A DNA stretch of 39,992 nucleotides, taken from positions 1 to 39,992 of IMG/VR virus record IMGVR_UViG_2875722834_000002; one strand, written 5' to 3'. The translations under genes and the position numbers were made by a program. The number at the start of each line of letters is the position of its first letter. Within the stretch, counting starts at the first letter, position 1. Below, one piece after another: positions 1 to 39,992 of the stretch. Below the pieces are notes generated by a model. The model had not been told where the DNA came from. It made no database searches and was given only the letters and a program-made list of their open reading frames with translations. The stretch is from a virus (taxonomy: Duplodnaviria > Heunggongvirae > Uroviricota > Caudoviricetes).

Positions 1-582
1 ATGCGGTTGCATTTGCCAGAGCTTGACGATGTTGTTTGGATGAAGGGTGTATTGATGCTAAATGTAAGGTTTGATTCAGAAAAGGCTTTAGAGGCCATTC
101 TGTACGTCGCCTCTAAAGCACCGATCCCAGATATCTATCATGTCGGAAAAATTCTTTATTATGCTGACAGGTTTCACCTTGAAAGTTTTGGACGCCTCAT
201 AACGGGCGATCACTATAACGCTATGAAGGATGGGCCTGTAGCAAGCAACACATACGATATTATAAAAATTGCTCGTGGAGATGGACGTTACATTCCTAAT
301 GGTTGTGATGTCGATTCTGTGCGAAAAGCATTTTCTGTATCAGGTATGATGATTGTGCCGAGCCGTGAAGCTGATGAAGACTTTTTTAGTGACTCAGATT
401 TAGAGTGTATTGATAAGTCTATCGCGATGCTTGGAAACATGTCCTTTGAAGCTATCAGAACCATGAGCCATGACGCGGCATGGGAACAGGCAGATCACAA
501 TGGTGAGATGTCTTTGGAATCGATAGTTGCACAGCTAAAAAATAGCAAATTAATACTGGATTATCTGAAGAACGGATATTGA
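1..582 (+). CDS. Panacea/DUF4065-domain protein (SocA/PanA-like putative antitoxin); N-terminus may be cut by the window edge
   Basis: ORF 1-582; motif region ALEAILYVASK...YHVGKILYYADRFHLESFGRLITGDHYNAMKDGPVASNTY matches the DUF4065/Panacea signature as I recall it; AT-rich relative to the phage core. Confidence 0.65.
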   Translation: MRLHLPELDDVVWMKGVLMLNVRFDSEKALEAILYVASKAPIPDIYHVGKILYYADRFHLESFGRLITGDHYNAMKDGPVASNTYDIIKIARGDGRYIPNGCDVDSVRKAFSVSGMMIVPSREADEDFFSDSDLECIDKSIAMLGNMSFEAIRTMSHDAAWEQADHNGEMSLESIVAQLKNSKLILDYLKNGY

Positions 583-587
583 TACTT

Positions 588-1049
588 ATGCTGGGTGATT
601 GTTTCCCTCCTGATTTTAAGGCTAATTTTAGTCGTGAAAGAGGTATATCACCCGGTGATGTATTGTATCTTCATTGTGATTTTACGACCCCACCTAAAGT
701 AAAATATATGGTGGTTGTTTGCTGTGAACCTCTTTTAGTTCTTCTAATAAATTCAGATATAAATGAATTTATTAAGAGAAACAATGATCTTATGGCTTGT
801 CAGGTCGAAATTAATAGAGAGGACCATGATTTTCTTAAATGGGACTCATTTGTTAATTGCATTGAGGCTCATGCTGCTTTCGATCTTGAAATTATTAAAG
901 AGAAAATAGCCATCCAATATGGCGACGTGCTAAAAGGTCGCATTACAGATCATTGTATGAGACAAGTTCGATGTGCAGTTGAGATATCTAAAATCATGGT
1001 TAAACGGCATAAAAAACTGATACTCGCTGCTCTTCAACATTATGAATAA
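588..1049 (+). CDS. Hypothetical protein, candidate toxin/effector partner of the Panacea-domain gene
   Basis: ATG at 588 lies 5 nt after the upstream stop (580-582); the track's 579 start is a TTG. No family recognised. A strong hairpin terminator follows immediately. Confidence 0.55.
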   Translation: MLGDCFPPDFKANFSRERGISPGDVLYLHCDFTTPPKVKYMVVVCCEPLLVLLINSDINEFIKRNNDLMACQVEINREDHDFLKWDSFVNCIEAHAAFDLEIIKEKIAIQYGDVLKGRITDHCMRQVRCAVEISKIMVKRHKKLILAALQHYE

Positions 1050-1076
1050 ACCCACCTTTGGATGGGTTTATTCATA
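1041..1076. terminator. Bidirectional intrinsic terminator between convergent genes
   Basis: Perfect 14-bp inverted repeat tatgaataaaccca / tgggtttattcata with an 8-nt loop, A/T-rich on both flanks. Confidence 0.7.
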
Positions 1077-1082
1077 TTCTAT

Positions 1083-1355
1083 TTAAATGAGCCTTTGTTT
1101 ATGGGTTCTGACCCTTTCCCACTCAGCACGCCCTTCTTCTCGCCTTTTGTCTATGTATTCCGCAAGATCCTGAATATTGATGCAACGTTTTGCTTTTTGT
1201 GATGTGCCGATGCGATATGTTGGAACGGGCAACTTACAAGCGTTTGCTTTTGCTTCTGCCGTGGCTGGACTCATGCCAAAGTACTTTTGGCTAACTGCTG
1301 AGAGTTCAATGTTAGGGGTATTGAATTCAGCCATCAGTAAAAACAAGGTGTTCAT
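1083..1355 (-). CDS. PrtN-family / excisionase-like small DNA-binding protein (putative)
   Basis: Internal start MNTLFLLMAEF (codon 1353-1355) preceded by GGAGA RBS; about 90 aa; resembles pyocin-activator PrtN-like phage proteins; last gene of the leftward early operon. Confidence 0.5.
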   Translation of the reverse strand: MNTLFLLMAEFNTPNIELSAVSQKYFGMSPATAEAKANACKLPVPTYRIGTSQKAKRCINIQDLAEYIDKRREEGRAEWERVRTHKQRLI

Positions 1356-1391
1356 AATTTTCTCCATCAAAACCGGCTGCACCCGGGAAAA

Positions 1392-1964
1392 TCATAATTC
1401 TGTGCTGGTGGCAGGAATTAATTTCTGCCAGATAGCGGAAACATATTTTGCCTGATGACGGGCATCGGCCAGGGCGTTGTGCCGTTCGCCATCGAAAGGC
1501 ATGTCCATTTTGGGGGCGAATCCGATGGAACGCTCAAGCGTAACGATCGTGCGTACATCGTGGTCATTCCAGTATGCCCACGGGCAGATTTGTCCTGCTC
1601 GCTCATAAGCTCCACGTAAAATTACGTTGTCGAAGGTGGCCCCGTTACCCCAGACTTTTAAATATTTTGTATTGTCTGCATGCTGATTAATGAAATGGCT
1701 CAGTTCAGAGAGTGCATCGCTGATCGACAAAGTATCATCAATACAGATTGCAGCTCGTGCTTCAGGGCTCTGTTTCAACCACCACAGGATGGTATCGCCG
1801 TCAGGTGTGGCCCCTTGCTCCATAGCACTTTCCAGGCTGACAACCGTATAGAATTCTTGTCCGATGTCTCCGGTTTCTGGGGTGAAGAACACCGCGCCAA
1901 TGGAAACGATTGGTGCATCCTTATTTTTCCCCATCGTCTCAAGGTCGATCATTAAGTTGTTCAT
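1392..1964 (-). CDS. Phage 3'-5' exonuclease, DEDDh (DnaQ-like) family
   Basis: Exo motifs MIDLETMG, WGNGATFDNVIL and HNALADARH; AGGAGG RBS upstream of ATG at 1964. Confidence 0.8.
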   Translation of the reverse strand: MNNLMIDLETMGKNKDAPIVSIGAVFFTPETGDIGQEFYTVVSLESAMEQGATPDGDTILWWLKQSPEARAAICIDDTLSISDALSELSHFINQHADNTKYLKVWGNGATFDNVILRGAYERAGQICPWAYWNDHDVRTIVTLERSIGFAPKMDMPFDGERHNALADARHQAKYVSAIWQKLIPATSTEL

Positions 1965-2275
1965 TACTTCACCTCCTGCGTTTCTTTGCTGCTGTGAATT
2001 CGCCAGTTACCGACGCCTTCCCATTCAAACTGGCGGTTACTAATTCGCGTCCAGCCCCTGCCGAAAAGCAAATCCAGATACCAGTATTTTAAAGTTCTGA
2101 TAATTGCTCTTACAGTTGGTTTGCATCCAGAAGTCTTTGATGCGCAAATAAAGCACCGAGTTATGCTCATGGCCTCTACAAAAGGCCAGATAAACCAAAC
2201 CCAGATGCAAAGAGCCACGAACAACATGAGCGCAATGTTAGCCACTAAGCCAGACCAGTACAGATAATTGCTCAC
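1964..2275 (-). CDS. Hypothetical small membrane protein
   Basis: GTG start at 2275 with AGGAGG RBS 6 nt upstream; hydrophobic N-terminal segment; stop overlaps start of the exonuclease gene. Confidence 0.55.
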   Translation of the reverse strand: MSNYLYWSGLVANIALMLFVALCIWVWFIWPFVEAMSITRCFICASKTSGCKPTVRAIIRTLKYWYLDLLFGRGWTRISNRQFEWEGVGNWRIHSSKETQEVK

Positions 2276-2511
2276 TGGTTGCCTCCTTTACGGATCTGCG
2301 CTGCGATGCGCGAAAAAAAAGACTCCCGCGTATGACTGTTAAGAGCTGGCGCGAACGCTGCGTTAAGAACGGCAGCATCACAGCCGTCATCGATATAGAG
2401 CGCAATTTTTTTCTCCAGGCGCGCTTTGGCTTCCTGCAACTGCATACCCCGGCACGCACGCGGGATATACTCAGCAATTTGAGCGATAGATTTTTCGTTC
2501 TGTTTAAACAT
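2272..2511 (-). CDS. Hypothetical protein
   Basis: ATG at 2511 with GAGGTG RBS; start/stop overlaps with neighbours typical of a coupled phage early operon. Confidence 0.55.
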   Translation of the reverse strand: MFKQNEKSIAQIAEYIPRACRGMQLQEAKARLEKKIALYIDDGCDAAVLNAAFAPALNSHTRESFFSRIAAQIRKGGNQ

Positions 2512-2707
2512 GCTTCACCTCGATAGGCTTGATGCTGTCGATCAGCAGTCGGCGGCGCGTATTTTCTGCAAAGTGGCGGCGTCCGGTTTCTTTGTGGTAA
2601 AACTCGTTTTTTCCGACGACCCACATCCGCTTTGTCTGGTGCAGTTTTTTTACCTGCGGACCGTCTCGGGTGATAACAATTCCTGTATGAGTTTTTATCA
2701 CGCTCAT
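2504..2707 (-). CDS. Hypothetical protein
   Basis: ATG at 2707 with GGAGA RBS; 67 aa. Confidence 0.5.
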   Translation of the reverse strand: MSVIKTHTGIVITRDGPQVKKLHQTKRMWVVGKNEFYHKETGRRHFAENTRRRLLIDSIKPIEVKHV

Positions 2708-3066
2708 TTCTTATTCTCCGGTGCTTTTGGCATTACTGCCCAGTGAGTGATATTGACGTTTTCAAGGTCCCCGACCTGAAATGTCCACTGCCATTCTCCG
2801 GTTTCTTTTTGTCCCCAGGTGTACCAGAGAGAACGCCAGCCAATTAGCCAGCCTTCTCCGTTAGCATCAAATAACAGAACACTTTCATTTGCTGGTGGCA
2901 GTTCAGCTGACACTGGTATTATTTTGTTTTCCAGTGCCGTACATTTAGCTTCAAGCGCATCGAATTTACGTACCAGGTACTCAGCATTTGTTTCGTTCAC
3001 TTTCAGATCTCGCGGTACACATTTCCCGCGAAGAAACCCTTCCATTTCGAAAACATTCATGCGCAT
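2704..3066 (-). CDS. DUF551-like phage protein (YfdS-like)
   Basis: C-terminal Trp-rich region ...GEGWLIGWRSLWYTWGQ...ITHWAVMPKAPE resembles DUF551; 120 aa, same size and position as CPS-53 YfdS. Confidence 0.55.
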   Translation of the reverse strand: MRMNVFEMEGFLRGKCVPRDLKVNETNAEYLVRKFDALEAKCTALENKIIPVSAELPPANESVLLFDANGEGWLIGWRSLWYTWGQKETGEWQWTFQVGDLENVNITHWAVMPKAPENKK

Positions 3067-3620
3067 TTGCGTAACTCCGATAACTCGTTAAAACGTTCCA
3101 TAAACATCCCGTAGGCATGGCCTGGTGACAGTGGAATAACTTTGAACATCTCTGTCGCCGGGATACCTTCCAGTACAGGCCAGAAAGAGCCATCATCAAG
3201 CCCGAGATCGCGGCGTTCGGTTGCCAGCATAATGAGATCGGCATATTTCACTGGCGTGCTCATAACAGGAGGTAACCCGTATTTCTCACGGATTACGGCG
3301 TCTATTTTTTCTTCCATCCGTTTATAGTCAGGAAGAAGGCGTTTCAGTGGTGCGGGGATGTCCTGGCAATATGCTTCTGTTGCATCATGCATTAACGCTT
3401 CAAAAGCAAATTCCTGCGGTACCAGCTGGCTGCAAAGCACCGCATGTTGGGCGACGCTGTAGAAGTGTGAAAGATGTCCTGCAAAGCGACAGATATTTGA
3501 AAGGGAAACCGCGACATCGTTAATAACGATGTCGTCTTTATTTATCCTGTCATAATAAAAATGCTTCCCGGAAAAAGTTTTAATAAATGACATTTTATTC
3601 TCCACGTATATGCGCTGCAC
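3057..3620 (-). CDS. HD-domain 5'-deoxynucleotidase (YfdR-like)
   Basis: HD phosphohydrolase signature (H...HD...D) in ...FAGHLSHFYSVAQHAV...ALMHDATEAYCQDIP...; order and size match CPS-53 yfdR. Confidence 0.7.
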   Translation of the reverse strand: MQRIYVENKMSFIKTFSGKHFYYDRINKDDIVINDVAVSLSNICRFAGHLSHFYSVAQHAVLCSQLVPQEFAFEALMHDATEAYCQDIPAPLKRLLPDYKRMEEKIDAVIREKYGLPPVMSTPVKYADLIMLATERRDLGLDDGSFWPVLEGIPATEMFKVIPLSPGHAYGMFMERFNELSELRKCA

Positions 3621-3720
3621 CGCGCTGAATTCTGGTAAAAGGAAGCCCTCACTATCCGGCGATTATTGAGTAAATTATGTTTCCATAAATGCCCCCGCAG
3701 GGGCATTTGCAGTAATGAAA

Positions 3721-4545
3721 TCAGGCGGTGAAAGTACCAATAAAGGTTTCTACTTTGCTGTCTTTAAATTTCTCAACAAGCAGATCACGAAATTCGTTAG
3801 CCATTTCTTCCTGCACCGCTTCCAGCTGAATAATGCGCAGAACCAGTACAGGACGATCGCCAGTGATAATGCTGAGGCGTAATTTAAACGGACGTTCTTT
3901 AAGGCCTTCAGACGGAACGCATTTAAATTCAAATGCCACTGGCATAATGTCTTTGGTCTTCGCTTCGACAGACTCCATCAGGGAGCGTTTGCCGCTGAAG
4001 TCATTATCTTCAAAATCAGCGGTCTGGTTTGCTTCAATCGTGATTTTACGGACTGCCGCAGCCGCTTTTGTTGCCTGAATGGCGTCACCATTCGCATCAA
4101 AGCCCACAAGGTAGTCGGCCCAGTCTTCAATCCATTCTGCCAGTGACTTCTGGGAGTTACGCTCGCCGTTAACAGACAACAGAGCAGAGAACGGTGCTGT
4201 CTTTTTCAGTTTGAGAGTGGCGGTGTTATCTGCGTGACCTGGTTCATCAATAGTACCCAGGTTAAGCACACTAACGGCACGCATATTATCAGCATCGATA
4301 AAGCAGCGGGTGCCTTCATCTGCAAGATCTTTAGAATAACGGGTAAAATCATCGATGCTGGCAGTGGAAAGCGCGCCACGGAAACGGAAGCGATTTAAAT
4401 TAAATTTTTCCAGATCATGAATGCGGAAATTCTCAGGCAATGCCACAGCATCGGCACCAATCTTACTGATAATTTCATTAACACCCTGAGCAGAAATAAG
4501 GGCATGGATTTGATTAATTGCGGTTGAGTCTAAGTTCTGAGACAT
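3721..4545 (-). CDS. YfdQ-like protein (DUF2303)
   Basis: 274 aa, N-terminus MSQNLDS..., positioned between the YfdP-like and YfdR-like genes as in CPS-53. Confidence 0.6.
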
Positions 4546-4610
4546 AATAAGTCCTCACTATATTAAGATATTCAGTGATGAGATAAATAATCAGTTAATT
4601 AAGAACGATA

Positions 4611-4973
4611 TTAATGACCTGCTGCGCGGAGTTTTCCGTCAGGTTCACCGGCAAGAGTCAGTAATTGTCCCTGGTCTTCCTGCAGAATAGTCAGGCGACC
4701 ACCGCGATTGACATACATCGGCGTTTCGGTGGTGTCTTCTTCGGAAATTTTCCCGCGGTTAGTCGGGCGAACATATGAGAGTTTGTGTTTGATTTTCACA
4801 CGGTTCTCATCAAATGGTTCGATTTCCAGGTTGAGTGAGACCTTCCCTTTGGTTTTCGTGTTCATCACACCGGAAGCGACTTCACTGAGAACTGCGCCGA
4901 TTTTGGTTTCAAATACGCCGCCGTCCAGCTCCCCGATAAATGCCTGCACATCAGTACTGCGTTCGCTAGCCAT
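4611..4973 (-). CDS. Hypothetical protein (YfdP-like, 120 aa)
   Basis: Track ORF 4611-5204 trimmed to the internal ATG (codon 4971-4973), which has a GAGGAG RBS; the upstream extension is Cys/Arg/His-rich and not protein-like. Confidence 0.55.
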   Translation of the reverse strand: MASERSTDVQAFIGELDGGVFETKIGAVLSEVASGVMNTKTKGKVSLNLEIEPFDENRVKIKHKLSYVRPTNRGKISEEDTTETPMYVNRGGRLTILQEDQGQLLTLAGEPDGKLRAAGH

Positions 4974-5603
4974 TTTGCTGCTCCTCATCATATCGACCCT
5001 GCAAGGTCGGTTGGTTTCTCCACAAAACAGAGAAGAACACCTGCGGTGGCAGCCGCCCGGATGGATTGGGTTATGAGCCCGTCGTCCGGTGATGCTCTTC
5101 TCTGTTTTGTAAAAAGAGCGGTACCAGCCGGAAGCAAGTGTACAAACTGGTACCGCCAAAGCAGTGGCTGTTGTGGTGGGGTTGTCACTCAGGTGTATGG
5201 TCAACCTGACAATCCGGTGTCCTCAACGGGGAAAGAGTAACCCCGCCATACTTACCGCCGCGCCATTTCGCGGATTACCACAACGCTGAGAGCACTTAGC
5301 CAGTTACGGCACCACACTTTGTCGCGGTTCCATAAATGCCCTCATCGTTGCACCCTGGTCTCTTCCCAGGCGTCAAACCGAATCGCCACGCTGGTTAGGC
5401 GTCTTATCAGCATCCTCATTGACTTGCACATTCCGGCTACCTGGTTTGTTTGCCCGAGCAAGGAGTGGATTGTCCCCTTTAACGTCCCCAGACCGCTAAC
5501 GACGCATGTGCCATACGCCGTGTTACAACCAAATTTTGTTTAATCTTGCCTGTGGCATGTTTCTTTTAGATACATTATGTATCTCAAGGGTACATTGTCA
5601 AGT

Positions 5604-5628
5604 ATAAAAAAACCTGCCGAAGCAGGTT
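5604..5628 (-). terminator. Intrinsic terminator downstream of the repressor gene
   Basis: Hairpin aacctgc-cgaa-gcaggtt followed on the minus strand by a T7 run (plus-strand aaaaaaa at 5605-5611). Confidence 0.6.
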
Positions 5629-5639
5629 ATAAATATTGA

Positions 5640-6314
5640 TTAGGCCTTTATTTGGTATCTTCTTGGTTTTCCTGAGAAAATTACTGTACCAATTATAGAG
5701 CAATTACCGTTAATCTTAATGTAAGGCTCAGGCCAGTTTGGGTTTAATGCTTTGAGATAACGCTGTGTTCCATCTTCTATCAATCGCTTGAAGGTGGTTT
5801 CGCCTGTATCGTGCATCAATGCAATAACGTCGTCACCGTGGCAGGCAGGGACTTCGGGATCAACAAAAATCATGTCTCCCGGGCGGTACTCATCAATCAT
5901 TGAATCACCAATCACCCGCAAGATATAAGTCATTTCGCCACAGGGTACAGGGCAGGGATAAGTTTCTGCTGTGCTCAAATCAACCTCAGAATAGCCAACT
6001 TCTTTCCATGCTCCGGCCTGTACCCATGATATGACAGGGACTAACGTTATTTGTTTGTTAGTAATTGAAACATCAGGTTTTTTTGTGATGTTTGTTGTCT
6101 GGTGTTCTTGATCAAGCCATCCGACAGGCAGGTCGAAACATTTTTCGATGTGCCGTGCCATGCTGTCACCGATATTTTTAGTAGCACCATCTCCCATAAA
6201 CCTGCTGGTCTGGGTTGGCTCGCGATCAATCATGGTGGCAAAGGAAGAATTCCCGCCAACACCATCTCTCAGTTTTCTGGCGTTAGACCGCCGGATGTCA
6301 TGGACTGTTTTCAT
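5640..6314 (-). CDS. CI-like prophage repressor (HTH + S24 LexA-type autopeptidase domain)
   Basis: C-terminal S24 motifs: Ala-Gly cleavage site (VQAGAW), catalytic Ser in VIGDSM, Lys in TFKRL; divergent from a Cro-like gene. Confidence 0.85.
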   Translation of the reverse strand: MKTVHDIRRSNARKLRDGVGGNSSFATMIDREPTQTSRFMGDGATKNIGDSMARHIEKCFDLPVGWLDQEHQTTNITKKPDVSITNKQITLVPVISWVQAGAWKEVGYSEVDLSTAETYPCPVPCGEMTYILRVIGDSMIDEYRPGDMIFVDPEVPACHGDDVIALMHDTGETTFKRLIEDGTQRYLKALNPNWPEPYIKINGNCSIIGTVIFSGKPRRYQIKA

Positions 6315-6330
6315 AACGAAATTAAAACCT

Positions 6331-6405
6331 TTGTACCGATAGGGTACAAGTATCTTGAAGGTTCATCTCAATCATGTAATATGTATATCGGAGGTACATA
6401 TTGTA
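6331..6405 (+). promoter_or_regulatory. Immunity-region operator/promoter segment (palindromic operator plus PR-like promoter)
   Basis: Palindrome TTGTACC-gatag-GGTACAA (6331-6349); -35 TTGAAG (6355-6360), 16-nt spacer, -10 TAATAT (6377-6382); a second palindrome TACATATTGTA overlaps the cro start and resembles TACATTATGTA at 5571-5581. Confidence 0.5.
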
Positions 6406-6605
6406 TGAAAGCGTATTGGGACTCTTTAACCAAAGAACAGCAGGGCGAGTTGGCCGGAAAAGTTGGCTCAACACCAGGCTACTTACGGCTAGTTTTCAAT
6501 GGTTATAAAAAAGCCAGTTTTGTGCTGGCTAAAAAACTTGAGCAATGCACGTCAGGTGCAATTACGAAATCTGACTTAAGACCGGATATCTATCCGAAAG
6601 ATTAA
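6405..6605 (+). CDS. Cro-like repressor (YdaS-family HTH)
   Basis: ATG at 6405 with GGAGG RBS; 66 aa; C-terminal ...ITKSDLRPDIYPK typical of YdaS/Cro-like proteins. Confidence 0.75.
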   Translation: MKAYWDSLTKEQQGELAGKVGSTPGYLRLVFNGYKKASFVLAKKLEQCTSGAITKSDLRPDIYPKD

Positions 6606-6636
6606 CAGAACACCTTCAATTTTTAACCACAGAACG

Positions 6637-7200
6637 ATGAGGCTAACCGTGGGTAAGCATCACTGGAAAGTAGAAAAACAGCCTGAGTGGTACGTGAAAG
6701 CTGTCAGAAAAACTATCGCGGCGTTGCCGGGGGGTTACGCTGAAGCTGCTGACTGGCTGGATGTAACAGAGAACGCATTATTTAACCGCCTTCGTGCCGA
6801 TGGCGATCAGATTTTCCCGCTGGGATGGGCAATGGTTTTGCAACGTGCTGGTGGAACTCACTTCATTGCTGACGCTGTGGCGCAGTCTGCAAATGGCGTC
6901 TTTGTGTCTCTTCCTGACGTCGAGGATGTGGACAACGCCGATATTAACCAGCGCCTGCTGGAAGTCATTGAACAGATTGGCAGTTATTCCAGACAGATTC
7001 GTTCGGCAATCGAAGACGGTGTGGTGGAACCGCATGAGAAGACAGCAATTAACGACGAGCTGTATCTCTCAATTTCGAAGCTGCAGGAGCATGCAGCACT
7101 GGTCTACAAAATCTTTTGCATTTCAGAAAGTAATGACGCCCGCGAGTGTGCAGCTCCGGGCGCCGTGGCGTGTCGTGACTGTGGAGAAACTAACGCATGA
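6637..7200 (+). CDS. YdaT-like regulatory protein (CII-position protein)
   Basis: 187 aa, immediately downstream of the YdaS/Cro-like gene, as in the Rac ydaS-ydaT pair; assignment from gene order and remembered similarity only. Confidence 0.5.
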
Positions 7201-7535
7201 ACAGTTTAACAACACACTACCGTCGCTCGCAACTGATTGCGCTTCCTGTACCGGGTGGAAAAGCGAAGGTGGAGTATTGCTATGCAGTTAATGTACCAGG
7301 TGACAGGGAAATTGTAACCCACAGCTTTGCTGAGTGGGCTGTGGGTGATTTCAACCGGCAGAAGGAGACAGTCCTTTGCGACAAGTTAACCGCTGGTTCA
7401 AAGATCACTACGGAGTGCCCGTCAGAGTCATTCGTTGGGAGCCGGAAACACAACGAGTTATCTACCTCCGCGAAGGCTATGAGCATGAGTGCTTCAGCCC
7501 GCTCGAACAGTTTCGTCGTAAATTCAGGGAAATAG
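7197..7535 (+). CDS. Hypothetical protein; the 3' half may be mis-framed (see finding)
   Basis: ORF 7197-7535; N-terminal half looks protein-like, C-terminal half is low complexity, while the -1 frame (7376-7555) encodes a well-formed 59-aa sequence. Confidence 0.4.
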
Positions 7536-7544
7536 AGGTCGGTC

Positions 7545-8486
7545 ATGAGCACTAAATTAACCGGCTATGTATGGGATGGTTGCGCTGCATCAGGCATGAA
7601 ATTATCCAGCGTGGCAATTATGGCCCGCCTGGCTGATTTCAGTAATGACGAAGGTGTGTGCTGGCCATCAATTGAAACTATTGCCCGTCAGATTGGCGCG
7701 GGGATGAGTACCGTCAGGACGGCTATCGCACGGCTGGAAGCAGAAGGCTGGTTAACGCGTAAGGCGCGTCGCCAGGGTAACCGCAATGCGTCGAATGTTT
7801 ATCAGCTTAACGTTGCGAAGCTTCAGGCAGCGGCATTTTCTCAACTGTCAGATTCTGACCCGTCAAAATCTGACGCATCAAAATCTGACCCGTCAAAATT
7901 TGATGCGTCGAAATCTGGCAAAAAAGCGGGTTTTCACCCGTCAGAATCTGGCGGGGATCCGTCAGTAAAATCAAAACATGATCCGTCAGATAAAAAACCT
8001 TCTCGTCCGGACGCTTCGCAACCGGACACGCAGACGGATGAACAGGATTTTTTAACTCGCCATCCTGATGCGGTTGTATTCAGCCCTAAAAAGCGCCAGT
8101 GGGGAACGCAGGATGATTTGACCTGCGCACAGTGGCTCTGGAAAAAAATCATCGCCCTGTACGAGCAGGCTGCCGAATGTGACGGCGAGGTGGTTCGTCC
8201 CAAAGAACCGAACTGGACAGCCTGGGCAAACGAAATTCGCCTGATGTGTGTGCAGGATGGTCGTACTCACAAACAAATCTGCGAGATGTACAGCCGCGTC
8301 AGCCGCGATCCGTTCTGGTGCCGTAACGTGCTCAGCCCGTCGAAGTTGCGGGAAAAATGGGATGAGCTTTCCCTGCGCTTATCACCGTCCGTCAGCACGT
8401 ACACCGAAAAACGCGAAGACCCGTACTTCAAATCCAGTTACGACAACGTGGACTACAGCCAGATCCCGGCAGGATTCAGGGGGTGA
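7545..8486 (+). CDS. Replication initiation / replisome-organiser protein (lambda O-like, N-terminal winged HTH)
   Basis: N-terminal HTH-like region, internal Ser/Asp/Lys-rich linker encoded by iteron repeats, located after the cro/YdaT-like genes. Confidence 0.7.
   Translation: MSTKLTGYVWDGCAASGMKLSSVAIMARLADFSNDEGVCWPSIETIARQIGAGMSTVRTAIARLEAEGWLTRKARRQGNRNASNVYQLNVAKLQAAAFSQLSDSDPSKSDASKSDPSKFDASKSGKKAGFHPSESGGDPSVKSKHDPSDKKPSRPDASQPDTQTDEQDFLTRHPDAVVFSPKKRQWGTQDDLTCAQWLWKKIIALYEQAAECDGEVVRPKEPNWTAWANEIRLMCVQDGRTHKQICEMYSRVSRDPFWCRNVLSPSKLREKWDELSLRLSPSVSTYTEKREDPYFKSSYDNVDYSQIPAGFRG
7847..7998 (+). repeat. Iteron array inside the O-like gene (putative phage replication origin)
   Basis: About 8 imperfect copies of a 15-bp unit cGTCAaAATCTGAC(c/g) (e.g. 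7861-7875, 7876-7890, 7891-7905), ending in ccgtcagataaaaaac. Confidence 0.6.
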
Positions 8487-8977
8487 TCATGAGTCTTTTG
8501 AATGAAGTTCAGAAATTCATTGAAGCCCATCCGGGATGTACTTCCGGAGACATTGCGGATGCTTTTGCAGGTTACTCACGGCAGCGCGTTCTGCAGTCAG
8601 CAAGCAAGTTACGTCAGAGTGGGCGTGTGGCTCACCGTTGTGAAGGAGATACACGCAGACATTTCCCGCGCCTGACTGAGAGAGCGCAGGAACCGGAACC
8701 ACAACCAGTTCGAGAAACCAGACCTGTGCGCAATTTCTATGTCGGCACTAACGATCCACGGGTGATTTTGTGCCTGACCCGCCAGGCTGAAGAACTGGAG
8801 TCCAGGGGCTTATACCGTCGTGCTGCAACCGTGTGGATGGCGGCATTCCGTGAAAGCCACTCCCAGCCAGAACGAAACAATTTTCTGGCGCGTCGTGAGC
8901 GGTGCTTACGGAAAAGCAGCAAGCGCGCTGCATCGGGTGAAGAGTGGTATCTGTCAGGGAATTACGTGGGGGCTTAA
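8483..8977 (+). CDS. PerC-family transcriptional activator-like protein
   Basis: C-terminal ...RQAEELESRGLYRRAATVWMAAF...ARRERC resembles the PerC family motif. Confidence 0.55.
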   Translation: MIMSLLNEVQKFIEAHPGCTSGDIADAFAGYSRQRVLQSASKLRQSGRVAHRCEGDTRRHFPRLTERAQEPEPQPVRETRPVRNFYVGTNDPRVILCLTRQAEELESRGLYRRAATVWMAAFRESHSQPERNNFLARRERCLRKSSKRAASGEEWYLSGNYVGA

Positions 8978-9630
8978 TGAGTAATAAATATTGCCAGGCG
9001 CTGGTGGAACTGCGGAACAAACCAGCCCATGAACTGAAGGAAGTGGGCGATCAGTGGCGCACGCCGGACAACATTTTCTGGGGAATTAACACCCTGTTTG
9101 GCCCGTTTGTTCTGGATCTGTTTACTGACGGTGATAACGCCAAATGTGCCGCGTATTACACGGCGGAAGATAACGCGCTGGCGCATGACTGGTCAGAACG
9201 TCTTGCGGAGCTTAAAGGTGCTGCCTTTGGTAATCCCCCATACAGCCGCGCCAGTCAGCATGAGGGGCAATACATCACCGGCATGCGTTACATCATGAAA
9301 CATGCCAGTGCCATGCGTGATAAGGGCGGGCGCTATGTTTTCCTGATCAAAGCTGCCACCAGCGAAGTGTGGTGGCCGGAAGATGCGGACCATATTGCTT
9401 TTATTCGCGGGCGTATTGGTTTTGAACTGCCTGCCTGGTTTATCCCGAAGGACGAGAAGCAGGTGCCGACAGGAGCGTTCTTCGCTGGTGCTATTGCTGT
9501 TTTCGACAAGACCTGGAAGGGACCGGCAATCAGCTACATCGGGCGCGATGAACTTGAGGCATGTGGTGAGGCCTTTCTGGCGCAGGTTCGCCAGCAGGCA
9601 GAAAAACTTGTCAGGGAGATGGCGGCATGA
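8977..9630 (+). CDS. Phage Dam-like DNA N6-adenine methyltransferase
   Basis: Start at 8977 (TAATG overlap with the upstream stop); catalytic NPPY motif in ...GAAFGNPPYSRASQ... Confidence 0.75.
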   Translation: MSNKYCQALVELRNKPAHELKEVGDQWRTPDNIFWGINTLFGPFVLDLFTDGDNAKCAAYYTAEDNALAHDWSERLAELKGAAFGNPPYSRASQHEGQYITGMRYIMKHASAMRDKGGRYVFLIKAATSEVWWPEDADHIAFIRGRIGFELPAWFIPKDEKQVPTGAFFAGAIAVFDKTWKGPAISYIGRDELEACGEAFLAQVRQQAEKLVREMAA

Positions 9631-9953
9631 CGACGTTAACTCAATGCCAGCAGCAGGTGCTGGATATGCTGATTTCTTACCAGAAAGAGCGTGGCTTTCC
9701 GCCAACCAATCAGGAGGTGGCAACCATGCTGGGATACCGTTCAGTGAATGCAGCGGTAGAGCATCTTCGCGCACTGGAGAAAAAAGGCGTCATCACGATA
9801 AAGCGTGGCGTGGCCCGGGGGATAACGCTTCATACCGCGGTGAAGGACGACGACAGCGAGGCGGTCGGGATTATCCGCGCACTGCTTGCCGGTGAGGAAA
9901 ACGCAAGGCTGCGTGCAGCCCACTGGTTACATGAGAGGGGCCTGAAAGTATGA
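9627..9953 (+). CDS. LexA-N-terminal-like winged-helix DNA-binding protein
   Basis: 108 aa; N-terminus QQQVLDMLISYQKERGFPPTNQEVATMLGYRS resembles the LexA DNA-binding domain. Confidence 0.5.
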   Translation: MTTLTQCQQQVLDMLISYQKERGFPPTNQEVATMLGYRSVNAAVEHLRALEKKGVITIKRGVARGITLHTAVKDDDSEAVGIIRALLAGEENARLRAAHWLHERGLKV

Positions 9954-10339
9954 AGCTGATCCTGCCTTTTCCGCCCAGCGTGAACACGTACTGGCGACAC
10001 CCCAACAAAGGGGCGTTTGCAGGTAAGAGCCTGATAAGCGCGGCGGGGCGAAAATTCCAGAGCGCGGCGTGCGCAGCAATAGTTGAGCAGTTACGTCGTC
10101 TGCCGAAACCAACGTCGGCACCTGCTTCAGTGGAGATCGTGTTGTTTCCTCCGGATAACCGGATCCGCGATCTGGACAACTATAACAAGGCGCTGTTTGA
10201 CGCCCTGACCCACGCGGGTGTGTGGGAAGACGACAGTCAGGTGAAAAGGATGCTGGTGGAGTGGGGACCGGTTATCCCGGAAGGGAAGGTCGAGATCACC
10301 ATCAGTAAGTACGAGAAAACGGCGGGTGCAGCCGCCTGA
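9950..10339 (+). CDS. rusA: Holliday-junction resolvase RusA
   Basis: N-terminus MKLILPFPPSVNTYWRH and the ...RDLDNYNKALFDALT... Asp motif typical of RusA. Confidence 0.8.
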   Translation: MKLILPFPPSVNTYWRHPNKGAFAGKSLISAAGRKFQSAACAAIVEQLRRLPKPTSAPASVEIVLFPPDNRIRDLDNYNKALFDALTHAGVWEDDSQVKRMLVEWGPVIPEGKVEITISKYEKTAGAAA

Positions 10340-10358
10340 TCAAGAGGAGAAACGAAGT

Positions 10359-11168
10359 ATGAATAATCTGATGGTCATTGATGGTATTGAAGTTCGTCGT
10401 GATGCTTATGGGCGTTACAGCCTGAACGATCTGCATCGCGCAGCAGTAGCATCTGGTGCAAATGCCAGAACCAAGGAGCCAGGAAAGTTTCTTTCCAGCC
10501 AACAAACTGTTGAACTTGTTCATGAATTGACCAACACCCAGAATTTGGGTGTTGATCCGGTGAGTGTGATTCATGGGGGAAATGAACGGGGAACGTATGT
10601 CTGCAAGGAACTGGTGTATGCCTATGCAATGTGGATCAGCCCGTCATTCCATCTGAAGGTGATCCGTACTTTCGATATGGTAACCAGCACACCGGAAAAA
10701 TTATCCGGGCAGGCTGCTGACAAGATGCAGGCTGGCGTGATTCTGCTGGACTTTATGCGCCGGGAGTTAAACCTGTCTAACTCTTCAGTGCTTGGTGCCT
10801 GTCAGAAACTCCAGGAGGCTGTTGGCTTACCGAATCTGGCACCGCGCTATGCCATTGATGCACCTGCTGACGCGCCTGATGGCTCAAGCCGCCCGACGCT
10901 GTCGCTGAGTGCACTGCTGAAGCAGTATGGTATCCGCCTGACGGCTAATCAGGCATATCACCAGATGGTGAAGCTGGGGATCGTCGAGCAGCGCGAACGA
11001 TACAGCCGTACCGGGATTAACAACATCAAAAAATTCTGGTCGCTGACGGCGAAAGGCTGCATGTTCGGCAAGAACATCACCAGTCCCGCAAATCCGCGTG
11101 AGACGCAGCCGCATTTCTTCGAATCCCGATTCCCTGAGCTGTTAAAGCTGCTCGATACCGTTCATTGA
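10359..11168 (+). CDS. KilA-N domain protein (antirepressor-like)
   Basis: ATG at 10359 with AGGAGA RBS; N-terminal KilA-N-like region ...RYSLNDLHRAAV...KELVYAYAMWISPSFHLKVIRTF. Confidence 0.65.
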   Translation: MNNLMVIDGIEVRRDAYGRYSLNDLHRAAVASGANARTKEPGKFLSSQQTVELVHELTNTQNLGVDPVSVIHGGNERGTYVCKELVYAYAMWISPSFHLKVIRTFDMVTSTPEKLSGQAADKMQAGVILLDFMRRELNLSNSSVLGACQKLQEAVGLPNLAPRYAIDAPADAPDGSSRPTLSLSALLKQYGIRLTANQAYHQMVKLGIVEQRERYSRTGINNIKKFWSLTAKGCMFGKNITSPANPRETQPHFFESRFPELLKLLDTVH

Positions 11169-11169
11169 G

Positions 11170-12165
11170 GTGACCGTGAGAGCACTACTGACCCCTGAAA
11201 TTGCCCCGCGTATGGGGATTGTATTGTTCAGACCAGGTTCAGAGCTGATGCCCCTGTTTATGCAGGGGCGTGTCCTGCTGGAGCCTGAGCCGGAACGTTA
11301 TTCATCTTTCGCCAGTGGTGCCGTTCCGGCGGCATCACAACCGCTGGCGGATGATCCTGCCGTTAGGGCCGTGTTCCGCAATGAGGCAGTGATCCGTCGT
11401 GCTGGTGGCGTGGAATGTCTTGAAAGCTGGTTACTTCGTGAAAAAGGCTGCCAGTGGCCTCATTCCGACTGGCACAGCGAGAACATGACCACAATGCGAC
11501 ACGCGCCGGGCGCGATCCGTCTGTGCTGGCACTGCGATAACCAGCTGCGCGATCAGTTCACGGAACGGCTGGAATCAATGGCAACGGATAACTGTGCCCG
11601 CTGGGTGTTGTCTGTAGTCCGTCTGGATCTCGGTTTTGATGATAACCATGCCGTGACAATGCCGGAACTGTGCTGGTGGCTGATTCGTAATGACCTGGCG
11701 GATGCCTTACCGGAAAGTGCAGCCCGTAAGGCACTGAGATTACCGAAGCCTGTTGTGCCGTCTGTCACCCGGGAAAGTGACCTTGTGCCTTCGGTTCCTG
11801 CCACCAGCATCATCCAGGATAAGGCGAAAAAGGTGCTGGCGCTGAAAGTGGATCCGGAGTCGCCGGAGTCTTTTATGTTACGCCCAAAACGCCGCCGCTG
11901 GGTTAATGAAAAGTACACGCGCTGGGTTAAGACACAGCCGTGTGCATGTTGTGGAAAGCCTGCTGATGATCCCCACCACCTGATAGGCCACGGTCAGGGT
12001 GGAATGGGTACAAAAGCGCATGACCTCTTTGTGTTGCCTTTGTGCAGAAAGCATCACGACGAGCTGCATGCGGATACCGTGGCATTTGAAGAGAAGTATG
12101 GCTCTCAGCTGGAGCTGATATTTCGTTTTATCGATCGTGCGCTGGCAATTGGCGTATTGGCGTAA
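11170..12165 (+). CDS. DUF968-like phage protein with C-terminal HNH-like Cys/His cluster
   Basis: GTG start at 11170; C-terminal CACCGKPADDPHHLIGHG...CRKHHDELH. Confidence 0.6.
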   Translation: MTVRALLTPEIAPRMGIVLFRPGSELMPLFMQGRVLLEPEPERYSSFASGAVPAASQPLADDPAVRAVFRNEAVIRRAGGVECLESWLLREKGCQWPHSDWHSENMTTMRHAPGAIRLCWHCDNQLRDQFTERLESMATDNCARWVLSVVRLDLGFDDNHAVTMPELCWWLIRNDLADALPESAARKALRLPKPVVPSVTRESDLVPSVPATSIIQDKAKKVLALKVDPESPESFMLRPKRRRWVNEKYTRWVKTQPCACCGKPADDPHHLIGHGQGGMGTKAHDLFVLPLCRKHHDELHADTVAFEEKYGSQLELIFRFIDRALAIGVLA

Positions 12166-12178
12166 GTGGAGAACGAGC

Positions 12179-12931
12179 ATGAACCTTGAAGCCTTACCAA
12201 AATATTACTCCCCAAAATCTCCAAAATTGAGCGATGACGCACCGGCGACAGGCTCAGGTGGTTTAACGATTACGGATGTGATGGCTGCGCAGGGGATGGT
12301 GCAGTCGAAAGCACCGCTTGGGTTTGCCTTATTCCTGGCAAAAGTTGGTGTTCAGGATCCTCAATTTGCGATTGAAGGTCTGCTCAATTACGCGATGGCA
12401 CTGGATAACCCGACATTGAACAAATTGAGTGAAGAAACCCGGTTACAGATCATCCCTTACCTTGTGAATTTTGCCTTTGCTGATTATTCCAGGTCTGCGG
12501 CAAGTAAGGCTCGCTGTGAGCATTGTGCTGGTACTGGATTTCATAATGTATTGCGCGAAGTGGTGAAACACTCCAGAAGCGGGGAATCTGTTATCAAGGA
12601 AGAGTGGGTGAAGGAACTATGTCAGCATTGTCATGGTAAGGGAGAAGTCAGCACAGCGTGCAGAGGGTGTAAGGGTAAAGGTATTGTCCTGGATGAAAAA
12701 AGGACCCGGCTTCATGGCACGCCTGTTTATAAGATTTGTGGGCGTTGCAATGGAAACCGGTTTAGCCGTTTACCAACCACACTGGCGCGGCATCATGTCC
12801 AGAAGCTGGTACCAGACCTGACGGATTATCAGTGGTACAAAGGATATGCAGATGTCATTGATAAACTGGTTACAAAGTGCTGGCAGGAAGAAGCATATGC
12901 AGAGATACAATTGAGAAAGGTGACAAGATAA
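12179..12931 (+). CDS. Late-gene antiterminator Q
   Basis: ATG at 12179 with GGAG RBS; zinc-binding CxxC...CxxC cluster (CEHCAGTG...CQHCHGKG); sits directly upstream of a promoter/terminator pair and the lysis cassette. Confidence 0.7.
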   Translation: MNLEALPKYYSPKSPKLSDDAPATGSGGLTITDVMAAQGMVQSKAPLGFALFLAKVGVQDPQFAIEGLLNYAMALDNPTLNKLSEETRLQIIPYLVNFAFADYSRSAASKARCEHCAGTGFHNVLREVVKHSRSGESVIKEEWVKELCQHCHGKGEVSTACRGCKGKGIVLDEKRTRLHGTPVYKICGRCNGNRFSRLPTTLARHHVQKLVPDLTDYQWYKGYADVIDKLVTKCWQEEAYAEIQLRKVTR

Positions 12932-12962
12932 ATGGTTTTCGCCGAAGATGACGACATGATGC

Positions 12963-12991
12963 TTGCATTTTTCAAAAAATATGGATAAGAT
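12963..12991 (+). promoter_or_regulatory. Putative late promoter (PR'-like)
   Basis: -35 TTGCAT (12963-12968), 17-nt spacer, -10 TAAGAT (12986-12991), just downstream of Q. Confidence 0.4.
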
Positions 12992-13039
12992 TTTCCCAAC
13001 GATGGGCTTTGTATGTCTACCGTTGATAAGATTTAGGAA

Positions 13040-13062
13040 CCCGCCACTGAGCGGGTTTTTTG
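13040..13062 (+). terminator. tR'-like intrinsic terminator (expected target of Q antitermination)
   Basis: Hairpin cccgc-cactga-gcggg followed by TTTTTT, about 50-65 nt after the putative late promoter. Confidence 0.55.
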
Positions 13063-13159
13063 TACCTGTAAACTTGGTGCAGTACAGTAAACACGCTGGT
13101 GGTCGTGAATACTGACTTTTTATCTTGCTGGATTTTTAGACAAGAGTTATTGGTATGTC

Positions 13160-13387
13160 ATGTTAACCAGAAGGGAAAAAGACATGCTAAAACAGAAAGA
13201 TATGACAGAAACCGCCGCCGCAGTCCTTCATTTCTTACCTGCTGACAAGTGGGTAACGCCACGCATGATGACGAGAACTACCGGAGTAAGCGAAGCCCGG
13301 TGCCAGTTAATACTGACTCAGTTAGTTCTGGCGGGTCTGGCGAAGGATAACGGCGGGTACGGGAATAAATTCAGACGCTGCCAGTAA
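13160..13387 (+). CDS. Small winged-helix protein, PapI/FaeA-like (putative); start may be the internal ATG at 13184
   Basis: 75-aa ORF; central region ...VLHFLPADKWVTPRMMTRTTGVSEARCQLILTQLVLAGLAKD resembles FaeA/PapI regulators. Confidence 0.45.
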   Translation: MLTRREKDMLKQKDMTETAAAVLHFLPADKWVTPRMMTRTTGVSEARCQLILTQLVLAGLAKDNGGYGNKFRRCQ

Positions 13388-13537
13388 TGGCGGTTTCCTG
13401 CTGTGAAAATGGGCGGCTGGTGGGTGTTGGTAGCACCTGCCAGCCATTCGCTCATGCTTACTGGTCACAAGCGAACCACGGCCCACTGCTTTAGCGCAAA
13501 AGCAGAGTGAGCCTACCAGAGTTACGCTTACTGATCC

Positions 13538-14590
13538 ATGAAAAATACTGTAAAAATAAACAGTGTTGATTTAATCAACGCTGATTGCCTGCATTTTATT
13601 CAGTCCTTGCCTGATGATTCCATTGATCTGATTGTTACCGATCCGCCGTACTTCAAAGTGAAGCCCAACGGCTGGGACAATCAGTGGAAAGGGGACGAAG
13701 ATTACCTGAAGTGGCTGGACTACTGTCTGGCCCAGTTCTGGCGGGTACTGAAACCAGCCGGAAGCCTTTACCTGTTCTGTGGACATCGCCTCGCATCTGA
13801 TATCGAGATCATGATGCGTGAACGTTTCAACGTGCTTAACCATATCATCTGGGCGAAGCCGTCCGGACGATGGAACGGGTGTAATAAAGAAAGCCTGCGG
13901 GCATATTTCCCCGCTACAGAGCGCGTTCTGTTTGCTGAACATTACCAGGGGCCATATCGCGGCAAAAGTGACGGCTATGCGGCAAAAGAAAGGGAACTCA
14001 AACAGCACATAATGGCACCGCTGATATCGTATTTCAGGGATGCTCGTGCCGAACTGGGTATAACGGCAAAACAAATTGCCGAAGCCACAGGTAAGAAAAA
14101 TATGGTTTCCCACTGGTTTGGTGCCAGTCAGTGGCAGTTGCCGAATGAGGCTGACTATCGGAAGTTACAGGCACTGTTTTCCCGTATAGCGGCAGAGAAG
14201 TTTCAGGAACAACAACTGGAACAACCACACCACCAGCTGGTGGCATCTTATGATTCACTGAATCGCAAATATTCTGAATTGCTGGATGAGTTTAAATCTC
14301 TCCGGCGCTATTTCTCCGTATCAGTCTCCGTGCCTTATACCGATGTCTGGACGCATAAGCCCGTTCAGTTCTACCCGGGTAAACATCCGTGCGAGAAACC
14401 GGCGGATATGCTCCGGCAAATAATCAATGCCAGTAGTCGACCTGGTGATCTGGTTGCTGATTTCTTTATGGGATCCGGTTCCACAATAAAAGCAGCAATG
14501 GCGCTGGGGCGTCGGGCGTTAGGTGTTGAACTTGAGTCAGAGCGGTTTAATCAGACGGTGAAAGAGGTAAGTGAACTGGTGGGGAAATAA
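13538..14590 (+). CDS. Orphan DNA methyltransferase (DPPY motif; N6-adenine or N4-cytosine class)
   Basis: Catalytic motif IVTDPPYF near the N-terminus and an AdoMet-binding-like FFMGSGST near the C-terminus; no adjacent restriction endonuclease. Confidence 0.8.
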   Translation: MKNTVKINSVDLINADCLHFIQSLPDDSIDLIVTDPPYFKVKPNGWDNQWKGDEDYLKWLDYCLAQFWRVLKPAGSLYLFCGHRLASDIEIMMRERFNVLNHIIWAKPSGRWNGCNKESLRAYFPATERVLFAEHYQGPYRGKSDGYAAKERELKQHIMAPLISYFRDARAELGITAKQIAEATGKKNMVSHWFGASQWQLPNEADYRKLQALFSRIAAEKFQEQQLEQPHHQLVASYDSLNRKYSELLDEFKSLRRYFSVSVSVPYTDVWTHKPVQFYPGKHPCEKPADMLRQIINASSRPGDLVADFFMGSGSTIKAAMALGRRALGVELESERFNQTVKEVSELVGK

Positions 14591-14596
14591 TTCTGG

Positions 14597-14623
14597 TGGC
14601 CACGTTGCGTGGCCTTTTTATTT
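14597..14623 (+). terminator. Intrinsic terminator after the methyltransferase gene
   Basis: Hairpin tggccacg-ttg-cgtggcc followed by tttttatttcc. Confidence 0.6.
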
Positions 14624-14666
14624 CCAACACAGCACCCGCAAATATCGCGAGGTGAGAGATGACGAA

Positions 14667-15002
14667 ATGCCTCATAACCCAAATACCTGGCCGGACTGGC
14701 TGGAGTTGTTTCAGAGCTGGTGGCGTGGAGACACACCGCTGGGTGCAGTGATTATGTCGATCGTTATGGCTGGTTTGCGCATCGCCTATTTTGGCGGTGG
14801 TGGTGGCTGGAAGCGAAAAACGCTCGAGATTTTGCTATGTGGCGCTCTGACGCTGACCTTTGCATCCGCTCTTGAATATGTCGGATGGCCTAAATCGCTT
14901 TCTGTTGCCATTGGTGGTGGCGTGGGGCTGATCGGTGTCGATGCTATTCGTGGGGCTGCAATGCGAGTAATCGGTAACAAATTTGGTAGCTCGAAGGAGT
15001 AA
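14667..15002 (+). CDS. Holin (lambda S-like class I)
   Basis: ATG at 14667; about 111 aa with hydrophobic transmembrane segments and a charged C-terminus; first gene of the lysis cassette. Confidence 0.75.
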   Translation: MPHNPNTWPDWLELFQSWWRGDTPLGAVIMSIVMAGLRIAYFGGGGGWKRKTLEILLCGALTLTFASALEYVGWPKSLSVAIGGGVGLIGVDAIRGAAMRVIGNKFGSSKE

Positions 15003-15005
15003 TTT

Positions 15006-15482
15006 ATGCAGGCACTAAATTCCCAGCGTAAAGCTTTCCTGGATATGGTGGCATGGTCAGAAGGAACGGATAACGGGCGACAACCGACACGTAACCACGG
15101 TTATGATGTTATTGTTGGTGGCGAACTGTTCACTGATTACTCCGATCACCCTCGCAAACTTGTCACGCTAAACCCCAAACTCAAATCAACAGCTGCCGGA
15201 CGTTACCAGCTTCTTTCACGCTGGTGGGATGCTTACCGTAAACAGCTTGGCCTGAAAGATTTTTCTCCAGAAAGCCAGGACGCTGTAGCTCTGCAGCAGA
15301 TTAAAGAGCGTGGTGCTTTACCGATGATTGACCGCGGCAGTATTCGTCAGGCAATCGACCGTTGCAGCAATATCTGGGCGTCGTTACCTGGTGCAGGTTA
15401 CGGTCAGTATGAACATAAAATCGGTGACCTGATTGCCCGATTTAAAAAAGCTGGTGGGGTAGTAAATGAAGCTGAGATATAA
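15006..15482 (+). CDS. Endolysin, lambda R-type lytic transglycosylase
   Basis: Near-identity over long stretches to lambda R as recalled (NSQRKAFLDMVAWSEGTDNGRQ...HGYDVIVGGELFTDYSDHPRKLVTLNPKLKST...GRYQLLSRWWDAYRKQLGLKDFSP). Confidence 0.9.
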   Translation: MQALNSQRKAFLDMVAWSEGTDNGRQPTRNHGYDVIVGGELFTDYSDHPRKLVTLNPKLKSTAAGRYQLLSRWWDAYRKQLGLKDFSPESQDAVALQQIKERGALPMIDRGSIRQAIDRCSNIWASLPGAGYGQYEHKIGDLIARFKKAGGVVNEAEI

Positions 15483-15858
15483 GCTGGTTATTGTTGCCTT
15501 CGTTGTTAGCGTCATTGGTTCCTTCATCTGGTCTGCTGGACATTACTACAGCAAATATCAGCACGAAAAGGAGCGTGCTGATGAGGCTGTACGAAATGCT
15601 GAATCAGCAACTGCCATTACCCGTAACGTTCTGCAATCACTGCAAATCATCAATACAGTTATAGAGGCTAACCAGCATGCAAAACAGCAGATCGCACTGG
15701 AGTCACAGAGAACCCAGGAAGATATCAAAGTGGCTGTTGCGGATGATGATTGTGCTTCACGTCATGTGCCTGCTGCCGCTGCTGACCGGTTGCGGAAGTA
15801 CGCGAACAGTTTACGTACCGATTCCGGCGGTACCGTTGCCAGCAAGCCTGACTACTGA
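15466..15858 (+). CDS. i-spanin (Rz-like)
   Basis: N-terminal TM segment (LVIVAFVVSVIGSFIW) then a charged helical periplasmic domain; overlaps the endolysin 3' end. Confidence 0.7.
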   Translation: MKLRYKLVIVAFVVSVIGSFIWSAGHYYSKYQHEKERADEAVRNAESATAITRNVLQSLQIINTVIEANQHAKQQIALESQRTQEDIKVAVADDDCASRHVPAAAADRLRKYANSLRTDSGGTVASKPDY

Positions 15859-16015
15859 AACTCCCCAGCCAGTCATTCCCGAGCCGCTGACCTATGGGGC
15901 CAGTCTGGATCTGAATGTGAGCCTGCTTTCGGCGTTGGGACAATGCAATATTGACAAAGCGGGGATTCGAAGTATCGAGATGCGCCGTAACGCTTTGCTG
16001 GCAGCAGGCAAATAG
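15743..16015 (+). CDS. o-spanin (Rz1-like lipoprotein), overlapping and extending past Rz in another frame
   Basis: Signal peptide with lipobox MMIVLHVMCLLPLLTGC followed by a Pro-rich sequence. Confidence 0.65.
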   Translation: MMIVLHVMCLLPLLTGCGSTRTVYVPIPAVPLPASLTTETPQPVIPEPLTYGASLDLNVSLLSALGQCNIDKAGIRSIEMRRNALLAAGK

Positions 16016-16041
16016 TCCGGACAAAGAACAGGAATATATTT

Positions 16042-16392
16042 ATGCCCCCTCGAACTCCAAAAGCCTGCCGCGTTCGCGGCTGCCGTAATACCACGACAGA
16101 CCCGTCAGGCTACTGCGAAAGCCACAAAAGCGAAGGCTGGAAGCAATACAAGTCAGGACAATCCCGTCATCAGCGCGGTTATGGTTCTAAGTGGGATGTT
16201 ATCCGTGTGCGTGTGCTGCAACGTGACAAAGGCCTGTGTCAGTTATGTCTGCGTGCTGGTGTGGCGCGTGAAGCGAAAACCGTTGACCACATCATCCCTA
16301 AAGTACATGGCGGCACTGATGCCGACAGTAATCTGCAGAGTCTGTGCTGGCCGTGTCATAAGGCGAAGACGGCCCGTGAACGGCTTAAGTGA
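16042..16392 (+). CDS. HNH endonuclease (packaging-associated, HK97 gp74-like)
   Basis: Cys/His motifs CRVRGCRN...C...H and ...VDHIIPKVHGGTDADSNLQSLCWPCHKAK; directly upstream of TerS/TerL. Confidence 0.8.
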   Translation: MPPRTPKACRVRGCRNTTTDPSGYCESHKSEGWKQYKSGQSRHQRGYGSKWDVIRVRVLQRDKGLCQLCLRAGVAREAKTVDHIIPKVHGGTDADSNLQSLCWPCHKAKTARERLK

Positions 16393-16516
16393 TAATAACT
16401 CTCAACTGTCTGAGGGGGGGGCGGGTCAAATCTCTGTGACCTGACGTCTTCCGGACTGCCCGCCCCATCGTTTTTTTATACCCGCGAAAAATGAAATTTA
16501 ACCAGGAGTGCCGCAT

Positions 16517-17011
16517 ATGGCTGGAACGGCGGGGCGTTCCGGGCGTCGCCCCAAGCCAACGGCGCGCAAGGCGCTGGCCGGAAACCCCGGCAAGCGAGCC
16601 CTGAATAAAGATGAACCTGTTTTTACGCCCATCAAAGGTGTTGAGCCACCGGAGTGGTTCGCTGAAGAAGATCTCCCTCTCGCCACGATCATGTGGCAAC
16701 TGACAACCAAAGAACTCTGCGGTCAGGGCCTGCTGTGCGTGACTGACCTCGCGGTGCTTGAGCGGTGGTGCGTGGCCTACGAGTTCTGGCGGCGTGCCGT
16801 GAAAAATATTGCCAGACAGGGCAACACCATCACCGGTGCAATGGGTGGCATGGTCAAAAATCCGGAGCTGACCGCCAAGAAAGAACAGGAGTCCGAGATG
16901 AGCAGCACGGGGGCAATGCTCGGACTCGACCCCAGCAGCCGCCAGCGTCTGATTGGCCTGGCGGGGCAGAAGAAAGCCACTAACCCGTTTCTGAAAATCA
17001 TCGAGTCATGA
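16517..17011 (+). CDS. Terminase small subunit (P27-family type)
   Basis: ATG at 16517 preferred over the track's GTG at 16508; N-terminus [14 protein letters not shown]...; position before TerL. Confidence 0.75.
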
Positions 17012-18741
17012 GCCGGAAATATTACCCCAACGTAAATGCTGCCAATCAGTATGCCCGTGATGTCGTGCGCGGAAAGATTGTGGCCTGCCAGTTTGTGATT
17101 CAGGCCTGCCAGCGCCATCTTGATGACCTGATGGCGGAAAAAAGTAAGTCGTTTCGTTACCGCTTCGACAAGGACCTGGCTGAACGGGCCGCGAAATTTA
17201 TTCAGCTGTTGCCACACACCAAGGGGGAGTGGGCATTCAAGAGGATGCCCATCACGCTGGAACCGTGGCAGCTCTTTGTGATCTGCTGTGCGTTTGGCTG
17301 GGTCAATAAAGGCTCCCGGCTGCGCCGCTTCAGGGAGGTGTATACCGAAATCCCCCGTAAGAACGGCAAATCGGCAATCTCTGCCGGTGTTGCCCTGTAT
17401 TGTTTTGCCTGTGATAACGAGTTTGGCGCGGAAGTGTATTCCGGTGCCACGACAGAGAAACAGGCGTGGGAAGTCTTTCGCCCGGCGCGACTGATGTGTA
17501 AACGCACACCCATGCTGACGGAAGCGTTCGGGATTGAGGTTAACGCCTCAAACATGAACCGTCCGGAGGATGGCGCGCGGTTTGAACCGCTGATCGGTAA
17601 CCCCGGTGATGGTTCATCACCCCACTGTGCCGTGGTGGATGAATATCACGAGCACGCCACCGATGCGCTTTATACCACGATGCTTACCGGGATGGGCGCG
17701 CGACGTCAGCCACTGATGTGGGCCATTACTACTGCCGGGTACAACATTGAGGGGCCGTGCTACGACAAGCGGCGGGAAGTTATCGAGATGCTCAACGGTT
17801 CGGTACCCAACGATGAACTGTTCGGGATCATCTATACCGTTGACGAAGGCGATGACTGGACCGACCCGCAGGTGCTGGAAAAAGCTAACCCGAACATTGG
17901 CGTGTCGGTTTATCGCGAATTTTTGTTAAGTCAGCAGCAGCGTGCGAAAAATAACGCCCGTCTGGCAAACGTCTTTAAAACAAAACACCTCAATATCTGG
18001 GTGTCGGCGCGTTCGGCGTATTTCAACCTGGTGAGCTGGCAGAGCTGCGAGGATAAATCACTGACCCTTGATCAGTTCGAGGGGCAACCGTGCATTCTGG
18101 CCTTTGACCTGGCGCGTAAGCTGGATATGAACAGCATGGCGCGACTTTATACCCGCGAGATTGACGGTAAAACGCATTACTACAGTGTGGCTCCGCGCTT
18201 CTGGGTACCGTATGACACGGTGTACAGCGTCGAGAAAAATGAAGATCGCCGGACAGCCGAACGCTTTCAGAAATGGGTGGAGATGGGGGTTCTGACCGTT
18301 ACCGATGGTGCGGAGGTGGATTATCGCTACATCCTCGAGGAGGCCAAAGCGGCGAACAAAATCAGCCCGGTCAGTGAGTCACCCATCGACCCCTTCGGGG
18401 CGACCGGGTTGTCACATGACCTTGCTGATGAAGACCTGAATCCCGTCACTATCATTCAGAACTACACCAACATGTCCGACCCGATGAAAGAGCTGGAAGC
18501 GGCAATTGAATCGGGGCGCTTTCATCATGATGGCAATCCCATCATGACCTGGTGTATCGGCAATGTGGTCGGCAAAACCATTCCGGGTAACGATGATGTG
18601 GTGAAACCCGTCAAAGAGCAGGCGGAAAACAAAATTGACGGTGCAGTTGCGCTGATTATGGCGGTTGGCAGAGCCATGCTGTACGAGAAAGAAGACACGC
18701 TGTCTGACCACATTGAGTCCTATGGGATCCGCTCGCTTTAA
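17008..18741 (+). CDS. Terminase large subunit (HK97-type)
   Basis: 577 aa with ATPase and nuclease regions in the usual order; position between TerS and portal. Confidence 0.9.
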
Positions 18742-18752
18742 CTGAGGTAATT

Positions 18753-18935
18753 ATGATCATGCTGATTCTCGCGCCTCTGGTGGGCGTGCTGGGGGCGCTT
18801 TTGCTGGCGTATGGTGCCTGGCTGATTTATCCCCCGGCGGGGTTTGTTGTTGCCGGGGCGTTGTGCCTGTTCTGGTCGTGGCTGGTGGCGCGATATCTCG
18901 ACCGTACACAGTCGTCTGTCGGCGGAGGTAAATAG
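18753..18935 (+). CDS. Small hydrophobic protein between TerL and portal
   Basis: 60-aa ORF with two predicted TM segments; GAGGT RBS 4 nt upstream. Confidence 0.4.
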
Positions 18936-20176
18936 TGTTCTTTTCGGGATTATTTCAACGAAAAAGTGACGCACCGGTGACCACGCCAGCAGAGCTGGCG
19001 GATGCTATCGGGTTGTCCTACGACACCTATACCGGAAAGCAGATCAGCAGCCAGCGGGCCATGCGACTGACGGCGGTTTTTTCCTGCGTCAGGGTGCTGG
19101 CAGAGTCGGTCGGGATGTTGCCCTGCAATCTGTATCACCTGAACGGCAGCCTGAAACAGAGAGCCACCGGCGAGCGTCTGCATAAGCTGATCTCCACGCA
19201 TCCCAATGGCTATATGACGCCGCAGGAGTTCTGGGAGCTGGTGGTCACCTGTCTGTGCCTGCGGGGAAACTTTTACGCCTACAAAGTGAAAGCATTTGGC
19301 GAAGTGGCTGAACTGCTGCCCGTCGATCCCGGCTGTGTGGTACCGAAGCTTAACAGTAGCTGGGAGCCGGTCTATCAGGTCACATTCCCGGACGGCTCCA
19401 CGGATGTACTGAGCCAGGAGGATATCTGGCATGTGCGCACGCTGACGCTGGACGGTCTGGTGGGACTGAATCCCATCGCCTATGCCCGCGAGGCAATATC
19501 GCTGGCAGCTGCGACCGAAGAGCACGGGGCCAGACTGTTCAGCAATGGTGCGGTGACGTCCGGTGTGTTGCGTACAGAGCAGACGCTGTCGGATCAGGCT
19601 TATGAGCGCCTGAAGAAAGATTTTGAGGAGCGTCACACCGGGCTTGGCAATGCTCACCGACCGATGATCCTTGAGATGGGGCTGGACTGGAAGTCGATGG
19701 CGCTGAACGCCGAGGACAGCCAGTTCCTGGAAACCCGCAAGTTTCAGCTTGAAGAAATCTGTCGTCTGTTCCGGGTGCCGTTGCACATGGTGCAGAACAC
19801 CGATCGCGCCACCTTCAACAATATCGAAGAACTGGGGCTCGGATTTATCAACTATTCACTGGTGCCGTATCTGACCCGCATCGAACAGCGGATCAACACC
19901 GGACTGGTACGAAAAAGTAAGCAGGGTGTTTATTACGCCAAATTTAACGCCGGGGCGTTACTGCGCGGGGATATGAAGTCCCGTTTTGAAGCCTACGCCA
20001 CCGGGATTAACTGGGGAATTTACTCTCCCAATGACTGCCGCGACCTGGAAGATATGAATCCGCGTCCCGGTGGGAATGTCTATCTCACACCGATGAACAT
20101 GACCACGAAACCCTCCGATGGCAGTAAAGCCGGTAAGCAGAAGGATAACGCCAATGCAGACGAAACAACGTCTTGA
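18935..20176 (+). CDS. Portal protein (HK97 family)
   Basis: GTG start with GGAGGT RBS; 413 aa; conserved position and sequence character of HK97-type portals. Confidence 0.85.
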   Translation: MFFSGLFQRKSDAPVTTPAELADAIGLSYDTYTGKQISSQRAMRLTAVFSCVRVLAESVGMLPCNLYHLNGSLKQRATGERLHKLISTHPNGYMTPQEFWELVVTCLCLRGNFYAYKVKAFGEVAELLPVDPGCVVPKLNSSWEPVYQVTFPDGSTDVLSQEDIWHVRTLTLDGLVGLNPIAYAREAISLAAATEEHGARLFSNGAVTSGVLRTEQTLSDQAYERLKKDFEERHTGLGNAHRPMILEMGLDWKSMALNAEDSQFLETRKFQLEEICRLFRVPLHMVQNTDRATFNNIEELGLGFINYSLVPYLTRIEQRINTGLVRKSKQGVYYAKFNAGALLRGDMKSRFEAYATGINWGIYSPNDCRDLEDMNPRPGGNVYLTPMNMTTKPSDGSKAGKQKDNANADETTS

Positions 20177-20804
20177 TGTACCGCTGAGTCTGAAATCTGT
20201 CAGTGACTCCGGTGAGTTTGAAGGGTATGGCTCCGTCTTTGGTGTAAAGGACAGCCAAGATGATGTGGTGATGTCCGGGGCATTTGCTGCTTCCCTGCGG
20301 GCGTGGAGTGACAGAAAAGCGTTACCTGCGCTGCTCTGGCAGCACCGCATGGATGAACCCATCGGTGTTTACACTGAAATGAAGGAAGACGATGTCGGGC
20401 TTTACGTCAGGGGACGGTTGCTTATTGATGATGATCCCCTCGCAAAACGCGCACATGCACACATGAAGGCCGGTTCGTTAACCGGCCTTTCTATTGGGTA
20501 CGTCCTGAAAGACTGGGAATACGACCGGAGCAAAGAAGCCTTTTTGCTGAAAGAAATCGACCTCTGGGAAGTCAGTCTGGTGACGTTTCCGTCTAACGAC
20601 GAGGCGCGGATCAGCGACGTCAAGAACGCACTGGCCCGCGGGGAAATCCCTGAACAGAAAAAAATCGAAAGAGTCCTGCGTGATGTCGGACTCTCCCGTA
20701 CCCAGGCCAAAGCATTCATGGCCGGGGGCTATGGCGCACTGTCCCTGCGCGACGCTGAGGATGTGAGCTCTGCACTGAATGCACTGAAAAATCTGAACTT
20801 CTAA
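20154..20804 (+). CDS. Prohead protease (HK97 family)
   Basis: ATG at 20154 (AAGGA RBS) preferred over 20118; conserved position between portal and capsid genes. Confidence 0.8.
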   Translation: MQTKQRLDVPLSLKSVSDSGEFEGYGSVFGVKDSQDDVVMSGAFAASLRAWSDRKALPALLWQHRMDEPIGVYTEMKEDDVGLYVRGRLLIDDDPLAKRAHAHMKAGSLTGLSIGYVLKDWEYDRSKEAFLLKEIDLWEVSLVTFPSNDEARISDVKNALARGEIPEQKKIERVLRDVGLSRTQAKAFMAGGYGALSLRDAEDVSSALNALKNLNF

Positions 20805-20818
20805 TCAGGAGAAATACG

Positions 20819-22024
20819 ATGGCGGTAGATATTAAAGATGTCGAACAGGTCGCGCAGGAGCTGCAGCAGAAGTTTGACGACTTCAAAGCAAATAACGACA
20901 AGCGCGTGGATGCGATTGAGCAGGAAAAAGGCAAGCTTGCCGGGCAGGTGGAAACCCTGAACGGGAAACTCAGCGAGCTGGAAAACCTCAAAAGCGATCT
21001 TGAAAAAGAGCTGCTTGAGCTGAAACGTCCGGCAGGTGGTGCGCAAAATAAACTGGCCACCGAGCATAAAGAAGCGTTTGTGGGCTTCCTGCGTAAAGGC
21101 CGTGAAGATGGTCTGCGCGATCTGGAGCGCAAGGCATTACAGGTGGGCACCGATGAAGACGGCGGCTATGCCGTGCCGGAAGCACTGGATCGCAACATTC
21201 TCACCCTGCTGAAAGATGAAGTGGTGATGCGCCAGGAAGCCACGGTGATCACCGTTGGTGGCTCCGACTACAAAAAACTGGTGAATCTGGGCGGCACGGC
21301 TTCTGGATGGGTTGGCGAGACTGAAGCGCGCTCCCAGACTGCCAACTCAAAACTGGGCCTGATTGAACCTTTCATGGGGGAAATCTACGGTAACCCGCAG
21401 GCCACCCAGAAAATGCTGGATGATGCCTTTTTCAACGTGGAAGCATGGATCAACAGCGAGCTGGCAACCGAATTTGCCGAACAGGAAGAAATTGCCTTTA
21501 CCACCGGCGATGGTACCAAGAAGCCGAAAGGGTTCCTGGCGTATGAATCCACGGATGAAACCGATAAGGTCCGGGCGTTCGGCAAACTTCAGCATATTGT
21601 ATCCGGCGCCGCGACGGCGGTGACCGCAGACGCCATTATCAAACTGATTTACACGCTGCGTAAGGCACACCGCACCGGCGCGAAGTTCATGATGAACAAC
21701 AATAGCCTGTTTGCCATCCGTCTGCTGAAAGACAGCGAGGGTAACTATCTGTGGCGTCCGGGGCTGGAGCTGGGGCAGCCGTCCTCTCTGGCGGGTTACG
21801 GTATCGCTGAAAACGAACAGATGCCGGATATCTCCGCTGATGCGAAAGCCATTGCATTTGGTAACTTCAAACGGGGTTACACCATCGTTGACCGTATCGG
21901 CACCCGCATTCTGCGTGACCCGTACACCAATAAACCGTTTGTCGGTTTTTATACCACCAAGCGCACCGGCGGGATGCTGGTCGATTCGCAGGCCATCAAA
22001 CTGCTGAAGATTGCAGCGGCGTAA
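20819..22024 (+). CDS. Major capsid protein (HK97 fold) with N-terminal coiled-coil delta domain
   Basis: 401 aa; N-terminal 100 aa are coiled-coil-like (scaffold/delta domain), followed by a capsid-like body; a GC hairpin follows the gene. Confidence 0.9.
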   Translation: MAVDIKDVEQVAQELQQKFDDFKANNDKRVDAIEQEKGKLAGQVETLNGKLSELENLKSDLEKELLELKRPAGGAQNKLATEHKEAFVGFLRKGREDGLRDLERKALQVGTDEDGGYAVPEALDRNILTLLKDEVVMRQEATVITVGGSDYKKLVNLGGTASGWVGETEARSQTANSKLGLIEPFMGEIYGNPQATQKMLDDAFFNVEAWINSELATEFAEQEEIAFTTGDGTKKPKGFLAYESTDETDKVRAFGKLQHIVSGAATAVTADAIIKLIYTLRKAHRTGAKFMMNNNSLFAIRLLKDSEGNYLWRPGLELGQPSSLAGYGIAENEQMPDISADAKAIAFGNFKRGYTIVDRIGTRILRDPYTNKPFVGFYTTKRTGGMLVDSQAIKLLKIAAA

Positions 22025-22073
22025 TCACTCAGGGGCGCGGAACCGCGCCCCCTGTTCTGACGGGTGAAGAATC

Positions 22074-22274
22074 ATGATCCTGAAACAAGATCTGAAATGG
22101 TCACCGGACGGTATGCGTGTTGAGGTCATTCGGGCCGGTGAGTATGACGACGGGGTGCTTCCTGCCCGGGTGCAGGAGATTGCACTTCAGGCCGGGTTAG
22201 CAGAGCGCGGAACCAGTGCAAAAAGCAGTAAAGCGGCAAAAGAGAAAAAATCCACGACCAGTAAAGAGAGCTGA
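22074..22274 (+). CDS. Hypothetical head-associated protein
   Basis: 66-aa ORF between the capsid and connector genes; Lys/Ser-rich C-terminus. Confidence 0.45.
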   Translation: MILKQDLKWSPDGMRVEVIRAGEYDDGVLPARVQEIALQAGLAERGTSAKSSKAAKEKKSTTSKES

Positions 22275-22276
22275 GT

Positions 22277-22600
22277 ATGCTTCTGACAATGGAAGAGATT
22301 AAAGCCCAACTCCGGCTGGATGAGGATTTCGATACTGATGACCGCCATCTGCAACTGCTGGCCTGTGCGGCGCAAAAGCGGACGGAAACGTATCTGAACC
22401 GGAAGCTCTATGCACCGGATGAAACCATTCCGGACAGCGATCCGGACGGGCTGCACCTGTCGGATGATATTCGTCTGGGGATGCTGATGCTTATCAGCCA
22501 TTTTTACGAAAACCGCTCGTCGGTTACGGAAGTGGAGAAACTCGACATGCCGCAGAGTTTTGGCTGGCTTGTCGGCCCGTACAGGTACTTTCCGCAATGA
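22277..22600 (+). CDS. Head-tail connector protein (gp6-like)
   Basis: N-terminus MLLTMEEIKAQLRLD... typical of gp6-like connectors. Confidence 0.75.
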   Translation: MLLTMEEIKAQLRLDEDFDTDDRHLQLLACAAQKRTETYLNRKLYAPDETIPDSDPDGLHLSDDIRLGMLMLISHFYENRSSVTEVEKLDMPQSFGWLVGPYRYFPQ

Positions 22601-23007
22601 AAATTCGTCAGGCGCAGACCAGCGCAACCTACATTCTGCCGGACCCCGGTGAACTGAATAAACGCGTCCTGATCCGCCAGCGGGTGGATATGCCCGCGGA
22701 TAACTTTGGCGTGGAGTCTCAATACCCGGTTACGTTCCGGACATGGGCGAAGGTTATCCAGACCAGTGCCACCACCTGGCAGGAAACCGCGCAGACCGGG
22801 GACGCCATCACCCATTACATCACCATTCGCTACCGCCGGGGGATCACCGCTGATTATGAGGTGGTCTGCGGTGACAGTGTGTACCGGGTGAAACGTCAGC
22901 GCGATCTGAACGGGGCGCGGCGCTTTCTGCTGCTGGAGTGTACGGAACTGGGCGAATGTAGGCAGAGTCACGGAGGCAGCAATGGCGACTCCCTTTTTTC
23001 ACGTTGA
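22597..23007 (+). CDS. Head closure / head-tail adaptor protein
   Basis: Position and size after the gp6-like gene. Confidence 0.6.
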   Translation: MKIRQAQTSATYILPDPGELNKRVLIRQRVDMPADNFGVESQYPVTFRTWAKVIQTSATTWQETAQTGDAITHYITIRYRRGITADYEVVCGDSVYRVKRQRDLNGARRFLLLECTELGECRQSHGGSNGDSLFSR

Positions 23008-23488
23008 TGTTCAGCAGCCCGCGGAGATGCGCTTTAACCGTGCCCGTGTCCGGCGGGCGTTTGTCACGATTGGGCAGCGTCATATGCGTGATGCCCGTCG
23101 GCTGGTGATGCGCCGTGCGCGGTCGGCACCGGGTGAAAACCCCGGTTATCAGACCGGACGCCTGGCTCGTTCGATTGGTTACATGGTGCCGAGAGCCAGT
23201 AAAAAGCGAACCGGTTTTATGACACGCATTGCCCCTAACCAGCGCAACGGGAAGGGGAACCGGATGATCTCTGGTGACTTCTATCCGGCGTTTCTGTTTT
23301 TTGGTGTCCGGGGAGGAGCAAAGCGTCGTCGCAGCCATCATCGTGGTGCATCCGGTGGCAGCGGCTGGCGACTGGCTCCACGTAATAACTTTATGGTGGA
23401 AACGCTTGAAAAGAACCGCAGCTGGACACGCTATTTTCTGGCGCGGGAATTGCGTAAATCACTGAAGCCGGAGCGACGATACAGATGA
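22982..23488 (+). CDS. HK97 gp10-like head-tail joining / tail component protein
   Basis: 168 aa basic protein in the conserved position. Confidence 0.6.
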   Translation: MATPFFHVDVQQPAEMRFNRARVRRAFVTIGQRHMRDARRLVMRRARSAPGENPGYQTGRLARSIGYMVPRASKKRTGFMTRIAPNQRNGKGNRMISGDFYPAFLFFGVRGGAKRRRSHHRGASGGSGWRLAPRNNFMVETLEKNRSWTRYFLARELRKSLKPERRYR

Positions 23489-24045
23489 AACTGACGCCTG
23501 TTATTGCTGCACTGCGTGCCCGCTGTCCGTATTTTGAAAACCGGGTTGCAGGCGCGGCCCAGTTCAAAAATCTGCCGGAGGTCGGAAAGCTGAAACTCCC
23601 GGCGGCATATGTTGTACCGGGTGATGATTCTCCGGGAGAAAACAAAAGCCAGACCGACTACTGGCAGGAGCTGAAAGAGGGTTTCTCCGTGGTTGTCATA
23701 CTGAGTAACGGGCGTGATGAGCGCGGTCAGTTTGCCTCGTATGATGTGGTGGACGATGTCCGGCAGATGCTCTTTAAGGCTCTGCTGGGCTGGAACCCGG
23801 AGGCGTGCGGTAACCCGATTACCTATGACGGCGGCACGCTGCTGGATCTGAATCGTCATGAGCTGATTTATCAGTTCGATTTTTCGGTCATCAGCGAGCT
23901 GACTGAAGACGATACCCGCCAGCAGGATGATCTGAACAGTCTGGATGAACTGCAAACGCTGGCGATTGATGTTGATTATCTCGAGCCCGGTAACGGGCCT
24001 GACGGCGATATCGAACATCACACCGAAATAACCCTTCCTTCCTGA
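23485..24045 (+). CDS. Tail completion / tail terminator-like protein
   Basis: 186 aa, immediately upstream of the sheath module. Confidence 0.5.
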   Translation: MKLTPVIAALRARCPYFENRVAGAAQFKNLPEVGKLKLPAAYVVPGDDSPGENKSQTDYWQELKEGFSVVVILSNGRDERGQFASYDVVDDVRQMLFKALLGWNPEACGNPITYDGGTLLDLNRHELIYQFDFSVISELTEDDTRQQDDLNSLDELQTLAIDVDYLEPGNGPDGDIEHHTEITLPS

Positions 24046-24053
24046 GGATCCTC

Positions 24054-24224
24054 ATGTTTGTCAAACCTGTTAAAGGGCGGTCAGTTCCTGACCCTGCCCG
24101 CGGCGACCTTTTGCCCGCCGAAGGGCGAAATGTTGACGAGAACAACTACTGGCTGCGCCGTGAAGCAGCGGGTGATATCCGGCGCGTGAATAAAAAGGTG
24201 AATACCGATGACGACAAGCTTTAA
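24054..24224 (+). CDS. Small Mu-like tail-associated protein (DUF2635-like), 56 aa; absent from the ORF track because it is under 60 aa
   Basis: ATG at 24054 with GAGGA RBS; translates MFVKPVKGRSVPDPARGDLLPAEGRNVDENNYWLRREAAGDIRRVNKKVNTDDDKL; overlaps the sheath gene start. Confidence 0.5.
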   Translation: MFVKPVKGRSVPDPARGDLLPAEGRNVDENNYWLRREAAGDIRRVNKKVNTDDDKL

Positions 24225-25704
24225 CACCATTCCGTCGAATACGCTGGTTCCGTTGTTTTATGCGGAAATGGATAACCAGGCGGCGAATACTGCACAGGAC
24301 AGCGGAGCATCGCTGCTGATTGGTCATGCCAATAACGGTGCAGAGATTGTTGCCAACAGTCTGGTACTGATGCCGTCGGCAGACTATGCACGCCAGATTT
24401 GTGGTGCGGGAAGTCAGCTGGCGCGTATGGTCGAGGCTTATCGCCAGACTGACCCGTTTGGCGAGCTGTATGTGATTGCCGTTCCGGAAGCCACAGGCGC
24501 GGCGGCAACGGTTACGCTGACGGTGACCGGGGCGGCAACCGAAACCGGCACGGTGAATGTTTATGTGGGACGTACCCGCGTGCAGGCACCGGTGACCAAT
24601 GGCGATAACGTCGCGACGATTGCCGGCAGTATCCAGGATGCCATCAATGCCGTTCCGGCCCTGCCGTTTACGGCCTCATCTTCGGCTGGCGTGGTCACAC
24701 TGACCGCGCGTCATAAGGGGCTTTGCGGGAATGAAATTCCTGTCAGCCTCAATTACTACGGCTTCGGTGGGGGCGAAGTGCTGCCTGCGGGCGTACAGAT
24801 TGCCGTGGCGGCGGGGACCGCCGGAACGGGGGCTCCTGTTCTCACCGGCGCGGTGGCTGCAATGGCGGATGAGCCGTTTGATTATATCGGTCTGCCGTTC
24901 AACGACACGGCCTCCGTTAACACGCTGGTGACCGAGATGAACGATACCAGCGGTCGCTGGAGCTATGCGCGTCAGCTGTATGGTCATGTGTATACGGCAA
25001 AGATCGGCACGCTGTCAGAACTGGTGACCGCAGGTGACCAGTTTAACCAGCAGCACATTACCCTGGCGGGGTACGAAAAAGAGACCCAGACGCCTGCCGA
25101 CGAGCTGGCGGCAAGCCGTACCGCCCGCGCAGCGGTGTTTATTCGCAACGATCCGGCACGTCCCACGCAGACCGGTGAGCTGGTGGGTATGCTGCCTGCG
25201 CCGAAGGGGAAACGGTTCACGATGACCGAACAACAGACCCTGCTGTCTCATGGCGTGGCAACGGCGTATGTCGAAAGCGGGGTGCTGCGCATTCAGCGTG
25301 ATGTCACCACGTACAGGAAAAATGCTTACGGGGTTGCGGATAACAGCTACCTCGACAGCGAGACGCTGCATACCAGTGCGTATGTACTGCGCAAACTGAA
25401 ATCCGTCATTACCAGTAAGTACGGGCGTCACAAGCTTGCCAGTGACGGTACCCGCTTTGGTCCCGGTCAGGCGATTGTCACCCCGGCGGTGATCAAAGGG
25501 GAACTGCTGGCAACCTACCGTCAGCTCGAGCGTGCGGGGATCGTGGAAAACTACGAACTGTTCAAGCAGTACCTGGTTGTGGAGCGTGATGCCAGCGATC
25601 CGAACCGCCTGAACACGCTGTTCCCGCCTGACTATGTTAACCAGTTGCGTGTTTTTGCCGTGGTTAACCAGTTCCGTCTTCAGTATTCAGAGGAGTCTGC
25701 ATAA
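24208..25704 (+). CDS. Contractile tail sheath protein (Mu L-like)
   Basis: 498 aa; order sheath-tube-chaperone-tape measure. Confidence 0.85.
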   Translation: MTTSFNTIPSNTLVPLFYAEMDNQAANTAQDSGASLLIGHANNGAEIVANSLVLMPSADYARQICGAGSQLARMVEAYRQTDPFGELYVIAVPEATGAAATVTLTVTGAATETGTVNVYVGRTRVQAPVTNGDNVATIAGSIQDAINAVPALPFTASSSAGVVTLTARHKGLCGNEIPVSLNYYGFGGGEVLPAGVQIAVAAGTAGTGAPVLTGAVAAMADEPFDYIGLPFNDTASVNTLVTEMNDTSGRWSYARQLYGHVYTAKIGTLSELVTAGDQFNQQHITLAGYEKETQTPADELAASRTARAAVFIRNDPARPTQTGELVGMLPAPKGKRFTMTEQQTLLSHGVATAYVESGVLRIQRDVTTYRKNAYGVADNSYLDSETLHTSAYVLRKLKSVITSKYGRHKLASDGTRFGPGQAIVTPAVIKGELLATYRQLERAGIVENYELFKQYLVVERDASDPNRLNTLFPPDYVNQLRVFAVVNQFRLQYSEESA

Positions 25705-26060
25705 TGGCCCGTATCGGGGGAACCTGTTATTTCAAAATTGACGGTCAGCAGCTATCGCTGACCGGCGGCATTGAGGTGCCCATGAACAGGACGGTCAATG
25801 ATGACATCATCGGCCTGGACGGTTCAGTGGACCGCAAGGAAACTCACCGTGCGCCTTATGTCAAAGGGACCTTCAAGGTGCCGAAGAATTTTCCGGTGAG
25901 CAAAATCACCTCGTCTGATGAGATGACCATCACTGCTGAGCTGGCGAACGGTCAGGTCTATGTATTGTCGTCAGCCTGGCTGCACGGCGAAGCGAACCAT
26001 AATGCCGAAGAAGGCACGGTTGATCTTGAGTTCCACGGTGAAGAAGGGGATTACCAGTAA
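25704..26060 (+). CDS. Tail tube protein
   Basis: 118 aa directly after the sheath gene. Confidence 0.75.
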   Translation: MARIGGTCYFKIDGQQLSLTGGIEVPMNRTVNDDIIGLDGSVDRKETHRAPYVKGTFKVPKNFPVSKITSSDEMTITAELANGQVYVLSSAWLHGEANHNAEEGTVDLEFHGEEGDYQ

Positions 26061-26329
26061 TGAAAGAGCTTGAGTTAAAGAAACCGATTACCGCTCATGG
26101 CGAGACACTCTCCGTACTGGAGTTTGATGAGCCCACCGGGAAAGATGTCCGCGAGCTGGGATATCCCTACCAGATGAATCAGGATGAGTCCGTCAGACTT
26201 CTGGCGCATGTGGTATCGAAATACATCGTGCGGCTGGCGAAAGTGCCGCAAAGCTCTGTCGACCAGATGTCTCCGGCAGACCTGAATGCAGCGGCGTGGC
26301 TTGTGGCCGGTTTTTTCCTCCAGGCCTGA
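26060..26329 (+). CDS. Tail assembly chaperone (G-like)
   Basis: 89 aa upstream of the tape-measure gene; ends in the slippery heptamer T_TTT_TTC. Confidence 0.75.
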   Translation: MKELELKKPITAHGETLSVLEFDEPTGKDVRELGYPYQMNQDESVRLLAHVVSKYIVRLAKVPQSSVDQMSPADLNAAAWLVAGFFLQA

Positions 26330-26478
26330 CGGCTGAATACCTCACTGATCGCTTCTTTGACTGCGCCAGTTACTGGCGCATTAATCCCTTCGAATTGCTG
26401 AATATGCCGATCAGTGAAATTCCCTTGCTGGTCAGTCAGGCAAACAGGATAGAGCAGGAGAAACGCACACATGGCTGA
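26060..26478 (+). CDS. Tail assembly chaperone, -1 frameshift product (GT-like)
   Basis: Slippery site at 26311-26317 in X_XXY_YYZ register; the -1 frame stays open to 26478 and runs into the tape-measure start. Confidence 0.6.
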
Positions 26479-28426
26479 ATTTGAGCTTAAGGCGTTGATC
26501 ACCGGTGTCGACAGGCTTTCTCCCGCGCTGTCGAAAATGCAAAAGAAAATCCGGGGATTTAAACGCCAGGCGGAAGAAGCGTCACAGGGTGGGCTGGCGC
26601 TTGGTGGCGGACTGGCAGCGGGTCTGACGCTTTCCCTGAAATCTTATGCCGATCAGGAAAACGCCGCCACCGGGCTGAAAGTCGCCATGATGGATGCGAA
26701 CGGCGAGGTTGGAAAGAGCTTTCAGGACATCAATAAACTGGCTATTGGCCTGGGTAACCAGCTACCCGGTACAACGGCTGATTTCCAGAACATGATGCAG
26801 ATGCTGGTGCGTCAGGGGATCCCGGCAGAAAACATTCTTGGTGGTGTGGGTAAAGCGACAGCTTATCTTGCGGTACAACTGAAAAAAACACCGGAAGCGG
26901 CTGCTGAGTTTGCTGCAAAGATGCAGGATGCTACCGGAACGGCGTCAGAAGACATGATGGGGCTGTTCGACACTATCCAGAAGGCGTTTTATCTGGGCGT
27001 TGACGATACCAACATGTTGTCCTTCTTCACTAAAACCAGTTCTGTTCTGAAGATGGTGAACAAGGACGGTCTTCAGGCTGCACAGAGCCTTGCCCCCATC
27101 AGCGTCATGATGGATCAGATGGGGATGAACGGGGAGTCGGCAGGTAATGCCCTGCGAAAAGTTATCCAGTCCGGATTAAGCGTTAAGAAAATCAGGGACG
27201 TCAATAAAGTCATGGCCCGCCAGAGACTCGGGGTACAGCTCGATTTTACTGACGGCAAAGGAAGTTTTGGCGGTCTTGATAACATGTTCAGGCAACTGGC
27301 AAAGCTGCGAAAACTGACCGACGTTAAGCGAACAGGTGTACTTAAGGCAATATTTGGTGATGATGCCGAAACCCTTCAGGTGGTCAATGCACTAATCGAT
27401 AAAGGAAAGGATGGCTACGATCAGATCCAGCAGAAGATGAATAAACAGGCCAGCCTGAATAAACGTGTTCAGGCACAGCTTGGTACGCTGTCCAACCTGT
27501 GGGAGGCAATGACGGGGACCGCAACTAACGGCCTTGCGGCTATTGGCGGCGCATTTTCTGGTGACGCCAAAAATATCACGCAATGGCTGGGGGAGTTGGG
27601 GGAAAAATTCACGAAGTTTGCGGATGAAAATCCCCGGGTTATTCGCGGCGTCGTCGGGCTTGCTGCCGGTCTTGCGATTCTGAAACTGGGATTGATGGGC
27701 GTGGGCAGTGCCATCAGTATCGTCAGCAGGATCATGTCGATGACGCCGATTGGCATGATTGCGACGGCGATTGCCTTGGCTGCGGGATTAATTATCACTA
27801 ACTGGGATGTTGTTGGACCTTATTTCAAGAAGCTCTGGGAAACCATTGGTCCTTATTTTGAGGCTGGCTGGGAACTTCTGAAGAAGGTTTTTGCCTGGTC
27901 GCCGCTGGGGATGGTAATCAATAACTGGGGACCGGTTGTTAAGTGGTTTCAGGATATGTGGGACAAGCTGAAGCCAATTATTGAGTGGTTTACCGACAGT
28001 TCCGGTGACACGGTCGATGCCATTAACTCGGCGCAGTGGGGCGCGGGTGCTTATGATGCTTATGGGACGGGAATACCGGCGCGGGGATACACACCTTATC
28101 CGGCGCAGTCAAACAACGCCTCCGGTGACACGGTCGATGCCATTAACTCGGCGCAGTGGGGCGCGGGTGCTTATGATGCTTATGGGACGGGAATACCGGC
28201 GCGGGGATACACACCTTATCCGGCGGTAGATCCGGCTCAGTCAAACAACGCCTCCGATGCTACAGGCCCGAATCCCTTCATGATTAACAAAGCTTCTGCG
28301 CCAAAAGTTGACGGTGAGATCAAGGTCTCTTTTGTGAATTCGCCTCCGGGTATGCGGGTTATGGAAACGCGATCCAGCGGTTTTGATATAAATCACGATG
28401 TTGGCTATACGCATATTGGCAGATGA
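26471..28426 (+). CDS. Tail tape measure protein
   Basis: 651 aa with a helical N-terminal half, a hydrophobic segment and position after the chaperone pair. Confidence 0.85.
   Translation: MAEFELKALITGVDRLSPALSKMQKKIRGFKRQAEEASQGGLALGGGLAAGLTLSLKSYADQENAATGLKVAMMDANGEVGKSFQDINKLAIGLGNQLPGTTADFQNMMQMLVRQGIPAENILGGVGKATAYLAVQLKKTPEAAAEFAAKMQDATGTASEDMMGLFDTIQKAFYLGVDDTNMLSFFTKTSSVLKMVNKDGLQAAQSLAPISVMMDQMGMNGESAGNALRKVIQSGLSVKKIRDVNKVMARQRLGVQLDFTDGKGSFGGLDNMFRQLAKLRKLTDVKRTGVLKAIFGDDAETLQVVNALIDKGKDGYDQIQQKMNKQASLNKRVQAQLGTLSNLWEAMTGTATNGLAAIGGAFSGDAKNITQWLGELGEKFTKFADENPRVIRGVVGLAAGLAILKLGLMGVGSAISIVSRIMSMTPIGMIATAIALAAGLIITNWDVVGPYFKKLWETIGPYFEAGWELLKKVFAWSPLGMVINNWGPVVKWFQDMWDKLKPIIEWFTDSSGDTVDAINSAQWGAGAYDAYGTGIPARGYTPYPAQSNNASGDTVDAINSAQWGAGAYDAYGTGIPARGYTPYPAVDPAQSNNASDATGPNPFMINKASAPKVDGEIKVSFVNSPPGMRVMETRSSGFDINHDVGYTHIGR
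28001..28256 (+). repeat. Perfect 120-bp tandem duplication inside the tape-measure gene
   Basis: 28001-28105 is identical to 28121-28225; copy 2 carries a 12-bp insertion (gtagatccggct) before the shared cagtcaaacaacgcctccg. Confidence 0.9.
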
Positions 28427-28478
28427 CGGAACCAGATATAATTTGTCTTTAAGTTTGTTATCAACTGAAGGGAAATCT

Positions 28479-28856
28479 ATGGGTCTGTTACATGCCATTA
28501 TAGGTAATGCCGGTGAAATTAATGCATCAGATGCACAACAGGAATTAGGGGCTGTTTTAGGTGAGGGAGAAAATGTCGAACTTGCCTATAAACTCATTCG
28601 TGACCAAATTATTCTGACTAACAGAAGGTTAATTTTTATTGATAAGCAGGGTGTCACAGGGAAAAAAGTAGAGTATCGTTCGATTCCTTATAAATCTGTG
28701 ACAAACTTTTCTATTGAAACCGCCGGGCATCTTGATCTTGATGCTGAAATGAAGATATGGATTTCTGGTATTGCAGAACCGATAAAAAAACAGTTCAGTA
28801 AAGGAGCAAACATTTATAAATTGCAGGCTCATCTGGCTCAAAAAATAGCAGGGTAA
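28479..28856 (+). CDS. Small cytoplasmic protein, possibly a bacterial PH-like fold; AT-rich inserted gene in the tail module
   Basis: ATG at 28479 with GAAGGG RBS; 125 aa; beta-rich pattern ...RRLIFIDKQGVTGKKVEYRSIPYKSVTNFSIETAG...; own terminator. Confidence 0.55.
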   Translation: MGLLHAIIGNAGEINASDAQQELGAVLGEGENVELAYKLIRDQIILTNRRLIFIDKQGVTGKKVEYRSIPYKSVTNFSIETAGHLDLDAEMKIWISGIAEPIKKQFSKGANIYKLQAHLAQKIAG

Positions 28857-28882
28857 ACCTTACATTAATTTATGTCTTTCAT

Positions 28883-28904
28883 GCCCACTTCGGTGGGCTT
28901 TTTT
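28883..28904 (+). terminator. Intrinsic terminator after the inserted small gene
   Basis: Hairpin gcccac-ttcg-gtgggc followed by TTTTTT. Confidence 0.75.
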
Positions 28905-28919
28905 ATATCCGGAGTTTAT

Positions 28920-30374
28920 ATGACGTGGAAAGACAGGCTTCAGGACGCGTCATTTCGCGGTGTGCCGTTTAAGGTTGAAGAAGAAAGTGCGGGAACAGGT
29001 CGCCGTGTGGAAACACACGAATATCCGAACCGCGACAAACCCTATACCGAAGATCTGGGAAAAGTCACTTTCCGCCCGTCCATCACGGCTTATGTGGTGG
29101 GCGATGACTGCTTTGACCAGCGCGATCGCCTGATTGACGCGCTGAATAAACCCGGTCCCGGCACGCTTGTCCACCCGACTTACGGTGAGCTGAAAGTCTG
29201 TGTTGACGGAGAGGTTCGGGTCAGCACATCGAAAAGTGAAGGGCGTATTGTCCGCTTTGACCTGAAGTTTGTCGAAGCGGGAGAACTCTCTTACCCCACA
29301 TCAGGTGCGGCGACGGCGCAGACGCTGATGTCATCCTGTTCTGCACTGGATGACTGCATCAGTGACAGCTTCAGCGGTTTCAGTATCGATGGTGTGGCGG
29401 ATTTCGTGCAGAACGACGTTATCGGTAATGCCAGCATAATGCTGGGGTATGTTTCTGATGCGATGAAAGTGGTGGATTCTGCCGTATCGGATGCCGCCAG
29501 GCTGTTGCAGGGGGATATCTCGGTACTTCTGCCGCCGCCATCGTCAGGCAAAAATTTCGTTGAGCAGGTGCAGAAAATGTGGCGTACCGGGAAACGCCTT
29601 TATGGTAACGCCAGCGACCTGGTCACCATGATCAAAACGCTTTCCGGTGTCAGCCTCGGCAGCGATCTGCAACCGCGCGGCGTCTGGAAAACGGACAGTA
29701 AAACCACCGCCACGGCGACGCAGCAGCGTAACGTGGTTGCCAGCACCCTTCGTGCGACCGCAATCAGCGAAGCGGCGTATGCCGTCACCCGATTGCCTGC
29801 GCCAACAACTTCCGCGGTGATGCAGAATGCCGCAGTGGGGCAGTCAACAACTTCCGCGGTGATGCAGAATGCCGCAGTGGGGCAGTCAACAACTTCCGCG
29901 GTGATGCAGAATGCCGCAGTGGGGCAGTCAACAACTTCCGCGGTGATGCAGAATGCCGCAGTGGGGCAGTCAACAACTTCCGCGCAGAGCACCGGCTGGC
30001 CTTCCGTCACGCATCCGGCACTGAACAATGCACCGGCGGTGAAAAACACGGTTGACCTGCCAACGTGGGAAGAACTGACTGACATTCGCGACACACTGAA
30101 TACGGCAATTGATAAGGAGTTGTCCCGTACAACCAGTGATGCGCTGTTTCTGGCGCTGCGCCGGGTGAAAGCAGATCTGAATGCGGATATCAACACGCGC
30201 CTTGAACAGTCTGCTCGGATCATTCAGCGCACGCCGGATGAGGTCTTACCCGCGCTGGTGCTGGCGGCGACCTGGTTTGATAACGCGGCGCGTGACGCGG
30301 ACATTATCCGGCGTAATGCCATTACGCATCCCGGCTTTGTGCCGGTGATCCCTCTGAAGGTGCCAGTGCAATGA
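28920..30374 (+). CDS. DNA circulation protein (Mu N-like)
   Basis: ATG at 28920 with GGAG RBS; position after the tape-measure gene; contains an internal 14-aa x4 repeat. Confidence 0.7.
   Translation: MTWKDRLQDASFRGVPFKVEEESAGTGRRVETHEYPNRDKPYTEDLGKVTFRPSITAYVVGDDCFDQRDRLIDALNKPGPGTLVHPTYGELKVCVDGEVRVSTSKSEGRIVRFDLKFVEAGELSYPTSGAATAQTLMSSCSALDDCISDSFSGFSIDGVADFVQNDVIGNASIMLGYVSDAMKVVDSAVSDAARLLQGDISVLLPPPSSGKNFVEQVQKMWRTGKRLYGNASDLVTMIKTLSGVSLGSDLQPRGVWKTDSKTTATATQQRNVVASTLRATAISEAAYAVTRLPAPTTSAVMQNAAVGQSTTSAVMQNAAVGQSTTSAVMQNAAVGQSTTSAVMQNAAVGQSTTSAQSTGWPSVTHPALNNAPAVKNTVDLPTWEELTDIRDTLNTAIDKELSRTTSDALFLALRRVKADLNADINTRLEQSARIIQRTPDEVLPALVLAATWFDNAARDADIIRRNAITHPGFVPVIPLKVPVQ
29803..29984 (+). 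repeat. Perfect 42-bp tandem repeat, 4.3 copies, in frame inside the DNA circulation gene
   Basis: Unit caacaacttccgcggtgatgcagaatgccgcagtggggcagt at 29803, 29845, 29887 and 29929, plus a 14-bp partial copy; encodes TTSAVMQNAAVGQS x4. Confidence 0.95.
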
Positions 30375-31450
30375 ACGATAACGTCACGCTACGGGTAAAT
30401 GGCCGGGAGTGGAATGGCTGGACATCGGTGCGCATCGGTGCCGGTATTGAACGGCTGGCGCGGGATTTCAGCGTGGAGATCACCCGCCAGTGGCCGGGAG
30501 ATGAGGGTATCACCACGCTTCAGCCGCGCATTAAAAATGGTTCAAAAGTGGAAGTGCTGATTGGTGATGAGCTGGTGATCACCGGCTGGGTGGAGGCGAC
30601 CCCCGTTCGTTACGATGCCCGTTCGGTCAGCACCGGTATTGCCGGACGTAGTCTGACGGCTGACCTGATTGACTGTGCAGCCGAACCGACACAGTTTAAC
30701 GGACGATCGCTGGTACAGATTGCGCAGGCGCTTGCTGCGCCTTTCGGCATTGAGGTGGTGAACAACGGTGCGCCGTCGGGTGTTATTCCTGATGTCCAGC
30801 CTGATCACGGTGAAACGGTGATTGAGGTAATCAACAAAATACTCGGTCAGCAGCAGGCACTGGCTTACGACGACCCGCACGGCAGGCTGGTGATTGGCGG
30901 TATTGGCTCAACGCGGGCACATACTGCGCTGGTACTCGGGGAAAACATCCTTTCCTGCGATACGGAGAAGAGTATCCGGGAGCGGTTTTCTGTTTACCAG
31001 GTGGCGGGGCAGCGTGCCGGAAACGACGATGATTTCGGTGAGGCCACCACCACCGCGCTGCGGGCCCGCACAGAGGACGCATTTATTGCCCGTTACCGTC
31101 CGATGTATATCAGGCAGACAGGGCAGGCTACGGGGGCAGGCTGTATTGCCCGTGCGGACTTTGAAGCCCGACAACGGGCGGCGCGGACGGATGAAACCAC
31201 CTATGTGGTGCAGGGCTGGCGACAGGGTAACGGTACGCTGTGGCAGCCCAACCAGCGGGTGATTGTCTTTGATCCGGTCTGTGGTTTCGACAATACCGAA
31301 CTGCTTGTTTCGGAAGTCACGTTTACTCAGGACCAGAACGGCACCCTGACGGAAATCCGTGTCGGCCCACCTGATGCTTATCTGCCTGAACCCGAAGCCC
31401 CCGGCGCGCGGAAAAAGAAAAAAGCCAGAGTACAGGAGGACCCGTTCTGA
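30371..31450 (+). CDS. Baseplate hub protein (Mu P / gpD-like)
   Basis: 359 aa in the conserved Mu-type baseplate position. Confidence 0.7.
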   Translation: MNDNVTLRVNGREWNGWTSVRIGAGIERLARDFSVEITRQWPGDEGITTLQPRIKNGSKVEVLIGDELVITGWVEATPVRYDARSVSTGIAGRSLTADLIDCAAEPTQFNGRSLVQIAQALAAPFGIEVVNNGAPSGVIPDVQPDHGETVIEVINKILGQQQALAYDDPHGRLVIGGIGSTRAHTALVLGENILSCDTEKSIRERFSVYQVAGQRAGNDDDFGEATTTALRARTEDAFIARYRPMYIRQTGQATGAGCIARADFEARQRAARTDETTYVVQGWRQGNGTLWQPNQRVIVFDPVCGFDNTELLVSEVTFTQDQNGTLTEIRVGPPDAYLPEPEAPGARKKKKARVQEDPF

Positions 31451-31998
31451 TGAGGACGATTGAAGCCATGCAGCGACAACTCCTCGGCCTGATTGGGCGG
31501 GCCGTGGTGAAAAGCATCAGTGCCGCCACGAAATGTCAGACCGTGGATGTGTCCCTGATTGCCGGTGAACCCAAAGCCGGGGTTGAACATCTTGAACCCT
31601 ACGGTTTTACCGCAAGGGCAAACAGCGGTGCGGAAGCGGTGGTGTTGTTTCCGGATGGCGACCGTTCTCATGCGGTGGTTGTTACGGTGTCGGACCGTCG
31701 CTACCGCCTGAAAGGGCTGCAAACGGGGGAGGTGGCTGTCTATGACGATCAGGGGCAGTCCGTGACGCTGACCCGGGAGGGGATCGTGGTGGACGGTGCA
31801 GGTAAAACGATCACGTTTCGCAATGCGCCCAGAGCACGTTTTGAAATGGACCTGGAAGTGACCGGACAGGTGAAAGACCTGTGCGACTCCGGCGGCACCA
31901 CCATGTCAGCGATGCGGCTTGCCTATAACGGGCATCGTCACAGAGAGAACGGTCAGGGAAGTAACACCGACAAACCTGATAAAGCGATGGAGGCATGA
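31450..31998 (+). CDS. Baseplate assembly protein V-like (Mu gp45-like spike)
   Basis: 182 aa following the hub gene. Confidence 0.65.
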   Translation: MRTIEAMQRQLLGLIGRAVVKSISAATKCQTVDVSLIAGEPKAGVEHLEPYGFTARANSGAEAVVLFPDGDRSHAVVVTVSDRRYRLKGLQTGEVAVYDDQGQSVTLTREGIVVDGAGKTITFRNAPRARFEMDLEVTGQVKDLCDSGGTTMSAMRLAYNGHRHRENGQGSNTDKPDKAMEA

Positions 31999-32423
31999 TG
32001 GAACTGTGGCTGACGGTGAACGGTAAACGCACCTGCGCCAGCGCACCGCTGGATCCGCTGACCCGCGCCGTGGTGATTTCCCTGTTCACCTGGCGGCGGG
32101 CGGAGCCTGATGACAACGCCGACGTCCCGATGGGATGGTGGGGGGATACCTGGCCTGCGGTACAGAATGACCGTTACGGCTCCCGACTGTGGCTGCTTCA
32201 GCGCAGCAAACTGACCAATCAGCTGGTGCAGACGGTAAGGGGGTATATCCGCGAATGCCTGCAATGGATGATTGATGACGGCGTGGTGTCCCGTATTGAT
32301 CTGGATATCCGCCGCACCGGGATTAATGAGCTGGGTAACAGTATCACTCTCTGGCGTCGTGACGGACCGGTAATGATTTCTTTTGATGATCTGTGGAGTG
32401 CGATAACGCATGGCGGACAGTGA
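31995..32423 (+). CDS. Baseplate protein, GP46-like
   Basis: 142 aa with Trp-rich motifs, in the conserved position. Confidence 0.65.
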   Translation: MMELWLTVNGKRTCASAPLDPLTRAVVISLFTWRRAEPDDNADVPMGWWGDTWPAVQNDRYGSRLWLLQRSKLTNQLVQTVRGYIRECLQWMIDDGVVSRIDLDIRRTGINELGNSITLWRRDGPVMISFDDLWSAITHGGQ

Positions 32424-33468
32424 ATTTCAGCGCCCGACGCTGGCAGAAAATATCAGTATGCTCCGTAACGATTTATTCGCCAGGCTGGACGTCAGCGACA
32501 CGCTCCGGCGCATGGATGAAGACGTGCGGGCAAAGGTGTATGCGGCGGCGCTGCATACGGTTTACGGGTACATCGATTATCTGGCAATGAATATGCTGCC
32601 TGACCTGTGCGATGAGTCCTGGCTGGCGCGACATGCTGCGATGAAACGGTGTCCGCGCAAGGGGGCCACGGCTGCCAGCGGGTATATGCGCTGGGAAGGT
32701 GTCAGCGATGGCCTGAAGGTGACCGCCGGGAGTGTTATTCAGCGCGATGACCTGGTGCAGTACACGGCAACTGCCGATGCAACCAGCTCCGGTGGTGTCC
32801 TGCGCGTGCCGATCGCCTGCTCAAGTGCAGGCGCGGTCGGTAACGCTGACGACGGTACGTCATTAATCCTGGTCACGCCGGTGAATGGTCTGCCGTCTTC
32901 CGGCGTGGCAGATACACTGACAGGTGGATTTGATACTGAAGAGCTGGAAACGTGGCGCGCCCGCGTCATTGAGCGGTATTACTGGACGCCTCAGGGCGGG
33001 GCTGACGGGGACTATGTCGTCTGGGCTAAAGAAGTTCCCGGCATTACCCGCGCATGGACATACCGCCACTGGATGGGAACGGGGACTGTCGGTGTGATGA
33101 TTGCCGGCAGTGACCTGATTAACCCCATTCCGGAAGAATCAACGGAAACGGCGGCAAGACAACACATTGAGCCACTGGCCCCGGTGGCAGGCTCTGATTT
33201 GTATGTATTCAGGCCGGTGGCGCATAAAGTGGATTTTCATATCCGCGTGACGCCGGACACACCGGAAATACGGGCTGCCATTACCGCGGAGTTGCGTTCG
33301 TTCCTGCTGCGTGATGGTTATCCGCAGGGAGAACTGAAGGTGTCGCGTATCAGTGAGGCGATTTCCGGTGCGAACGGGGAATACAGCCATCAGTTGCTTG
33401 CACCGGCAGACAATATCTCCATTGCAAAAAATGAACTGGCGGTACTGGGGACGATTTCATGGACGTGA
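32410..33468 (+). CDS. Baseplate J-like protein (Mu gp47-like)
   Basis: 352 aa in the conserved position. Confidence 0.7.
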
Positions 33469-34043
33469 CAAACGATGATTACATCCGTCTGTTGTCGGCA
33501 CTGTTGCCCCCCGGTCCGGCGTGGTCAGCCAGCGATCCGGCGATTGCCGGTGCGGCACCGTCATTAACCCGCGTTCATCAGCGTGCGGATGCCCTGATGC
33601 GGGAGCTGGATCCGCGCACCACCACCGAACTGATAAATCGCTGGGAGCGTCTGTGCGGCCTGCCGGATGAATGTATTCCCGCAGGGACACAGACCCTTCG
33701 CCAGCGTCAGCAACGACTGGATGCGAAGGTTAACCTGGCGGGCGGCATCAATGAGGATTTTTACCTTGCACAGCTTGCTGCCCTGGGCAGACCAGACGCC
33801 ACCATCACTCGATACGACAAAAGCACGTTCACCTGCTCATCGGCCTGTACTGACGCGGTGAATGCGCCGGAATGGCGGTATTACTGGCAGGTCAACATGC
33901 CAGCCGCCACCAACACCACCTGGATGACATGTGGCGATCCCTGTGATTCCGCACTGCGTATCTGGGGCGACACCGTTGTCGAGTGCGTGCTTAACAAACT
34001 CTGCCCTTCGCATACCTACGTAATTTTTAAATATCCGGAGTAA
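33459..34043 (+). CDS. Tail protein DUF2313 (Mu gp48 / YmfQ-like)
   Basis: 194 aa preceding the tail fibre gene, as ymfQ does in e14. Confidence 0.65.
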
Positions 34044-34046
34044 TCC

Positions 34047-34967
34047 ATGCATCGCATAGACACGAAAACCGCGCAGAAGGATAAGTTCGGCGCGGGTAAG
34101 AACGGTTTTACCCGTGGTAACCCCCAGACCGGCACGCCTGCCACCGATCTGGATGATGACTACTTTGACATGTTGCAGGAAGAACTTTGTAGCGTTGTTG
34201 AGGCATCCGGTGCCAGTCTGGAGAAGGCGCGGCACGACCAGCTGCTTACCGCGCTTCGTGCGCTGCTGTTAAGCCGCAAGAATCCGTTTGGCGATATCAA
34301 ATCGGATGGCACGGTGAAAACGGCTCTCGAAAACCTTGGAATTGAAAGGGTTGAGCAGCTCAATAACGAAACGAGAATTTATACCGGGGCCGATGGCTCT
34401 TATCTTTCCGCCAGAGGCGATGGGCAATTTGGTATTTTCGATCCATCACGGGGATTTATTCCTCTGGGTGTTCAGCAGGGTGGGACGGGAGCCAGAGATG
34501 CAGAAGGGGCAAGGGACAAACTTGGTTTGGGCCGGATTGAGCAGCGAGATGGTGAAACGGTAATTTATTGCGACGATAAAAAAACTGCATATTTTACAGC
34601 ACGCGAAGATAATCAGTGGGGGCTTTTTGACGGCACAAAATTCGTACCATTGGGGGTTCAGCAAGGCGGTACTGGTGCGAACGATGCAGCCACGGCCAGA
34701 AATAATCTGGGGATGGGCAATGCAGCAACAGGCCATGTAAGAACTGGCAAGGTCTCACGGTCCGGTGATAAATTATTTGATACCCCGTTCCCCAACGAAT
34801 GTACTGCCATTGCATTCGGCGTAATGATTGGCCAAGCCTGGATGTTCTCTCCCTATGTCACGTACCTTAATAAGACGGGTTTTGGTTTTGATGGTCGGTG
34901 TTGGAGTGGCACTAGTGTTCTCCAACCATTCGCTGAAGATGTTTATTACATTGCCTGGGGAAAATAA
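34047..34967 (+). CDS. Side tail fibre protein
   Basis: Conserved N-terminal region then a variable C-terminus with internal repeats ([11 protein letters not shown]...LG twice). Confidence 0.8.
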
Positions 34968-34968
34968 G

Positions 34969-35385
34969 ATGACATATCAATACAGCGCTAAGAACAACGC
35001 ATTTTTTCGTACTGCTGAGCTGGCGAATTATGAGGATGCGGGTTGGGATCTATCTGACCTGGTTGACGTAACCACTGAGCAATTTACTGCGTTCACTCAG
35101 GATCGAACCGTTGATGGATTAGTGCGCATCGCAGGCAATGACGGCATGCCAACATGGGGTGAAATCCCCCCACGTACACCAGAAGAACTTGAAGCAGATG
35201 CGGTGTCCAAAAAAACATCCCTTATCGCATATGCAACACATATTATTGACCCACTTAAGGATGCTTTTGATGGTGACTATATTGATGATGCAGATAAGCC
35301 AAAACTCACGGCGTGGCAAAAATATCGCTATGCACTGACAAAGGTTGACCCAGTCAACCCTGTCTGGCCTGAGATGCCAATATAG
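34969..35385 (+). CDS. Tail fibre assembly chaperone (Tfa)
   Basis: ATG at 34969 two bases after the fibre stop; 138 aa. Confidence 0.75.
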   Translation: MTYQYSAKNNAFFRTAELANYEDAGWDLSDLVDVTTEQFTAFTQDRTVDGLVRIAGNDGMPTWGEIPPRTPEELEADAVSKKTSLIAYATHIIDPLKDAFDGDYIDDADKPKLTAWQKYRYALTKVDPVNPVWPEMPI

Positions 35386-35454
35386 GAACGTTTATGAAAA
35401 TGCAGAAATAGCGCGCAAATGGCATCGTTCCTGTTTTTGTCAGGAGGAGCAATC

Positions 35455-36012
35455 ATGCTTATTGGCTATGTTCGCGTATCAACAAATGACCAGAACACCG
35501 ATCTACAACGTAATGCGTTGAACTGTGCAGGATGTGAGCTGATTTTTGAAGATAAGATCAGCGGCACTAAGTCCGACCGACCGGGACTGAAAAAACTGCT
35601 CAGAACATTATCAGCAGGTGACACTCTGGTAGTCTGGAAACTGGACCGACTGGGGCGCAGTATGCGGCATCTTGTCGTGCTGGTGGAGGAGTTGCGCGAA
35701 CGTGGCGTTAATTTTCGCAGCCTGACGGATGCTATTGATACCAGCACACCAATGGGACGCTTTTTCTTTCATGTGATGGGTGCCCTGGCTGAAATGGAGC
35801 GAGAGCTTATTGTCGAACGTACTAGGGCGGGCTTTGCCGCAGCACGACAAGAAGGGAGGAATGGTGGGCGAAAGCCAAAGCTGACAGTAGAACAATGGGA
35901 GCAGGCTGGCAGGTTGATTGAATCGGGAATATATCAGCAGCAAGTCGCACTGATTTATGATCTGGGTATTTCAACGGTGTATAAAAAATTCCCTGTAGCA
36001 AGTAAACCATAA
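35455..36012 (+). CDS. Serine-recombinase DNA invertase (Pin/Gin/Hin/Cin family)
   Basis: ATG at 35455 with AGGAGG RBS; N-terminus MLIGYVRVSTNDQNTDLQ with the catalytic Ser; C-terminal HTH; 185 aa. Confidence 0.85.
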   Translation: MLIGYVRVSTNDQNTDLQRNALNCAGCELIFEDKISGTKSDRPGLKKLLRTLSAGDTLVVWKLDRLGRSMRHLVVLVEELRERGVNFRSLTDAIDTSTPMGRFFFHVMGALAEMERELIVERTRAGFAAARQEGRNGGRKPKLTVEQWEQAGRLIESGIYQQQVALIYDLGISTVYKKFPVASKP

Positions 36013-36038
36013 CCTTACGCCACATTGATGATCGCGGA

Positions 36039-36734
36039 TTATGCACTATTTTTAGGTCTTGTAACCCGAGGTGGGAGTTGTTTGGTTATATGTTCAAGTG
36101 ATTTTTTGCCCAAGATAGTTCTTTGGACAAAACTTTCTATAGCTTCTAGCATTTGTTCGAACTCACTTTTATTCGGGCTCCAACTGCGATGTGCGGCGGC
36201 GTTTCCTGCATCAATTACAGAAGATATAACGCATGCCTCAGTGTCGCCTATGACTCCATCTTGTTTTAATTTTTCAACTTTTTCACCAAGCGGCAAACCG
36301 GGGTGAATTTGTAACAGTTCAGCAGTTCGATCAAAAATCGTCCGTAAACCGATGGACGAAAGGATGAAATGGTCAGAAGTATATGAAGAATACATTTCAT
36401 TAAATATTTGAAAGAGCTGACGATCAACTGATTCAAGCTTGGATAACCATATCGGAGCTTGAAATGTTTCAGCGGCAGGATAGGTAGTGATCATATCTAT
36501 AGGCGTTTCTACAAATTCACCATCACGATATTCGTGGGTAGTATGCTCACTGAAGTGTTCGTTGTGGTGATAGAAGACAGTATCACAGCCATTGCATTGG
36601 AGTAGGTGATGGTAATGGTACCCATAAACTGGATATTGGGAATCCTCCCAGCTAGTGGTTAGCTTCCCATGCACAGTGCAGTTACGTAACCCACCGCATG
36701 TAGGGCAAAGAGCCTTGAGTATTTCCTTTTTCAT
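36039..36734 (-). CDS. Zinc-ribbon protein with C-terminal DUF4145-like helical domain (candidate Abi/defence gene)
   Basis: N-terminal CPTCGG...C...CNGC zinc ribbon; C-terminal ...GEKVEKLKQDGVIGDTEACVISSVIDAGNAAAHRSW...FEQMLEAIESFVQRTI resembles DUF4145; AT-rich; own sigma70-like promoter. Confidence 0.6.
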   Translation of the reverse strand: MKKEILKALCPTCGGLRNCTVHGKLTTSWEDSQYPVYGYHYHHLLQCNGCDTVFYHHNEHFSEHTTHEYRDGEFVETPIDMITTYPAAETFQAPIWLSKLESVDRQLFQIFNEMYSSYTSDHFILSSIGLRTIFDRTAELLQIHPGLPLGEKVEKLKQDGVIGDTEACVISSVIDAGNAAAHRSWSPNKSEFEQMLEAIESFVQRTILGKKSLEHITKQLPPRVTRPKNSA

Positions 36735-37082
36735 AAAGTCTCTGATTCTATATGTAGGTTAAGACCACTATTAGCTATACGGACCTAATAATCAATCGTG
36801 TGCAGATACAAAAAAGCCCGTATAGCGGGATTTCATGTCACTAAGGGCCGCGGCTACTTTGCGTATCTTTTTTGTCTTCTCACCGTCTGGCCGGTATTTT
36901 GCTGAGACTGCTTATTTCCAGTTTTTACTAGTGCTGTACTGGTACTGCCCAATCATGATTGGTGGGGGACGGAGTTGAAACCGCAGCCACGTCGTATGCA
37001 AGAACGCGCTGCGGTTGGCTGGTGAACTTTCGATAGTGCGAGTATTGAATGATTTCCAGCCGTTACAGATTTTACGTGTTTA

Positions 37083-37331
37083 TTAGTGAACAAACCACTC
37101 GTCAGCAGATTCCCAGGTATCTTTCAGAGTCTCCTGAACAAAAGTTTTTGCAGAATCCTTATCTGCGGTGCGTGTAACAGAAAGGCCATCATTGCTGGTG
37201 GCTTTTACTAACACCTCAACATCGTCATAACGCTTACTGATGCGTCGGGTTAATTCTTCCTTTAACGCATCCACAGCACCGGTTGGCATTTTAGTCATTT
37301 TTTCTTTGGCTATGCAGATTTCAATACGCAT
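37083..37331 (-). CDS. dinI: DinI-family protein
   Basis: 82 aa, [11 protein letters not shown]...[16 protein letters not shown] matches the DinI family; two LexA boxes upstream. Confidence 0.8.
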
Positions 37332-37346
37332 AAAAGTCCCTCCATA

Positions 37347-37390
37347 CTGTGTTTGTATACAGTATTATTTTTAACTGTATGGATAAACAG
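37347..37390. promoter_or_regulatory. Two LexA (SOS) boxes in the dinI promoter region
   Basis: CTGT-N8-ACAG twice: ctgtgtttgtatacag (37347-37362) and ctgtatggataaacag (37375-37390). Confidence 0.65.
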
Positions 37391-37392
37391 TG

Positions 37393-38490
37393 TCAAGAGG
37401 TCTTATTTCTGCTCCTTTGGAGCTCTTCAAAACGATTATGTAAAGATTTCGGATACAGTTCGGTATATACCTGCCATAGCACGTTTAATGAACGATGCCC
37501 TGTAACCTGGGCGACTTCCTCAATACTAAAACCAGCCTCAAATAAGCGACTTGCCCCTTCTCTACGCAAATCATGGTATCGCAGATCCTTAATACCTAAT
37601 TTGCTTCTTACTCTCTGAAATCCCGCAGTAACAGAAGTGCTGTTATATGGAAAAATGAATTCCGATTTTTGGGGCTGTCGTTGGACGATATCCCAGGCTT
37701 CCCCAAGCAAGGCTACTTTCATGTGGTTGCCTTCCTTTTTGCGTGGATCTTTCCTGTCTCTTACGAGTATAGATTTTTGTTCCTGGTCGAGATCTTCCCA
37801 TCGTAACCGGCATACTTCTCCGATTCGCATACAGGACCATACAGAAAATTTGAGGATATCAACGAACGGAATTTTTGAGCATTTATGAGTAGATCGTTGT
37901 TGAAGGCCTGCAATGAGCATGTCCAGTTCATCAGATGCTGGTCTACGATTACGACGGTTTGATTTACCAATCAAACCAAGTTTAAGTAGATATGGGCGAG
38001 CGCTTATCGCCGGGTTTGATGTGTAATTAATTCCGTATACAGGTTTGGCCGCATCCAGAACACTGCCAAGATAACTAACATCGTGGCTGACTGTTGCAGG
38101 ACCTGCACCAGCGTTGTTTCTTAGCCTGCAATGTTCAATTACGTCATTTTCTGTCAGTTCAGATAGTTTGATCGCGGAGATGTCACTATCCATAAGCAGT
38201 TCCAGCACATATCTTTTAGTACGGCCTGCTTTACCTCCGGCATTTGGGTCATTTAAATATTTGTGTAGTAAGTCACGGACTGTAAGTCCGTCAACTGCAT
38301 TTGATGATGGAATGCCATATAGATCTAATTCCATCACTTTCTGTGTGCCCCATGTTTTGGCATGAGCATGTTTAGGGAATGTTTTGCTTTCCCTGTAAGT
38401 GATAACACCTTTTTCTTTGATAATCACATTACAGCGATAGCGTGGTGTGCCATCGGATTTTAGTCGTTTCTCTATGTTATAGTACGCCAT
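37393..38490 (-). CDS. int: Tyrosine integrase (dusA-associated type)
   Basis: 365 aa; C-terminal catalytic region with HDLRR, GHRS and a Tyr in ...WQVYTELY; divergent from dusA. Confidence 0.85.
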   Translation of the reverse strand: MAYYNIEKRLKSDGTPRYRCNVIIKEKGVITYRESKTFPKHAHAKTWGTQKVMELDLYGIPSSNAVDGLTVRDLLHKYLNDPNAGGKAGRTKRYVLELLMDSDISAIKLSELTENDVIEHCRLRNNAGAGPATVSHDVSYLGSVLDAAKPVYGINYTSNPAISARPYLLKLGLIGKSNRRNRRPASDELDMLIAGLQQRSTHKCSKIPFVDILKFSVWSCMRIGEVCRLRWEDLDQEQKSILVRDRKDPRKKEGNHMKVALLGEAWDIVQRQPQKSEFIFPYNSTSVTAGFQRVRSKLGIKDLRYHDLRREGASRLFEAGFSIEEVAQVTGHRSLNVLWQVYTELYPKSLHNRFEELQRSRNKTS

Positions 38491-38578
38491 TACACGACCT
38501 CGTTATTTCGGGTTCCCATAAAACGTGGGAACCTGTGCGGGAACCTAACGCGAGAAAAATAGCCTGAAATGTTCAAAA

Positions 38579-39616
38579 ATGCACGATAATCATGAAACAA
38601 AAAAAATTAATCAAACCAGCGTGATGCCTGAAAAAACTGGTGTTTACTGGAATTCTCGGTTTAGCATTGCTCCTATGCTCGACTGGACGGACAGACATTG
38701 CCGCTATTTCTTGCGTCTGCTTTCCCGCAATACGTTGCTGTATACCGAAATGGTGACCACAGGGGCGATTATTCACGGTAAAGGTGATTATCTGGCGTAC
38801 AGTGAAGAAGAACATCCGGTAGCGTTGCAACTGGGCGGTAGCGATCCGGCGGCGCTGGCGCAGTGTGCAAAGCTGGCAGAAGCGCGCGGATATGATGAGA
38901 TCAACCTGAATGTCGGCTGCCCGTCTGACCGGGTGCAGAACGGCATGTTTGGTGCGTGTCTGATGGGTAATGCGCAGCTGGTTGCCGACTGCGTGAAAGC
39001 GATGCGCGATGTGGTGTCGATTCCGGTGACGGTGAAAACGCGTATTGGCATCGACGACCAGGACAGCTATGAATTTCTCTGCGATTTCATCAATACCGTT
39101 TCCGGCAATGGCGAGTGTGAGATGTTCATCATCCACGCACGTAAAGCCTGGCTTTCGGGGTTAAGCCCGAAAGAAAACCGTGAAATCCCGCCGCTCGATT
39201 ATCCGCGTGTGTATCAACTGAAGCGTGACTTTCCGCATCTGACAATGTCGATTAACGGTGGTATCAAGTCGCTGGAAGAGGCCAAAGCACACCTGCAACA
39301 TATGGATGGCGTGATGGTCGGGCGCGAGGCGTATCAGAATCCGGGTATTCTGGCGGCGGTAGACCGGGAGATCTTTGGTTCCTCGGATACCGATGCCGAT
39401 CCGGTGGCGGTAGTGCGCGCCATGTATCCGTACATTGAGCGTGAACTCAGCCAGGGGACGTATCTCGGCCATATTACCCGGCATATGTTGGGCTTGTTCC
39501 AGGGTATTCCTGGCGCGCGGCAGTGGCGGCGTTATTTAAGTGAAAATGCCCATAAAGCGGGTGCAGACATTAATGTGCTGGAACACGCGCTCAAACTGGT
39601 GGCGGATAAGCGTTAA
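38579..39616 (+). CDS. dusA: tRNA-dihydrouridine synthase A; the true start may be the internal ATG at 38624, and the 5' end may be prophage-derived
   Basis: Full-length Dus family protein matching enterobacterial DusA over essentially its whole length. Confidence 0.9.
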
Positions 39617-39698
39617 CTTTTCACCAAAAAGTAGTCAAATTCACCACGCCCTGCGCACCGTCGCGGGGCGTTTTGCTGTTAAATCAATAGATTATTTT

Positions 39699-39714
39699 TG
39701 GCATGATTCTTGTA
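39699..39714 (+). promoter_or_regulatory. Putative sigma54 promoter of pspG
   Basis: TGGCATG-ATTC-TTGTA matches the -24/-12 consensus TGGCACG-N4-TTGCW at all but two positions, about 35 nt upstream of the pspG ATG. Confidence 0.4.
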
Positions 39715-39749
39715 ATGCCAGCAAGAGATTTCATATTTGGGAGAGCATC

Positions 39750-39992
39750 ATGCTGGAACTACTTTTTGTGATTGGCTTTTTTGTCATGCTGATGGTCACC
39801 GGCGTTTCGTTGCTGGGCATTATCGCCGCGCTGGTTGTGGCGACGGCCATTATGTTCCTCGGCGGTATGCTGGCATTGATGATTAAGTTGCTGCCGTGGT
39901 TACTACTGGCGATTGCGGTGGTGTGGGTTATTAAGGCGATTAAAGCACCAAAAGTGCCGAAATATCAGCGTTATGACCGCTGGCGTTACTAA
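39750..39992 (+). CDS. pspG: Phage shock protein G
   Basis: 80-aa hydrophobic protein MLELLFVIGFFVMLMVTGVSLLGIIAAL... ending KYQRYDRWRY; internal start of the track ORF 39540-39992. Confidence 0.85.
   Translation: MLELLFVIGFFVMLMVTGVSLLGIIAALVVATAIMFLGGMLALMIKLLPWLLLAIAVVWVIKAIKAPKVPKYQRYDRWRY

Follow-up and report, generated by a model that had tools for sequence, protein, structure and literature searches.

A Panacea-led gene pair, panAT, in the att-xis slot of a dusA-integrating lambdoid prophage of Escherichia coli: a probable toxin-antitoxin system of PanT cluster T5

The first two genes of the window, by which we mean the whole stretch of 39,992 nucleotides analysed here (Caudoviricetes, IMG/VR record IMGVR_UViG_2875722834_000002), form a self-contained cassette at the left end of an Escherichia coli prophage. 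The first, panA (1-582, plus strand), encodes a stand-alone Panacea-domain protein and putative antitoxin; the second, panT (588-1049, plus strand), encodes a putative toxin of 153 residues with a predicted MazF/Kid/CcdB fold, which belongs to a PanT cluster already described in silico, T5. We consider it probable that panAT is a type II toxin-antitoxin (TA) system in which PanA, made first, binds and blocks PanT, free PanT being a MazF-type endoribonuclease that would stop translation, and that the pair is expressed in the lysogen for phage exclusion, prophage retention, or both. This leaves the current understanding of the field unchanged, and its interest lies elsewhere: a protein known so far as 'hypothetical' (WP_001547986.1) gains a name and a testable mechanism, and cluster T5 gains a member native to E. 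coli, its only assayed representative coming from a distant host and not behaving as a clean TA in E. coli.

The first gene encodes a stand-alone Panacea protein

The original prediction, made from the sequence alone, had read ORF 1-582 as Panacea-like and had proposed an HMM search as the check. In that search the product of panA matched the Pfam family PF13274 (SocA_Panacea) with an E-value of 6.8e-20 and 72.5 bits, the gathering cut-off of the model being 25.7 bits; the match covers residues 50-161 of the 193-residue call, that is nucleotides 148-483 of the plus strand. RefSeq names the identical coding sequence 'Panacea domain-containing protein' (WP_001547985.1), while older annotation called Panacea proteins 'phage-associated protein GepA'.

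PGAP starts panA at nucleotide 1, giving 193 residues. The true start is probably the internal ATG at nucleotide 55, which would give 175 residues: conservation among PanA proteins sets in at M19 (nucleotide 55); homologues are mostly 175-180 residues long, and several of them, including the copy of Serratia phage OS31, begin exactly at the position of M19; nucleotide 55 is preceded, at a distance of 7 nt, by a GAAGGG motif; and the candidate promoter described below would leave nearly zero leader for an ATG at nucleotide 1. For these reasons we regard the PGAP call as 18 codons too long. The true start had earlier been expected to come to light by extending the window upstream, and it is more plausibly found inside the annotated gene.

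The AlphaFold2 model of the 175-residue protein (pLDDT 94.9, pTM 0.90) is a single compact globular domain, in which we saw neither a helix-turn-helix nor a disordered tail, nor a further domain for neutralisation; a Foldseek search of the model against the PDB returned no significant match. In the classification of Ernits et al. 2023 (PMC10440598), the stand-alone class comprises proteins in which the Panacea domain itself contacts and neutralises the toxin, and the predicted architecture of PanA matches this direct-neutralising class.

The second gene belongs to a large family and is predicted to have a MazF-like fold

The stop codon of panA (TGA, 580-582) is separated from the ATG of panT at 588 by a 5-nt spacer, TACTT (583-587, plus strand), which is short enough for translational coupling, so the coupling-range gap of the original prediction stands. 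We take ATG 588 as the start of panT because the MLGD... N-terminus that it gives agrees with those of the homologues; TTG 579 was also considered as a start and was rejected, since the N-termini of the homologues fit ATG 588.

Profile searches of PanT against Pfam, PHROGs, PADLOC and NCBIfam yielded no usable match, and two weak ones, to RRM_2 (E 0.31) and to phrog_29007 (E 0.009), were dismissed as noise. PanT nevertheless has many relatives. Its homologues form 41 clusters at 90% identity, all of about 153 residues and all annotated 'hypothetical', within a family of 1247 clusters at 50% identity (E <= 0.001) whose members have about 150 residues and extend to Acidobacteriota, Chloroflexi and Gallionellaceae. 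The existence of these 41 and 1247 clusters excludes a chance pair of open reading frames. K39 and S87 do not vary among 66 diverse relatives, in which G23, F32, K37, N55, S56, Q72, F82, L83 and C91 are nearly invariant as well. The exact PanT protein of the window was found on at least 1000 contigs.

An AlphaFold2 model of PanT, built from 22 homologues (pLDDT 88.3, pTM 0.82), has MazF-mt3 as its first-ranking Foldseek match (E 5.7e-4), and PanT is thus predicted to contain the SH3-like barrel of the MazF/Kid/CcdB fold superfamily. By the secondary structure of the model, the barrel core spans residues 22 to 118 approximately (nucleotides 651-941, plus strand) and carries K37, K39, N55, S56, Q72, F82, L83, S87 and C91; to it the model adds an N-terminal helix (residues 8-18) and two C-terminal helices within residues 121-148. 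The partner had originally been described as a protein of no recognisable family, perhaps a new toxin. This part of the prediction found no support: in the model the partner has a MazF-like fold and does not represent a new toxin class, and its relatives already figure as T5 PanTs in the published catalogue.

Sequence-level searches for the link to MazF were non-significant. Neither the PanT of the window nor any of the 66 relatives matched the PemK family of Pfam (PF02452) at E <= 0.1, and PanT profiles built from 22 and from 66 sequences recovered no MazF among PDB sequences. An hhalign comparison with a four-sequence MazF alignment, two sequences of which agree with the PDB and which also contains Bacillus subtilis EndoA and Kid, gave a non-significant probability of 1.8%; the profile of 66 relatives scored 8.3 bits against Staphylococcus aureus MazF, in the beta4-beta5 region, in a targeted test of five sequences with the database size set to 1. 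For this reason the MazF assignment draws on the predicted fold, together with the HHpred result published for the T5 representative, which is given in the next section.

In MazF the catalytic residues are an Arg (R29 in E. coli) and a Thr or Ser (T52), which lie in the beta1-beta2 and beta3-beta4 loops. In the model of PanT, K39 opens beta2 and N55-S56 closes beta3, and in the non-significant hhalign alignment N55 falls opposite the catalytic Thr. K39 and N55-S56 may therefore correspond in position to the catalytic Arg and Thr, a Lys replacing the Arg; drawn from a non-significant alignment and from model secondary structure, this correspondence is a lead, not a result.

PanT belongs to the published cluster T5

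Kurata et al. 2022 (PNAS, PMC8832971, Dataset S1) list as T5 the pairs of Photorhabdus namnaonensis PB45.5, P. khanii NC19, P. heterorhabditis VMG and P. thracensis, all antitoxin-first with a 3-nt gap. By exact look-up, the T5 accessions WP_065390163.1, WP_036849733.1, WP_054475897.1 and WP_046973966.1 are the proteins found at three of our loci (L008, L013 and L011) or their cluster-mates. The Photorhabdus proteins are 53-56% identical to the PanT of the window over the full length, and since these homologues are the listed T5 entries, the PanT of the window belongs to the published, in-silico-defined T5 cluster. The T5 pairs share several features with the present one: the antitoxin comes first and is a stand-alone ('noNTD') Panacea protein, the partner is a 'hypothetical' protein of about 150 residues resembling MazF/EndoA, and the spacing is 3-5 nt. 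For the T5 representative the same source gives HHpred probabilities of 99.5% to EndoA/MazF and 98.3-98.6% to CcdB (PMC8832971). The pair of the E. coli and Salmonella prophages is not among the Dataset S1 entries in the portion available (PMC8832971).

A second cluster, T28, which lists a pair from Sodalis praecaptivus, was considered and rejected: its HHpred match is RelE/ParE-like, the other T28 species are absent from the PanT family, and the accession of the listed Sodalis protein differs from that of the Sodalis PanT homologue. A contig look-up for the Sodalis protein found nothing. A type III system of the ToxIN/AbiQ/CptIN kind was likewise rejected, the pair having no tandem repeats and no Rfam match.

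Validated pairs of PanA with a MazF-like toxin are known from other PanT clusters, namely those of Pseudomonas moraviensis (T6) and Bifidobacterium ruminantium (PMC8832971). They too join a Panacea antitoxin to an EndoA/PemK/MazF-like toxin, their toxins inhibit translation, and the PanA and PanT of P. moraviensis form a complex; the present pair differs from them in its PanT cluster. Compared with MazEF and Kid-Kis (PemIK), the antitoxin is of another kind, PanA being a globular Panacea protein, whereas MazE is an AbrB/SpoVT-type DNA-binding protein with a disordered tail. The predicted toxin also departs from MazF and Kid, with 153 residues against about 110, extra N- and C-terminal helices, no PemK match in Pfam, and a Lys where the catalytic Arg would be expected.

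PanA and PanT stay together in unrelated contexts

Wherever the gene in front of a PanT homologue could be read, it was a Panacea gene, immediately adjacent and in the same orientation. The 19 upstream genes tested all matched PF13274, with products 37-62% identical to the PanA of the window, and the panA-panT spacer in 15 other loci ranges from -8 to +42 nt. The pair occurs in unrelated genomic contexts, namely the chromosome of an Idiomarina (L002), an integrative island on the side of a tRNA in which a ParE TA is present too (L003-L006), and the Serratia phage OS31, in which the pair occupies a slot between Q and the lysis genes. The pairwise identities of PanA and PanT co-vary (r 0.70, Mantel 0/5000), as would be expected for a unit that moves together, and shared ancestry alone contributes to this value. 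Among the more distant relatives of PanA there are also orphan genes with no partner.

Kurata et al. 2022 define a PanAT locus by a partner within 100 nt, occurrence in at least two species, and the lack of a longer conserved operon. Here the gap is 5 nt and the flanking genes vary between loci. The original proposal of a PanA-type two-gene module, antitoxin first, at the cargo end of a prophage is consistent with all of this, the pairing being kept in all the related loci tested.

The cassette has its own candidate signals

The pair is AT-rich, as first noticed, with a GC content of 0.35-0.42 over positions 1-1200, compared with 0.46-0.51 in the 2 kb that follow. It ends in a hairpin (1041-1076, plus strand) that overlaps the stop codon of panT and faces the convergent xis gene. 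The stem consists of 14 perfect base pairs and two inner pairs; on the plus strand the hairpin has a dG of -19.5 kcal/mol and a z-score of -4.7, and none of 200 shuffled sequences folds as well. On the minus strand a larger fold that contains the hairpin has a z-score of -7.3, again with 0 of 200 shuffles as good, whereas the T-rich tail and the terminator-like call belong to the plus strand only. The 14-bp perfect stem of the original prediction is therefore there, and the description of the terminator as bidirectional is supported in part.

To the left of panA, a promoter-like site (TTGACC-18-TAAGAT) lies at -41 to -12 relative to the window and scores 9 of 12; it would place the start of transcription some 5 nt left of position 1. 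In this region, promoter-like sites are no more frequent than in shuffled sequence, and with this result and its weak score the site can only be called a candidate. We found no terminator-like site between the orphaned promoter of the host dusA gene and panA, so that read-through from the dusA promoter into panA is possible in the lysogen. An upstream partner or a promoter had been suspected outside the window: there is no partner, only attL and dusA, and the promoter-like site is the part of that expectation that found some support.

The cassette is the first gene pair inside a prophage in dusA

Bases 1-1400 of the window are found at 100% identity in ten complete E. coli chromosomes, and these show what lies to the left of it. 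On the attL side, a 105-bp 5' remnant of the host dusA gene comes to its end 141 bp before position 1 of the window (141-247 bp left of position 1), the attL junction being 140 bp from the window start, and panA-panT is the first gene pair inside attL. The right end of the window contains a DUF4145 gene, dinI, the tyrosine integrase of the prophage (37393-38490, minus strand), which adjoins the reconstituted dusA, and intact dusA (38579-39616, plus strand). The 5' end of the intact gene with the att core (38576-38682, plus strand) is 82% identical to the host remnant over 107 bp, both terminating in ATGCTCGA, and the replacement 5' end of dusA is supplied by the phage. With the host remnant on one side and the integrase and intact dusA on the other, the window is nearly exactly one prophage of about 38.7 kb, whose site of insertion is the 5' end of dusA. 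For its right end we relied on the window itself and not on the H1 genome, where IS26 and IS5 have rearranged this end.

To the right of the cassette the backbone begins with the gene of a PrtN-family excisionase, xis (1083-1355, minus strand, PGAP coordinates), which matches the PyocinActivator family of Pfam (E 3.9e-23) and the excisionase group of PHROGs (E 6.9e-40). It is convergent with panT and is followed by an exonuclease gene and the remainder of the leftward early operon, so that the pair does lie beyond the opposite-strand early operon, where the original prediction had placed it. The panAT genes point away from the att junction and against the early-left operon, the orientation that genes expressed in the lysogen would be expected to have.

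The att-xis slot holds alternative cassettes

Comparison with the phages mEp460, phiSTEC1575-Stx2k and Lys8385Vzw gives the limits of the cassette: at 97-99% identity, homology of the backbone runs on the left up to -79/-36 and resumes on the right at 1094-1105. By these limits panAT is a swappable cassette of about 1.15 kb in the att-xis slot of a dusA-integrating lambdoid E. coli prophage. The content of the slot differs from phage to phage and is always on the plus strand. In mEp460 it consists of proteins of 177 and 57 residues, neither of which has a Panacea domain; in phiSTEC1575-Stx2k, of a 157-residue PanA and a 182-residue protein with two C-terminal hydrophobic segments; in Lys8385Vzw, of a 190-residue PanA and proteins of 139 and 57 residues, the 139-residue protein, with 12.6 bits in the targeted five-sequence test, being a weak relative of the PanT family. 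The three PanAs of the slot are mutually only about 30-33% identical in partial alignments, and therefore whole cassettes, not partners alone, have been exchanged. The hairpin lies inside the cassette-specific DNA, so that a terminator seems to travel with each cassette.

Among 5426 complete E. coli genomes, the mEp460 cassette occurs in 357, that of Lys8385Vzw in 205, that of phiSTEC1575-Stx2k in 79 and that of the window in 46. The four alternatives together account for 687 genomes, and three of the four are led by a PanA, each with a different partner. The arrangement recalls the cargo (moron) and defence hotspots at the ends of prophages such as P2 and P4, where a fixed slot in a conserved backbone (here between att and xis) receives alternative self-contained cassettes; the lineage, however, is here a dusA-integrating lambdoid one, and the common cassettes are mostly Panacea-led.

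Proposed function and alternative readings

In the type II mechanism that we favour, the cassette, with its promoter-like site, two coupled genes and terminator, would be expressed in the lysogen. PanA would be translated first and would neutralise PanT by binding it directly. When PanA is lost, outcompeted or triggered, PanT would be freed, and free PanT would most likely cut cellular RNA, with the consequence that translation stops. The likely benefit would be an abortive-infection-type protection against other phages, a stabilisation of the prophage, or both. Against the type II reading stand two published assays: the only T5 pair examined, from Chryseobacterium bovis, had a toxic PanT together with a PanA that was itself toxic and gave no rescue, and a MazF-like protein associated with PanA in Flavobacterium xanthum was non-toxic in E. 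coli (PMC8832971). No T5 pair is a validated TA. The native pair offers the best chance to settle the TA status of T5, the RNA that is cut and whether Panacea has a sensing role.

It is conceivable, and we put it forward tentatively, that the main role of the pair is abortive infection upon the sensing of a phage, addiction and growth control being secondary; this would refine the type II reading. Transcription of the prophage cargo slot in which the cassette sits is independent of the lytic operons, in 284 further E. coli genomes the slot holds other cassettes that are led by a PanA and have unrelated partners, and the module recurs at another moron site in the Serratia phage. A sensor hypothesis for Panacea has in fact been stated by Ernits et al. 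2023 (PMC10440598). On the other hand, PADLOC-DB 2.0 has no family matching PanA or PanT (E <= 1), a literature search brought up no defence phenotype of any T5 pair, and the location in a hotspot is circumstantial.

A bolder version of the same idea, which we think unlikely, would see in the att-xis slot of dusA-integrating lambdoid prophages a site dedicated to exchanging Panacea-led sensor-effector cassettes, which guard the lysogen against other phages. The Panacea protein would sense a cue of infection and release an RNase of MazF fold with extra helices and a Lys-based active site, expression coming from the cassette's own promoter and from read-through of host dusA; if this were true, the read-through would tie expression of the cassette to the integrated state. 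One backbone with four cassettes distributed over so many genomes is a natural experiment for cassette-specific phage exclusion.

A further reading is that the pair is not a functioning TA in E. coli and that PanT is non-toxic or degenerate, the two genes being neutral or otherwise functioning accessory genes of the phage. We judge this quite improbable, although several observations point towards it. In Kurata et al. 2022 (PMC8832971), eight PanTs were non-toxic in E. coli, one of them a MazF-like protein. The canonical catalytic Arg of MazF is absent from PanT, orphan PanA genes exist, and truncated alleles of PanT occur in nature. In two O166:H15 strains and in strain AST20, an additional A in the run of four A that ends at position 902, within GAGAAAATAG (897-902, plus strand), truncates PanT to 112 residues, while PanA is identical. 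Against this reading, the two proteins show strong conservation over their whole length, with K39 and S87 invariant in PanT and PanT homologues in 1247 clusters, and loci from different phyla retain the gene order and the tight spacing. Moreover, the intact protein occurs on at least 1000 contigs and the 112-residue allele on 82, and TA systems usually decay in this way, losing the toxin while the antitoxin is kept, as would be expected of a real TA.

Because the predicted fold is common to CcdB, a gyrase poison, it does not by itself prove an RNase target, and PanT could, with the same architecture of the cassette, be a CcdB-like poison that traps gyrase-DNA complexes and induces the SOS response. 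We consider this very unlikely. The structure score of PanT is lower for CcdB than for MazF structures, the antitoxin differs in type from that of CcdAB, and a gyrase target found no support.

Least credible of all is a type VI mechanism like that of SocAB in Caulobacter crescentus, in which PanA, beyond binding PanT, would deliver it to ClpXP for degradation. The resemblance lies in the antitoxin, since SocA shares the Pfam domain of PanA, the family is named after SocA and RefSeq labels some copies of PanA 'SocA family protein'; PanA, however, scores 17.1 bits against the NCBIfam SocA_antitoxin equivalog (NF047745), far from its cut-off of 190, and PanT is unrelated to SocB, a protein that blocks the sliding clamp DnaN. 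In the published assays, moreover, five PanAT pairs gave stable complexes, which is the behaviour of type II systems (PMC8832971).

Alternative cassettes in the att-xis slot

The slot separating att from xis, roughly window -79 to 1105, was compared with the corresponding loci L034:1933-3000, L035:64-1396 (phage phiSTEC1575-Stx2k) and L036:1572-3000 (phage Lys8385Vzw). The flanks of this slot are common to related dusA-integrating phages, the flank next to xis being 97-99% identical and the one next to att 87-89%, and across these phages the slot is occupied by four alternative cassettes. Three of the four are headed by divergent Panacea genes, each followed by a different partner. Among 5426 complete E. 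coli genomes, the cassettes are present in 357 (mEp460 type), 205 (Lys8385Vzw type), 79 (phiSTEC1575-Stx2k type) and 46 genomes, the last being the window's own.

In phiSTEC1575-Stx2k the alternative PanA, of 157 aa, is accompanied by a 182-aa partner (L035:804-1352) for which Pfam gave no significant match, and which may be a membrane-targeting PanT. Two hydrophobic, transmembrane-like segments lie at the C-terminal end of this partner. The third PanA, that of Lys8385Vzw, has a 139-aa partner (L036:2290-2709), possibly a distant relative with the MazF fold; a targeted profile test found it weakly similar to the PanT family of the window (12.6 bits over the motif DHRFIKHPSYVVYAEA).

Relatives outside the slot

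Among sequenced phages, only Serratia phage vB_SspS_OS31 has a homologous PanA-PanT pair (L039:1944-2974; 49% identity to the window protein for PanA and 46% for PanT). The cargo (moron) site that holds the pair there is another one, flanked by the Q antiterminator on one side and by the methyltransferase and lysis genes on the other. PLSDB contains no plasmid coding for a relative. More distant relatives of PanA (35-48% identity) are found as orphans, without a downstream partner, at L040:2501-3118 and L041:2501-2986; one of them, of 161 aa, is shorter at the C-terminus and lies in a phage-like region.

A homologous pair was also seen in metagenomic contigs (L003-L006, about 2500-11400), within a small integrative island that has an integrase gene at each of its two bounds and is adjoined by a tRNA-synthetase gene; there the pair directly follows a ParE-toxin/HTH toxin-antitoxin pair.

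Gene starts, alleles and flanking host DNA

Translation of panA, which PGAP starts at nt 1, probably begins 18 codons later, at nt 55, and would leave out window 1-54: homologues of PanA begin at the equivalent of Met19, and an SD-like GAAGGG lies upstream of nt 55. In panT, insertion of one extra A (+1) into a short run of A (window 897-902) cuts PanT to 112 aa (L037, L038); this allele is carried by two O166:H15 genomes and strain AST20, with PanA unchanged in all three.

To the left of panA, 141-245 bp outside the window, lies an orphaned 5' remnant of the host dusA (L001:7756-7878), which retains its promoter region, oriented towards panA; no terminator is predicted between the two. The ORF of the remnant extends 18 bp into phage DNA before reaching a stop.

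At the opposite prophage end, a gene on the minus strand (window 36039-36734) encodes a protein of 231 aa that matches DUF4145 in Pfam (E 8.8e-10), and may be a second cargo gene of the prophage; it adjoins dinI and the integrase gene. L033 (NZ_CP061764.1 4693000-4706000) comes from one of the genomes that match window 1-1400 at 100% identity. IS26 and IS5 interrupt the right portion of the prophage there, and this portion abuts a CP4-like island with CbtA/YeeU.

Follow-up and report, generated by a model that had tools for sequence, protein, structure and literature searches.

How phages keep a toxic DNA methylase off, and then dose it, has to our knowledge not been addressed. The question is raised by a locus in the 39,992-nt stretch of DNA analyzed here (the window; IMG/VR record IMGVR_UViG_2875722834_000002), whose host element is a lambdoid, SfV-like E. 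coli prophage. The methylase encoded there is of the M.EcoGI/M.EcoGII family; EcoGII is sold as a reagent and is used for chromatin and RNA footprinting. Roughly one in three complete E. coli genomes has a member of the family (we found the cassette in 1855 of 5426), and several types of Shiga-toxin phage carry it 5′ of stx. The cassette for an M.EcoGII-type DNA adenine methylase is thus a common one in prophages. What is new is a conserved, folded RNA leader directly 5′ of the methylase gene, which the first-pass annotation of the window overlooked, and a tightly linked small protein of DNA-binding type. The anatomy of the locus offers a testable answer to the question: two serial terminators, a leader that would hide a start codon lacking a Shine-Dalgarno sequence, and a linked winged-helix protein.

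The features of this locus all lie on the + strand. It opens with the Q antiterminator gene (12179–12931; Pfam PF03589 [Antiterm], E 1e-53; phrog_127, E 2e-108), for which we use the RefSeq start at 12179 from a 99.9% identical locus (the longest open reading frame begins at GTG 12137). The lysis cassette S-R-Rz-Rz1 (14667–16015) comprises holin S (14667–15002; PF05106, E 6e-27), endolysin R (15006–15482; phrog_90), Rz (15466–15858) and Rz1 (about 15836–16015), all as annotated in RefSeq. Between Q and S are found a pR′-like promoter, the terminator tR′, a winged-helix ORF of 67 or 75 aa, a 350-aa methyltransferase and a further terminator, each where the first-pass annotation had placed it. 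With Q, the tR′ hairpin and its T6 run, the holin, the endolysin and Rz/Rz1, this is the layout of a lambdoid late operon in which the promoter is a candidate. The interval that contains it is 96.7% identical in DNA sequence to phage SfV. It had also been stated that the methyltransferase has no nuclease partner, and this holds: the locus is bordered by Q and by the lysis genes (S, R, Rz and Rz1), PADLOC returned MTase_II models only, and the HNH protein at 16042–16392 is of the packaging type, because it adjoins a P27-family small terminase. The window is free of tRNA genes.

Read by eye, a putative pR′ (TTGCAT-17-TAAGAT, 12963–12991) lies just 3′ of Q and just 5′ of tR′, a placement that matches SfV; its hexamers fall below the threshold of the promoter scanner (rule 4/6 + 4/6). 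The tR′ intrinsic terminator (13038–13063) was also recognized by eye, as a 7-bp stem with a 6-nt loop, AACCCGC-CACTGA-GCGGGTT, followed by T6; it was overlooked by the terminator scanner, and a rho-independent terminator is annotated at the corresponding site in SfV. The terminator 3′ of the methylase (14598–14623; GGCCACG-TTG-CGTGGCC and a T-run) was detected by the scanner, with seven pairs of which six are G-C, and both SfV and Ayreon have it annotated. In the segment from tR′ to the methylase, the scanner's only + strand promoter-like site is a weak one within the small ORF (13242–13269). A second hairpin, P0, stands at 13377–13399 (GCUGCC-AGUAAU-GGCGGU, then UUCCU) and resembles a degenerate terminator; its loop contains the stop codon of the small ORF. 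A stable hairpin directly 5′ of the leader is present in 55 of 62 sequences, 34 of these with a U-rich tail, and the sequence of the stem at this position varies by lineage. Where the small ORF is missing, the place of P0 is taken by tR′.

The methylase gene (13538–14590) encodes a β-class N6-adenine DNA methyltransferase (PF01555, E 3e-42, residues 29–341). Its DPPY motif (residues 35–38, nt 13640–13651) is N-terminal, its FxGxG motif (FFMGSG, residues 309–314, near nt 14465) is C-terminal, and the recognition region lies between them, which is the motif order of the β class. The protein is 98.9% identical to SfV orf48 and aligns collinearly over its full length with M.EcoGII (283 of 349 residues identical, 81%; 91% positives), including the central recognition region (residues about 160–237); the two gaps in this alignment are probably machine-reading errors in the published sequence text. 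In NCBIfam, matches were below threshold only, to YhdJ-type (PRK11524) and CcrM-type models. There is no Shine-Dalgarno sequence at the start, just UGAUC 1 nt 5′ of the AUG, and a GATC site lies at the start codon. The enzyme is a prophage-borne orphan placed 3′ of tR′ in a Q-dependent late operon, as the first reading of the window had it.

The activity to be expected can be judged from characterized relatives. M.EcoGII methylates adenine in any context, is unexpressed in its own lysogen and slows growth when expressed; the cloned enzyme suffices for activity by itself (PMC5778455). SMRT data for O111 STEC showed no extra motif from two M.EcoGI/GII homologs (PMC6602927). Elsewhere in the family, p25 of Serratia OS31 has extremely relaxed specificity by experiment, p56 of Aeromonas ARM81ld is reported as non-specific (PMC7556043), and M.EcoGII and the reconstructed variants SUPREM and Anc291 are reportedly largely non-sequence-specific (PMC11551740). 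Given 81% identity to M.EcoGII and non-specific relatives on either side of it in the family, the window allele may be expected to methylate adenine in any context, although some sequence preference is possible, since the target-recognition region is among the parts in which it departs from M.EcoGII (19% of residues overall). By analogy with these relatives, the enzyme very probably methylates the DNA of the phage late in infection as a defense against restriction, and the late anti-restriction role offered by the first-pass annotation matches the reading of the family in the literature (PMC5778455). Silence in the lysogen is suggested both by that literature and by the place of the gene behind tR′; the late timing of the cassette is likewise read from its position.

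The small winged-helix gene is annotated in RefSeq from ATG 13184 (13184–13387, 67 aa); an in-frame ATG upstream, at 13160, would give 75 aa (13160–13387). Whether this ORF has homologs had been named as a check on its reality, and it is a real gene, because it matches phrog_331 (E 9e-26), has 70 homologs, and shows synonymous-codon turnover under an invariant helix 3: across species, RCQL(I/L)LTQ is encoded by 29 distinct DNA versions in which all synonymous codons are used. The AF2 model (pLDDT 87.3) has helix-helix-helix-strand-strand topology (helices 2–17, 26–33 and 37–49; strands 53–55 and 63–65), that is, a generic winged helix. Pfam agrees, in that the family weakly matches generic winged helices (best TrmB, MarR_2 and DprA_WH), with scores below the curated cut-offs for the window protein. 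A more specific label, PapI/FaeA-like, had been attached to the gene and has to be withdrawn: 0 of 25 family members match Pfam FaeA (PF04703) at E ≤ 1, and PapI is not among the top 50 Foldseek matches, which are Zalpha, IclR, TrmBL2 and SelB domains. Nor is the gene in a fimbrial operon; at every locus examined it is found in a phage late operon, with tR′ on one side and the methylase on the other. The likeness to Zalpha was also set aside. TM scores to Zalpha/IclR-type domains are 0.7–0.83 (0.83 for Zalpha) with E values of 4e-3 or worse and identities of 10–16%, and we know of no evident counterpart in the small protein of the Zalpha residues that contact Z-DNA.

Conservation within the small protein is uneven. 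Helix 3 (RCQLILTQL) is invariant, helices 1–2 and the wing occur as several alleles, and these alleles reassort freely against methylase types. Linkage to the methylase is close: the small protein is encoded about 150 nt 5′ of this methylase in 56 of 56 phage records. Of 80 species loci, about 57 have the ORF ending 100–155 nt 5′ of the methylase. IMG/VR has 121 copies, of which 117 extend far enough upstream to be scored, and in 104 of these the spacing is the same. It should be noted that the protein-based scan of IMG/VR gave only copies at least 98% identical, so that diversity was taken from the species-level genome scan. About 21 of the 80 species loci and nine IMG/VR copies keep the leader and the methylase without the small ORF. 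The protein is therefore dispensable for the cassette, yet real, conserved and almost exclusively co-located with it; one guess at its role is that it binds nucleic acid and modulates the expression or the activity of the methylase.

Directly 5′ of the methylase start, the mRNA carries a conserved structured leader of about 135 nt (13402–13537). Our covariance model of it, R1, matches the window once, at 13397–13540 (147.9 bits, E 4e-39), and it detects the leader at 61 of 86 loci, as a single copy adjoining the methylase ATG each time. All full-length copies adjoin this methylase, including those at loci without the winged-helix gene. Of the 121 matches to the leader pattern in IMG/VR, the only ones not followed by the methylase are four recombinants that are truncated and a few that run into the end of a contig. 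The leader is the most conserved non-coding sequence at the locus, and recombination junctions fall within the block. N15 and PY54 match the model weakly (61–75 bits), and Xenorhabdus/Photorhabdus loci have a shorter, different leader. Searches against Rfam 15 gave no match overlapping the leader in the window at E ≤ 1, and none at E ≤ 0.1 for the leaders of the N15, PY54, phiP27, Hafnia, Providencia and Lonsdalea loci. In the literature, a full-text search did not find the leader sequence strings, and a keyword search on the late-prophage Q/methyltransferase/holin context returned only an unrelated Variovorax phage paper.

Over the leader alignment, 91% of cells are paired and 15 pairs are changed on both sides; none of 500 shuffles matches the observed values, and slid controls reach 27–43%. 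The G-U pairs occur solely on the + strand. Helix P1 (UGGGC 13410–13414 with GCCCA 13481–13485) closes a junction that holds P2 and P3; it is 99% paired, with one compensatory change (G-C to A-U, in locus L108). P2 (13415–13426 with 13434–13445) has both-side changes in eight of ten pairs (e.g., GGCUGG/CCAGCC vs. ACUGU/ACAGU vs. GCAGA/UCUGC). P3 (UUCGCU 13447–13452 with AGCGAA 13470–13475) carries the anti-RBS GGUCAC in its loop and is 87.7% paired, and one of its positions is C-G in 30 sequences, A-U in 10, U-A in eight and U-G in five. P4 (CUGCUUU 13486–13492 with AAAGCAG 13499–13505) varies in a compensatory way in N15, in PY54 and in the Ewingella/Hafnia group. RNAalifold on a MAFFT alignment recovered P1 and P2 and missed most of P3 and P4.

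A fifth pairing is incompatible with P3. In this alternative long-range helix (13463–13536), the anti-RBS segment GGUCACAAGCG (13463–13473) pairs with CGCUUACUGAUC (13525–13536), directly 5′ of the AUG. It is 87.4% paired, with five pairs changed on both sides, and its outermost pair forms in only about half of the sequences. The alignment was not fitted to this helix, because the covariance model left that pairing out. Thermodynamic prediction has the start region paired at a mean probability of about 0.65, mostly to the anti-RBS segment, which is its dominant partner in most sequences. For both P3 and the alternative helix, none of 500 shuffles reaches the covariation score; for either helix taken singly, the count of pairs changed on both sides does not rise above shuffles (465/500 for P3, 38/500 for the alternative helix), so that the two are supported by cell counts and a covariation score that relatedness can inflate.

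Conserved structure, compensatory changes, confinement to the mRNA strand and a position adjoining the start codon are among the marks of an RBS-sequestering cis-regulatory RNA, and the leader has them. Its fold is established by covariation, and it probably acts to hold back translation of a toxic enzyme. A bolder proposal is that it represents a new class of cis-regulatory RNA, able to switch between conformations and so to control how far the methylase is translated, perhaps on a signal from a ligand, a protein or methylation, with the winged-helix protein and its invariant helix 3 as trans partner or as reader of heavily methylated DNA; we put this forward tentatively, with somewhat more doubt than belief.

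We consider it likely that the winged-helix gene, the terminator-like hairpin with its leader of about 135 nt, and the M.EcoGII-family methylase form a three-part late-operon cassette for Q-dependent, sequence-independent anti-restriction methylation. In the lysogen, transcription from pR′ would halt at tR′ and any leak at the P0 hairpin, as their positions and the published silence of M.EcoGI/GII suggest; an enzyme that is toxic when made constitutively would stay silent because transcription ends at these two points. Upon induction, Q-modified RNA polymerase would pass tR′, the P0 hairpin and the terminator after the methylase, and the cassette would then be co-expressed with the lysis and head/tail genes. 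In the leader, GGUCACAAGCG has two possible partners: pairing to the 5′ strand of P3 would leave the start region accessible, and pairing to the start region would sequester it, which would limit the amount of enzyme. The enzyme would methylate adenines of replicating phage DNA in essentially any context, and packaged genomes would be pre-protected against many m6A-sensitive restriction systems of the next host because the adenines are methylated context-free.

A different view of the locus, which enlarges on the epigenetic module suggested in the first-pass annotation, is that of a module active in the lysogen, in which a sequence-specific orphan methylase acts with a PapI-like co-regulator that reads methylation, as in pap phase variation. 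The winged-helix fold of the small protein would suit it, as would the moron-like look lent by the terminator 3′ of the methylase, the weak promoter-like site inside the small ORF and the GATC at the methylase start codon. However, the failure of all 25 family members to match FaeA and the absence of PapI from the top structural matches speak against the co-regulator, a fimbrial or Lrp context is absent, the characterized relatives are non-specific and lysogen-silent, and the cassette sits behind tR′ and a second hairpin. We regard this reading as highly improbable. It bears on experimental design, since a search of the lysogen for a new motif, which had been proposed as a test, is expected to be negative without refuting function, because the relatives are non-specific and silent in lysogens. 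The informative methylome samples are virion DNA or induced cells.

Less easily dismissed, if still unlikely, is the idea of a winged-helix protein devoted to control of the methylase, C-protein-like or a translational repressor, whose target would be the leader (RNA or DNA) or the enzyme and which would time or cap methylation. Its near-exclusive position about 150 nt upstream of the methylase in phage records, IMG/VR and species loci argues for this, as do the invariant helix 3 beside allelic helices 1–2 and wing, the adjoining, highly conserved leader, and structural neighbors that include the RNA-binding SelB domain and Zalpha domains. But the leader and methylase persist at loci without the gene, its alleles reassort freely against methylase types, the distant homolog in N15/PY54 lies upstream of the late promoter, and cloned M.EcoGII works alone (PMC5778455). 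Quite improbable, in turn, is that the 135 nt are no regulatory RNA at all and instead a leader peptide gene, a DNA-level site or a hitch-hiking recombination module. In the window, ATG 13410 does open a 33-codon ORF (MGGWWVL...) over the leader, many columns never vary because the block is highly conserved, and recombination junctions lie inside it. We rejected this ORF as coding: it stops after seven codons in 24 of 61 sequences, and elsewhere other frames are found. Compensatory changes in four helices, G-U pairs on the + strand only, and a position fixed next to the ATG whatever lies upstream all point to RNA.

M.EcoGII and M.EcoGI, from prophages of E. coli O104:H4 C227-11, share with the window enzyme the motif order, length (349/350 aa), 81% identity (M.EcoGII) and status as prophage orphans, and at one IMG/VR locus (L231) an M.EcoGII-type N terminus is preceded by the same leader and small ORF. 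They differ in 19% of residues (M.EcoGII), some in the recognition region, and non-specificity is presumed for the window allele by analogy. The M.EcoGII paper (PMC5778455) describes neither the leader nor the small ORF nor the Q-tR′ setting of the gene, and the terms “antitermin” and “lysis” are absent from it. SfV orf47-orf48 (NC_003444) shares the locus, gene order and terminators, and the window's small ORF is another allele than orf47, with about 50% identity in helices 1–2 and the wing. The same cassette occurs in mEp460, cdtI phage, Ayreon and Stx2c, Stx2a and Stx2e (phiP27) phages, and some phages with the SfV cassette have an extra 141-aa ORF upstream. That Stx phages use the Q-S interval, as had been pointed out for this locus, is borne out by phiP27, in which tRNA genes and stx lie 3′ of the same small-ORF/methylase pair, and by the engineered phage 1720a-02, in which a disrupted stx2A lies 3′ of the methylase.

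More distant members of the family are found in Serratia OS31, PY54 and N15 (64.5%, 60.6% and 56.1% identity, respectively), and in all three the methylase gene (p25 in OS31, gp52 in N15, ORF60 in PY54) is directly 5′ of the holin, like the pre-lysis position in the window. Unlike the window element, OS31, ARM81ld, N15 and PY54 are linear-plasmid prophages or have other hosts, and in N15 and PY54 the distant winged-helix homolog is upstream of the late promoter. An assignment of N15 gp51 as the Q of that phage was dropped; N15 Q presumably lies in immB. PapI/FaeA proteins (PF04703) resemble the small protein as stand-alone winged helices of about 70 aa encoded beside an adenine-methylation function, and differ from it in profile, in structural rank and in context (a fimbrial switch with Lrp/GATC boxes vs. 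a phage late operon). For the leader, the closest parallels are RBS-hiding riboregulators (e.g., riboswitch expression platforms, RNA thermometers and kinetic folding traps like that of the MS2 maturation-gene leader). It stands apart from them in lacking an Rfam match, and its regulation is putative; it is like them in having two mutually exclusive helices that share one segment, one of which would cover the start region, and in its conserved junction nucleotides, its multi-helix fold and the dose-limited gene that it precedes.

The window is a lambdoid E. coli prophage of SfV-like type. Its Q-to-holin interval shares 99.9% identity with E. coli strain E1 and 98.6% with phage vB_EcoM-720R4, and 1855 of 5426 complete E. 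coli genomes have all or part of it. ORF and family scans, together with the sequence itself, confirmed the features that the first-pass annotation had described there. The Q antiterminator (12179-12931; PF03589, E 1e-53) is followed by a promoter-like TTGCAT-17-TAAGAT (12963-12991) that falls below the scanner's rule, the terminator tR' (13038-13063; a clear hairpin with T6, at a site equivalent to an annotated SfV terminator), a small ORF with alternative starts (13160/13184-13387), a 350-aa N6_N4_Mtase (13538-14590; PF01555, E 3e-42; DPPY at residues 35-38 and FxGxG near residue 310), and a strong terminator (14598-14623). A lambda-family holin (14667-15002), endolysin, Rz, and Rz1 come next. 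The methylase indeed lacks a nuclease partner: there is no nuclease gene among its neighbors, and PADLOC reports type II methylase models only. The HNH protein (16042-16392) is a packaging HNH that adjoins a P27-family small terminase. It was also right that stx occupies this interval in Stx phages; in phiP27 the gene pair has Q on one side and tRNA genes with stx on the other, and a disrupted stx2A is at the corresponding position in 1720a-02, an engineered phage. The cassette and stx coexist.

Several other features of the window and of related loci deserve mention. An extra insert of ~680 nt, containing a 141-aa ORF of no Pfam family with its own terminator, lies between tR' and the small ORF in phage Ayreon (L001 1630-2313), mEp460, and Stx2c phages, and thus the slot 3' of tR' takes further morons. 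A Hafnia psychrotolerans prophage has a Sib antitoxin RNA (L145 4782-4928; RF00113, 105 bits) immediately 3' of its methylase. Antisense to tR' and the beginning of the small-ORF region (13029-13165, -), Rfam gives a hit below threshold, to the Salmonella sRNA STnc130 (27.7 bits vs. a gathering score of 55, E 0.16), which is probably due to chance. The early/nin region has another adenine methyltransferase (8977-9630, +), which belongs to the phage Dam family (PF05869, E 1e-45) and is flanked by a PerC-like protein (8483-8977) and by a protein with a LexA DNA-binding domain (9627-9953). Besides the putative late promiscuous enzyme, the phage thus carries an early one of the Dam family. At the left end of the prophage (1-1049, +), a SocA/Panacea-domain protein (1-582, PF13274) and an overlapping 156-aa ORF of no Pfam family are a possible toxin-antitoxin pair.

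The methylase shares 98.9% identity with SfV orf48 and with its mEp460, cdtI, and Ayreon counterparts, 85% with Stx2c-phage copies, 81-83% with the copies in phiP27, in phage 1720a-02, and in many Stx2a phages, and 56-65% with N15 gp52, PY54 ORF60, and proteins of Serratia, Providencia, and Morganella phages. M.EcoGII, from an E. coli O104:H4 prophage (sequence from the PMC11551740 supplement), aligns with it end to end (81% identity, 91% positives). It methylates adenine in any context, also in single-stranded DNA and RNA, is silent in the lysogen that it comes from, and slows growth when it is produced; the authors inferred that the departing prophage turns it on to overcome restriction (PMC5778455). 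M.EcoGII and reconstructed variants are reported to be largely non-sequence-specific (PMC11551740), two M.EcoGI/GII homologs in O111 STEC gave no motif detectable in SMRT data (PMC6602927), and a more distant relative, OS31 p25, encoded just 5' of the holin, has "extremely relaxed" specificity, with ARM81ld p56 also described as non-specific (PMC7556043). Because characterized non-specific enzymes are both closer to and further from the window protein within the family, our best inference is that it, too, is a non-specific m6A enzyme.

The small ORF had been labeled PapI/FaeA-like. We found no match to Pfam FaeA in any family member scanned, PapI is absent from the Foldseek top 50, and the label is not supported. 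The ORF matches phrog_331 (function unknown) and has 70 homologs, typically of 67 aa, a few of which are named TrmB-family or IscR-family regulators or have a DprA_WH Pfam hit. An AlphaFold model built from 21 sequences is confident (pLDDT 87), with three helices and a beta wing, and its Foldseek neighbors are Zalpha, IclR N-terminal, TrmBL2, and SelB winged helices (E 4e-3 or worse), which supports a predicted winged helix. Helix 3 does not vary; for helices 1-2 and the wing there are several alleles. This is a real coding gene with homologs: 29 distinct DNA versions from different genera all encode RCQL(I/L)LTQ using every synonymous codon, and the gene is therefore under protein-level selection. 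The window allele is only ~50% identical to SfV orf47, whereas the adjacent methylases are 99% identical, so parts of the cassette reassort.

Linkage of the small ORF to the methylase is strong, though not obligatory. It ends 100-155 nt 5' of the methylase start in ~57 of 80 species-level loci, lies ~350 nt upstream of the methylase in all 56 phage records that have it, and is present in 104 of the 117 copies with enough upstream sequence among 121 collected from IMG/VR by a leader-based DNA pattern. On the other side, ~21 species loci and nine IMG/VR copies lack it, and four recombinants keep it without the methylase. We found no earlier description of this near-exclusive association.

The first-pass annotation did not include what we found between the two genes, a structured leader RNA. 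Across ~140 nt directly 5' of the methylase ATG, conservation, first noticed in loci without the small ORF, is at the nucleotide level in all three reading frames, and reaches down to 62-65% methylase identity. A coding explanation was rejected, as the overlapping ORF (ATG 13410) is not conserved. A covariance model of 44 sequences with four hand-drawn helices, P1 (13410-13414 with 13481-13485), P2 (13415-13426 with 13434-13445), P3 (13447-13452 with 13470-13475), and P4 (13486-13492 with 13499-13505), has exactly one match in the window (13397-13540, 147.9 bits) and finds the leader as a single copy, always ending at the methylase ATG, in 61 of 86 loci. In the model alignment 91% of cells are paired and 15 pairs change on both sides. 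On each measure used, the alignment exceeded all 500 shuffles, and pairing in slid controls was 27-43%. The folded strand is the mRNA strand, because G-U pairs occur on the + strand. Rfam 15 gave no leader match in seven loci, a full-text literature search for leader sequence strings found nothing, and we found no earlier description of this RNA.

A stable hairpin lies directly 5' of the leader in 55 of 62 sequences (with a U-rich tail in 34 of these). It is tR' itself, a terminator at the small-ORF end, or the annotated late terminator of N15, depending on the locus, and is degenerate in the window (13377-13399). Among the 121 IMG/VR leaders, the methylase is at the expected offset except for a few cut by contig ends and the four recombinants (L186, L227, L253, and L273). 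In these, the leader is broken right after P2 and the methylase replaced by a ~240-aa ORF, after which comes another ORF that by eye resembles the DUF1737/NanS-p esterase (a candidate assignment); the recombination junction is inside the leader, leaving the winged-helix gene orphaned. One IMG/VR contig (L231) has the small ORF and leader twice, ~3 kb apart (402-422 and 3388-3408, -), one copy 5' of an M.EcoGII-identical N-terminus at the contig end and the other 5' of a methylase broken by an N and a rearrangement, an arrangement that may reflect chimeric assembly or a junction of tandem prophages. Xenorhabdus/Photorhabdus loci (L139-L141, L143, L144, L147, L149, L151, L152, L155-L165, L167), with methylases 64-65% identical, still have the winged-helix ORF but differ in having a shorter leader, undetected by the covariance model, that is one long hairpin keeping GUGAAAUGGGCG and a P2-like stem.

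The methylase start region has no Shine-Dalgarno sequence, only UGAUC 1 nt 5' of the AUG, which presumably could pair with GAUCA in the 3' tail of 16S rRNA, where an extended Shine-Dalgarno helix would form. A GATC (Dam) site (13535-13538), kept across genera within UGAUC, overlaps this ribosome-binding region (CUGAUCC-AUG). P3 has as its loop and 3' strand the conserved GGUCACAAGCG (13463-13473), which can also pair with CGCUUACUGAUC (13525-13536). This alternative helix is 87% paired across 61 sequences, with compensatory changes at 4-5 positions, and beats shuffles on cells paired and covariation score, although such single-helix statistics are weaker than whole-fold statistics and can be inflated by relatedness. 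The alignment was not fitted to it, because it was left out of the covariance model. AAGCG is common to this helix and P3, for which compensatory changes give separate support, and an A-to-G change in the shared segment is accompanied by changes in both partner columns. ViennaRNA predicts that the start region is paired (mean probability ~0.65), most often to the GGUCACAAGCG segment. The leader thus has the anatomy of an expression platform hiding the ribosome-binding site, and may regulate methylase translation; candidate triggers are kinetic folding, a ligand (SAM or SAH, for example), the small protein, and the methylase.

The cassette lies 3' of tR', within the Q-dependent late transcript, and from this position its expression is probably late and Q-dependent, which would in turn explain the silence reported for lysogens. 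Before induction, pR' transcripts would stop at tR', with the second hairpin and closed leader as extra safeguards against a toxic enzyme. Upon induction, Q-modified polymerase would read through, and the methylase would be made alongside lysis and morphogenesis proteins and modify adenines of progeny DNA without sequence preference, so that packaged DNA may resist many restriction systems of the next host. Of the earlier interpretation, the late anti-restriction reading is supported, and the PapI-like and epigenetic readings are not. The proposed search for a new motif in the lysogen should be expected to fail, and such failure would not refute function; the informative samples are virion DNA or induced cells.

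The enzyme family is already well characterized, with this locus one more member, and the same gene pair is already in databases as SfV orf47/orf48. N15 and PY54 differ in having a distant small-ORF homolog (~20% identity) upstream of the annotated late promoter, and placement of the cassette directly 5' of the lysis genes is common to SfV, Ayreon, N15, PY54, and OS31.

What the first reader, a model, noticed from the sequence alone, without database searches (positions are those of the whole stretch)
28427..28919. AT-rich, self-terminated small gene inserted between the tape-measure and DNA-circulation genes
Seen in sequence: a 125-aa ORF (28479-28856) with a good RBS, sharply lower GC than its flanks, and a strong terminator (28883-28904), inside an otherwise tightly packed Mu-type tail operon. 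Inference: Mu-type modules normally have no gene here, so this is a horizontally acquired insert. The beta-rich pattern suggests a PH-like fold, which is a tentative call. Such inserts in late operons often encode superinfection-exclusion or host-fitness factors.
Basis: partly seen in the sequence, partly recalled or inferred. Interest (0 to 1): 0.55.

Follow-up and report, generated by a model that had tools for sequence, protein, structure and literature searches.

The report
Bacterial PH-domain cargo gene in prophage tail operon
A small AT-rich gene sitting between two tail genes of an SfV-like E. coli prophage is a picked-up copy of a very conserved bacterial protein (a ring-forming "PH domain") whose function is unknown; it is optional cargo, not a tail part, and it occupies a slot where related prophages carry other small cargo genes.

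Summary
A 125-aa ORF (28479-28856, GC 0.38 against 0.52 for the window) lies between the tape-measure and DNA-circularization genes and is followed by a hairpin plus T-run.

It is a full-length member of Pfam PF08000 (bPH_1/PHb1, E=3e-48). It matches the solved pentameric-ring structures 3DCX and 3HSA (E~1e-39; model TM 0.81-0.86). Every proposed ligand-site residue is kept.

The prophage is SfV/SfII/SfI-like. Those phages, and about two thirds of related E. coli prophages, have nothing at this junction. Only 28 of 5,426 E. coli genomes carry the gene, and IS1 splits it in 4 of them.

- The terminator is resident. It is also present at empty junctions and is annotated in SfII.
- The junction is a recurrent cargo slot, with at least five other AT-rich single genes, all carrying envelope-targeting signals.

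Edwardsiella phages carry an 89% identical copy at the same junction (dN/dS ~0.02). In unrelated temperate phages the family sits in lysogeny modules.

Best reading: a moron-type accessory gene that brings an unaltered cellular PHb1 into the host, probably protective for the lysogen. Its phenotype is untested. New member of a known kind; moderate interest.

The parts
26471..28426 (+). Tail tape-measure gene (left flank). Its last ~45 nt differ between junction variants and travel with the cassette.
   Evidence: PF10145 at E=1e-26 and PHROG tape-measure families. The 3' end variants are compared. A fossil of this 3' end lies downstream of the TMP stop in Edwardsiella phage EPP-1, 49/57 nt identical.
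28416..28442 (+). Promoter-like element: TTGGCA (28416-28421), 15-nt spacer, TATAAT (28437-28442). It straddles the TMP stop codon (28424-28426). Function not shown.
   Evidence: 11 of 12 consensus matches but a short 15-nt spacer, so the standard 16-18 nt scan misses it. Same spacing in Edwardsiella copies, but the -10 there is TATAAC. The two + strand cargo genes checked (176-aa and 225-aa) have promoter-like boxes at the same distance from their ATG; the empty junction has none.
28427..28863 (+). Inserted AT-rich cassette (approximate limits): 52-nt leader, the PHb1 gene and a few nt after its stop. The right limit is uncertain within 28857-28882.
   Evidence: Absent from empty junctions whose flanks are ~97% identical. 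GC 0.36-0.39. Alignment with the empty site.
28467..28473 (+). Shine-Dalgarno-like GAAGGGA, 6 nt upstream of the ATG
   Evidence: Read directly from the sequence.
28479..28856 (+). PHb1 (Pfam PF08000 bPH_1 / DUF1696) gene. 125 aa, soluble, no TM segment or signal peptide.
   Evidence: PF08000 at 163 bits against a cut-off of 27.7, covering 3-122 of 125. PHROG 7115. PDB 3DCX/3HSA at E~1e-39. AF2 pLDDT 81, TM 0.81/0.86 to 3dcx_A. Maximum 19-residue Kyte-Doolittle hydropathy 0.58. dN/dS 0.02-0.03 against Edwardsiella copies.
28883..28904 (+). Intrinsic-terminator hairpin (stem 28883-28888 / 28893-28898, UUCG loop) plus T6. It is a resident element of the tail operon shared with empty junctions, and it would end a moron transcript.
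   Evidence: Homologous hairpins with compensatory stem changes occur at the same position in the empty (E14), 176-aa, 225-aa and Edwardsiella junctions. SfII carries a terminator annotated at this junction.
28911..28914 (+). RBS (GGAG) of the DNA-circularization gene, conserved in all + strand junction types
   Evidence: alignment (CGGAGTTTATATG).
28920..30374 (+). DNA-circularization / baseplate-hub gene (Mu gp43 / N type), right flank
   Evidence: PF07157 at E=3e-34 and PHROG 184. The RefSeq start in the 98% identical prophage corresponds to 28920.

Best explanation
The feature is a moron-type accessory cassette in the late (tail) operon of an SfV/SfII-like temperate phage of E. coli.

Shown:
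- A ~435-bp AT-rich segment holding one gene lies between the tape-measure stop codon and a pre-existing intrinsic terminator that precedes the DNA-circularization gene.
- The gene encodes an orthodox, full-length PHb1 protein (PF08000). This family has crystal structures that are dome-shaped pentameric rings, with five conserved acidic pockets formed between neighbouring protomers.
- All the pocket and core residues are retained. The only substitutions specific to the phage clade are conservative.
- The gene is under strong purifying selection inside phages.
- It is optional for the phage: most relatives lack it.
- No DNA-level homologue of it was detected in the other 5,398 E. coli genomes.

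Inferred:
- The gene is transcribed in the lysogen as a ~455-nt monocistronic mRNA, from the promoter-like TTGGCA-N15-TATAAT to the resident terminator.
- It is also transcribed by Q-antiterminated read-through late in lytic growth.
- The prophage thereby gives the host the native PHb1 activity: a cytoplasmic, probably membrane-peripheral ring that binds a conserved cationic ligand or partner.
- The pay-off is probably protection of the lysogen at the inner face of the cell envelope. This would be either exclusion of superinfecting phages or tolerance of envelope-damaging agents.

The stated confidence of 0.6 is a compromise over three unequal claims. 'Optional PHb1 cargo gene, not a tail component' is about 0.9. 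'Acts in the lysogen as a protective factor' is about 0.5. 'Specifically excludes phages' is about 0.3.
For: Family and fold:
- PF08000 E=3e-48.
- 3DCX/3HSA E~1e-39.
- AF2/Foldseek TM 0.81-0.86.
- Residues E31, R41, D42, T47, R50, D55, Q57, K63, P70-Y71, E80, T81, D86, D88 and E90 are all present, with the same numbering as PHb1(sl). These are the residues named as buried core and proposed binding site in Xu et al. 2010, PMC2817789.
- No non-conservative phage-specific substitutions.

Optional cargo:
- Empty junction in SfV, SfII, SfI and most E. coli relatives.
- 28 of 5,426 genomes carry the gene, 4 of them with an IS1 insertion.
- GC 0.38 against 0.52.

Maintained by selection in phages:
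- An 88-90% identical protein sits at the same junction in Edwardsiella prophages and in the plaque-isolated phage EPP-1. Nucleotide identity is 79% and dN/dS is 0.02-0.03.
- A fossil of the E. coli-type TMP 3' end accompanies it there.

Lysogen-expressed context elsewhere:
- Lactococcus phage ul36: integrase - PHb1 - ORF355 - ImmA-type protease - CI, all co-oriented.
- Vibrio 186-like phage: cI - PHb1 - SIR2 - integrase.
- Among 110 immediate neighbours in 29 other phage lineages, the commonest families are HTH_3 (10), Peptidase_M78 (7) and Phage_integrase (6), with one Ltp exclusion lipoprotein.
- Xu et al. 2010 already noted PHb1 in lysogeny modules.

Slot logic:
- The five other cargo genes seen at this junction are AT-rich and carry a TM anchor, lipobox or signal peptide, as exclusion and conversion proteins typically do.
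- Promoter-like boxes precede the PH gene and the two + strand cargo genes checked, and not the empty site.
- Precedent: HK97 gp15, a moron in the tail operon next to the tape-measure gene, is a prophage-expressed exclusion protein (PMC3594210).

Against: - No expression data exist for the lysogen.
- The promoter-like element has a suboptimal 15-nt spacer, and its -10 is degenerate (TATAAC) in Edwardsiella. The gene may therefore be made mainly or only late, with the tail genes.
- The protein has no TM segment, signal peptide or lipobox, unlike known exclusion proteins and unlike every other cargo gene seen at this junction.
- No match to any PADLOC defence model or NCBIfam model.
- The biochemical function of PF08000 is unknown. 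Chromosomal homologues are stand-alone genes with no conserved neighbour, so there is no pathway to anchor the inference.
- The cassette is rare (0.5% of E. coli genomes) and IS1 inactivates it in 4 of 28 carriers. Any benefit is therefore conditional.
- Some IMG/VR 'viral' loci place the gene near contig ends and could include flanking host DNA.
Confidence: 0.6

Rival explanations
1. A late-acting lytic-cycle helper, for example a counter-defence or host-takeover factor. It would be expressed only by read-through with the tail genes and would act during virion production, not in the lysogen.
For: The gene is co-oriented with, and embedded in, the late operon, with short spacers of 52 and 63 nt. 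The promoter-like element is non-canonical and degenerate in Edwardsiella. A Q-type antiterminator upstream in the 98% identical prophage implies read-through of the hairpin late in infection (the Q mechanism is described for SfIV in PMC3851460). Small oligomeric ring proteins with interfacial pockets are a known architecture for phage anti-defence 'sponges' (my own knowledge, not tested here).
Against: In ul36 and the Vibrio 186-like phage, and in a third or more of 29 further phage lineages, the family lies in the repressor/integrase module and is co-oriented with cI, not in late operons. The conserved pockets are acidic with one lysine (PMC2817789), which suits anionic nucleotide signals poorly. 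The phage copy is indistinguishable from cellular PHb1 at conserved positions. Most sister phages are viable without it.
Confidence: 0.17
2. A structural or assembly component of this phage's tail, such as an extra baseplate or tape-measure-associated protein or chaperone.
For: Its position is between the tape-measure and baseplate-hub genes, on the same strand. It has been kept at exactly this junction in two host genera.
Against: It is absent from SfV, SfII, SfI and about 97% of E. coli prophages with near-identical flanking tail genes. It is 60-66% identical to stand-alone chromosomal proteins of Photobacterium, Clostridium and Paenibacillus, and 47-55% identical to those of cyanobacteria and Planctomycetota. 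Its composition is foreign. The junction alternatively holds unrelated envelope proteins, some on the opposite strand.
Confidence: 0.03
3. A passenger with no current function for phage or host: neutral hitch-hiking DNA in a recombination-permissive intergenic site.
For: Rare (0.5% of genomes) and inactivated by IS1 in 4 of 28 carriers. No phenotype is known.
Against: dN/dS is 0.02-0.03 with saturated synonymous divergence between the E. coli and Edwardsiella phage copies. Every conserved family residue is intact. The ORF is intact in 24 of 28 carriers from many sources. The same family has been recruited independently by unrelated phages.
Confidence: 0.05
4. A host-fitness (lysogenic conversion) factor unrelated to phages. 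It would give E. coli a PHb1-dependent envelope or general stress function that the species otherwise lacks.
For: PHb1 paralogue YozO is sigma-W/stress induced and YvbH is membrane-associated (PMC2817789). No DNA-level homologue was detected elsewhere in E. coli. The phage copy is unmodified relative to cellular ones. Carriers come from gut, food, water and soil isolates.
Against: This is a sub-case of the best explanation rather than a true alternative, and no stress phenotype is known for any family member. The co-location with cI, SIR2 and Ltp in other phages points at least as strongly to phage-phage conflict.
Confidence: 0.2

Closest known systems
PHb1 proteins of Pfam PF08000 (DUF1696), solved as Shewanella loihica Shew_0819 (PDB 3DCX) and S. 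amazonensis (PDB 3HSA); Xu et al. 2010, PMC2817789
   Same: Same length and single-domain architecture. E~1e-39, with ~50% identity in the Foldseek structural alignment. Model TM 0.81-0.86. Identical numbering and identity of the buried E31/T47/R50 core, the PYxx(I/V) motif and the interfacial acidic pocket D42/D55/Q57/K63/E80/T81/D86/D88/E90.
   Different: Encoded in a phage tail operon of a host species in which no other copy was detected. Near-neutral net charge (pI ~8), against acidic Vibrionaceae homologues. The pentamer was not tested here. The function of the whole family is unknown.
HK97 gp15 moron (Juhala et al. 2000; Cumby et al. 2012; reviewed in PMC3594210)
   Same: A single small gene of deviant GC, inserted in the tail operon next to the tape-measure gene of a lambdoid-regulated temperate coliphage. 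It is absent from close relatives, derived from a cellular gene family, and flanked by promoter and terminator signals.
   Different: gp15 is an inner-membrane protein that has diverged from its cellular relative YebO and has a demonstrated exclusion phenotype. The PHb1 gene product is soluble, has not diverged from cellular homologues, uses a resident terminator, and has no tested phenotype. There is no sequence relationship.
PHb1 genes in lysogeny modules of temperate phages: Lactococcus ul36 ORF124, Microbacterium Min1 gp77, Vibrio phage 10N.286.45.B12_PE001 gene 4
   Same: Same Pfam family (33-41% identity), same size, carried by temperate phages as non-core genes.
   Different: Those copies sit beside integrase and repressor and match their hosts' GC. 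The window gene sits in the late tail operon and is compositionally foreign.
Other cargo genes at the same TMP | DNA-circularization junction of SfV-like prophages: 176-aa TM-anchored, 225-aa lipoprotein, 128/148-aa OB-fold PF12869, 162-aa secreted
   Same: Same insertion slot, AT-rich (GC 0.34-0.42), single genes. The two + strand ones checked (176-aa and 225-aa) have a promoter-like box ~32-36 nt upstream of the ATG and a hairpin terminator before the DNA-circularization RBS.
   Different: Unrelated in sequence. All are envelope-targeted, whereas PHb1 is cytoplasmic. PHb1 is the rarest of the four types counted (28 genomes, against ~54 to ~174 for the others).

Membership tests
Pfam PF08000 bPH_1 / PHb1 (DUF1696) | Full-length match to the family HMM above the gathering score | tested here: met
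   163.2 bits against a cut-off of 27.7, E=3.1e-48, residues 3-122 on profile positions 2-121 of 122.
Pfam PF08000 bPH_1 / PHb1 (DUF1696) | PH-like fold: two beta-sheets capped by a C-terminal helix | tested here: met
   AF2 model with pLDDT 81, seven core strands plus helix 112-124. Foldseek gives 3dcx_A at E=2.8e-13, TM 0.81/0.86, followed by eukaryotic PH domains.
Pfam PF08000 bPH_1 / PHb1 (DUF1696) | Buried Glu31-Thr47-Arg50 network and PYxxI linker motif | tested here: met
   E31, T47, R50, P70 and Y71 are invariant in alignments A1 and A4. The motif reads PYKSV, a conservative I74V change (features defined in PMC2817789).
Pfam PF08000 bPH_1 / PHb1 (DUF1696) | Conserved interfacial acidic pocket (D42, D55, Q57, K63, E80, T81, D86, D88, E90) | tested here: met
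   All nine residues are present at the same positions.
Pfam PF08000 bPH_1 / PHb1 (DUF1696) | Homopentameric dome-shaped ring | not testable with these tools
   Only monomer prediction is available. Inferred from the close sequence match (E~1e-39) to two crystal pentamers.
Phage moron (Juhala/Hendrix definition, as stated in PMC3594210) | Extra DNA between two genes that are adjacent in close relatives | tested here: met
   Empty junctions in SfV/SfII/SfI and most E. coli relatives, with ~97% identical flanks.
Phage moron (Juhala/Hendrix definition, as stated in PMC3594210) | GC content different from the surrounding genes | tested here: met
   0.378 against 0.516 (window) and 0.50-0.60 (flanks).
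Phage moron (Juhala/Hendrix definition, as stated in PMC3594210) | Own promoter | tested here: inconclusive
   TTGGCA-N15-TATAAT at 28416-28442 matches 11 of 12 positions, but the spacer is 15 nt. The 16-18 nt scan does not report it; a relaxed scan does. The -10 is TATAAC in Edwardsiella.
Phage moron (Juhala/Hendrix definition, as stated in PMC3594210) | Own terminator | tested here: inconclusive
   A good intrinsic terminator follows the gene, but it is homologous to the one at empty junctions. It is resident, not brought by the cassette.
Phage moron (Juhala/Hendrix definition, as stated in PMC3594210) | Expressed from the repressed prophage | not testable with these tools
   No transcript data are available. 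No paper was found for this gene.
Superinfection-exclusion proteins (HK97 gp15, P22 SieA, Sie2009, Ltp, Cor/Llp) | Membrane or envelope localisation through a TM segment, signal peptide or lipobox | tested here: not met
   Maximum 19-residue Kyte-Doolittle hydropathy is 0.58, and no signal or lipobox is present. The neighbouring-slot cargo genes do have them, scoring 1.7-2.2.
Superinfection-exclusion proteins (HK97 gp15, P22 SieA, Sie2009, Ltp, Cor/Llp) | Exclusion phenotype against superinfecting phages | not testable with these tools
   Requires plating and DNA-entry assays.
Known anti-phage defence systems (PADLOC-DB v2) | Match to a defence-protein model | tested here: not met
   0 families at E<=1.
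Mu-type tail structural module | Conserved presence and synteny in related tail modules | tested here: not met
   Present in 28 of ~1,100 E. coli genomes that carry the flanking tail genes. Absent from SfV, SfII and SfI.

The most novel reading that the evidence does not exclude
PHb1 (PF08000) is an ultra-conserved, structurally solved but functionally orphan ring protein. It could be a general, cytoplasmically acting protective factor that temperate phages of several phyla have repeatedly captured to shield their lysogens, for example by a new, non-membrane-spanning kind of superinfection exclusion or envelope guard. The tape-measure | DNA-circularization junction of SfV-like phages would then be an undescribed hotspot of such single-gene protective cargo. 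The E. coli prophage copy would be the first genetically tractable handle on the family's function.
Probability: 0.3. Interest if true: 0.65.

Novelty: new member of a known kind. Interest (0 to 1): 0.4.

Why it matters
PF08000 has had crystal structures since 2008-2010. It is 47-66% identical from E. coli prophages to Firmicutes, Bacteroidota, cyanobacteria and Planctomycetota. No function has been assigned to it.

No other copy of the family was detected in E. coli, so the prophage-borne copy offers a clean gain-of-function test. Natural controls exist: empty-junction prophages and IS1-disrupted alleles.

The junction itself holds at least six alternative AT-rich cargo genes upstream of a conserved terminator. 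That makes it a compact natural library of candidate lysogen-protective genes in a very common family of E. coli/Shigella prophages, present in about 20% of complete genomes.

If no phenotype is found, this remains an ordinary moron of unknown role.

Tried and rejected
- Megablast of the cassette against 50,697 phage records found nothing. tblastn was needed to find EPP-1, ul36, Min1 and the others.
- PADLOC and NCBIfam scans of the protein returned nothing. PADLOC on the three other cargo proteins scanned (176-aa, 148-aa OB-fold, 225-aa) and on ul36 ORF355 also returned nothing.
- An Rfam scan of 28200-29100 gave only sub-threshold chance hits (isrB at 24 bits against a cut-off of 35). I rejected an sRNA reading.
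- The standard sigma-70 scan found no + strand promoter. The relaxed scan gives only a 15-nt-spacer candidate.
- Chromosomal contexts of six cellular homologues showed no conserved partner gene, so guilt-by-association gives no pathway.
- I looked for phage-specific substitutions or a charge shift that would indicate neofunctionalisation. Only conservative changes appear, and the pI lies within the family range.
- Literature: no paper names this protein. No paper was found describing cargo at the TMP/DNA-circulation junction. No functional study of PHb1 was found beyond Xu et al. 2010. One search (sie2009/ul36) was swamped by herpesvirus UL36 hits, and the Mahony 2008 paper is not held.
It was rerun with alignment A4.
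- The SfII row in the hairpin alignment used wrong coordinates and should be ignored. The E14 empty site serves instead.
- The longer 152-aa ORF (from 28398) and the 500-aa DNA-circularization ORF (from 28872) were rejected as start-codon artefacts.
Full report

- The window holds a 378-nt ORF at 28479-28856 (+), 125 aa.
- An SD-like GAAGGGA lies 6 nt upstream of the ATG.
- The ORF sits 52 nt after the stop of a 651-aa tape-measure gene (PF10145) and 63 nt before a DNA-circularization gene (PF07157). Both belong to a sheath/tube/chaperone/TMP/gp43/gpP Mu-type tail module.
- GC in 200-nt windows drops to 0.36-0.395 over 28400-28900, against 0.50-0.60 on each side. This is the only low-GC island within the 14-35 kb structural module.
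- The hairpin GCCCAC-UUCG-GUGGGC (28883-28898) plus U6 is detected by the terminator scan. The stretch folds at -12.7 kcal/mol, z = -2.2.
- The mechanically longer ORFs (152 aa from 28398; DNA-circularization from 28872) are start-codon artefacts. All homologues begin MGL(L/F), and RefSeq starts the downstream gene at the position equal to 28920.

**2. What the gene encodes.** The product is a full-length member of Pfam PF08000 (bPH_1, formerly DUF1696).

- The Pfam score is 163 bits against a cut-off of 27.7, E=3e-48. It also matches PHROG 7115, 'unknown function'.
- It matches two solved structures, 3DCX and 3HSA, at E~1e-39.
- An AlphaFold2 model (pLDDT 81) superposes on 3dcx_A with TM 0.81/0.86. 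The next Foldseek hits are PHb2 (3B77) and then eukaryotic PH domains.
- Xu et al. 2010 (PMC2817789) showed these PHb1 proteins form dome-shaped C5 pentamers. The conserved surface residues cluster in five mostly acidic pockets built from two adjacent protomers.
- The window protein has the same residue numbering and keeps E31, R41, D42, T47, R50, D55, Q57, K63, P70, Y71, E80, T81, D86, D88 and E90.
- The only positions where the phage clade differs from at least 75% of cellular homologues are conservative: L7I, I74V, L91M, N107S and V123I.
- The protein is soluble. It has no TM segment, signal peptide or lipobox.
- There is no hit in PADLOC or NCBIfam.

**3. Where the window comes from, and how variable the junction is.**

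- The window is an E. coli prophage, 98% identical over 25 kb to one in strain 730V1. It has lambdoid early and Q genes, an HK97-type head and a Mu-type tail.
- Its tail genes are about 97% identical to the Shigella serotype-converting phages SfV, SfII and SfI.
- Those three phages have nothing between the two genes. The SfII record annotates a 'putative rho-independent terminator' there.
- Across 5,426 complete E. coli genomes the flanks occur in about 1,100.
- The PH cassette occurs in only 28 genomes. In 24 it is intact at 99.2-100% identity, and in 4 it is split by IS1.
- An evenly spaced sample of 60 records contained 49 with both flanks. Of these, 31 were empty, 10 carried a 'hypothetical' gene, 6 an 'OB-fold' gene and 2 the PH gene.
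- Direct counts for the other cargo types:
  - a 176-aa protein with an N-terminal TM anchor, ~174 genomes, also in phage SKA5;
  - a 225-aa lipoprotein with an LLGGC lipobox, ~54 genomes;
  - a TM-anchored OB-fold protein (PF12869) on the opposite strand, 54-79 genomes;
  - a 162-aa signal-peptide protein in an ST131 prophage with a divergent tape-measure gene.
- All of these are AT-rich, with GC 0.34-0.42.
- The junction is therefore a recurrent single-gene cargo slot, and PHb1 is the rarest of the four types counted and the only cytoplasmic occupant seen.

**4. Anatomy of the insertion.** Aligning junctions shows that the block of hairpin, T-run and CGGAGTTTATATG is present at empty sites too.

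- The empty site reads TCCCAC-TCCG-GTGGGA, where the window reads GCCCAC-TTCG-GTGGGC. That is one compensatory base-pair change.
- The 176-aa and 225-aa variants have different stems that still pair.
- The terminator is thus a resident element of the operon, and the PH gene was inserted between the TMP stop and it. 'Self-terminated' is right in effect but wrong in origin.
- On the left, TTGGCA (28416-28421), a 15-nt spacer and TATAAT (28437-28442) straddle the TMP stop codon. This matches 11 of 12 consensus positions, but the spacer is short, so the standard scan misses it.
- The 176-aa and 225-aa cargo genes have extended -10 promoter-like boxes at the same distance (32-36 nt) from their ATG. 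The empty junction has none.
- If the promoter is used, the unit would give a ~455-nt monocistronic mRNA. In lytic growth, Q-antiterminated late transcription would read through the gene in any case. The antiterminator gene is annotated in the sister prophage, and the mechanism is as described for SfIV in PMC3851460.

**5. Evolutionary evidence that the gene is functional cargo.**

- Edwardsiella tarda, anguillarum and hoshinae prophages, and the plaque-isolated phage EPP-1, carry an 88-91% identical protein at exactly the same junction.
- Nucleotide identity is only 79%, and dN/dS is 0.02-0.03. This indicates long-term purifying selection within phages.
- In Edwardsiella, a 57-nt fossil of the E. 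coli-type TMP 3' end plus the promoter-like box (49/57 identical) lies 52-110 nt downstream of the phage's own TMP stop. This is a footprint of cassette transfer by recombination.
- The next relatives are stand-alone chromosomal genes: Edaphovirga at 72%, then Photobacterium, Clostridium, Paenibacillus and others at 60-66%.
- The family remains 47-55% identical in Bacteroidota, Actinobacteria, cyanobacteria and Planctomycetota.
- No conserved neighbour is seen around the chromosomal copies.
- No DNA-level homologue was detected in the remaining E. coli genomes, and the protein search listed E. coli only for the clusters of this same gene.

**6. Context in other phages.**

- In Lactococcus phage ul36 the PHb1 gene lies between the integrase and the ImmA-protease/CI pair, co-oriented with them.
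- In a Vibrio 186-like phage it lies between cI and a 612-aa SIR2 protein that hits PADLOC SIR2 models, followed by the integrase.
- In Min1 it lies at the genome end.
- A scan of IMG/VR gave 80 loci in about 30 clusters.
- I took the two nearest ORFs on each side in 29 lineages that are not SfV-like, 110 ORFs in all. The commonest Pfam families among them were HTH_3 (10), Peptidase_M78 (7) and Phage_integrase (6), with CI repressor (2) and one Ltp exclusion lipoprotein.
- Only in the SfV-like loci is the gene compositionally foreign, 0.38 against 0.55.
- Xu et al. had already remarked on PHb1 in the lysogeny modules of ul36 and Min1.
- Caveat: some IMG/VR loci place the gene near contig ends and could include host DNA.

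**7. How it most likely works.**

- Shown: the gene is an optional, selected, unaltered PHb1 inserted upstream of a resident terminator in a late operon.
- Inferred: it is expressed in the lysogen, and certainly late in lytic growth. It assembles into the pentameric ring and supplies PHb1's native activity to a species in which no other copy was detected.
- The family's few functional clues point to the cytoplasmic face of the envelope. [quoted passage not shown] The acidic pockets suggest a cationic ligand (all as reported in PMC2817789).
- The company it keeps also suggests a role that protects the lysogen. At this junction its alternatives are envelope-targeted cargo, and in other phages its neighbours are cI, integrase, SIR2 and Ltp.
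- The positional precedent is HK97 gp15, a tail-operon moron next to the tape-measure gene that excludes superinfecting phages (PMC3594210).
- I put about 0.9 on 'accessory PHb1 cargo, not a tail part'. I put about 0.5 on 'acts as a protective factor in the lysogen', and about 0.3 on phage exclusion specifically.
- The rivals are set out separately: a late-acting helper or counter-defence factor (~0.17), a pure host-stress factor (~0.2, overlapping the best explanation), a neutral passenger (~0.05) and a structural component (~0.03).

**8. Comparison with what is known, and novelty.**

- Membership of PF08000/PHb1 is met on every testable criterion. Only the pentamer was not testable.
- It fits the moron concept on presence/absence, composition and position. 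It is inconclusive on 'own promoter' and 'own terminator', and untested on prophage expression.
- It is not a member of any known exclusion or defence family. It lacks a membrane anchor and has no PADLOC hit.
- RefSeq already labels it 'PH domain-containing protein', and phage-borne PHb1 was noted in 2010.
- What appears undescribed in the searchable literature is this junction as a multi-cargo slot upstream of a conserved terminator, and the cross-genus conservation of the PHb1 cassette there.

**9. Verdict.** New member of a known kind. Interest is moderate (0.4). The gene is an ordinary moron in form, but it gives a clean experimental handle on an ultra-conserved protein family of unknown function.

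Noticed in passing
window 28001-28225: A perfect 120-bp tandem duplication (1.9 copies, 100% identical) near the 3' end of the tape-measure gene. It gives a 651-aa protein where SfII-type relatives have 611 aa. Because tape-measure length sets tail length, a slightly longer tail is predicted (lengths).
   Followed up: partly
window 29803-29984: A perfect 42-bp repeat, 4.3 copies (14 aa, TSAVMQNAAVGQST), inside the DNA-circularization gene. Gene length differs between the window (484 aa), the 98% identical 730V1 prophage (470 aa) and other relatives (442 aa), consistent with varying copy number, so it behaves as a VNTR.
   Followed up: partly
window 28427-28919 and loci L002-L006, L015, L105: The tape-measure | DNA-circularization junction of SfV-like E. 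coli prophages is a cargo slot with at least six alternative AT-rich single genes. Five of them are envelope-targeted (TM anchor, lipobox, signal peptide, OB-fold on the opposite strand). About two thirds of junctions are empty.
   Followed up: partly
window 28883-28919; L002 ~1430-1470; L013 2429-2467: An intrinsic-terminator hairpin sits immediately upstream of the DNA-circularization RBS in the middle of the late tail operon, also in phages without cargo. It is annotated in SfII. Its stems differ by compensatory changes between variants. Its role is unexplained; it could set the ratio of tail-tube to baseplate gene expression, or insulate the downstream genes in the lysogen.
   Followed up: partly
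L014 (Edwardsiella phage EPP-1) 11691-11749, against window 28383-28441: A non-coding fossil of the E. coli-type tape-measure 3' end plus the promoter-like box (49/57 nt identical) lies downstream of EPP-1's own tape-measure stop. This is a footprint of cassette transfer between phage lineages.
   Followed up: yes
L007 (E. coli EC_J_9) 1636-2789: IS1 is inserted in the PH gene after about codon 30. The same disrupted allele is in four complete genomes. These are natural knock-outs usable as controls.
   Followed up: partly
L018 (Vibrio phage 10N.286.45.B12_PE001) 3240-7402: The gene order is cI repressor, PHb1, a 612-aa SIR2-domain protein (PADLOC Aga_SIR2 / PDC-S65 models, E down to 3e-64), then integrase. 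I did not test whether PHb1 and SIR2 form a functional pair.
   Followed up: no
NZ_AP023208.1 64427-64919 (hit H12): One intact copy of the PH cassette lies on a 70-kb record labelled as a plasmid of E. coli TUM18781. The 225-aa cargo variant likewise occurs on a 100-kb plasmid (L006). These could be phage-plasmids or assembly artefacts.
   Followed up: no
window 301-1200, 3501-6600 (patches), 12801-13200, 36001-38700: Further low-GC islands (0.34-0.41) lie in the early region, downstream of the Q-antiterminator region, and beyond the tail-fibre genes. These are the usual places for other morons.
   Followed up: no
loci L107-L158 (genome contigs): PF08000 proteins from Firmicutes, Proteobacteria, Bacteroidota, Actinobacteria, cyanobacteria and Planctomycetota are 47-64% identical to the window protein. 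That is unusually high conservation for a 125-aa protein with no known function.
   Followed up: partly

Follow-up and report, generated by a model that had tools for sequence, protein, structure and literature searches.

The gene for a predicted tail-tube initiator in a prophage of the SfV/SfII/SfIV type contains a perfect 42-bp tandem array, at positions 29803–29984 (plus strand) of the window, which here means the whole stretch of 39,992 nucleotides that was analysed. With a probability that we put at roughly 0.8, this array is a young in-frame coding minisatellite (VNTR), made by slippage and probably near-neutral. It is an ordinary coding VNTR in a disordered segment, of a familiar kind, which lengthens a floppy loop that looks dispensable, and it points to no new mechanism. 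Coding minisatellites and VNTR loci in bacterial and prophage genes serve MLVA typing, and the array shares with them identical head-to-tail units, a unit length that is a multiple of three, alleles that are otherwise identical but differ in copy number, and placement in a protein segment of low complexity. A literature search found no published description of a repeat at this locus.

Tandem Repeats Finder reports an array at 29803–29984 with a period of 42, 4.3 copies, 100% matches, no indels and a score of 364. In a direct scan, 140 bases match perfectly at period 42, which sets the bounds of the tract at exactly 29803–29984. Exact pattern search places the unit, CAACAACTTCCGCGGTGATGCAGAATGCCGCAGTGGGGCAGT, four times on the plus strand, with starts at 29803, 29845, 29887 and 29929 (29803–29844, 29845–29886, 29887–29928 and 29929–29970), followed by a 14-bp partial unit (29971–29984). 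No further site was found elsewhere in the window when up to three mismatches were allowed, and the number of matches expected from 100 dinucleotide-preserving shuffles is 0.00. The head-to-tail units, in 4.33 copies of 100% identity, are thus beyond chance. The 42 bp of the unit make 14 codons, the plus-frame ORF is uninterrupted across the array, and the translation reads P-(TTSAVMQNAAVGQS)x4-TTSA-QSTG, which corresponds to residues 296–355 of a 484-aa protein; the 14-residue unit has neither charged nor aromatic residues. The repeat finder, the scan and the translation all bear out the preliminary description, which had reported four identical 42-bp units and a 14-bp partial copy, in frame. 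A minus-strand ORF (29600–30223) also covers the repeat; it was rejected as a shadow ORF because the indels of the homologues fit the plus frame, and homologues were found only for the plus-frame protein.

The gene (28920–30374, plus strand, 484 aa) is annotated as 'DNA circularization protein', and Pfam, PHROG, PDB profile and Foldseek comparisons all assign its product to the Mu gp43/N type of tail-tube initiator. We place its start at the ATG at 28920, and not at 28872 as given by the ORF finder, because GGAG and a terminator-like hairpin with a T-run, which ends the upstream gene, stand before the ATG, because the RefSeq annotation of identical alleles begins at this codon, and because the N-termini of the homologues (M-[TAS]-W-K-D-R-L) agree with it. 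The Pfam family DNA_circ_N (PF07157) matches residues 23–109 of the 500-aa ORF over positions 2–88 of its 88-position profile, with 117.7 bits against a gathering cut-off of 21, and the match to PHROG 184 'baseplate hub' has an E value of 1e-142. A profile of the family searched against the PDB finds Mu protein N (9ki1; E 1.2e-15, profile positions 10–431), as well as gp25 of phage Milano and a protein of phage 7-7-1. BLASTP against Mu N gives E 7e-20 at 26% identity, and Foldseek of the AlphaFold model against 9ki1 gives E 1.9e-20, so that the homology to the solved Mu protein is full-length.

The position of the gene is also that of Mu gp43/N. It lies in a contractile-tail module, between the tape measure (PhageMin_Tail in Pfam, 26471–28426) and a hub of the Mu P/gp44 type (GpP-like domains in Pfam, 30371–31450), which is followed by gp45 (31450–31998, Pfam/ORF); gp46, gp47 and gp48 are also among the neighbours, a small PH-domain gene separates the tape measure from the tube initiator, and sheath and tube genes are found upstream in identical prophages. 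By homology, the 'DNA circulation' protein is predicted to be a baseplate tail-tube initiator. The preliminary description had spoken of a DNA circulation gene with a baseplate-proximal product: the baseplate part stands, and the name gives way to tail-tube initiator in view of the PDB profile, Foldseek and the Mu structure (PMC11915804).

The 2025 cryo-EM study of Mu identifies gp43 as the baseplate's hexameric tail-tube initiator, which consists of an N-terminal tube-like domain and of a helix-rich domain with a LysM module that lies against the baseplate wedges; gp43 is reported to stabilise the wedge–hub connection and to take part in contraction (PMC11915804). A hexameric ring that starts tube assembly, and the binding and circularisation of injected DNA, are described for Mu only (PMC11915804). 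Mu is a transposable phage, whereas the window phage belongs with the SfV-type phages (HK97-like head, P27-type terminase, HNH) and is not transposable, so a DNA-circularising role is not implied for the window protein. The two proteins share the N-terminal tube-like domain, the helix-rich domain and a C-terminal beta-alpha-alpha-beta end, which in the model of the window protein consists of a strand (433–437), two helices (445–453 and 456–466) and a second strand (479–483), with no match to Pfam LysM at E <= 0.001. At the place of the array, Mu N has a low-complexity stretch of about 60 aa, rich in S, T, A and G, which is not a tandem repeat. Only 419–446 of the 495 residues of Mu N are modelled in 9ki1, chain lengths from which we infer a fit with disorder in this stretch; the supplement of the Mu structure paper contains no list of the modelled gp43 residues (PMC11915804). 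The 'baseplate centerpiece' gp25 of Agrobacterium phage Milano (8fqc; Foldseek E 1e-17) and the protein of phage 7-7-1 (9rku; about E 3e-16, precisely 2.8e-16) have the same two-domain tube-initiator fold; both are 398 aa long and loopless, and the loop that holds the array is therefore outside the core fold.

According to the AlphaFold model and the alignment, this loop (residues 290–382, encoded by 29787–30065, plus strand) lies between predicted helices 261–289 and 383–403. When the enterobacterial homologues are compared, the conserved blocks ...AISEAAYAVTRLPAP and GWPSVTHPALNNAP bracket the array, which lies in an unconserved segment with many indels. An exhaustive profile search returned 6,088 representatives of the family, of which 119 were aligned. 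Among these 119, the median length of the segment from the helix end ...AYAVTRL to the motif PTWEEL is 2 aa; the segment is longest in the window protein (88 aa) and reaches at most 63 aa in any other. Column identity in the same alignment is 0.01–0.11 in the segment vs 0.4–0.7 in its flanks, and a comparison of the single-copy alleles shows that the loop is also a hot spot of amino-acid replacement.

The AlphaFold model made from the 119-sequence alignment has a mean pLDDT of 87.4 and a pTM of 0.73, and its only long weak stretch, at about residues 301–360, has a pLDDT of 40–55 and no secondary structure. It is important to note that a low pLDDT is partly expected at any lineage-specific insertion, where the alignment is uninformative. 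This model replaced one made from a shallow alignment of 50 relatives, which was discarded since its mean pLDDT was 48 and the loop could not be separated from the domains. The preliminary description had proposed that the repeat changes the length of a linker, and had suggested a structure prediction to see whether this linker is flexible: the repeat is indeed predicted to be a hypervariable coil of low pLDDT in an otherwise confident model, but we would call the segment an insertion-prone loop within the helix-rich domain rather than an inter-domain linker.

Of 5,426 complete E. coli genomes, 1,097 (about 20%) carry the tube-initiator gene, and about 99.5% of the roughly 1,090 carriers have 1.33 copies of the unit. 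In an evenly spaced sample of 60 of the 1,097 records, where the spans of the matches to a 601-bp query were compared, 58 of the 59 full matches span 475 bp instead of 601 bp, that is, 1.33 copies. A 70-bp query that covers the junction between two units matches in one piece in only five complete E. coli genomes. This query is partly confounded, in that two overlapping pieces are joined on single-copy alleles; only one-piece matches that span 70 bp were thus counted as expanded alleles, and the count was cross-checked with the evenly spaced sample. Exact counts give 2.33 copies in HH107, 3.33 in 730V1 and 4.33 in CFS3292, and the match spans give 2.33 copies in 1332KP and 873.10. Expanded alleles are rare, at about 0.5% of the carriers, and this rarity could also reflect mild counter-selection.

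Outside complete genomes, the exact 484-aa protein is encoded with 4.33 copies on the draft NCBI contig NMEQ01000039 (allele L005), and alleles with 2.33 or 3.33 copies are found on contigs from IMG/VR and from human-gut metagenomes. In the protein database, 484 aa correspond to four units, 470 aa to three (one sequence on 96 contigs) and 442 aa to one unit, the latter heading clusters with more than 11,000 members. The 4.33-copy array occurs in at least three other assemblies, and no allele with more than 4.33 copies was found in IMG/VR, in JGI/ENA metagenome contigs, in complete E. coli genomes or in the protein database. All 12 of the sequenced phage isolates that carry the gene have a single copy, and none of the other family proteins sampled from a set of 275 has a tandem repeat. 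The comparison across related prophages and strains that had been suggested together with the idea of a copy number variable in frame thus shows a polymorphism from 1.33 to 4.33, with 1.33, 2.33, 3.33 and 4.33 copies all present in independent assemblies.

The rest of the gene is free of SNPs among the window and alleles L001 (3.33 copies), L003 (2.33) and L005 (4.33), so that copy number differs between otherwise identical alleles, as in a coding minisatellite; among the single-copy alleles found, L004 comes closest, with 13 differences within the gene. That the expansion is recent, as was first proposed from the perfect identity of the units, agrees with this absence of SNPs among alleles of 2.33, 3.33 and 4.33 copies. 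Both three and four units occur in the background of the reference protein (P0004 and P0001), in that of a T262A variant (P0007 and P0002) and in one with a different N-terminus (P0011 and P0003). Since each of three backgrounds exists with three and with four units, the array probably changes recurrently. The simplest reading of these sequences would be that the number of units was altered more than once and outpaces point mutation; recombination could be another source of the pattern of three and four units across backgrounds.

Some observations on the flanks of the array are relevant to the history of these prophages. The hub gene downstream exists as two haplotypes, which differ at 15 sites (30706–31441) and are freely combined with different copy numbers; the window, L001 and L002 share one of them, L003 and L005 the other. 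The tube-initiator gene of CFS3292 has a different 5' end, with 16 SNPs before 29280, and the tape measure of this prophage is different. To judge from these sequences, the mosaic flanks of the repeat (28427–31450) indicate frequent recombination among these prophages.

The single-copy alleles suggest how the array may have arisen. Those of phages SfV, SfI, SfII, SfIV and SKA5 are 96.8–98.1% identical in nucleotides to the window over the gene, a range that also applies to the whole tail module of these Shigella and E. coli phages, and the alleles from E. coli genomes are mostly 95–99% identical. Single-copy alleles, in SfV-type phages and in E. coli, have the same loop sequence, TTSAVMQN[AS]AVGQ[AS]TT[PAS]AQSTG, that is, one unit and an imperfect partial copy, in contrast to the four perfect units and perfect partial copy of the window. 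They hold an imperfect direct repeat, in which CAACAACTTCCGCG (TTSA) is followed 42 bp on by CAACAACAGCTGCG or CAACAACACCCGCG (TTAA or TTPA); L004, for instance, reads CAACAACTTCCGCG-28 bp-CAACAACAGCTGCG. The first copy of this 14-bp motif in the window (29803–29816, plus strand, codons TTSA) is, on the evidence of alleles L004 and L010, a likely substrate for slippage together with the imperfect second copy. The second copies are imperfect, and no single-copy progenitor with two perfect 14-mers was seen among the matches listed. In L010, an IMG/VR contig, two full units are followed by the ancestral CAACAACACCCGCG, and this allele is best seen as an intermediate that retains the ancestral partial copy.

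Short tandem repeats in E. coli undergo replication slippage, and their changes are RecA-independent. In the mechanism that we propose, the two short motifs would mispair by strand slippage or undergo unequal exchange, which would give the first duplication of 42 bp. With two perfect units in place, replication slippage would gain and lose whole 42-bp units, and the terminal partial copy may have been converted to the sequence of the array by misaligned heteroduplex repair. With each unit, a loop of the helix-rich domain that contacts the baseplate wedges would gain 14 residues, which are uncharged, small or polar. The loop would grow from about 46 to 88 residues and leave the folded parts untouched, so that the protein would tolerate the change in length, which would probably be nearly neutral. 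Slippage is deduced from the way the array is built. Base pairing between the CCGCGG palindromes of adjacent units is possible in single-stranded DNA (z = -2.15); with so modest a z value, it could at best be suggested that this pairing aids slippage.

Among other explanations, selection on copy number deserves the most attention, even if we consider it unlikely. The array would then be a rapidly switching trait, which tunes how far the C-terminal LysM-like part reaches or how flexible it is, or alters a tail-tip protein that is ejected and so escapes exclusion by the host or by a prophage; a variable 120-bp repeat in the tape-measure gene could act jointly with it. The recurrent change of copy number in several backgrounds is what such a trait would produce, although any perfect 42-bp array should change fast without selection. 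The role reported for Mu gp43 in wedge–hub stability and contraction (PMC11915804) and the concentration of replacements in the loop of single-copy alleles are also in line with tuning, but about 99.5% of the carriers stay at one copy, and the loop is nearly absent in most members of the family (median 2 aa). The presence of a second variable in-frame repeat (one to three copies) in the tape-measure gene of the same lineage could be taken as support, but the two do not change together: one tape-measure unit goes with 4.33 copies in L005, and three go with 2.33 in L009. Near-neutral drift is favoured because expanded alleles are rare, the family is mostly loopless and the tape-measure repeat does not co-vary. 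A stronger version, in which the 42-bp and 120-bp arrays act together as rapidly mutating length switches in two tail-tip proteins, both of which leave the virion on infection in Mu-type phages, is to our mind quite improbable. If it were true, the pair would vary the geometry of the tail tip, or allow escape from exclusion or defence proteins that recognise ejected proteins.

It is still less probable that the array is an assembly artefact, the true number of units being lower, or one, and inflated by the assembler. The array, at 182 bp, is longer than many short reads, from which copy number is hard to fix, another perfect repeat lies 1.6 kb upstream, and the copy number given here for the window is that of its assembly. 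Assemblers usually collapse perfect repeats instead of expanding them, which is the opposite of what this explanation needs. The 4.33-copy array is found with identical flanks in the complete CFS3292 genome, in draft NMEQ01000039 and in protein entry P0002, and intermediates of 2.33 and 3.33 copies exist in many independent assemblies. It is this recurrence in independent assemblies, and the existence of intermediate alleles, that make an artefact unlikely. A role at the level of DNA or RNA, whether as iterons that bind protein, as a promoter within the gene that serves the baseplate genes, or as a switch for on/off phase variation, seems very unlikely. Perfect nucleotide identity and the CCGCGG palindrome of each unit, which can pair with its neighbour (z = -2.15), could be read in this way, but the weak hairpin is more simply an aid to slippage. 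A scan of the array for promoters and terminators found none: there are no promoter-like sites in 29500–30500, and the terminator-like matches lie outside the array. The unit is absent elsewhere in the window, and in about 1,090 genomes a single copy of it serves as ordinary coding sequence. The array shows neither the frame shift nor the change in promoter spacing of a phase-variable contingency locus, since a 42-bp unit preserves the frame and so does not switch the gene off. Equally remote is the idea that the 14 residues of each unit fold or bind as a module, such as a ligand-binding or oligomerising motif, more copies of which would give more function. The first unit was drawn as a helix in the shallow-alignment model, but that model was poor (mean pLDDT 48), and in the confident one the units are coil with a pLDDT of 40–55. 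No Pfam or PHROG domain falls on the repeat stretch, the unit is devoid of charged and aromatic residues, and homologues in other genera lack the motif.

Read as a slippage-made coding VNTR, the array identifies a site in the tube initiator that tolerates at least 42 extra residues and could suit the insertion of tags or the engineering of SfV- or Mu-type tails. As a fast-changing marker, it could separate very closely related prophages or strains, with the proviso that copy numbers from short-read assemblies are not to be trusted at this locus. It also offers a natural example of the growth of a disordered loop, from an imperfect direct repeat through duplication and stepwise expansion to homogenisation, of which an intermediate allele is still extant in public data.

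The tape-measure gene has its own perfect in-frame tandem repeat (28001–28225, 120 bp x 1.9, 40 aa), in the part that encodes the C-terminus. It is present as one unit in L004, L005 and L012, two in the window, L001, L003 and L008, and three in L009, and these numbers do not follow the copy number of the 42-bp array. A stretch of 12 bp (GTAGATCCGGCT, VDPA), present in the last copy and in the single-copy alleles, is missing from the first copy. Between the tape measure and the tube initiator, the bacterial PH-domain gene (28398–28856; Pfam bPH_1, 162 bits) is identical to a RefSeq gene of 378 bp, which implies a start near 28479; it looks like an inserted accessory gene (moron), and in CFS3292 a different gene takes its place. 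After the PH-domain gene, 28880–28919 contains the hairpin GCCCACttcgGTGGGC and a T-run, then GGAG before the ATG of the tube initiator.

Last, we note other features of the prophage, which is sited at dusA. An imperfect 15-bp x 4.3 repeat (TCTGACCCGTCAAAA, 7854–7917) lies within an ORF (7545–8486) with an N-terminal HTH_36 domain, an arrangement that may be said to resemble the origin iterons inside the replication-initiator gene of lambdoid phages. Within 34047–36012, the tail-fibre region is followed by a serine recombinase of the resolvase/invertase type (35419–36012), beside which L001 and L002 have tail-fibre assembly genes in both orientations; by analogy with the Mu G segment, this suggests that the tail-fibre segment may be invertible. 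At the right end, a tyrosine integrase (37393–38490, minus strand) directly adjoins dusA (38579–39616). The CFS3292 prophage occupies the same dusA site; in 730V1 the related prophage is found close to cadC, with IS5 and IS26 interrupting its right side.

Follow-up and report, generated by a model that had tools for sequence, protein, structure and literature searches.

The tail-fibre locus of a tailed-virus prophage (Caudoviricetes; IMG/VR record IMGVR_UViG_2875722834_000002), analysed in a stretch of 39,992 nucleotides referred to here as the window, is best explained as a Din-family fibre inversion module whose invertible segment has been replaced, core to core, by a single foreign cassette encoding a variable fibre part (Sv) and a tail-fibre assembly chaperone (Tfa), leaving the fibre effectively locked in the ON state. 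We place the probability of this reading at about 0.55. The replacement extends exactly between the two crossover dinucleotides; each site keeps its phage-side 12-bp outer half and its core, and the inner half is now cassette sequence unlike an invertase half-site. Inversion switches of fibre genes are well known from textbooks, and the discovery of another is unremarkable; the present locus suggests that an intact invertase beside fibre genes does not imply a working switch.

The fibre, Tfa and invertase genes

The tail-fibre gene (34047..34967, plus strand) encodes 306 aa, the constant part (Sc) running from 34047 to the left crossover core and the remainder being encoded by the cassette. 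Its product matches the PHROG tail-fibre families (phrog_1396, E=8e-53). Sc is 97% identical to that of the sister prophage L001 up to 34339 and matches the short tail fibre genes of SfV, SfI, SfII and SfIV, likewise up to 34339. The variable part consists of two repeats of about 62 aa ending in ...GGTGA..A..AR.(N/K)LG(L/M)G and a C-terminal tip. The Tfa gene (34969..35385, plus strand; 138 aa) is recognised by Caudo_TAP of Pfam (E=3e-18) and by phrog_188. The final codons of the gene, together with its stop, double as the inner half of the right crossover site, and an index of the assembly collection lists the exact Tfa protein in 42 blocks.

The invertase gene, pin (35455..36012, plus strand), encodes an intact 185-aa serine DNA invertase of the Gin/Pin/Cin/Hin family, of the length (about 180-195 aa) and the domain content (Resolvase, PF00239, E=5e-51; HTH_7, PF02796, E=2e-11) expected of Din invertases. 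Pin is 78% identical to the characterised Mu Gin over 181 aa; Ser9, the catalytic serine, and the DRLGRS motif are conserved, the segment MLIGYVRVSTNDQ is the same as in Gin, and the best matches among solved structures are 3UJ3 and 4M6F, both Gin (E=4e-92). The two-cassette prophage L001 encodes an invertase 100% identical to it, and the Pin of LR-46 is likewise identical. The open reading frames and domain matches confirm the statement of an earlier note on this DNA that a complete 185-aa invertase directly follows the fibre and Tfa genes, with no inverted second fibre/Tfa set. A single Sv+Tfa set is present in place of alternative opposed cassettes, the gap between Tfa and the invertase is only 69 bp, and the minus strand read inward from the right site contains no long open frame (23 codons).

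A candidate recombinational enhancer lies within the 5' end of pin (35476..35539, plus strand), and two of its blocks, GTATCAACAAATGACCAGAA and TGTGCAGGATGTGA, are common to Mu gin. Two candidate 15-mers, putative Fis sites of the kind present in the hin and gin enhancers, start 49 bp apart and overlap conserved coding sequence. A PADLOC search of Pin and the neighbouring DUF4145 protein returned zero hits.

The hybrid crossover sites

The hix/gix-like site which the earlier note had placed at the constant/variable junction of the fibre gene (codons 93-101) is the true left crossover site, equivalent to pixL (34324..34349, plus strand). It comprises the outer half CTCTCGAAAACC (34324-34335), the core TT (34336-34337) and the inner half GGAATTGAAAGG (34338-34349). 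The outer half is canonical, with a weight-matrix score of +14.9, and the inner half is non-canonical (-2.6). The complete 26-mer CTCTCGAAAACC-TT-GGAATTGAAAGG is present once in the window, with 0 matches expected in shuffled sequences, and the two-cassette sister prophages have the same first 16 nt at their left crossover site.

The same note had reported no convincing inverted partner. A partner does exist, the pixR equivalent at 35375..35400 (plus strand), with the inner half TGCCAATATAGG (35375-35386), the core AA (35387-35388) and the outer half CGTTTATGAAAA (35389-35400), although a full inverted repeat is indeed missing and both inner half-sites score below zero. The Tfa stop codon TAG (35383-35385) falls inside the inner half, which is non-canonical, whereas the outer half is canonical. 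No full inverted copy of the left 26-mer and no generic hix/gix consensus with up to 3 mismatches was found in the window; the partner was revealed only through comparison with the sister prophages. The right core and outer half (35387-35400) are identical to pixR in two of these sisters, L001 and L003. The core precedes the pin ATG by 68 bp; in Mu, gixR precedes gin by 67 bp. A separate comparison matched 120 records, 57 of them over 80% or more of the query; among the phage invertase loci listed there, homology starts at 35386-35391 in all rows but one.

A weight-matrix scan ranked the two outer halves as the best two half-sites of the 40-kb window, a ranking that is partly circular since the matrix was built partly from them. 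They lie in inverted orientation around complementary cores (TT and AA), the left at the constant/variable junction of the fibre and the right shortly before the invertase gene. Canonical halves score +10 to +18, whereas the inner halves CCTTTCAATTCC and TGCCAATATAGG reach only -2.6 and -2.1, so that neither crossover site has the usual pair of 12-bp invertase-binding half-sites. The search for further crossover sites proposed by the earlier note, run here on the 40-kb window, found no other full site and no other target for the invertase, the next-best candidate site scoring 10.5 with one half below zero. An internal LGLG-coding stretch at about 34519-34544 looks like a canonical inner half, but its other half is poor by eye and the stretch is absent from the top full-site hits; it is treated as a by-product of the fibre repeat motif.

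Din invertases require a dimer at each of two inverted sites together with a Fis-bound enhancer. On the basis of this requirement and the half-site sequences, the hybrid sites are probably very poor invertase substrates, which would leave the fibre effectively locked ON. Inversion, if it takes place at all, would only truncate the fibre to 107 aa. Cin uses quasi-sites at low frequency (Iida and Hiestand-Nauer 1987, as cited in PMC4134206), and rare inversion at the hybrid sites may thus be possible.

The Mu G/Gin and P1 C/Cin systems likewise have the left site in the fibre gene at the constant/variable junction, and their Tfa (U-like) gene shares a transcript with the variable fibre part, as in the window. 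Mu resembles the window in its 78% identical invertase, in a right core situated 67-68 bp before the invertase start and in the conserved enhancer-like 5' blocks. It differs in having two opposed Sv-U sets and four canonical half-sites (gixL, TTATCCAAAACC-TC-GGTTTACAGGAA; gixR, TTCCTGTAAACC-GA-GGTTTTGGATAA), whereas the window has one set and only its two outer half-sites are canonical.

Sister prophages and recurrence of the cassette

The comparison with two-cassette prophages suggested in the earlier note was carried out, and the complete two-cassette segment was found in about 27 sisters integrated at the same dusA site, the single-cassette form being represented by 1 genome. Their flanks match the window and their segments contain four canonical half-sites. 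L001 and L018 are inversion isomers of one another, and both types of Sc-Sv junction are found in complete E. coli genomes (19 and 516 genomes); the Pin lineage thus does switch canonical segments. The window matches e14 P/PinE and the SfV-like two-cassette prophages at dusA (LR-46, AVS0790, HH107) in backbone and integration site. The dusA sisters share with it, at 97-99% identity, Sc, the outer half and core of pixL, the core and outer half of pixR, pin, the DUF4145 gene, dinI, int and dusA. They differ in possessing 1.85-kb segments with the inverted repeat TTGGTTTGGGAGA(A/G), found in both orientations, whereas the window has a different 1.05-kb cassette, without those inner repeats and found in a single orientation. 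Homology between the window and the sisters ends at 34339 and restarts exactly at 35387, the positions of the two cores, with none from 34340 to 35386.

The foreign cassette (34338..35386, plus strand; 1049 bp), which encodes the variable fibre part and Tfa and is without homology to the two-cassette sisters, recurs in P2-like phages, several Mu-tail types and a 'Wedge1' type. Two-repeat copies in other backbones are 92-99.9% identical to it, whereas the flanks are only about 49-77% identical. For the left flank, cassette and right flank the identities to the window are 52, 99.9 and 76% in the P2-like L010, and 56, 94.5 and 77% in L008. Flank identity falls to about 50-77% within 2-7 nt of the core dinucleotides, and within 2-4 nt in the most divergent backbone. 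The outer half-sites that adjoin the cassette are of at least 5 kinds on the left and at least 7 on the right, and its ends are always ...ACC/ATC-TT-GGAATTGA... on the left and ...CCAATATAGG-AA-C... on the right. It precedes an invertase gene in all compared flank contexts, including P2-like and several Mu-tail types. In L107 and L006 no invertase gene follows the cassette in the sequence read, which would fit either capture into a switch or loss of the invertase; these two are counted against the preferred reading. None of 50,697 deposited phage genomes contains the cassette, its right-end 23-mer has zero exact matches in the GTDB species-representative genomes, and a metagenome scan yielded two loci, of which one is ON and the other has a different Tfa.

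The fibre is in the ON orientation in 18/18 examined assemblies that carry the cassette and an invertase, a small census skewed to related isolates and reflecting only the majority state of each culture. None of the 18 is inverted, whereas the two-cassette sisters occur both ways. Inversion of the cassette would create the junctions CTCTCGAAAACCTTCCTATATTGGCA and CCTTTCAATTCCAACGTTTATGAAAA, and a scan of viral contigs for the pattern specific to inverted junctions found none. A search for 8 predicted OFF-state products among about 15 billion proteins gave 0 exact matches with the ON control found, a weak result as the fibre allele of the window is absent from the collection as well.

Origin of the module and its implications

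The cassette was probably inserted here, and carried between unrelated phages, through recombination at the crossover cores, most likely by an invertase working on hybrid or quasi-sites. One conceivable route would be two successive inversions between oppositely oriented prophages of one chromosome. Integration of a circle was rejected as a model, the cores being reverse complements (inverted) and not direct repeats. If the cassette was moved by invertases through hybrid sites, those sites would not be wholly dead. Recombination between a true site and a quasi-site of Cin (cixQ) leaves one good half and a matching core, as in the hybrids of the window. Earlier work noted recombination-site-like sequences at the ends of host-specificity segments (Sandmeier 1994) and fibre segments whose mosaic boundaries fall at crossover-like sequences, as cited in PMC4134206 and PMC8986868. 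The window differs from the cixQ and Sandmeier cases in that its cassette is hybrid at both ends, near-identical in many backbones and apparently locked, with no extra invertible arrangement.

A locked cassette might instead have been exchanged by short-homology recombination (through phage Rad52-like recombinases, or illegitimate) that used the microhomology of half-site and core, with no part played by the invertase. This explanation is unlikely in our view, although some points favour it: the outer half, the core and GG provide 5-16 bp shared per junction, temperate phages show relaxed homologous recombination on short diverged homology (PMC3945230), and the left junction falls in a conserved fibre motif (..NLG..), where homology is partly a coding constraint. 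However, the most divergent backbone (L005/L011 type) shares only about 5-7 bp per side and still has breakpoints within 2-4 nt of the core, the one on the right lying in non-coding DNA, and the recurrence of the same breakpoints in every flank context fits cleavage at a 2-bp core better than scattered microhomology. Somewhat less likely still is a working single-cassette ON/OFF switch, in which Pin would invert the 1049-bp cassette between the hybrid sites, with the 107-aa product as the OFF state. The complementary cores and inverted canonical outer halves, the gixR-gin-like spacing of the right site and pin, the conserved enhancer-like blocks, and an invertase that is intact in the window and in most cassette-bearing backbones are all consistent with such a switch. 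The negative scores of both inner half-sites and the lack of the OFF orientation in a census where two-cassette relatives show both argue against it, as does, weakly, the absence of OFF-state products from the protein collection; an OFF state without an alternative fibre would also offer no obvious benefit to the phage.

Simple decay, in which a one-off deletion took the second cassette and half of pixR, leaving a roleless invertase in a module en route to loss, is improbable. It would accord with the dominance of two-cassette relatives at the locus (about 27 genomes against 1), with the frameshifts in pin of L002, L003 and L009, and with single cassettes accompanied by remnants in other species, such as L097. 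However, the retained cassette matches neither cassette of the sisters and both of its ends are replaced, the identical cassette and ends are found in unrelated backbones with different invertase lineages, and the frameshift allele also occurs beside a two-cassette segment (L003) and is thus unrelated to cassette number. The earlier note had offered a degenerate remnant of a host-range switch as one possibility. Descent from a switch holds, given the two-cassette sisters, but the picture of a remnant is wrong because Pin is intact, the cores and outer half-sites are kept, the cassette is foreign and the arrangement recurs in unrelated backbones.

Under the preferred reading of a core-to-core replacement, Pin most likely persists through trans action on canonical segments of co-resident prophages, or is simply carried along. 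The other suggestion of the earlier note, an invertase acting on another target, is plausible. Pin-type invertases are documented to act in trans between prophages (PMC12529663; PMC4134206), and the e14 P segment is inverted in trans by each of PinQ, PinR and PinE (PMC12529663). The Qin and Rac cryptic prophages encode PinQ and PinR beside fibre genes, and the demonstrated substrate of both enzymes lies in another prophage, the e14 P segment (PMC12529663), which provides a precedent for an invertase without a good cis substrate. They are, however, only 38% identical to PinE (PMC12529663), whereas the enzyme of the window is a close relative of Gin and Pin.

A broader and more tentative proposal is that Din crossover cores may serve as universal docking points at which invertases, working between co-resident prophages and on hybrid or quasi-sites, transfer whole receptor-binding cassettes from one phage family to another, unrelated one (P2-like, SfV-like and other Mu-tail types). 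If so, locked single-cassette modules would be footprints of cassette transfers, and the invertase an exchanger as well as a switch. The locus provides a natural example of a receptor-binding cassette up to 99.9% identical in unrelated phages, with both breakpoints within a few bases of the cleavage points of an invertase, and is relevant to a long-standing question, namely whether site-specific or illegitimate recombination gives rise to fibre mosaicism. It also points to a rule for designing swaps of host-range cassettes between phages. For annotation and host-range prediction, a check for four canonical half-sites is advisable. Among 50 loci of Gin/Pin homologues from different species, most have canonical inner halves and segments of 1.3-2.4 kb.

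Crossover sites flanking the fibre/Tfa cassette

Most of an SfV-like prophage lies in the window, integrated beside dusA (38579-39616, plus strand) and with its integrase gene at 37393-38490 on the minus strand; its early region is lambdoid and its baseplate genes (gp44-48) are of the Mu type. At the right end of the prophage, a tail-fibre gene (34047-34967, 306 aa) is followed by the gene for the Tfa fibre-assembly chaperone (34969-35385, 138 aa, Caudo_TAP) and, 69 bp after it, by the serine recombinase gene pin (35455-36012, 185 aa, Resolvase and HTH_7 domains). Pin shares 78% identity with Mu Gin over 181 residues, residues 1-22 including the nucleophile Ser9 are identical to those of Gin, the DRLGRS motif is kept and the closest solved structures are those of Gin (3UJ3 and 4M6F). 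The ORFs, the domains and the likeness to Gin agree with the description of a complete 185-aa serine invertase right after fibre and Tfa in the earlier note, which was made from the sequence alone.

The same prophage is present at dusA in about 27 complete E. coli genomes with the classical two-cassette architecture, in the order Sc-site-Sv-Tfa, inverted Tfa'-Sv', site and invertase, where Sc and Sv are the constant and variable parts of the fibre. These sister prophages carry the left site CTCTCGAAAACC-TT-GGTTTGGGAGA(G/A) and the right site TTCTCCCAAACC-AA-CGTTTATGAAAA. The left site of the window (34324-34349), CTCTCGAAAACC-TT-GGAATTGAAAGG, found once in the window, therefore has the outer (phage-side) half, the core dinucleotide and the next GG in common with a bona fide crossover site; the earlier note placed a half-site here. 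The inverted partner upstream of the invertase, for which that note found no convincing candidate, exists in the window at 35375-35400, TGCCAATATAGG-AA-CGTTTATGAAAA, with the core and the outer half identical to those of the sisters; the gene set and the left site of that note stand. The pin ATG follows the right core at a distance of 68 bp, as compared with 67 bp between the gixR core and the gin start in Mu.

Homology between the window and the two-cassette sister L001 (strain LR-46) in blastn extends up to 34339 and starts again exactly at 35387, with 97% and 99% identity, respectively, and homology to deposited phage invertase loci starts at 35386-35391 in nearly all of the matches listed. 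The two outer halves are the best two half-sites in the 40-kb window by a half-site weight matrix, a ranking that is partly circular because the matrix was built in part from these two sites. They lie in inverted orientation and the cores are complementary. Both inner (cassette-side) halves score below 0, and the same scan detected no further full site anywhere in the 40-kb window. A partner site exists, yet each site is only half canonical.

Distribution and boundaries of the cassette

Only three of the 5,426 complete E. coli genomes contain DNA specific to the cassette (Sv and Tfa, 1049 bp, 34338-35386), each in a different type of prophage, and no copy was found in 50,697 deposited phage genomes; the assembly collection has the exact Tfa protein in 42 of its blocks. 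Ten places listed for this protein were surveyed together with loci from other searches, and the variety counts are lower bounds. The cassette-bearing backbones include the SfV-like type at dusA, a P2-like type, at least three other Mu-tail types and one with 'Sheath_initiator/Wedge1' baseplate genes, with at least two invertase lineages among them. Across these backbones, the left outer half-site occurs in at least five versions (CTCTCGAAAACC, TTCTACAAAACC, TTCTCCAAAATC, TTCTCACATACC and CTCTATCAAACC) and the right one in at least seven (CGTTTATGAAAA, CGTTTTTGAAAA, CATTTTTGAGAA, CGTTTCCGATAA, CGTTTAAGAAAA, CCTTTTTTATAA and CCTTTGGTAGAA). The cassette always starts with GGAATTGA(A/C)AGG directly after the TT core and always ends with TGCCAATATAGG directly before the AA core in all the loci compared.

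Identities to the window over the left 300 bp, the cassette and the right 300 bp are 52%, 99.9% and 76% in the P2-like L010; 56%, 94.5% and 77% in L008 (Mu-tail type); 53%, 93% and 53% in L104 (Citrobacter, Mu-tail type); and 49%, 80% and 64% in L017 ('Wedge1' type, with three fibre repeats and a Tfa part of 100% identity). Reading outwards from the cassette, the first mismatch in the left flank falls 4-8 nt before the TT core and that in the right flank 2-6 nt after the AA core, depending on the backbone. Mismatches at 4 and 2 nt in the most divergent backbone place the breakpoints at most 3 nt from the left core and at most 1 nt from the right core, the latter in non-coding DNA.

That both breakpoints fall on the cleavage dinucleotides, at base level and in all the flank contexts compared, points to cassette exchange by recombination at the crossover cores. 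The simplest agent would be an invertase acting on hybrid or quasi-sites, and a precise cassette swap would result from two inversions in succession between prophages of opposite orientation. Exchange by phage recombinases via short-homology recombination (PMC3945230) is the rival explanation for these same boundaries. Recombination at the cores has a precedent: Sandmeier (1994) is cited in PMC8986868 and PMC4134206 for sequences resembling recombination sites at both ends of segments that determine host specificity, and the principle is therefore not new.

The variable fibre part (34341-34718) consists of repeats of about 62 aa, each ending in GGTGA..A..AR.(N/K)LG(L/M)G, with one copy in L107, two in the window and three in L017. 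L108 and L109 carry the same repeats with a different C-terminal tip, and the cassette itself is therefore mosaic. The cassette ends with ...CCAATATAGG-AA followed by CCTTTGATGGAA in L107 (4001-5400, Citrobacter portucalensis, beside thrS) and L006; no invertase gene was found downstream of it in L107 or in the approximately 200 bp available for L006. This arrangement may be an ancestral invertase-free operon that was the source of the cassette, its flanks acting as quasi-sites, or just as well a module from which the invertase was lost.

Orientation of the cassette and activity of Pin

The sisters L001 and L018 (AVS0790) represent the same prophage with collinear flanks, and their 1.85-kb segments are opposite in orientation with 90% identity. 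Full-length junctions in complete genomes were found in 19 cases for the native Sc-SvA and in 516 for the synthetic 'inverted' Sc-SvB. Pin of the window is 100% identical to that of L001 at the protein level, and its lineage does invert canonical segments. All 18 assemblies having both cassette and invertase (the window, L002, L004/L012, L005, L007-L011, L013-L017, L019 and L104-L106) have the fibre in frame (ON), and the contig spans both junctions wherever the left junction is part of the locus. Inversion in silico produces a truncated fibre of 107 aa ending in ...LENLPILASQARQG. Eight OFF products, each predicted for a particular backbone, were all absent from a set of about 15 billion proteins, a weak result as an exact match was needed and the window's own fibre allele was absent too; the ON-state control was present in the same set.

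The system itself is of a known kind, but its state is unusual: a single foreign cassette appears to have taken the place of the whole invertible interior, and the crossover sites left behind are hybrid. One dimer per site is needed, and two dimers synapse at a Fis-bound enhancer (e.g. PMC3798978). With this requirement and sites that are half canonical, inversion in cis would, judging from the site sequences, be very inefficient, consistent with the ON orientation of all 18 assemblies; the cassette is probably locked ON in effect. Canonical segments at other places in the genome could still be targets of the intact Pin. Of the 5,426 complete E. coli genomes, 4,165 have a match to at least some part of a 3.9-kb query that covers gp48, the genes for the fibre, Tfa and Pin and their neighbours; the median is two places per genome. 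PinQ, PinR and PinE are documented to act in trans on other prophages, and such action was inferred in strain EC958 (PMC12529663, PMC4134206). The earlier suggestion of a switch remnant or another target is partly supported.

A one-nucleotide deletion (GGG to GG; nt 375 of pin, about window position 35829) causes a frameshift common to the single-cassette L002 and L009 and the two-cassette L003, all at dusA. The defect is therefore unrelated to cassette number and is an inherited null allele, independent of cassette type.

Homologous loci and other features of the prophage

The contig ends 60-270 bp upstream of the invertase in about 20 of 79 Gin/Pin-homologue loci from draft genomes of other species (L032-L096), probably because assemblies break at inverted repeats or where active segments are present in both orientations. 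Most of the 50 loci with enough upstream DNA have the canonical architecture and clear hybrid-site cases are rare, examples being L097, with a single cassette and a 340-bp remnant, and L072 (Enterobacter). The site upstream of the Gin-like invertase in L072 has an inner half scoring -23 and is a second, independent hybrid right site. A 113-aa Sv-only ORF in this locus (5592-5992, Enterobacter sp. ECC-219) starts with MINLGLG and stops exactly at the site core.

A DUF4145 gene (36039-36734, minus strand, 231 aa) lies between pin and dinI/int, with the DinI-like gene beyond it at the right end of the prophage. Its product has a Cys-rich N-terminal region, is kept in all dusA sister prophages examined and matches phrog_1305 ('DNA binding protein'), with no match in PADLOC; the gene may be an accessory one expressed during lysogeny. 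Within a DNA-circulation-like tail gene (28872-30374), a 42-bp unit forms a perfect tandem repeat (29803-29984, 4.3 copies, 100% match) that codes for (TTSAVMQNAAVGQS)x4 and seems to have expanded in frame very recently. Near the 3' end of the ORF at 26471-28426 (651 aa) there is a perfect tandem duplication of 120 bp (28001-28225, 1.9 copies), and four copies of the 15-bp unit TCTGACCCGTCAAAA (7854-7917), within the ORF at 7545-8486 in the early region, resemble the iterons of lambdoid replication origins.

Follow-up and report, generated by a model that had tools for sequence, protein, structure and literature searches.

A stand-alone zinc-ribbon and HEPN gene carried as cargo by an Escherichia coli dusA prophage: a candidate RAZR-like defence protein

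The window (the whole stretch of DNA analysed, 39,992 nt) contains, near its right-hand end, a minus-strand gene for a 231-aa protein, flanked on one side by a DNA invertase gene and on the other by a dinI-like gene and the prophage integrase. The initial annotation had described this gene as a single-gene defence candidate. The features of the region are as follows.

35419–36012, plus strand: Pin/Gin-type serine invertase (Pfam Resolvase, 5.8e-51, plus HTH_7)
36039–36734, minus strand: 231-aa ORF for a zinc-ribbon plus DUF4145/HEPN protein, RAZR-like, WP_001514810.1 (ORF list, Pfam, phrog_1305, RefSeq)
36735–36809, minus strand: 75-nt cargo-specific upstream region, presumably with the gene's promoter (homology to the dinI module stops at 36810)
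36810–36829, minus strand: intrinsic-terminator-like hairpin followed by U6 (fold energy; compensatory stem changes in prophage remnant L025)
36979–37016, minus strand: strong GC hairpin just 3′ of dinI, with no good U tract behind it (dG -19.6)
37083–37331, minus strand: dinI-like gene (Pfam DinI, 1.1e-19)
37393–38490, minus strand: dusA-specific tyrosine integrase at the prophage end (Pfam Phage_integrase, 8.4e-21; RefSeq; dusA adjacent)

The 231-aa ORF, which starts with ATG according to the ORF list and whose product is named 'DUF4145 domain-containing protein' in RefSeq, is a real gene under purifying selection: comparison with its orthologues gave pN values of 0.09–0.25 and saturated pS values of 0.73–0.88, and dN/dS, for the computable pairs only, was 0.04–0.10. 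The gene had also been described as markedly AT-rich. Its GC content is indeed 41.7%, against 55.3% for the tail module, but the gene shares this trait with dinI (43.0%) and int (42.8%), and the low-GC tract extends from about 34350 to 38700. Similarly, of the interval 36013–37082 that had been assigned to the cargo, only the DNA from about 36013 to 36809 is cargo-specific; positions 36810–37082 correspond to the conserved 3′ region of dinI. A hydrophobic 47-aa ORF on the plus strand (36835–36978) was considered as a possible small toxin or antitoxin and discarded because neither its start codon nor its frame is kept in the prophage remnant L025 and in L026. A search against Rfam gave no match anywhere in the window.

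The gene is an accessory cargo gene ('moron') of a Mu/SfV-type myovirus prophage inserted at dusA in E. coli. It was found in 34 of 5,426 genomes, all copies being at least 99.5% identical, while the dinI-int module is present in ∼706 genomes. Its slot is empty in otherwise syntenic dusA prophages (e.g. L002 and L035), and the junctions are discrete: homology to L025 starts at 36810, so that the block 36810–37397 is common to the window and this remnant, and most dusA prophages regain homology at 36974–36978 (BLAST edges against L002, L003 and L006). In other prophages the slot is occupied by T3SS effectors or, in another strain, by a DRT system recognised by PADLOC (RT_UG17, 1e-158, and RT-associated SLATT, 1.5e-56). 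The absence of the gene from syntenic dusA prophages, together with the lack of a conserved partner next to its homologues, bears out the description of a stand-alone accessory gene. The term 'hotspot', however, was too strong: the slot is empty, or holds only remnants, in roughly half of the prophage types that were sampled, and virulence cargo is found there as much as defence cargo. A copy on plasmid pSX12-2 was not accepted as evidence of mobility, since the record also holds dusA-pspG-dnaB-alr-tyrB and is therefore probably a misassembled piece of chromosome.

On its dinI side, the gene is preceded by the hairpin CCCGCUAUACGGG at 36829–36817 (minus strand), followed by U6 at 36815–36810. 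The hairpin has a predicted dG of -12.1 kcal/mol (z = -3.1; none of 200 shuffled sequences was equally stable), and its stem is preserved through compensatory changes in L025. The poly-T hairpin that had been proposed at ∼36811–36830 as a divider between the gene and dinI is thus sustained by its stability and by these changes, although it forms part of the dinI-side module rather than of the cargo, given that homology to L025 begins at 36810. As judged from its sequence, this terminator-like hairpin should insulate the cargo gene from transcription of dinI and int. Downstream, the 26-nt gap that separates the gene from the convergent invertase gene folds no better than shuffled sequences, so that no terminator was recognised there. 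The promoter that had been proposed (TTGATT, 16 nt, TAATAG) did not hold up: the motif exists, at 36795–36768, a few bases off the place claimed, but only 7 of its 12 bases agree with the consensus, and the T that is conserved at the end of the -10 hexamer is missing. It was not among the hits of a promoter scan, and the four promoter-like sites predicted in the region are at chance level (3.6 expected); within 36735–36809 no site reached the threshold. A further weak candidate is TAGAAT, at 36750–36745. Control by LexA was rejected, as the DNA upstream of the gene has no LexA box, while dinI has two perfect ones.

The 231-aa protein matches phrog_1305 over its full length (residues 2–225, E = 5e-43). 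Homologues, usually of 220–260 aa, form 287 clusters at 50% identity with a cut-off of E ≤ 1e-30, or 2,693 at E ≤ 1e-3, and occur in Proteobacteria, Acidobacteriota, Bacteroidota and Chloroflexota; tblastn against 50,697 phage genomes gave nothing at 1e-5. A structure search of BFVD returned two full-length matches, both nameless, and nothing else. In the literature, no phenotype was found reported for any member of this family. The initial annotation had recognised no specific published system; yet RAZR (ring-activated zinc-finger RNase) of E. coli UMB1727, first named PD-T7-4 (PMC9519451), has exactly this architecture. RAZR is a single-gene abortive-infection RNase with a zinc ribbon plus DUF4145 (Nature 2026, PMC13017515; PDB 9Y9C/9Y6U), whose function has experimental proof (PMC13017515; PMC9519451); it is activated by ring-shaped phage proteins, the triggers being a portal and a recombinase-like protein that forms rings, assembles as a 24-mer and cleaves ssRNA non-specifically. 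The features of the 231-aa protein, and their counterparts in RAZR, are listed below; conservation refers to an alignment of 116 family members with a mean column identity of 29%.

36480–36734, minus strand: N-terminal β-rich zinc-binding domain, residues 1–85 (AlphaFold2; hhalign to the RAZR zinc finger)
36696–36707, minus strand: first CxxC, Cys10 and Cys13 (sequence; C10 in 116/116 and C13 in 115/116 members)
36585–36596, minus strand: second CxxC, Cys47 and Cys50 (sequence; C47 in 116/116 and C50 in 115/116 members)
36075–36446, minus strand: HEPN (DUF4145) helical domain, residues 97–220
36342–36344, minus strand: Arg131, invariant (116/116), aligned with RAZR invariant Arg105 (hhalign columns)
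36213–36215, minus strand: Ile174, counterpart of the essential catalytic Arg146 of RAZR, never Arg in the family
36186–36191, minus strand: His182-Arg183 in the family motif [DE]AG[SN]AAAHRGW, His182 being aligned with RAZR catalytic His154 (conservation, RAZR alignment)

The zinc ribbon that had been noted in the sequence was confirmed, with its CxxC pairs at residues 10–13 and 47–50 and the four Cys kept in 115–116 of the 116 members, as was the C-terminal DUF4145 domain (Pfam PF13643, residues 115–199, E = 8.8e-10, 39 bits against a gathering cut-off of 23.1). AlphaFold2 predicted five strands for residues 1–85 (mean pLDDT 83; range given, 82–95), with a long β4-β5 hairpin at residues 53–85, and, for the C-terminal domain, a HEPN core of four up-down helices; the closest folds to the protein include HEPN toxins of toxin–antitoxin (TA) systems. 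Alignment with RAZR by hhalign was collinear over the HEPN domain (E = 0.0017, probability 15%) and placed both CxxC pairs of the zinc domain in register (E = 0.001), the probabilities being low overall (15–21%). BLASTP gave E = 0.05, with ∼30% identity across 63 residues only.

The candidate active site combines a conserved His with a missing Arg. His182, Trp185 and Arg131 are present in all 116 members and Arg183 in 112 of them. Of the Rx4-6H motif of HEPN domains only the His is found: in the 116-member alignment there is no Arg 4–8 residues ahead of His182 and no conserved Arg at positions 170–176, and the position of Ile174 is occupied by T (39), V (38), I (32), A (6) or L (1). In RAZR, Arg146 and His154 form a catalytic pair (R-x7-H) of which both residues are needed for defence; Arg146 is conserved in 40 of the 40 members of its own family, and its change to Ala abolishes defence (PMC13017515); the motif is missing, according to the literature, from ∼20% of DUF4145 members. 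Any catalytic activity would therefore have to rely on another basic residue, for which Arg131 and Arg183 are candidates. The invariant His aligned with that of RAZR and the near-invariant Arg adjoining it make the site look rebuilt rather than decayed.

The neighbourhoods of homologues were surveyed with home-made ORF calls and no matched background, so that any 'enrichment' is qualitative only. In Enterobacter, Citrobacter and Atlantibacter the gene occupies the outermost cargo position in prophages of P2-like, lambdoid and P22-like type. Homologues also adjoin AbiTii and, in Burkholderia, a Gabija-like pair and a PRTase/RT module, and type I and type IIG restriction-modification (R-M) genes flank homologues in several of 50 species-level loci (in the second 25 loci, HsdR 3–4 times, HsdM three times, HsdS twice and IIG 2–3 times). 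These neighbours fit a role in defence, but of the 150 genes flanking the first 25 diverse loci only ∼4–5 matched defence models, many neighbours being housekeeping genes. No partner gene is conserved in ∼15 annotated contexts.

A role in defence or abortive infection is the best inference for this gene because its domain order, topology and PHROG family are shared with RAZR/PD-T7-4. We give roughly even odds (∼0.5) to the protein being a RAZR-like defence sensor-effector whose active site is a variant one, of the same superfamily as RAZR and carried stand-alone as prophage cargo. Of the defence or abortive-infection cargo originally suggested, the cargo status and the likeness to RAZR are favourable, while the RNase part is insecure because the family lacks the catalytic Arg of RAZR. 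We infer expression in the lysogen, a defence phenotype, a trigger, oligomerisation and RNase activity for the 231-aa protein, in a scheme of the following kind. The lysogen would make the protein, which would be harmless by itself. Upon infection by another phage, the Cys4 zinc-ribbon domain would bind a phage-made protein assembly, and binding would lead the C-terminal HEPN domains to rearrange or oligomerise, the paired domains creating an active RNase site. RNA would then be cut non-specifically, so that translation stops and the infection is aborted, to the benefit of both the lysogen population and the resident prophage. A narrower formulation, which we hold only tentatively, is that RAZR has a large and taxonomically broad sister family, missed by current finders, which this gene represents in E. 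coli; its HEPN site would have been rebuilt (a His-Arg dyad plus the Arg of helix 2) or be non-nucleolytic, and an enlarged zinc-ribbon/β-hairpin sensor would respond to other phage or plasmid assemblies.

In one alternative the HEPN domain is non-catalytic, and the His/Arg/Trp patch and the zinc ribbon bind nucleic acid or a ligand, so that the protein would act as a regulator or blocker and not as an RNase, for example on transcripts or DNA of a superinfecting phage or of its own prophage. We consider this unlikely: the invariant His, aligned with the catalytic His of RAZR, and the near-invariant Arg beside it have the look of a rebuilt site; for the PHROG label no experimental basis is given, and the RNase RAZR belongs to phrog_1305 too. 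The protein could also lack any specific anti-phage role and serve to stabilise the mobile element that carries it, either as a selfish toxin or addiction-type module or as a general stress RNase. The repeated location of homologues at the extreme ends of prophages and in an ICE-like island with PemK would fit this idea, as would an element of at least 9 kb found across Sphingomonadales genera with 97.5–99.98% identity, the TA-system HEPN toxins among the nearest folds, and the SymE, PIN and PemK toxins among the neighbours; but none of the ∼15 annotated contexts conserves an adjacent antitoxin-like gene, and a single-gene toxin with no antidote needs self-inhibition for addiction, which is the RAZR type of logic, all of which makes this explanation improbable. 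Equally doubtful, and if anything a little more so, is a function as an R-M accessory or as a factor against plasmids or other mobile elements, rather than in anti-phage abortive infection. Frequent type I and type IIG genes around the second 25 loci recall the fusion of DUF4145 to R-M components, or its presence in operons with them (literature), and DUF4145-containing Ishtar proteins block RP4 conjugation (literature); on the other hand, prophages of E. coli and other Enterobacterales carry the gene alone, with no R-M genes nearby, and the domain order of Ishtar is reversed, with HEPN at the N-terminus. A tie to invertase or tail-fibre switching, or to neighbouring SOS genes (dinI, umuDC-like), is most improbable, for although the gene and the invertase allele co-occur in the same ∼34 E. 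coli genomes, and DinI, S24 peptidase or UmuC-like genes often lie a few genes away in Enterobacterales, no non-E. coli prophage context has an adjoining invertase (the reason for rejecting a functional link to it), a terminator stands between the gene and dinI, no LexA box lies upstream, and distant members occur in unrelated contexts.

If the RAZR-like defence role is correct, the family would represent a second, widespread branch of single-protein immune sensors of the RAZR type and, as PADLOC leaves this branch unannotated, counts of defence genes in prophages would be too low. The family also provides a natural experiment on HEPN catalysis, since the His is retained throughout and the Arg indispensable to RAZR is found in no member; whether RNA is still cleaved, and by means of which residues, would bear on the evolution of HEPN active sites, and its zinc domain, enlarged relative to that of RAZR, bears on how general activation by phage ring assemblies may be. 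Should the protein have no defence role, it would mark a limit to inferring defence from a zinc-ribbon plus HEPN architecture.

As regards known systems, prophage morons such as mcrA, located after pin in e14, or gtrABC, at the tail-fibre/attachment-site end of P22-like phages, resemble this gene in that they lie at the prophage end, just past the tail-fibre/invertase module, have a lower GC content than the structural genes and vary in presence among related prophages, but the proteins and their mechanisms are unrelated. DUF4145-type HEPN domains are found in conflict systems, as here, in BxaP (BREX-associated), Ishtar1 (anti-plasmid) and DUF4145-HsdR fusions; in these, however, HEPN is N-terminal, the C-terminal parts are HEAT-like or β-rich, and there is no zinc ribbon. 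In HepT/MNT-type HEPN toxins (e.g. 5yep, 7ae6) and in Abi HEPN proteins (the C-terminal domain of AbiA; AbiV) the canonical Rx4-6H motif is present, a partner (MNT antitoxin, RT domain) is required, or both, whereas the 231-aa protein has neither a partner nor the motif Arg. DS-38 (DefensePredictor; WP_001313577.1), a validated E. coli defence protein, also joins a zinc finger and HEPN in one protein, and its authors found that its HEPN domain, and no other part of it, aligns with PD-T7-4; judged on length and accession, it is not the same protein, its gene being 1,101 nt (∼366 aa).

The closest likeness is to RAZR. Both are encoded by one stand-alone gene, for ∼220 aa, without a conserved partner, and both lie on mobile elements with an integrase. 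Both begin with a Cys4 ribbon (C-x2-C-x29-C-x2-C in RAZR, C-x2-C-x33-C-x2-C here), which a linker connects to the DUF4145/HEPN domain at the C-terminus, and both match phrog_1305 (RAZR with 4e-28, residues 14–193). In both models five strands and the helices follow in equal order and a conserved His comes straight after the fourth helix; the aligned invariant residues are R105/R131 (RAZR/231-aa protein), a G-N pair, H154/H182 and a C-terminal Pro, P196/P221. There are differences too. At the position of Arg146, essential in RAZR, all 116 members have T, V, I, A or L, with an Arg after the His instead, and the β4-β5 hairpin (residues 53–85) is far longer than that of RAZR (55–64). The PADLOC PD-T7-4 model (PDLC04109; PADLOC v2.0.0 was the sole defence finder tried) matched none of the 116 members, the 231-aa protein included, whereas a RAZR-like positive control (P0167) scored 2.2e-102; conversely, HMMER profiles built from 16 or 116 members did not reach RAZR chain 9y9c at E ≤ 10. 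By these measures the proteins form a separate, large family, apart from that of RAZR. The zinc domain of RAZR is 43% identical against 88% for its HEPN domain; the respective values here are 28 and 40% for the broad family and 67 and 69% for close relatives, which suggests a zinc domain slightly more variable than HEPN but not markedly hypervariable. Finally, the RAZR gene overlaps the 3′ end of an integrase gene, while the gene described here is a separate unit, convergent with the invertase gene.

The cargo gene lies between a Pin-type invertase gene and dinI, and encodes a zinc-ribbon and DUF4145/HEPN protein. The gene and the hairpin upstream of it are:

36039-36734, minus strand: cargo gene, a 231-aa ORF with an ATG start (from the ORF list)
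36829-36817, minus strand: stem of a terminator-like hairpin, followed by U6 (from folding; dG -12.1 kcal/mol)

The ORF was present as described in the initial annotation. When compared with orthologues from Citrobacter, Enterobacter, Atlantibacter and two metagenomic relatives, it showed a pS of 0.73-0.88 (saturated), a pN of 0.09-0.25 and, where computable, a dN/dS of 0.04-0.10. Since synonymous sites are saturated while non-synonymous differences are few, this substitution pattern marks the ORF as a real gene. The two CxxC pairs expected at the N-terminus were found at residues 10-13 and 47-50, and the suspected C-terminal likeness to DUF4145 was borne out by Pfam (residues 115-199, E = 8.8e-10, 39 bits; cut-off 23.1). 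The RefSeq record of the identical protein (WP_001514810.1) is named 'DUF4145 domain-containing protein'; no mention of WP_001514810 was found in the literature searched. The gene is indeed AT-rich with respect to the tail module (GC content 41.7 versus 55.3%), but since dinI (43.0%) and int (42.8%) are similar, low GC is a trait of the whole prophage end and not of this gene alone.

The hairpin, proposed earlier to separate the gene from dinI, is real on the minus strand (z = -3.1; equal or better folding in 0 of 200 shuffles), and its stem is preserved through compensatory changes in another prophage remnant (locus L025). However, homology to that remnant starts at 36810, so that the hairpin and the ~270 nt up to the dinI stop codon form a dinI-downstream module; the DNA specific to the cargo gene is thus confined to about 36013-36809. 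The non-coding stretch at 36810-37082, from the dinI stop codon to the U6 terminator, is 85-90% conserved in the unrelated prophage remnants L025 and L026, contains no conserved ORF and had no match in Rfam; its first hairpin (36979-37016) lacks a U tract. A long dinI 3'UTR is one possibility, a small RNA derived from the 3'UTR another. A 47-aa hydrophobic ORF antisense to this spacer (36835-36978, plus strand) is probably not a gene, its start codon being lost and its frame broken in L025/L026. The promoter assigned to the cargo gene in the initial annotation (TTGATT-16-TAATAG) did not hold up: it lies at 36795-36768, matches the consensus at 7 of 12 positions, has G in place of the conserved T at the end of the -10 hexamer and was absent from the list returned by a consensus promoter scan of the region, where promoter-like sites were about as frequent as in shuffled sequence (4 versus 3.6). 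No LexA box was found upstream of the cargo gene. Directly upstream of dinI, in the dinI-int gap, two perfect LexA boxes (CTGT-N8-ACAG) stand in tandem at 37347-37362 and 37375-37390, so dinI is probably under SOS control; a third perfect match occurs at 13548-13563.

The window represents a prophage of an E. coli host, a myovirus of the Mu/SfV type inserted at dusA. The cargo gene was present in 34 of 5,426 complete E. coli genomes, with at least 99.5% identity in every case and always in this same prophage at dusA. One record labelled as a plasmid (L024, NZ_CP142787.1, 'plasmid pSX12-2', 55.6 kb) carries the prophage end together with chromosomal dusA, pspG, qorA, dnaB, alr and tyrB; a plasmid-borne copy was discounted because the presence of dusA, dnaB and alr indicates that the record is probably misassembled. 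The invertase allele adjoining the cargo gene (35419-36012; 5444-6000 in locus L023) was found in the same ~34 genomes. Its alignment with common pinE genes ends at about 35930, the last ~80 nt being different; at 93-98% identity it varies more than its cargo neighbour (at least 99.5%), and it is frameshifted in strain 720632, which suggests recombination among pin genes.

The dinI-int module was found in about 706 E. coli genomes. Over the eleven prophage types sampled, the slot upstream of dinI was empty or held a remnant in five, T3SS effectors (NleG-like, EspW, EspM2) in three, and a YkgJ remnant, a DRT-class system (RT_UG17, 1e-158; RT-associated SLATT, 1.5e-56) and the cargo gene in one each. 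The DRT-class pair, recognised by PADLOC, lies at 2879-4778 of locus L004 (E. coli isolate 2-101, NZ_CP053785.1). Three lambdoid dusA prophages of EHEC/EPEC-type strains (L003, L006, L036) have a different morphotype but the same dinI-int-dusA module, with the effector genes DUF1076/NleG-like, espW and espM2 at the equivalent position; the integration module is therefore exchanged between phage types, and its cargo is either virulence or defence genes. These mixed contents define a cargo site that sometimes holds defence genes, not a dedicated defence hotspot.

Searched with a family profile, 1.84 billion cluster representatives yielded 287 clusters with E <= 1e-30 (2,693 with E <= 1e-3), and of the 150 best almost all matched over the full length and measured about 220-260 aa. 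A scan with one genome per species gave 148 loci, in Alpha-, Beta- and Gammaproteobacteria, Acidobacteriota, Bacteroidota and Chloroflexota. In Enterobacterales the gene was always prophage cargo past the tail-fibre genes, usually outermost. The identical Enterobacter protein is encoded at prophage ends (P2-like, lambdoid and P22-like), among gtrABC, acetyltransferase, DinI and UmuDC-like morons; the arrangement was similar in Citrobacter, Atlantibacter and metagenomic contigs, one copy directly adjoining an AbiTii gene. More distant members adjoin a Gabija-like AAA_15 and UvrD pair and a PRTase/RT module (Burkholderia), accompany another DUF4145 gene together with Mrr and an integrase (Rahnella), or lie in an ICE-like island that also carries MobA, AlpA and PemK (Cedecea), within a SymE islet (Erwinia), next to both a PIN toxin-antitoxin pair and an AAA and S8 protease pair (one locus) or just downstream of a gyrB-like gene (another). 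The Rahnella aceris contig (L014) seems to carry a small defence islet within a mobile element: its two different DUF4145 genes (3304-4050 and 8001-8764, 4 kb apart) are accompanied by genes for an integrase and an Mrr-type restriction enzyme, as well as by an endonuclease-like gene and an ART-PolyVal fragment. In four Pseudomonas species (L044, L045, L051, L057) the member occupies the gap between gpR/gpS (tail completion) and gpV/W/J (baseplate) of a P2-type tail cluster, a position unlike that in Enterobacterales.

When three genes per side were surveyed at 50 species-level loci, the four Pseudomonas ones included, several integrases, transposases and resolvases were found, with many housekeeping genes, and R-M genes of type I and type IIG clearly stood out in the second half of the sample; PADLOC matched only about 4-5 of the first 150 neighbours. 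In Sphingomonadales, an element of at least 9 kb, with the family member no more than about 1 kb from its edge, is 97.5-99.98% identical over at least nine genera, which implies very recent inter-genus transfer; it was seen in L061-L067, L070, L073 and L075 (Aurantiacibacter, Croceicoccus, Qipengyuania, Novosphingobium, Alteriqipengyuania, Citromicrobium and others). No conserved partner gene was found in any context surveyed. Taken together, these contexts associate the family mainly with mobile elements and partly with R-M systems. Defence islands of the classical kind do not predominate among them, a pattern that the discoverers of PD-T7-4 also described for systems borne by prophages (PMC9519451).

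PD-T7-4, a 'Zn finger-HEPN' protein (Vassallo et al. 2022, PMC9519451), is now known as RAZR, 'ring-activated zinc-finger RNase' (Zhang et al., Nature 2026, PMC13017515), and its publication makes outdated the earlier statement that no specific published system resembles the cargo gene. RAZR is a single-gene abortive-infection system of 219 aa: once the Cys4 zinc ribbon at its N-terminus has detected a ring-shaped phage protein (portal, recombinase-like ring), a 24-mer forms, and the DUF4145/HEPN domain cuts ssRNA; R146A and H154A abolish defence (PMC13017515). The cargo protein and its 16- and 116-member profiles did not reach RAZR (chain 9y9c) at E <= 10 in the PDB sequence set, where a generic zinc-ribbon and DUF4145 consensus query found it (9e-10), and the PADLOC PD-T7-4 model, which scores RAZR at 2e-102, matched neither the protein nor any of 116 relatives. 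BLASTP aligned 63 residues (30% identity, E = 0.05). Profile-profile comparison was collinear but weak, both for the HEPN domains (E = 0.0017; R131~R105, GN~GN, H182~H154, P221~P196) and for the zinc domains (E = 0.001), where both CxxC pairs were in register. The remote-homology family phrog_1305 matched both proteins over their full length (cargo protein 5e-43, RAZR 4e-28), as well as two distant members of the cargo family. In AlphaFold2 secondary structure both have five strands and helices in the same order, with the conserved His right after the fourth helix, although the beta4-beta5 hairpin is far longer in the cargo protein. Pairwise identity of zinc versus HEPN domains is 43 versus 88% in RAZR and 28 versus 40% in the cargo family (67 versus 69% in close relatives), weakly in RAZR's direction. 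In an alignment of 116 diverse members, with a mean column identity of 29%, Cys10, Cys47, Arg131, His182, Trp185 and Pro221 are invariant, Cys13 and Cys50 are conserved in 115, Arg183 in 112 and Asp135 in 111 (Glu in the other five). In contrast, the position of RAZR Arg146 is T/V/I/A/L in 116/116, while it is Arg in 40/40 RAZR relatives. These searches, alignments and predicted topologies place the cargo protein in RAZR's superfamily, with a common architecture, but in a family of its own whose active site is made up differently.

On the reading with the strongest support (probability roughly 0.5), the cargo protein is, by analogy, a RAZR-like stand-alone sensor-effector: expressed from the prophage, it would recognise a phage-made assembly through its zinc-ribbon domain, bring its HEPN domains together in pairs or oligomers and abort the infection by cleaving RNA. 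What the analysis established is the fold, the conserved site, the superfamily link and the cargo status; expression, trigger, oligomerisation, RNase activity and phenotype are inferred. The initial annotation is largely borne out, and its suggestion of a defence or Abi role is reasonable. The main weakness of the RAZR-like reading is the missing motif Arg. The site looks rebuilt and not dead, to judge by Arg131 and the conserved His-Arg dyad, but a binding-only role is a serious though unlikely rival. A selfish toxin is rather improbable, and an accessory role in R-M or against plasmids slightly more so. A functional link to the invertase or the SOS genes is very improbable and largely refuted: the genomic context goes against it, and the gene has a terminator between it and dinI and no LexA box upstream.

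Among validated E. coli systems, DS-38 (DefensePredictor) also combines a zinc finger and HEPN, but at about 366 aa is a different protein. The cargo protein belongs, as a putative and widespread variant, to a kind of immunity that is now known, the single-gene zinc-ribbon and DUF4145 system; it differs at the catalytic motif and is missed by the PADLOC PD-T7-4 model.

Follow-up and report, generated by a model that had tools for sequence, protein, structure and literature searches.

The right end of a 39,992-nucleotide stretch of viral DNA (IMGVR_UViG_2875722834_000002; hereafter, the window) is very likely the attR junction of a ~39-kb Escherichia coli prophage that uses a dusA-specific tyrosine integrase, and the GGGAACC/GGTTCCC cluster found there very likely represents the P-arm arm-type sites of a lambda-like attP. 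The system is a member of a known family of dusA-specific integrases, and the same integrase and attP are present in named GenBank phages. That a dedicated integrase family targets the 5' end of dusA, as the initial annotation of this DNA stated, is documented in the literature (PMC4482086, PMC8409611).

The dusA junction and its att sites

The integrase gene int (37393..38490, minus strand; a 365-amino-acid ORF with a match to Pfam PF00589) and dusA (38579-39616, plus strand, with pspG next) are separated by 88 bp (38491-38578), and both the sequence and the ORF list place the two genes in divergent orientation. The initial annotation had the distance and the opposite strands right, but described int as ending near dusA; since the genes are divergent, the end of int nearest to dusA is its 5' end, with the start codon. 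Immediately downstream of int is a gene for a DinI-like protein (37083-37331, minus strand; PF06183), near which two perfect matches to the LexA-box pattern CTGT-N8-ACAG (37347-37362 and 37375-37390) overlap a TTGACA/AAAAAT promoter. A third is found at 13548-13563, at the start of the ORF at 13538-14590; ~0.5 such patterns in total are expected per window.

To place the crossover, we performed a four-way comparison of the window (attR), the empty dusA of K-12 (attB), the attL of related lysogens, and the attP of the free phages mEp460 and Lys8385Vzw. The dusA site is empty in K-12 BW25113, and aligning the window with this unoccupied allele, a check proposed in the initial annotation, located the crossover at a sharp homology break at 38674/38675. 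Similarity to K-12 is absent upstream of ~38574 and begins a few bases before the dusA ATG. Codons 1 to 32 of dusA (38579..38674, plus strand) match K-12 at 77/96 nucleotides (80%), with 22/32 amino acids identical and 10 residues differing; an 8/8 identity block, ATGCTCGA, follows codon 32 (38675..38682, plus strand), and from there to the stop codon 933/934 nucleotides are identical (99.9%; 38683..39616, plus strand), this being the host-derived remainder of the gene. The initial annotation had staked its reading on an empty allele not being identical through the whole 5' region, and the break against K-12 is present; its other stake, that attL/attR direct repeats should not turn up elsewhere, held as well. 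It had also put the phage-derived portion at roughly the first 15 to 30 codons; the phage origin holds, as both the homology break and the attP of free phages indicate, and the count is slightly higher, at 32 codons. The same 32 codons form the inner part of the attP P arm and are present in mEp460 and Lys8385Vzw.

The block ATGCTCGA is the only uninterrupted identity common to attP, attB, attL, and attR, and it is bounded by mismatches at 38674 (attR versus attB) and at 38683 (attR versus attL); strand exchange is therefore placed within ATGCTCGA, in dusA codons 33 to 35. Ten phage records match the window from 37393 onward and stop at ~38679-38684, and in the three-copy records of SKA5, Lys8385Vzw, and mEp460 the match stops exactly at 38682. 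Beyond this position, mEp460 and Lys8385Vzw continue with the sequence that adjoins attL on its right, so that their attP is precisely the one predicted from attL and attR. In the Lys8385Vzw attP record (L005, ~3780-3800) the 8-bp core is present as a tandem duplicate (ATGCTCGAATGCTCGA), unlike in mEp460; this may be an artifact of prophage ends being joined into a circular record, or it may be a real variant.

A search for the attL core inside the window returned the attR copy alone, and attL was therefore taken from the related lysogens HH107 and FAM21845. Over the leftmost 5.2 kb of the prophage, identity to the window is 100% in HH107 and 99.6% in FAM21845, and HH107 is 98.6% identical to the right 20 kb of the window. 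In both relatives a 105-bp fragment of the dusA 5' end, identical to K-12, lies just left of the prophage and is followed by ATGCTCGA and then by phage DNA. Their attL core sits outside the window, 141-148 bp left of its first position (which corresponds to position 9001 of locus L003), in agreement with the earlier statement that attL is not visible in the window, and the proposed search for the same core upstream of the window thus recovered ATGCTCGA in both relatives. The attR copy of the 21-bp semiconserved att repeat, ATGCTCGACTGGACGGACAGA (38675..38695, plus strand), matches the attL copy, ATGCTCGATAGGATGTACCGT, at 15/21 positions, with the first 8 identical; we likened it to the repeat of the family by the published description of the latter.

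Together, these comparisons establish the junction, the crossover interval, the replaced codons, and the in-frame repair of the gene. In this model of integration, attP brings the diverged dusA codons 1 to 32 and a promoter region, and after them the 8-bp crossover segment ATGCTCGA; exchange at the identical 8 bp of the host dusA strands the host 5' end at attL and, at attR, joins the phage copy to the remainder of the gene in the correct frame. Because the phage copy is fused in frame at attR, dusA stays intact. Excision would regenerate an attB reading ...GCACCAATGCTCGACTGG..., and the predicted products are a repaired attB of GCACCAATGCTCGACTGGAC and an attP of GCTCCTATGCTCGATAGGAT.

The divergent int-dusA control region is supplied by the phage, and its homology to the region upstream of dusA in K-12 is limited to a weak AAAATA block ~20 nucleotides before the ATG; in relatives a TATTTT/AAAATA element is conserved 17 nucleotides from the dusA start codon. 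A scan of 37000-38800 for sigma-70 promoters and terminators gave no hit in the int-dusA spacer, all hits falling at the dinI promoter or, in one case, within dinI. The fragment upstream of int acts as a constitutive promoter in a related element, which also supplies a dusA promoter (PMC8409611); for this reason the promoters must be sought in the spacer, which must hold the replacement dusA promoter and probably holds the int promoter as well.

At the prophage end opposite int lies an rdfN-like gene of the PrtN family (1083..1355, minus strand; Pfam PF11112, E value of 3.9e-23), a predicted excision directionality factor; HH107 carries an identical gene, and its RefSeq annotation concurs. In phages YeP1 and EKP1 a small ORF, attP, and int follow one another in a single direction. 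The PrtN-family gene of EKP1 directly abuts attP, and YeP1 has an unannotated small ORF at that place, the PrtN-family annotation being confined to EKP1. Given this gene order, integration separates the two genes, so that int has to be driven from a promoter of its own within the P arm. By analogy with the element described in PMC8409611, the RdfN-like factor, encoded at the far end of the prophage, would direct excision.

Several other genes of the prophage are recorded here. A gene with a Panacea/SocA-like antitoxin domain (1-582) overlaps by 4 nucleotides an ORF (579-1049) that has no Pfam match; the two (1-1049) lie between attL and the PrtN-like gene, on the strand opposite to the early operon, and look like a toxin-antitoxin or defense cargo pair at the attL end. 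At that spot mEp460, YeP1, and EKP1 have other genes or none. Near the other end, a Gin/Pin-type serine invertase gene (35419-36012; PF00239 and PF02796) follows the tail-fiber and assembly genes; no inverted repeats of at least 18 bp were found around the tail-fiber invertase in 33300-35500. Next in order, on the strand opposite to the invertase, is a gene for a DUF4145 protein (36039-36734), likely an accessory gene.

Repeats on both attP arms and the integrase N-terminal domain

The initial annotation noticed GGGAACC as a direct repeat with its inverse, GGTTCCC, at 38510-38555, and all three copies are confirmed, within 38511-38545. The int-proximal candidate arm-type site (38511..38517, minus strand) is inverted relative to the other two, so that GGGAACC is read on the minus strand; these two (38527..38533 and 38539..38545, both plus strand) form a tandem pair with a 12-bp period. 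The distances from the three sites to the start codons are 20-56 bp for int and 33-68 bp for dusA. On the other arm, P', there is a second tandem pair, GGGAGCC/GGGAACC, with an 11-bp period, 43 nucleotides past the core (L003 8903-8920; the fragment carrying these far-arm sites is GTGGGAGCCTATTGGGAACCTG), and mEp460 keeps this pair although its flanking sequence diverges. The resulting attP spans ~240 bp, with three sites on the int side, at 130-164 bp from the core, and two on the other side, at 43-61 bp; read from int, it has the inverted site and the first two direct sites, passes through the dusA promoter region and the 32 dusA codons to the core, and then has an IHF-like site and the other two direct sites. 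The IHF-like site is a single 12/13 match to WATCAANNNNTTR, a consensus match only, which occupies the same attP position in three lineages (0.22 matches are expected per 280 bp) and is separated from the core by 21-22 bp and from the first repeat of the far arm by 9-10 bp. No match to WATCAANNNNTTR with at most one mismatch was found on the P arm.

This layout on both arms is conserved in relatives. Among 78 genomic loci, we scored tandem 7-mers with a period of 11-12 and at least four G+C located between -80 and -15 of int; exact tandem 7-mers were present in 51/78 loci, whereas control windows had them in 4/1168 cases and shuffles in 0/780, and when one mismatch was allowed the count rose to 67/78, against a background of 5%. 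An inverted copy is found at the same position in 17-20 of the 78 relatives, and it always has the motif of its own lineage. Yersinia phage YeP1 carries two copies of AGCACCCC on the far arm and, across the core, two more together with an inverted GGGGTGCT beside int, which is the identical arrangement of two plus one and two; phage EKP1 follows the YeP1-like pattern with the motif GTACACC, and in Klebsiella phage Kp4882-1 and Shewanella phage M16-3 the two ends of the record carry motifs that match. The motifs fall into at least eight classes, which include GGTTCCC, GCACCCC, GTACACC, GGACACC, GGATCCC, GGTATCC, GTACCCC, and GTGCCCC. EKP1 (L087) is labeled as having an Elizabethkingia host; the sequences of its attP core and dusA-like arm are of enterobacterial type, and the N-terminal domain of its integrase is identical to that of the Klebsiella locus L018, so the stated Bacteroidota host looks doubtful.

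The integrase itself has the features of the tyrosine recombinases. Its PF00589 match covers residues 188-346 (E value of 8.4e-21), and R222, H306, R309, H332, and Y342, the catalytic R..H-x-x-R..H..Y set, are invariant in 17 homologues. Structural matches include Tn1549 Int, lambda Int, XerA, and Cre, and alignment of the model with full-length lambda Int (1z1b and 5j0n) runs from end to end, over ~357-371 columns. Residues 1-65 (38296..38490, minus strand) form a predicted arm-binding N-terminal domain, which neither a Pfam scan of the integrase nor a profile search against PDB sequences recognized. Its structure is predicted with high confidence as antiparallel strands at residues 2-10, 16-26, and 29-38, followed by a helix at 41-58. 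Three strands and a helix are the topology of the lambda and Tn916 arm-binding domains, and in the model the N-terminal domain thus has the predicted size and topology of known arm-binding domains.

The repeat motif co-varies with this domain in a cassette-like manner. We compared residues 1-40 at matched identity of residues 71-360, and in pairs of integrases with the same motif versus different motifs, pairs which are not phylogenetically independent, the identities were 0.85 versus 0.67, 0.89 versus 0.68, and 0.98 versus 0.77. The clearest instance comes from two Rosenbergiella integrases (L014 and L015) which are 96% identical outside the N-terminal domain and 60% identical within it, and whose repeats differ (GGACACC versus AGCACCCC). 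The block of divergent DNA between these two loci consists of exactly the repeats and the N-terminal domain codons, with conserved sequence on both sides (2800-3330 of each), which indicates an exchange of arm sites and arm-binding domain as one cassette. A milder case of divergence in N-terminal domain and repeats is seen in Xenorhabdus (L026 versus L016 and L019-L021). The co-variation and the L014/L015 swap lend indirect support to the predicted specific binding of the arm sites by the N-terminal domain.

The initial annotation had offered the repeats as candidate arm sites or int promoter elements. Arm-type sites bound by the N-terminal domain of Int are the most likely reading and the better of the two, given the far-arm pair, the lineage-specific layout, and the co-variation with the N-terminal domain; a promoter role may come in addition, the sites being 20-56 bp upstream of the int start in a spacer with no sigma-70 consensus. 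As arm-type sites, the repeats would give a lambda-like layout in which the N-terminal beta-sheet domain of Int occupies the arm sites and the C-terminal domains bind and cut the core. Int would presumably bridge arm and core into an intasome as in lambda, with IHF bending the far arm.

Other readings of the repeats

We weighed four other explanations of the cluster. It is improbable that the repeats are operators or promoter elements of the int/dusA region, bound by a phage repressor or a host factor and having no role in recombination. Their distances from the two start codons do put them in promoter territory, and a tandem pair with an inverted copy resembles operator layouts; however, such a reading leaves unexplained the far-side tandem pair, which in five lineages lies in a different transcription unit, and it explains neither why the motif tracks the Int N-terminal domain nor why the two are exchanged together as a block. 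The repressor/cro region, moreover, has no copies of the motif, and the spacer has no sigma-70 consensus. A dual role, with arm sites that also serve as an operator for Int, is possible, and we count it as part of the best explanation. We rate lower still the proposal that the PrtN-like RdfN, and not Int, binds the repeats. Directionality factors bind tandem repeats in att arms, and co-variation with the motif could follow from co-inheritance of the factor with Int; the window has a PrtN-family gene, and one is needed for excision in the related element (PMC8409611). The motif is nevertheless at the outer edge of both arms. In lambda-type systems, sites for directionality factors usually occupy a single arm, in the interval that separates the arm-type sites from the core. 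The mosaic block of L014 and L015 also speaks against RdfN as the ligand, since it holds the repeats and the Int N-terminal domain codons only and its flanks are conserved, as does the N-terminal domain, which has the size and topology of known arm-binding domains.

The inverted pair at 38511-38518 and 38526-38533 could form a perfect 8-bp stem with a 7-nucleotide loop, and the centroid structure is indeed this hairpin (-12.6 kcal/mol), so that a structure in the int 5' untranslated region or in single-stranded DNA, acting on RNA stability, translation, or termination, was considered. We regard it as highly improbable: the folding energy is ordinary (z = -0.27, with 76/200 shuffles folding as well), most relatives lack the inverted copy yet keep the tandem pair, there is no U-tract, and L007 and L008 break the stem while still fitting the consensus GGYYCCC. 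The change in L006 (GGTCCCC/GGGGACC) was examined as compensatory pairing and rejected, because L007 and L008 lose the symmetry but keep the GGYYCCC consensus. That the cluster is a chance repeat has a negligible probability. The 7-mer is not enriched window-wide, with 5 copies against 4.9 expected; 3 of the 5 nevertheless fall within 35 bp, any 7-mer occurring three times within 40 bp was reproduced in only 1 of 20,000 shuffles of the 88-bp spacer, and the position is conserved across the 78 loci against a background of 0.3%. The other two copies of GGGAACC in the window are inside structural genes.

The window as a whole has three places where a 7-mer occurs three times in 40 bp, and 30 shuffled windows had 0-2 each. 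One of the other two such clusters (7863-7899) consists of ATTTTGA with a 15-bp period inside the ORF at 7545-8486, whose HH107 counterpart is annotated as a helix-turn-helix protein; the other (12197-12227) consists of ATTTTGG at 12197, 12212, and 12221, at the start of an antitermination-protein-like ORF. Either cluster could serve as iterons of an origin or as regulatory repeats.

Family, prevalence, and significance

The DAI (dusA-associated integrase) family is known from Alpha-, Beta-, and Gammaproteobacteria, including Escherichia (PMC4482086), and its elements have 21-bp att repeats, a replacement 5' end, and excision observed by PCR (Farrugia et al. 2015, PMC4482086). The present system resembles these elements in having int beside and divergent from the dusA 5' end, a new 5' end, and 21-bp attL/attR repeats inside dusA; nothing essential sets it apart, and it is an E. 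coli prophage member of the family. The text of PMC4482086 does not mention arm-type sites (the word "arm" has 0 occurrences), and no description of arm sites for the dusA integrase family was found in the literature searched, most subscription journals being outside its scope. Thus, the arm-site anatomy and the lineage-specific pairs of motif and N-terminal domain appear to be undescribed in that literature, and they are what would be expected for a lambda-type integrase.

In IMEVchUSA3, a PrtN-like RdfN is the sole directionality factor and Pint is constitutive (Durand et al. 2021, PMC8409611); this element gives dusA a new promoter and an N terminus of the same length, as demonstrated with a lacZ fusion (PMC8409611). 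IMEVchUSA3 and other Vibrio dusA elements share the target and the kind of Int with the prophage described here, and the Vibrio Int homologues in our set are ~55% identical to the Int of the window. IMEVchUSA3, however, is an IncC-mobilizable island whose rdfN is driven by AcaCD, whereas here the element is a tailed prophage with rdfN at the end of a leftward early operon. Closest are the phages mEp460, Lys8385Vzw (Stx1), phiSTEC1575-Stx2k, SKA5, 1720a-02, and PhiR40_1, whose Int is 98-99% identical (99.2% in Lys8385Vzw) and whose attP P arm, in the records examined, is almost identical and includes the three repeats, whereas the rest of their genomes differ. Lys8385Vzw and Stx2k prophages have been reported as integrated in dusA (PMC7946995). 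The int-dinI module is found beside a lambda-type tail in strain VG48B2 and with a contractile-tail gene set in the window, as well as in mEp460, Lys8385Vzw, and EKP1; since the backbones around the same module differ between VG48B2 and the window, the int-dinI-attP module moves between phage backbones.

Among complete E. coli genomes, the dusA part of the junction was matched in 5426/5426 and the int side as well in 741 (13.7%, ~1 in 7). Our set of Int homologues comprised 80 gammaproteobacterial genomes with 52-98% identity, and in 56 of the 80 dusA lies divergently upstream at a near-equal distance; 5 of the remaining 24 have too little upstream sequence. The ~19 homologues that are not beside dusA (L027, L031-L033, L036-L044, L050, L058, L062, L067, L070, and L080), from Xenorhabdus, Serratia, Providencia, Raoultella, and Shewanella, among others, keep the tandem repeats and have other flanks, and many retain a CGTGCAT block resembling a remnant of the dusA start codon. 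Rearrangement or the use of other targets may account for them. Because a clear second arm could not be identified in these loci, they were left out as additional attP examples.

Relative to lambda Int and its attP (P1, P2, P'1-3, and H'), the likenesses are a three-domain integrase, repeats on both arms that are unrelated to the core, an attP of ~240 bp, and a candidate IHF site between the core and the P' sites. In contrast to lambda, the N-terminal domain has no detectable sequence similarity to its counterpart, the target is part of a coding sequence, and the P arm also serves as a working gene start, promoter included; the genes for the excision factor and for int flank attP on opposite sides, and hence lie at opposite prophage ends, and the arm sites are two direct plus one inverted on one arm and two direct on the other. 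Int binding, IHF use, the role of the directionality factor, and the overlap with promoters are inferred.

The position of the arm sites between two divergent start codons means that Int occupancy probably affects the int promoter, the dusA promoter, or both. The integrase of phage P4 is autoregulated via Int sites overlapping its own promoter, and its attP is directly upstream of int; the arm-type sites described here likewise overlap the int control region, a likeness that serves as a lead for a regulatory role only. Int bound at the arm sites would, by this speculation, also damp transcription of int, dusA, or both, and we call it speculation because no promoter could be placed. A broader proposal, that the arm sites form one operator common to the divergent promoters of int and the replacement dusA and that at least eight pairs of N-terminal domain and motif are exchanged as cassettes, is tentative, and we hold it to be rather unlikely. 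If it were true, the level of Int would govern how much Int is made and how strongly lysogens express a host tRNA-modification enzyme, and the pairs of N-terminal domain and motif would be readable as a recognition code for an AP2-like fold, reusable for orthogonal integrases.

The prophage is a clean, fully resolved case of a known mechanism, insertion into the start of an essential-looking gene, and the gene is not inactivated because the phage brings a spare copy of the gene start. Since the same int-attP module serves Shiga-toxin phages, the exact att coordinates should help prophage annotation and typing. What is added here to the picture of the family is the anatomy of attP, with candidate arm sites on both arms, an IHF-like site, and motif/N-terminal domain cassettes that differ between lineages, and these cassettes are a possible set of orthogonal arm specificities for integrase engineering.
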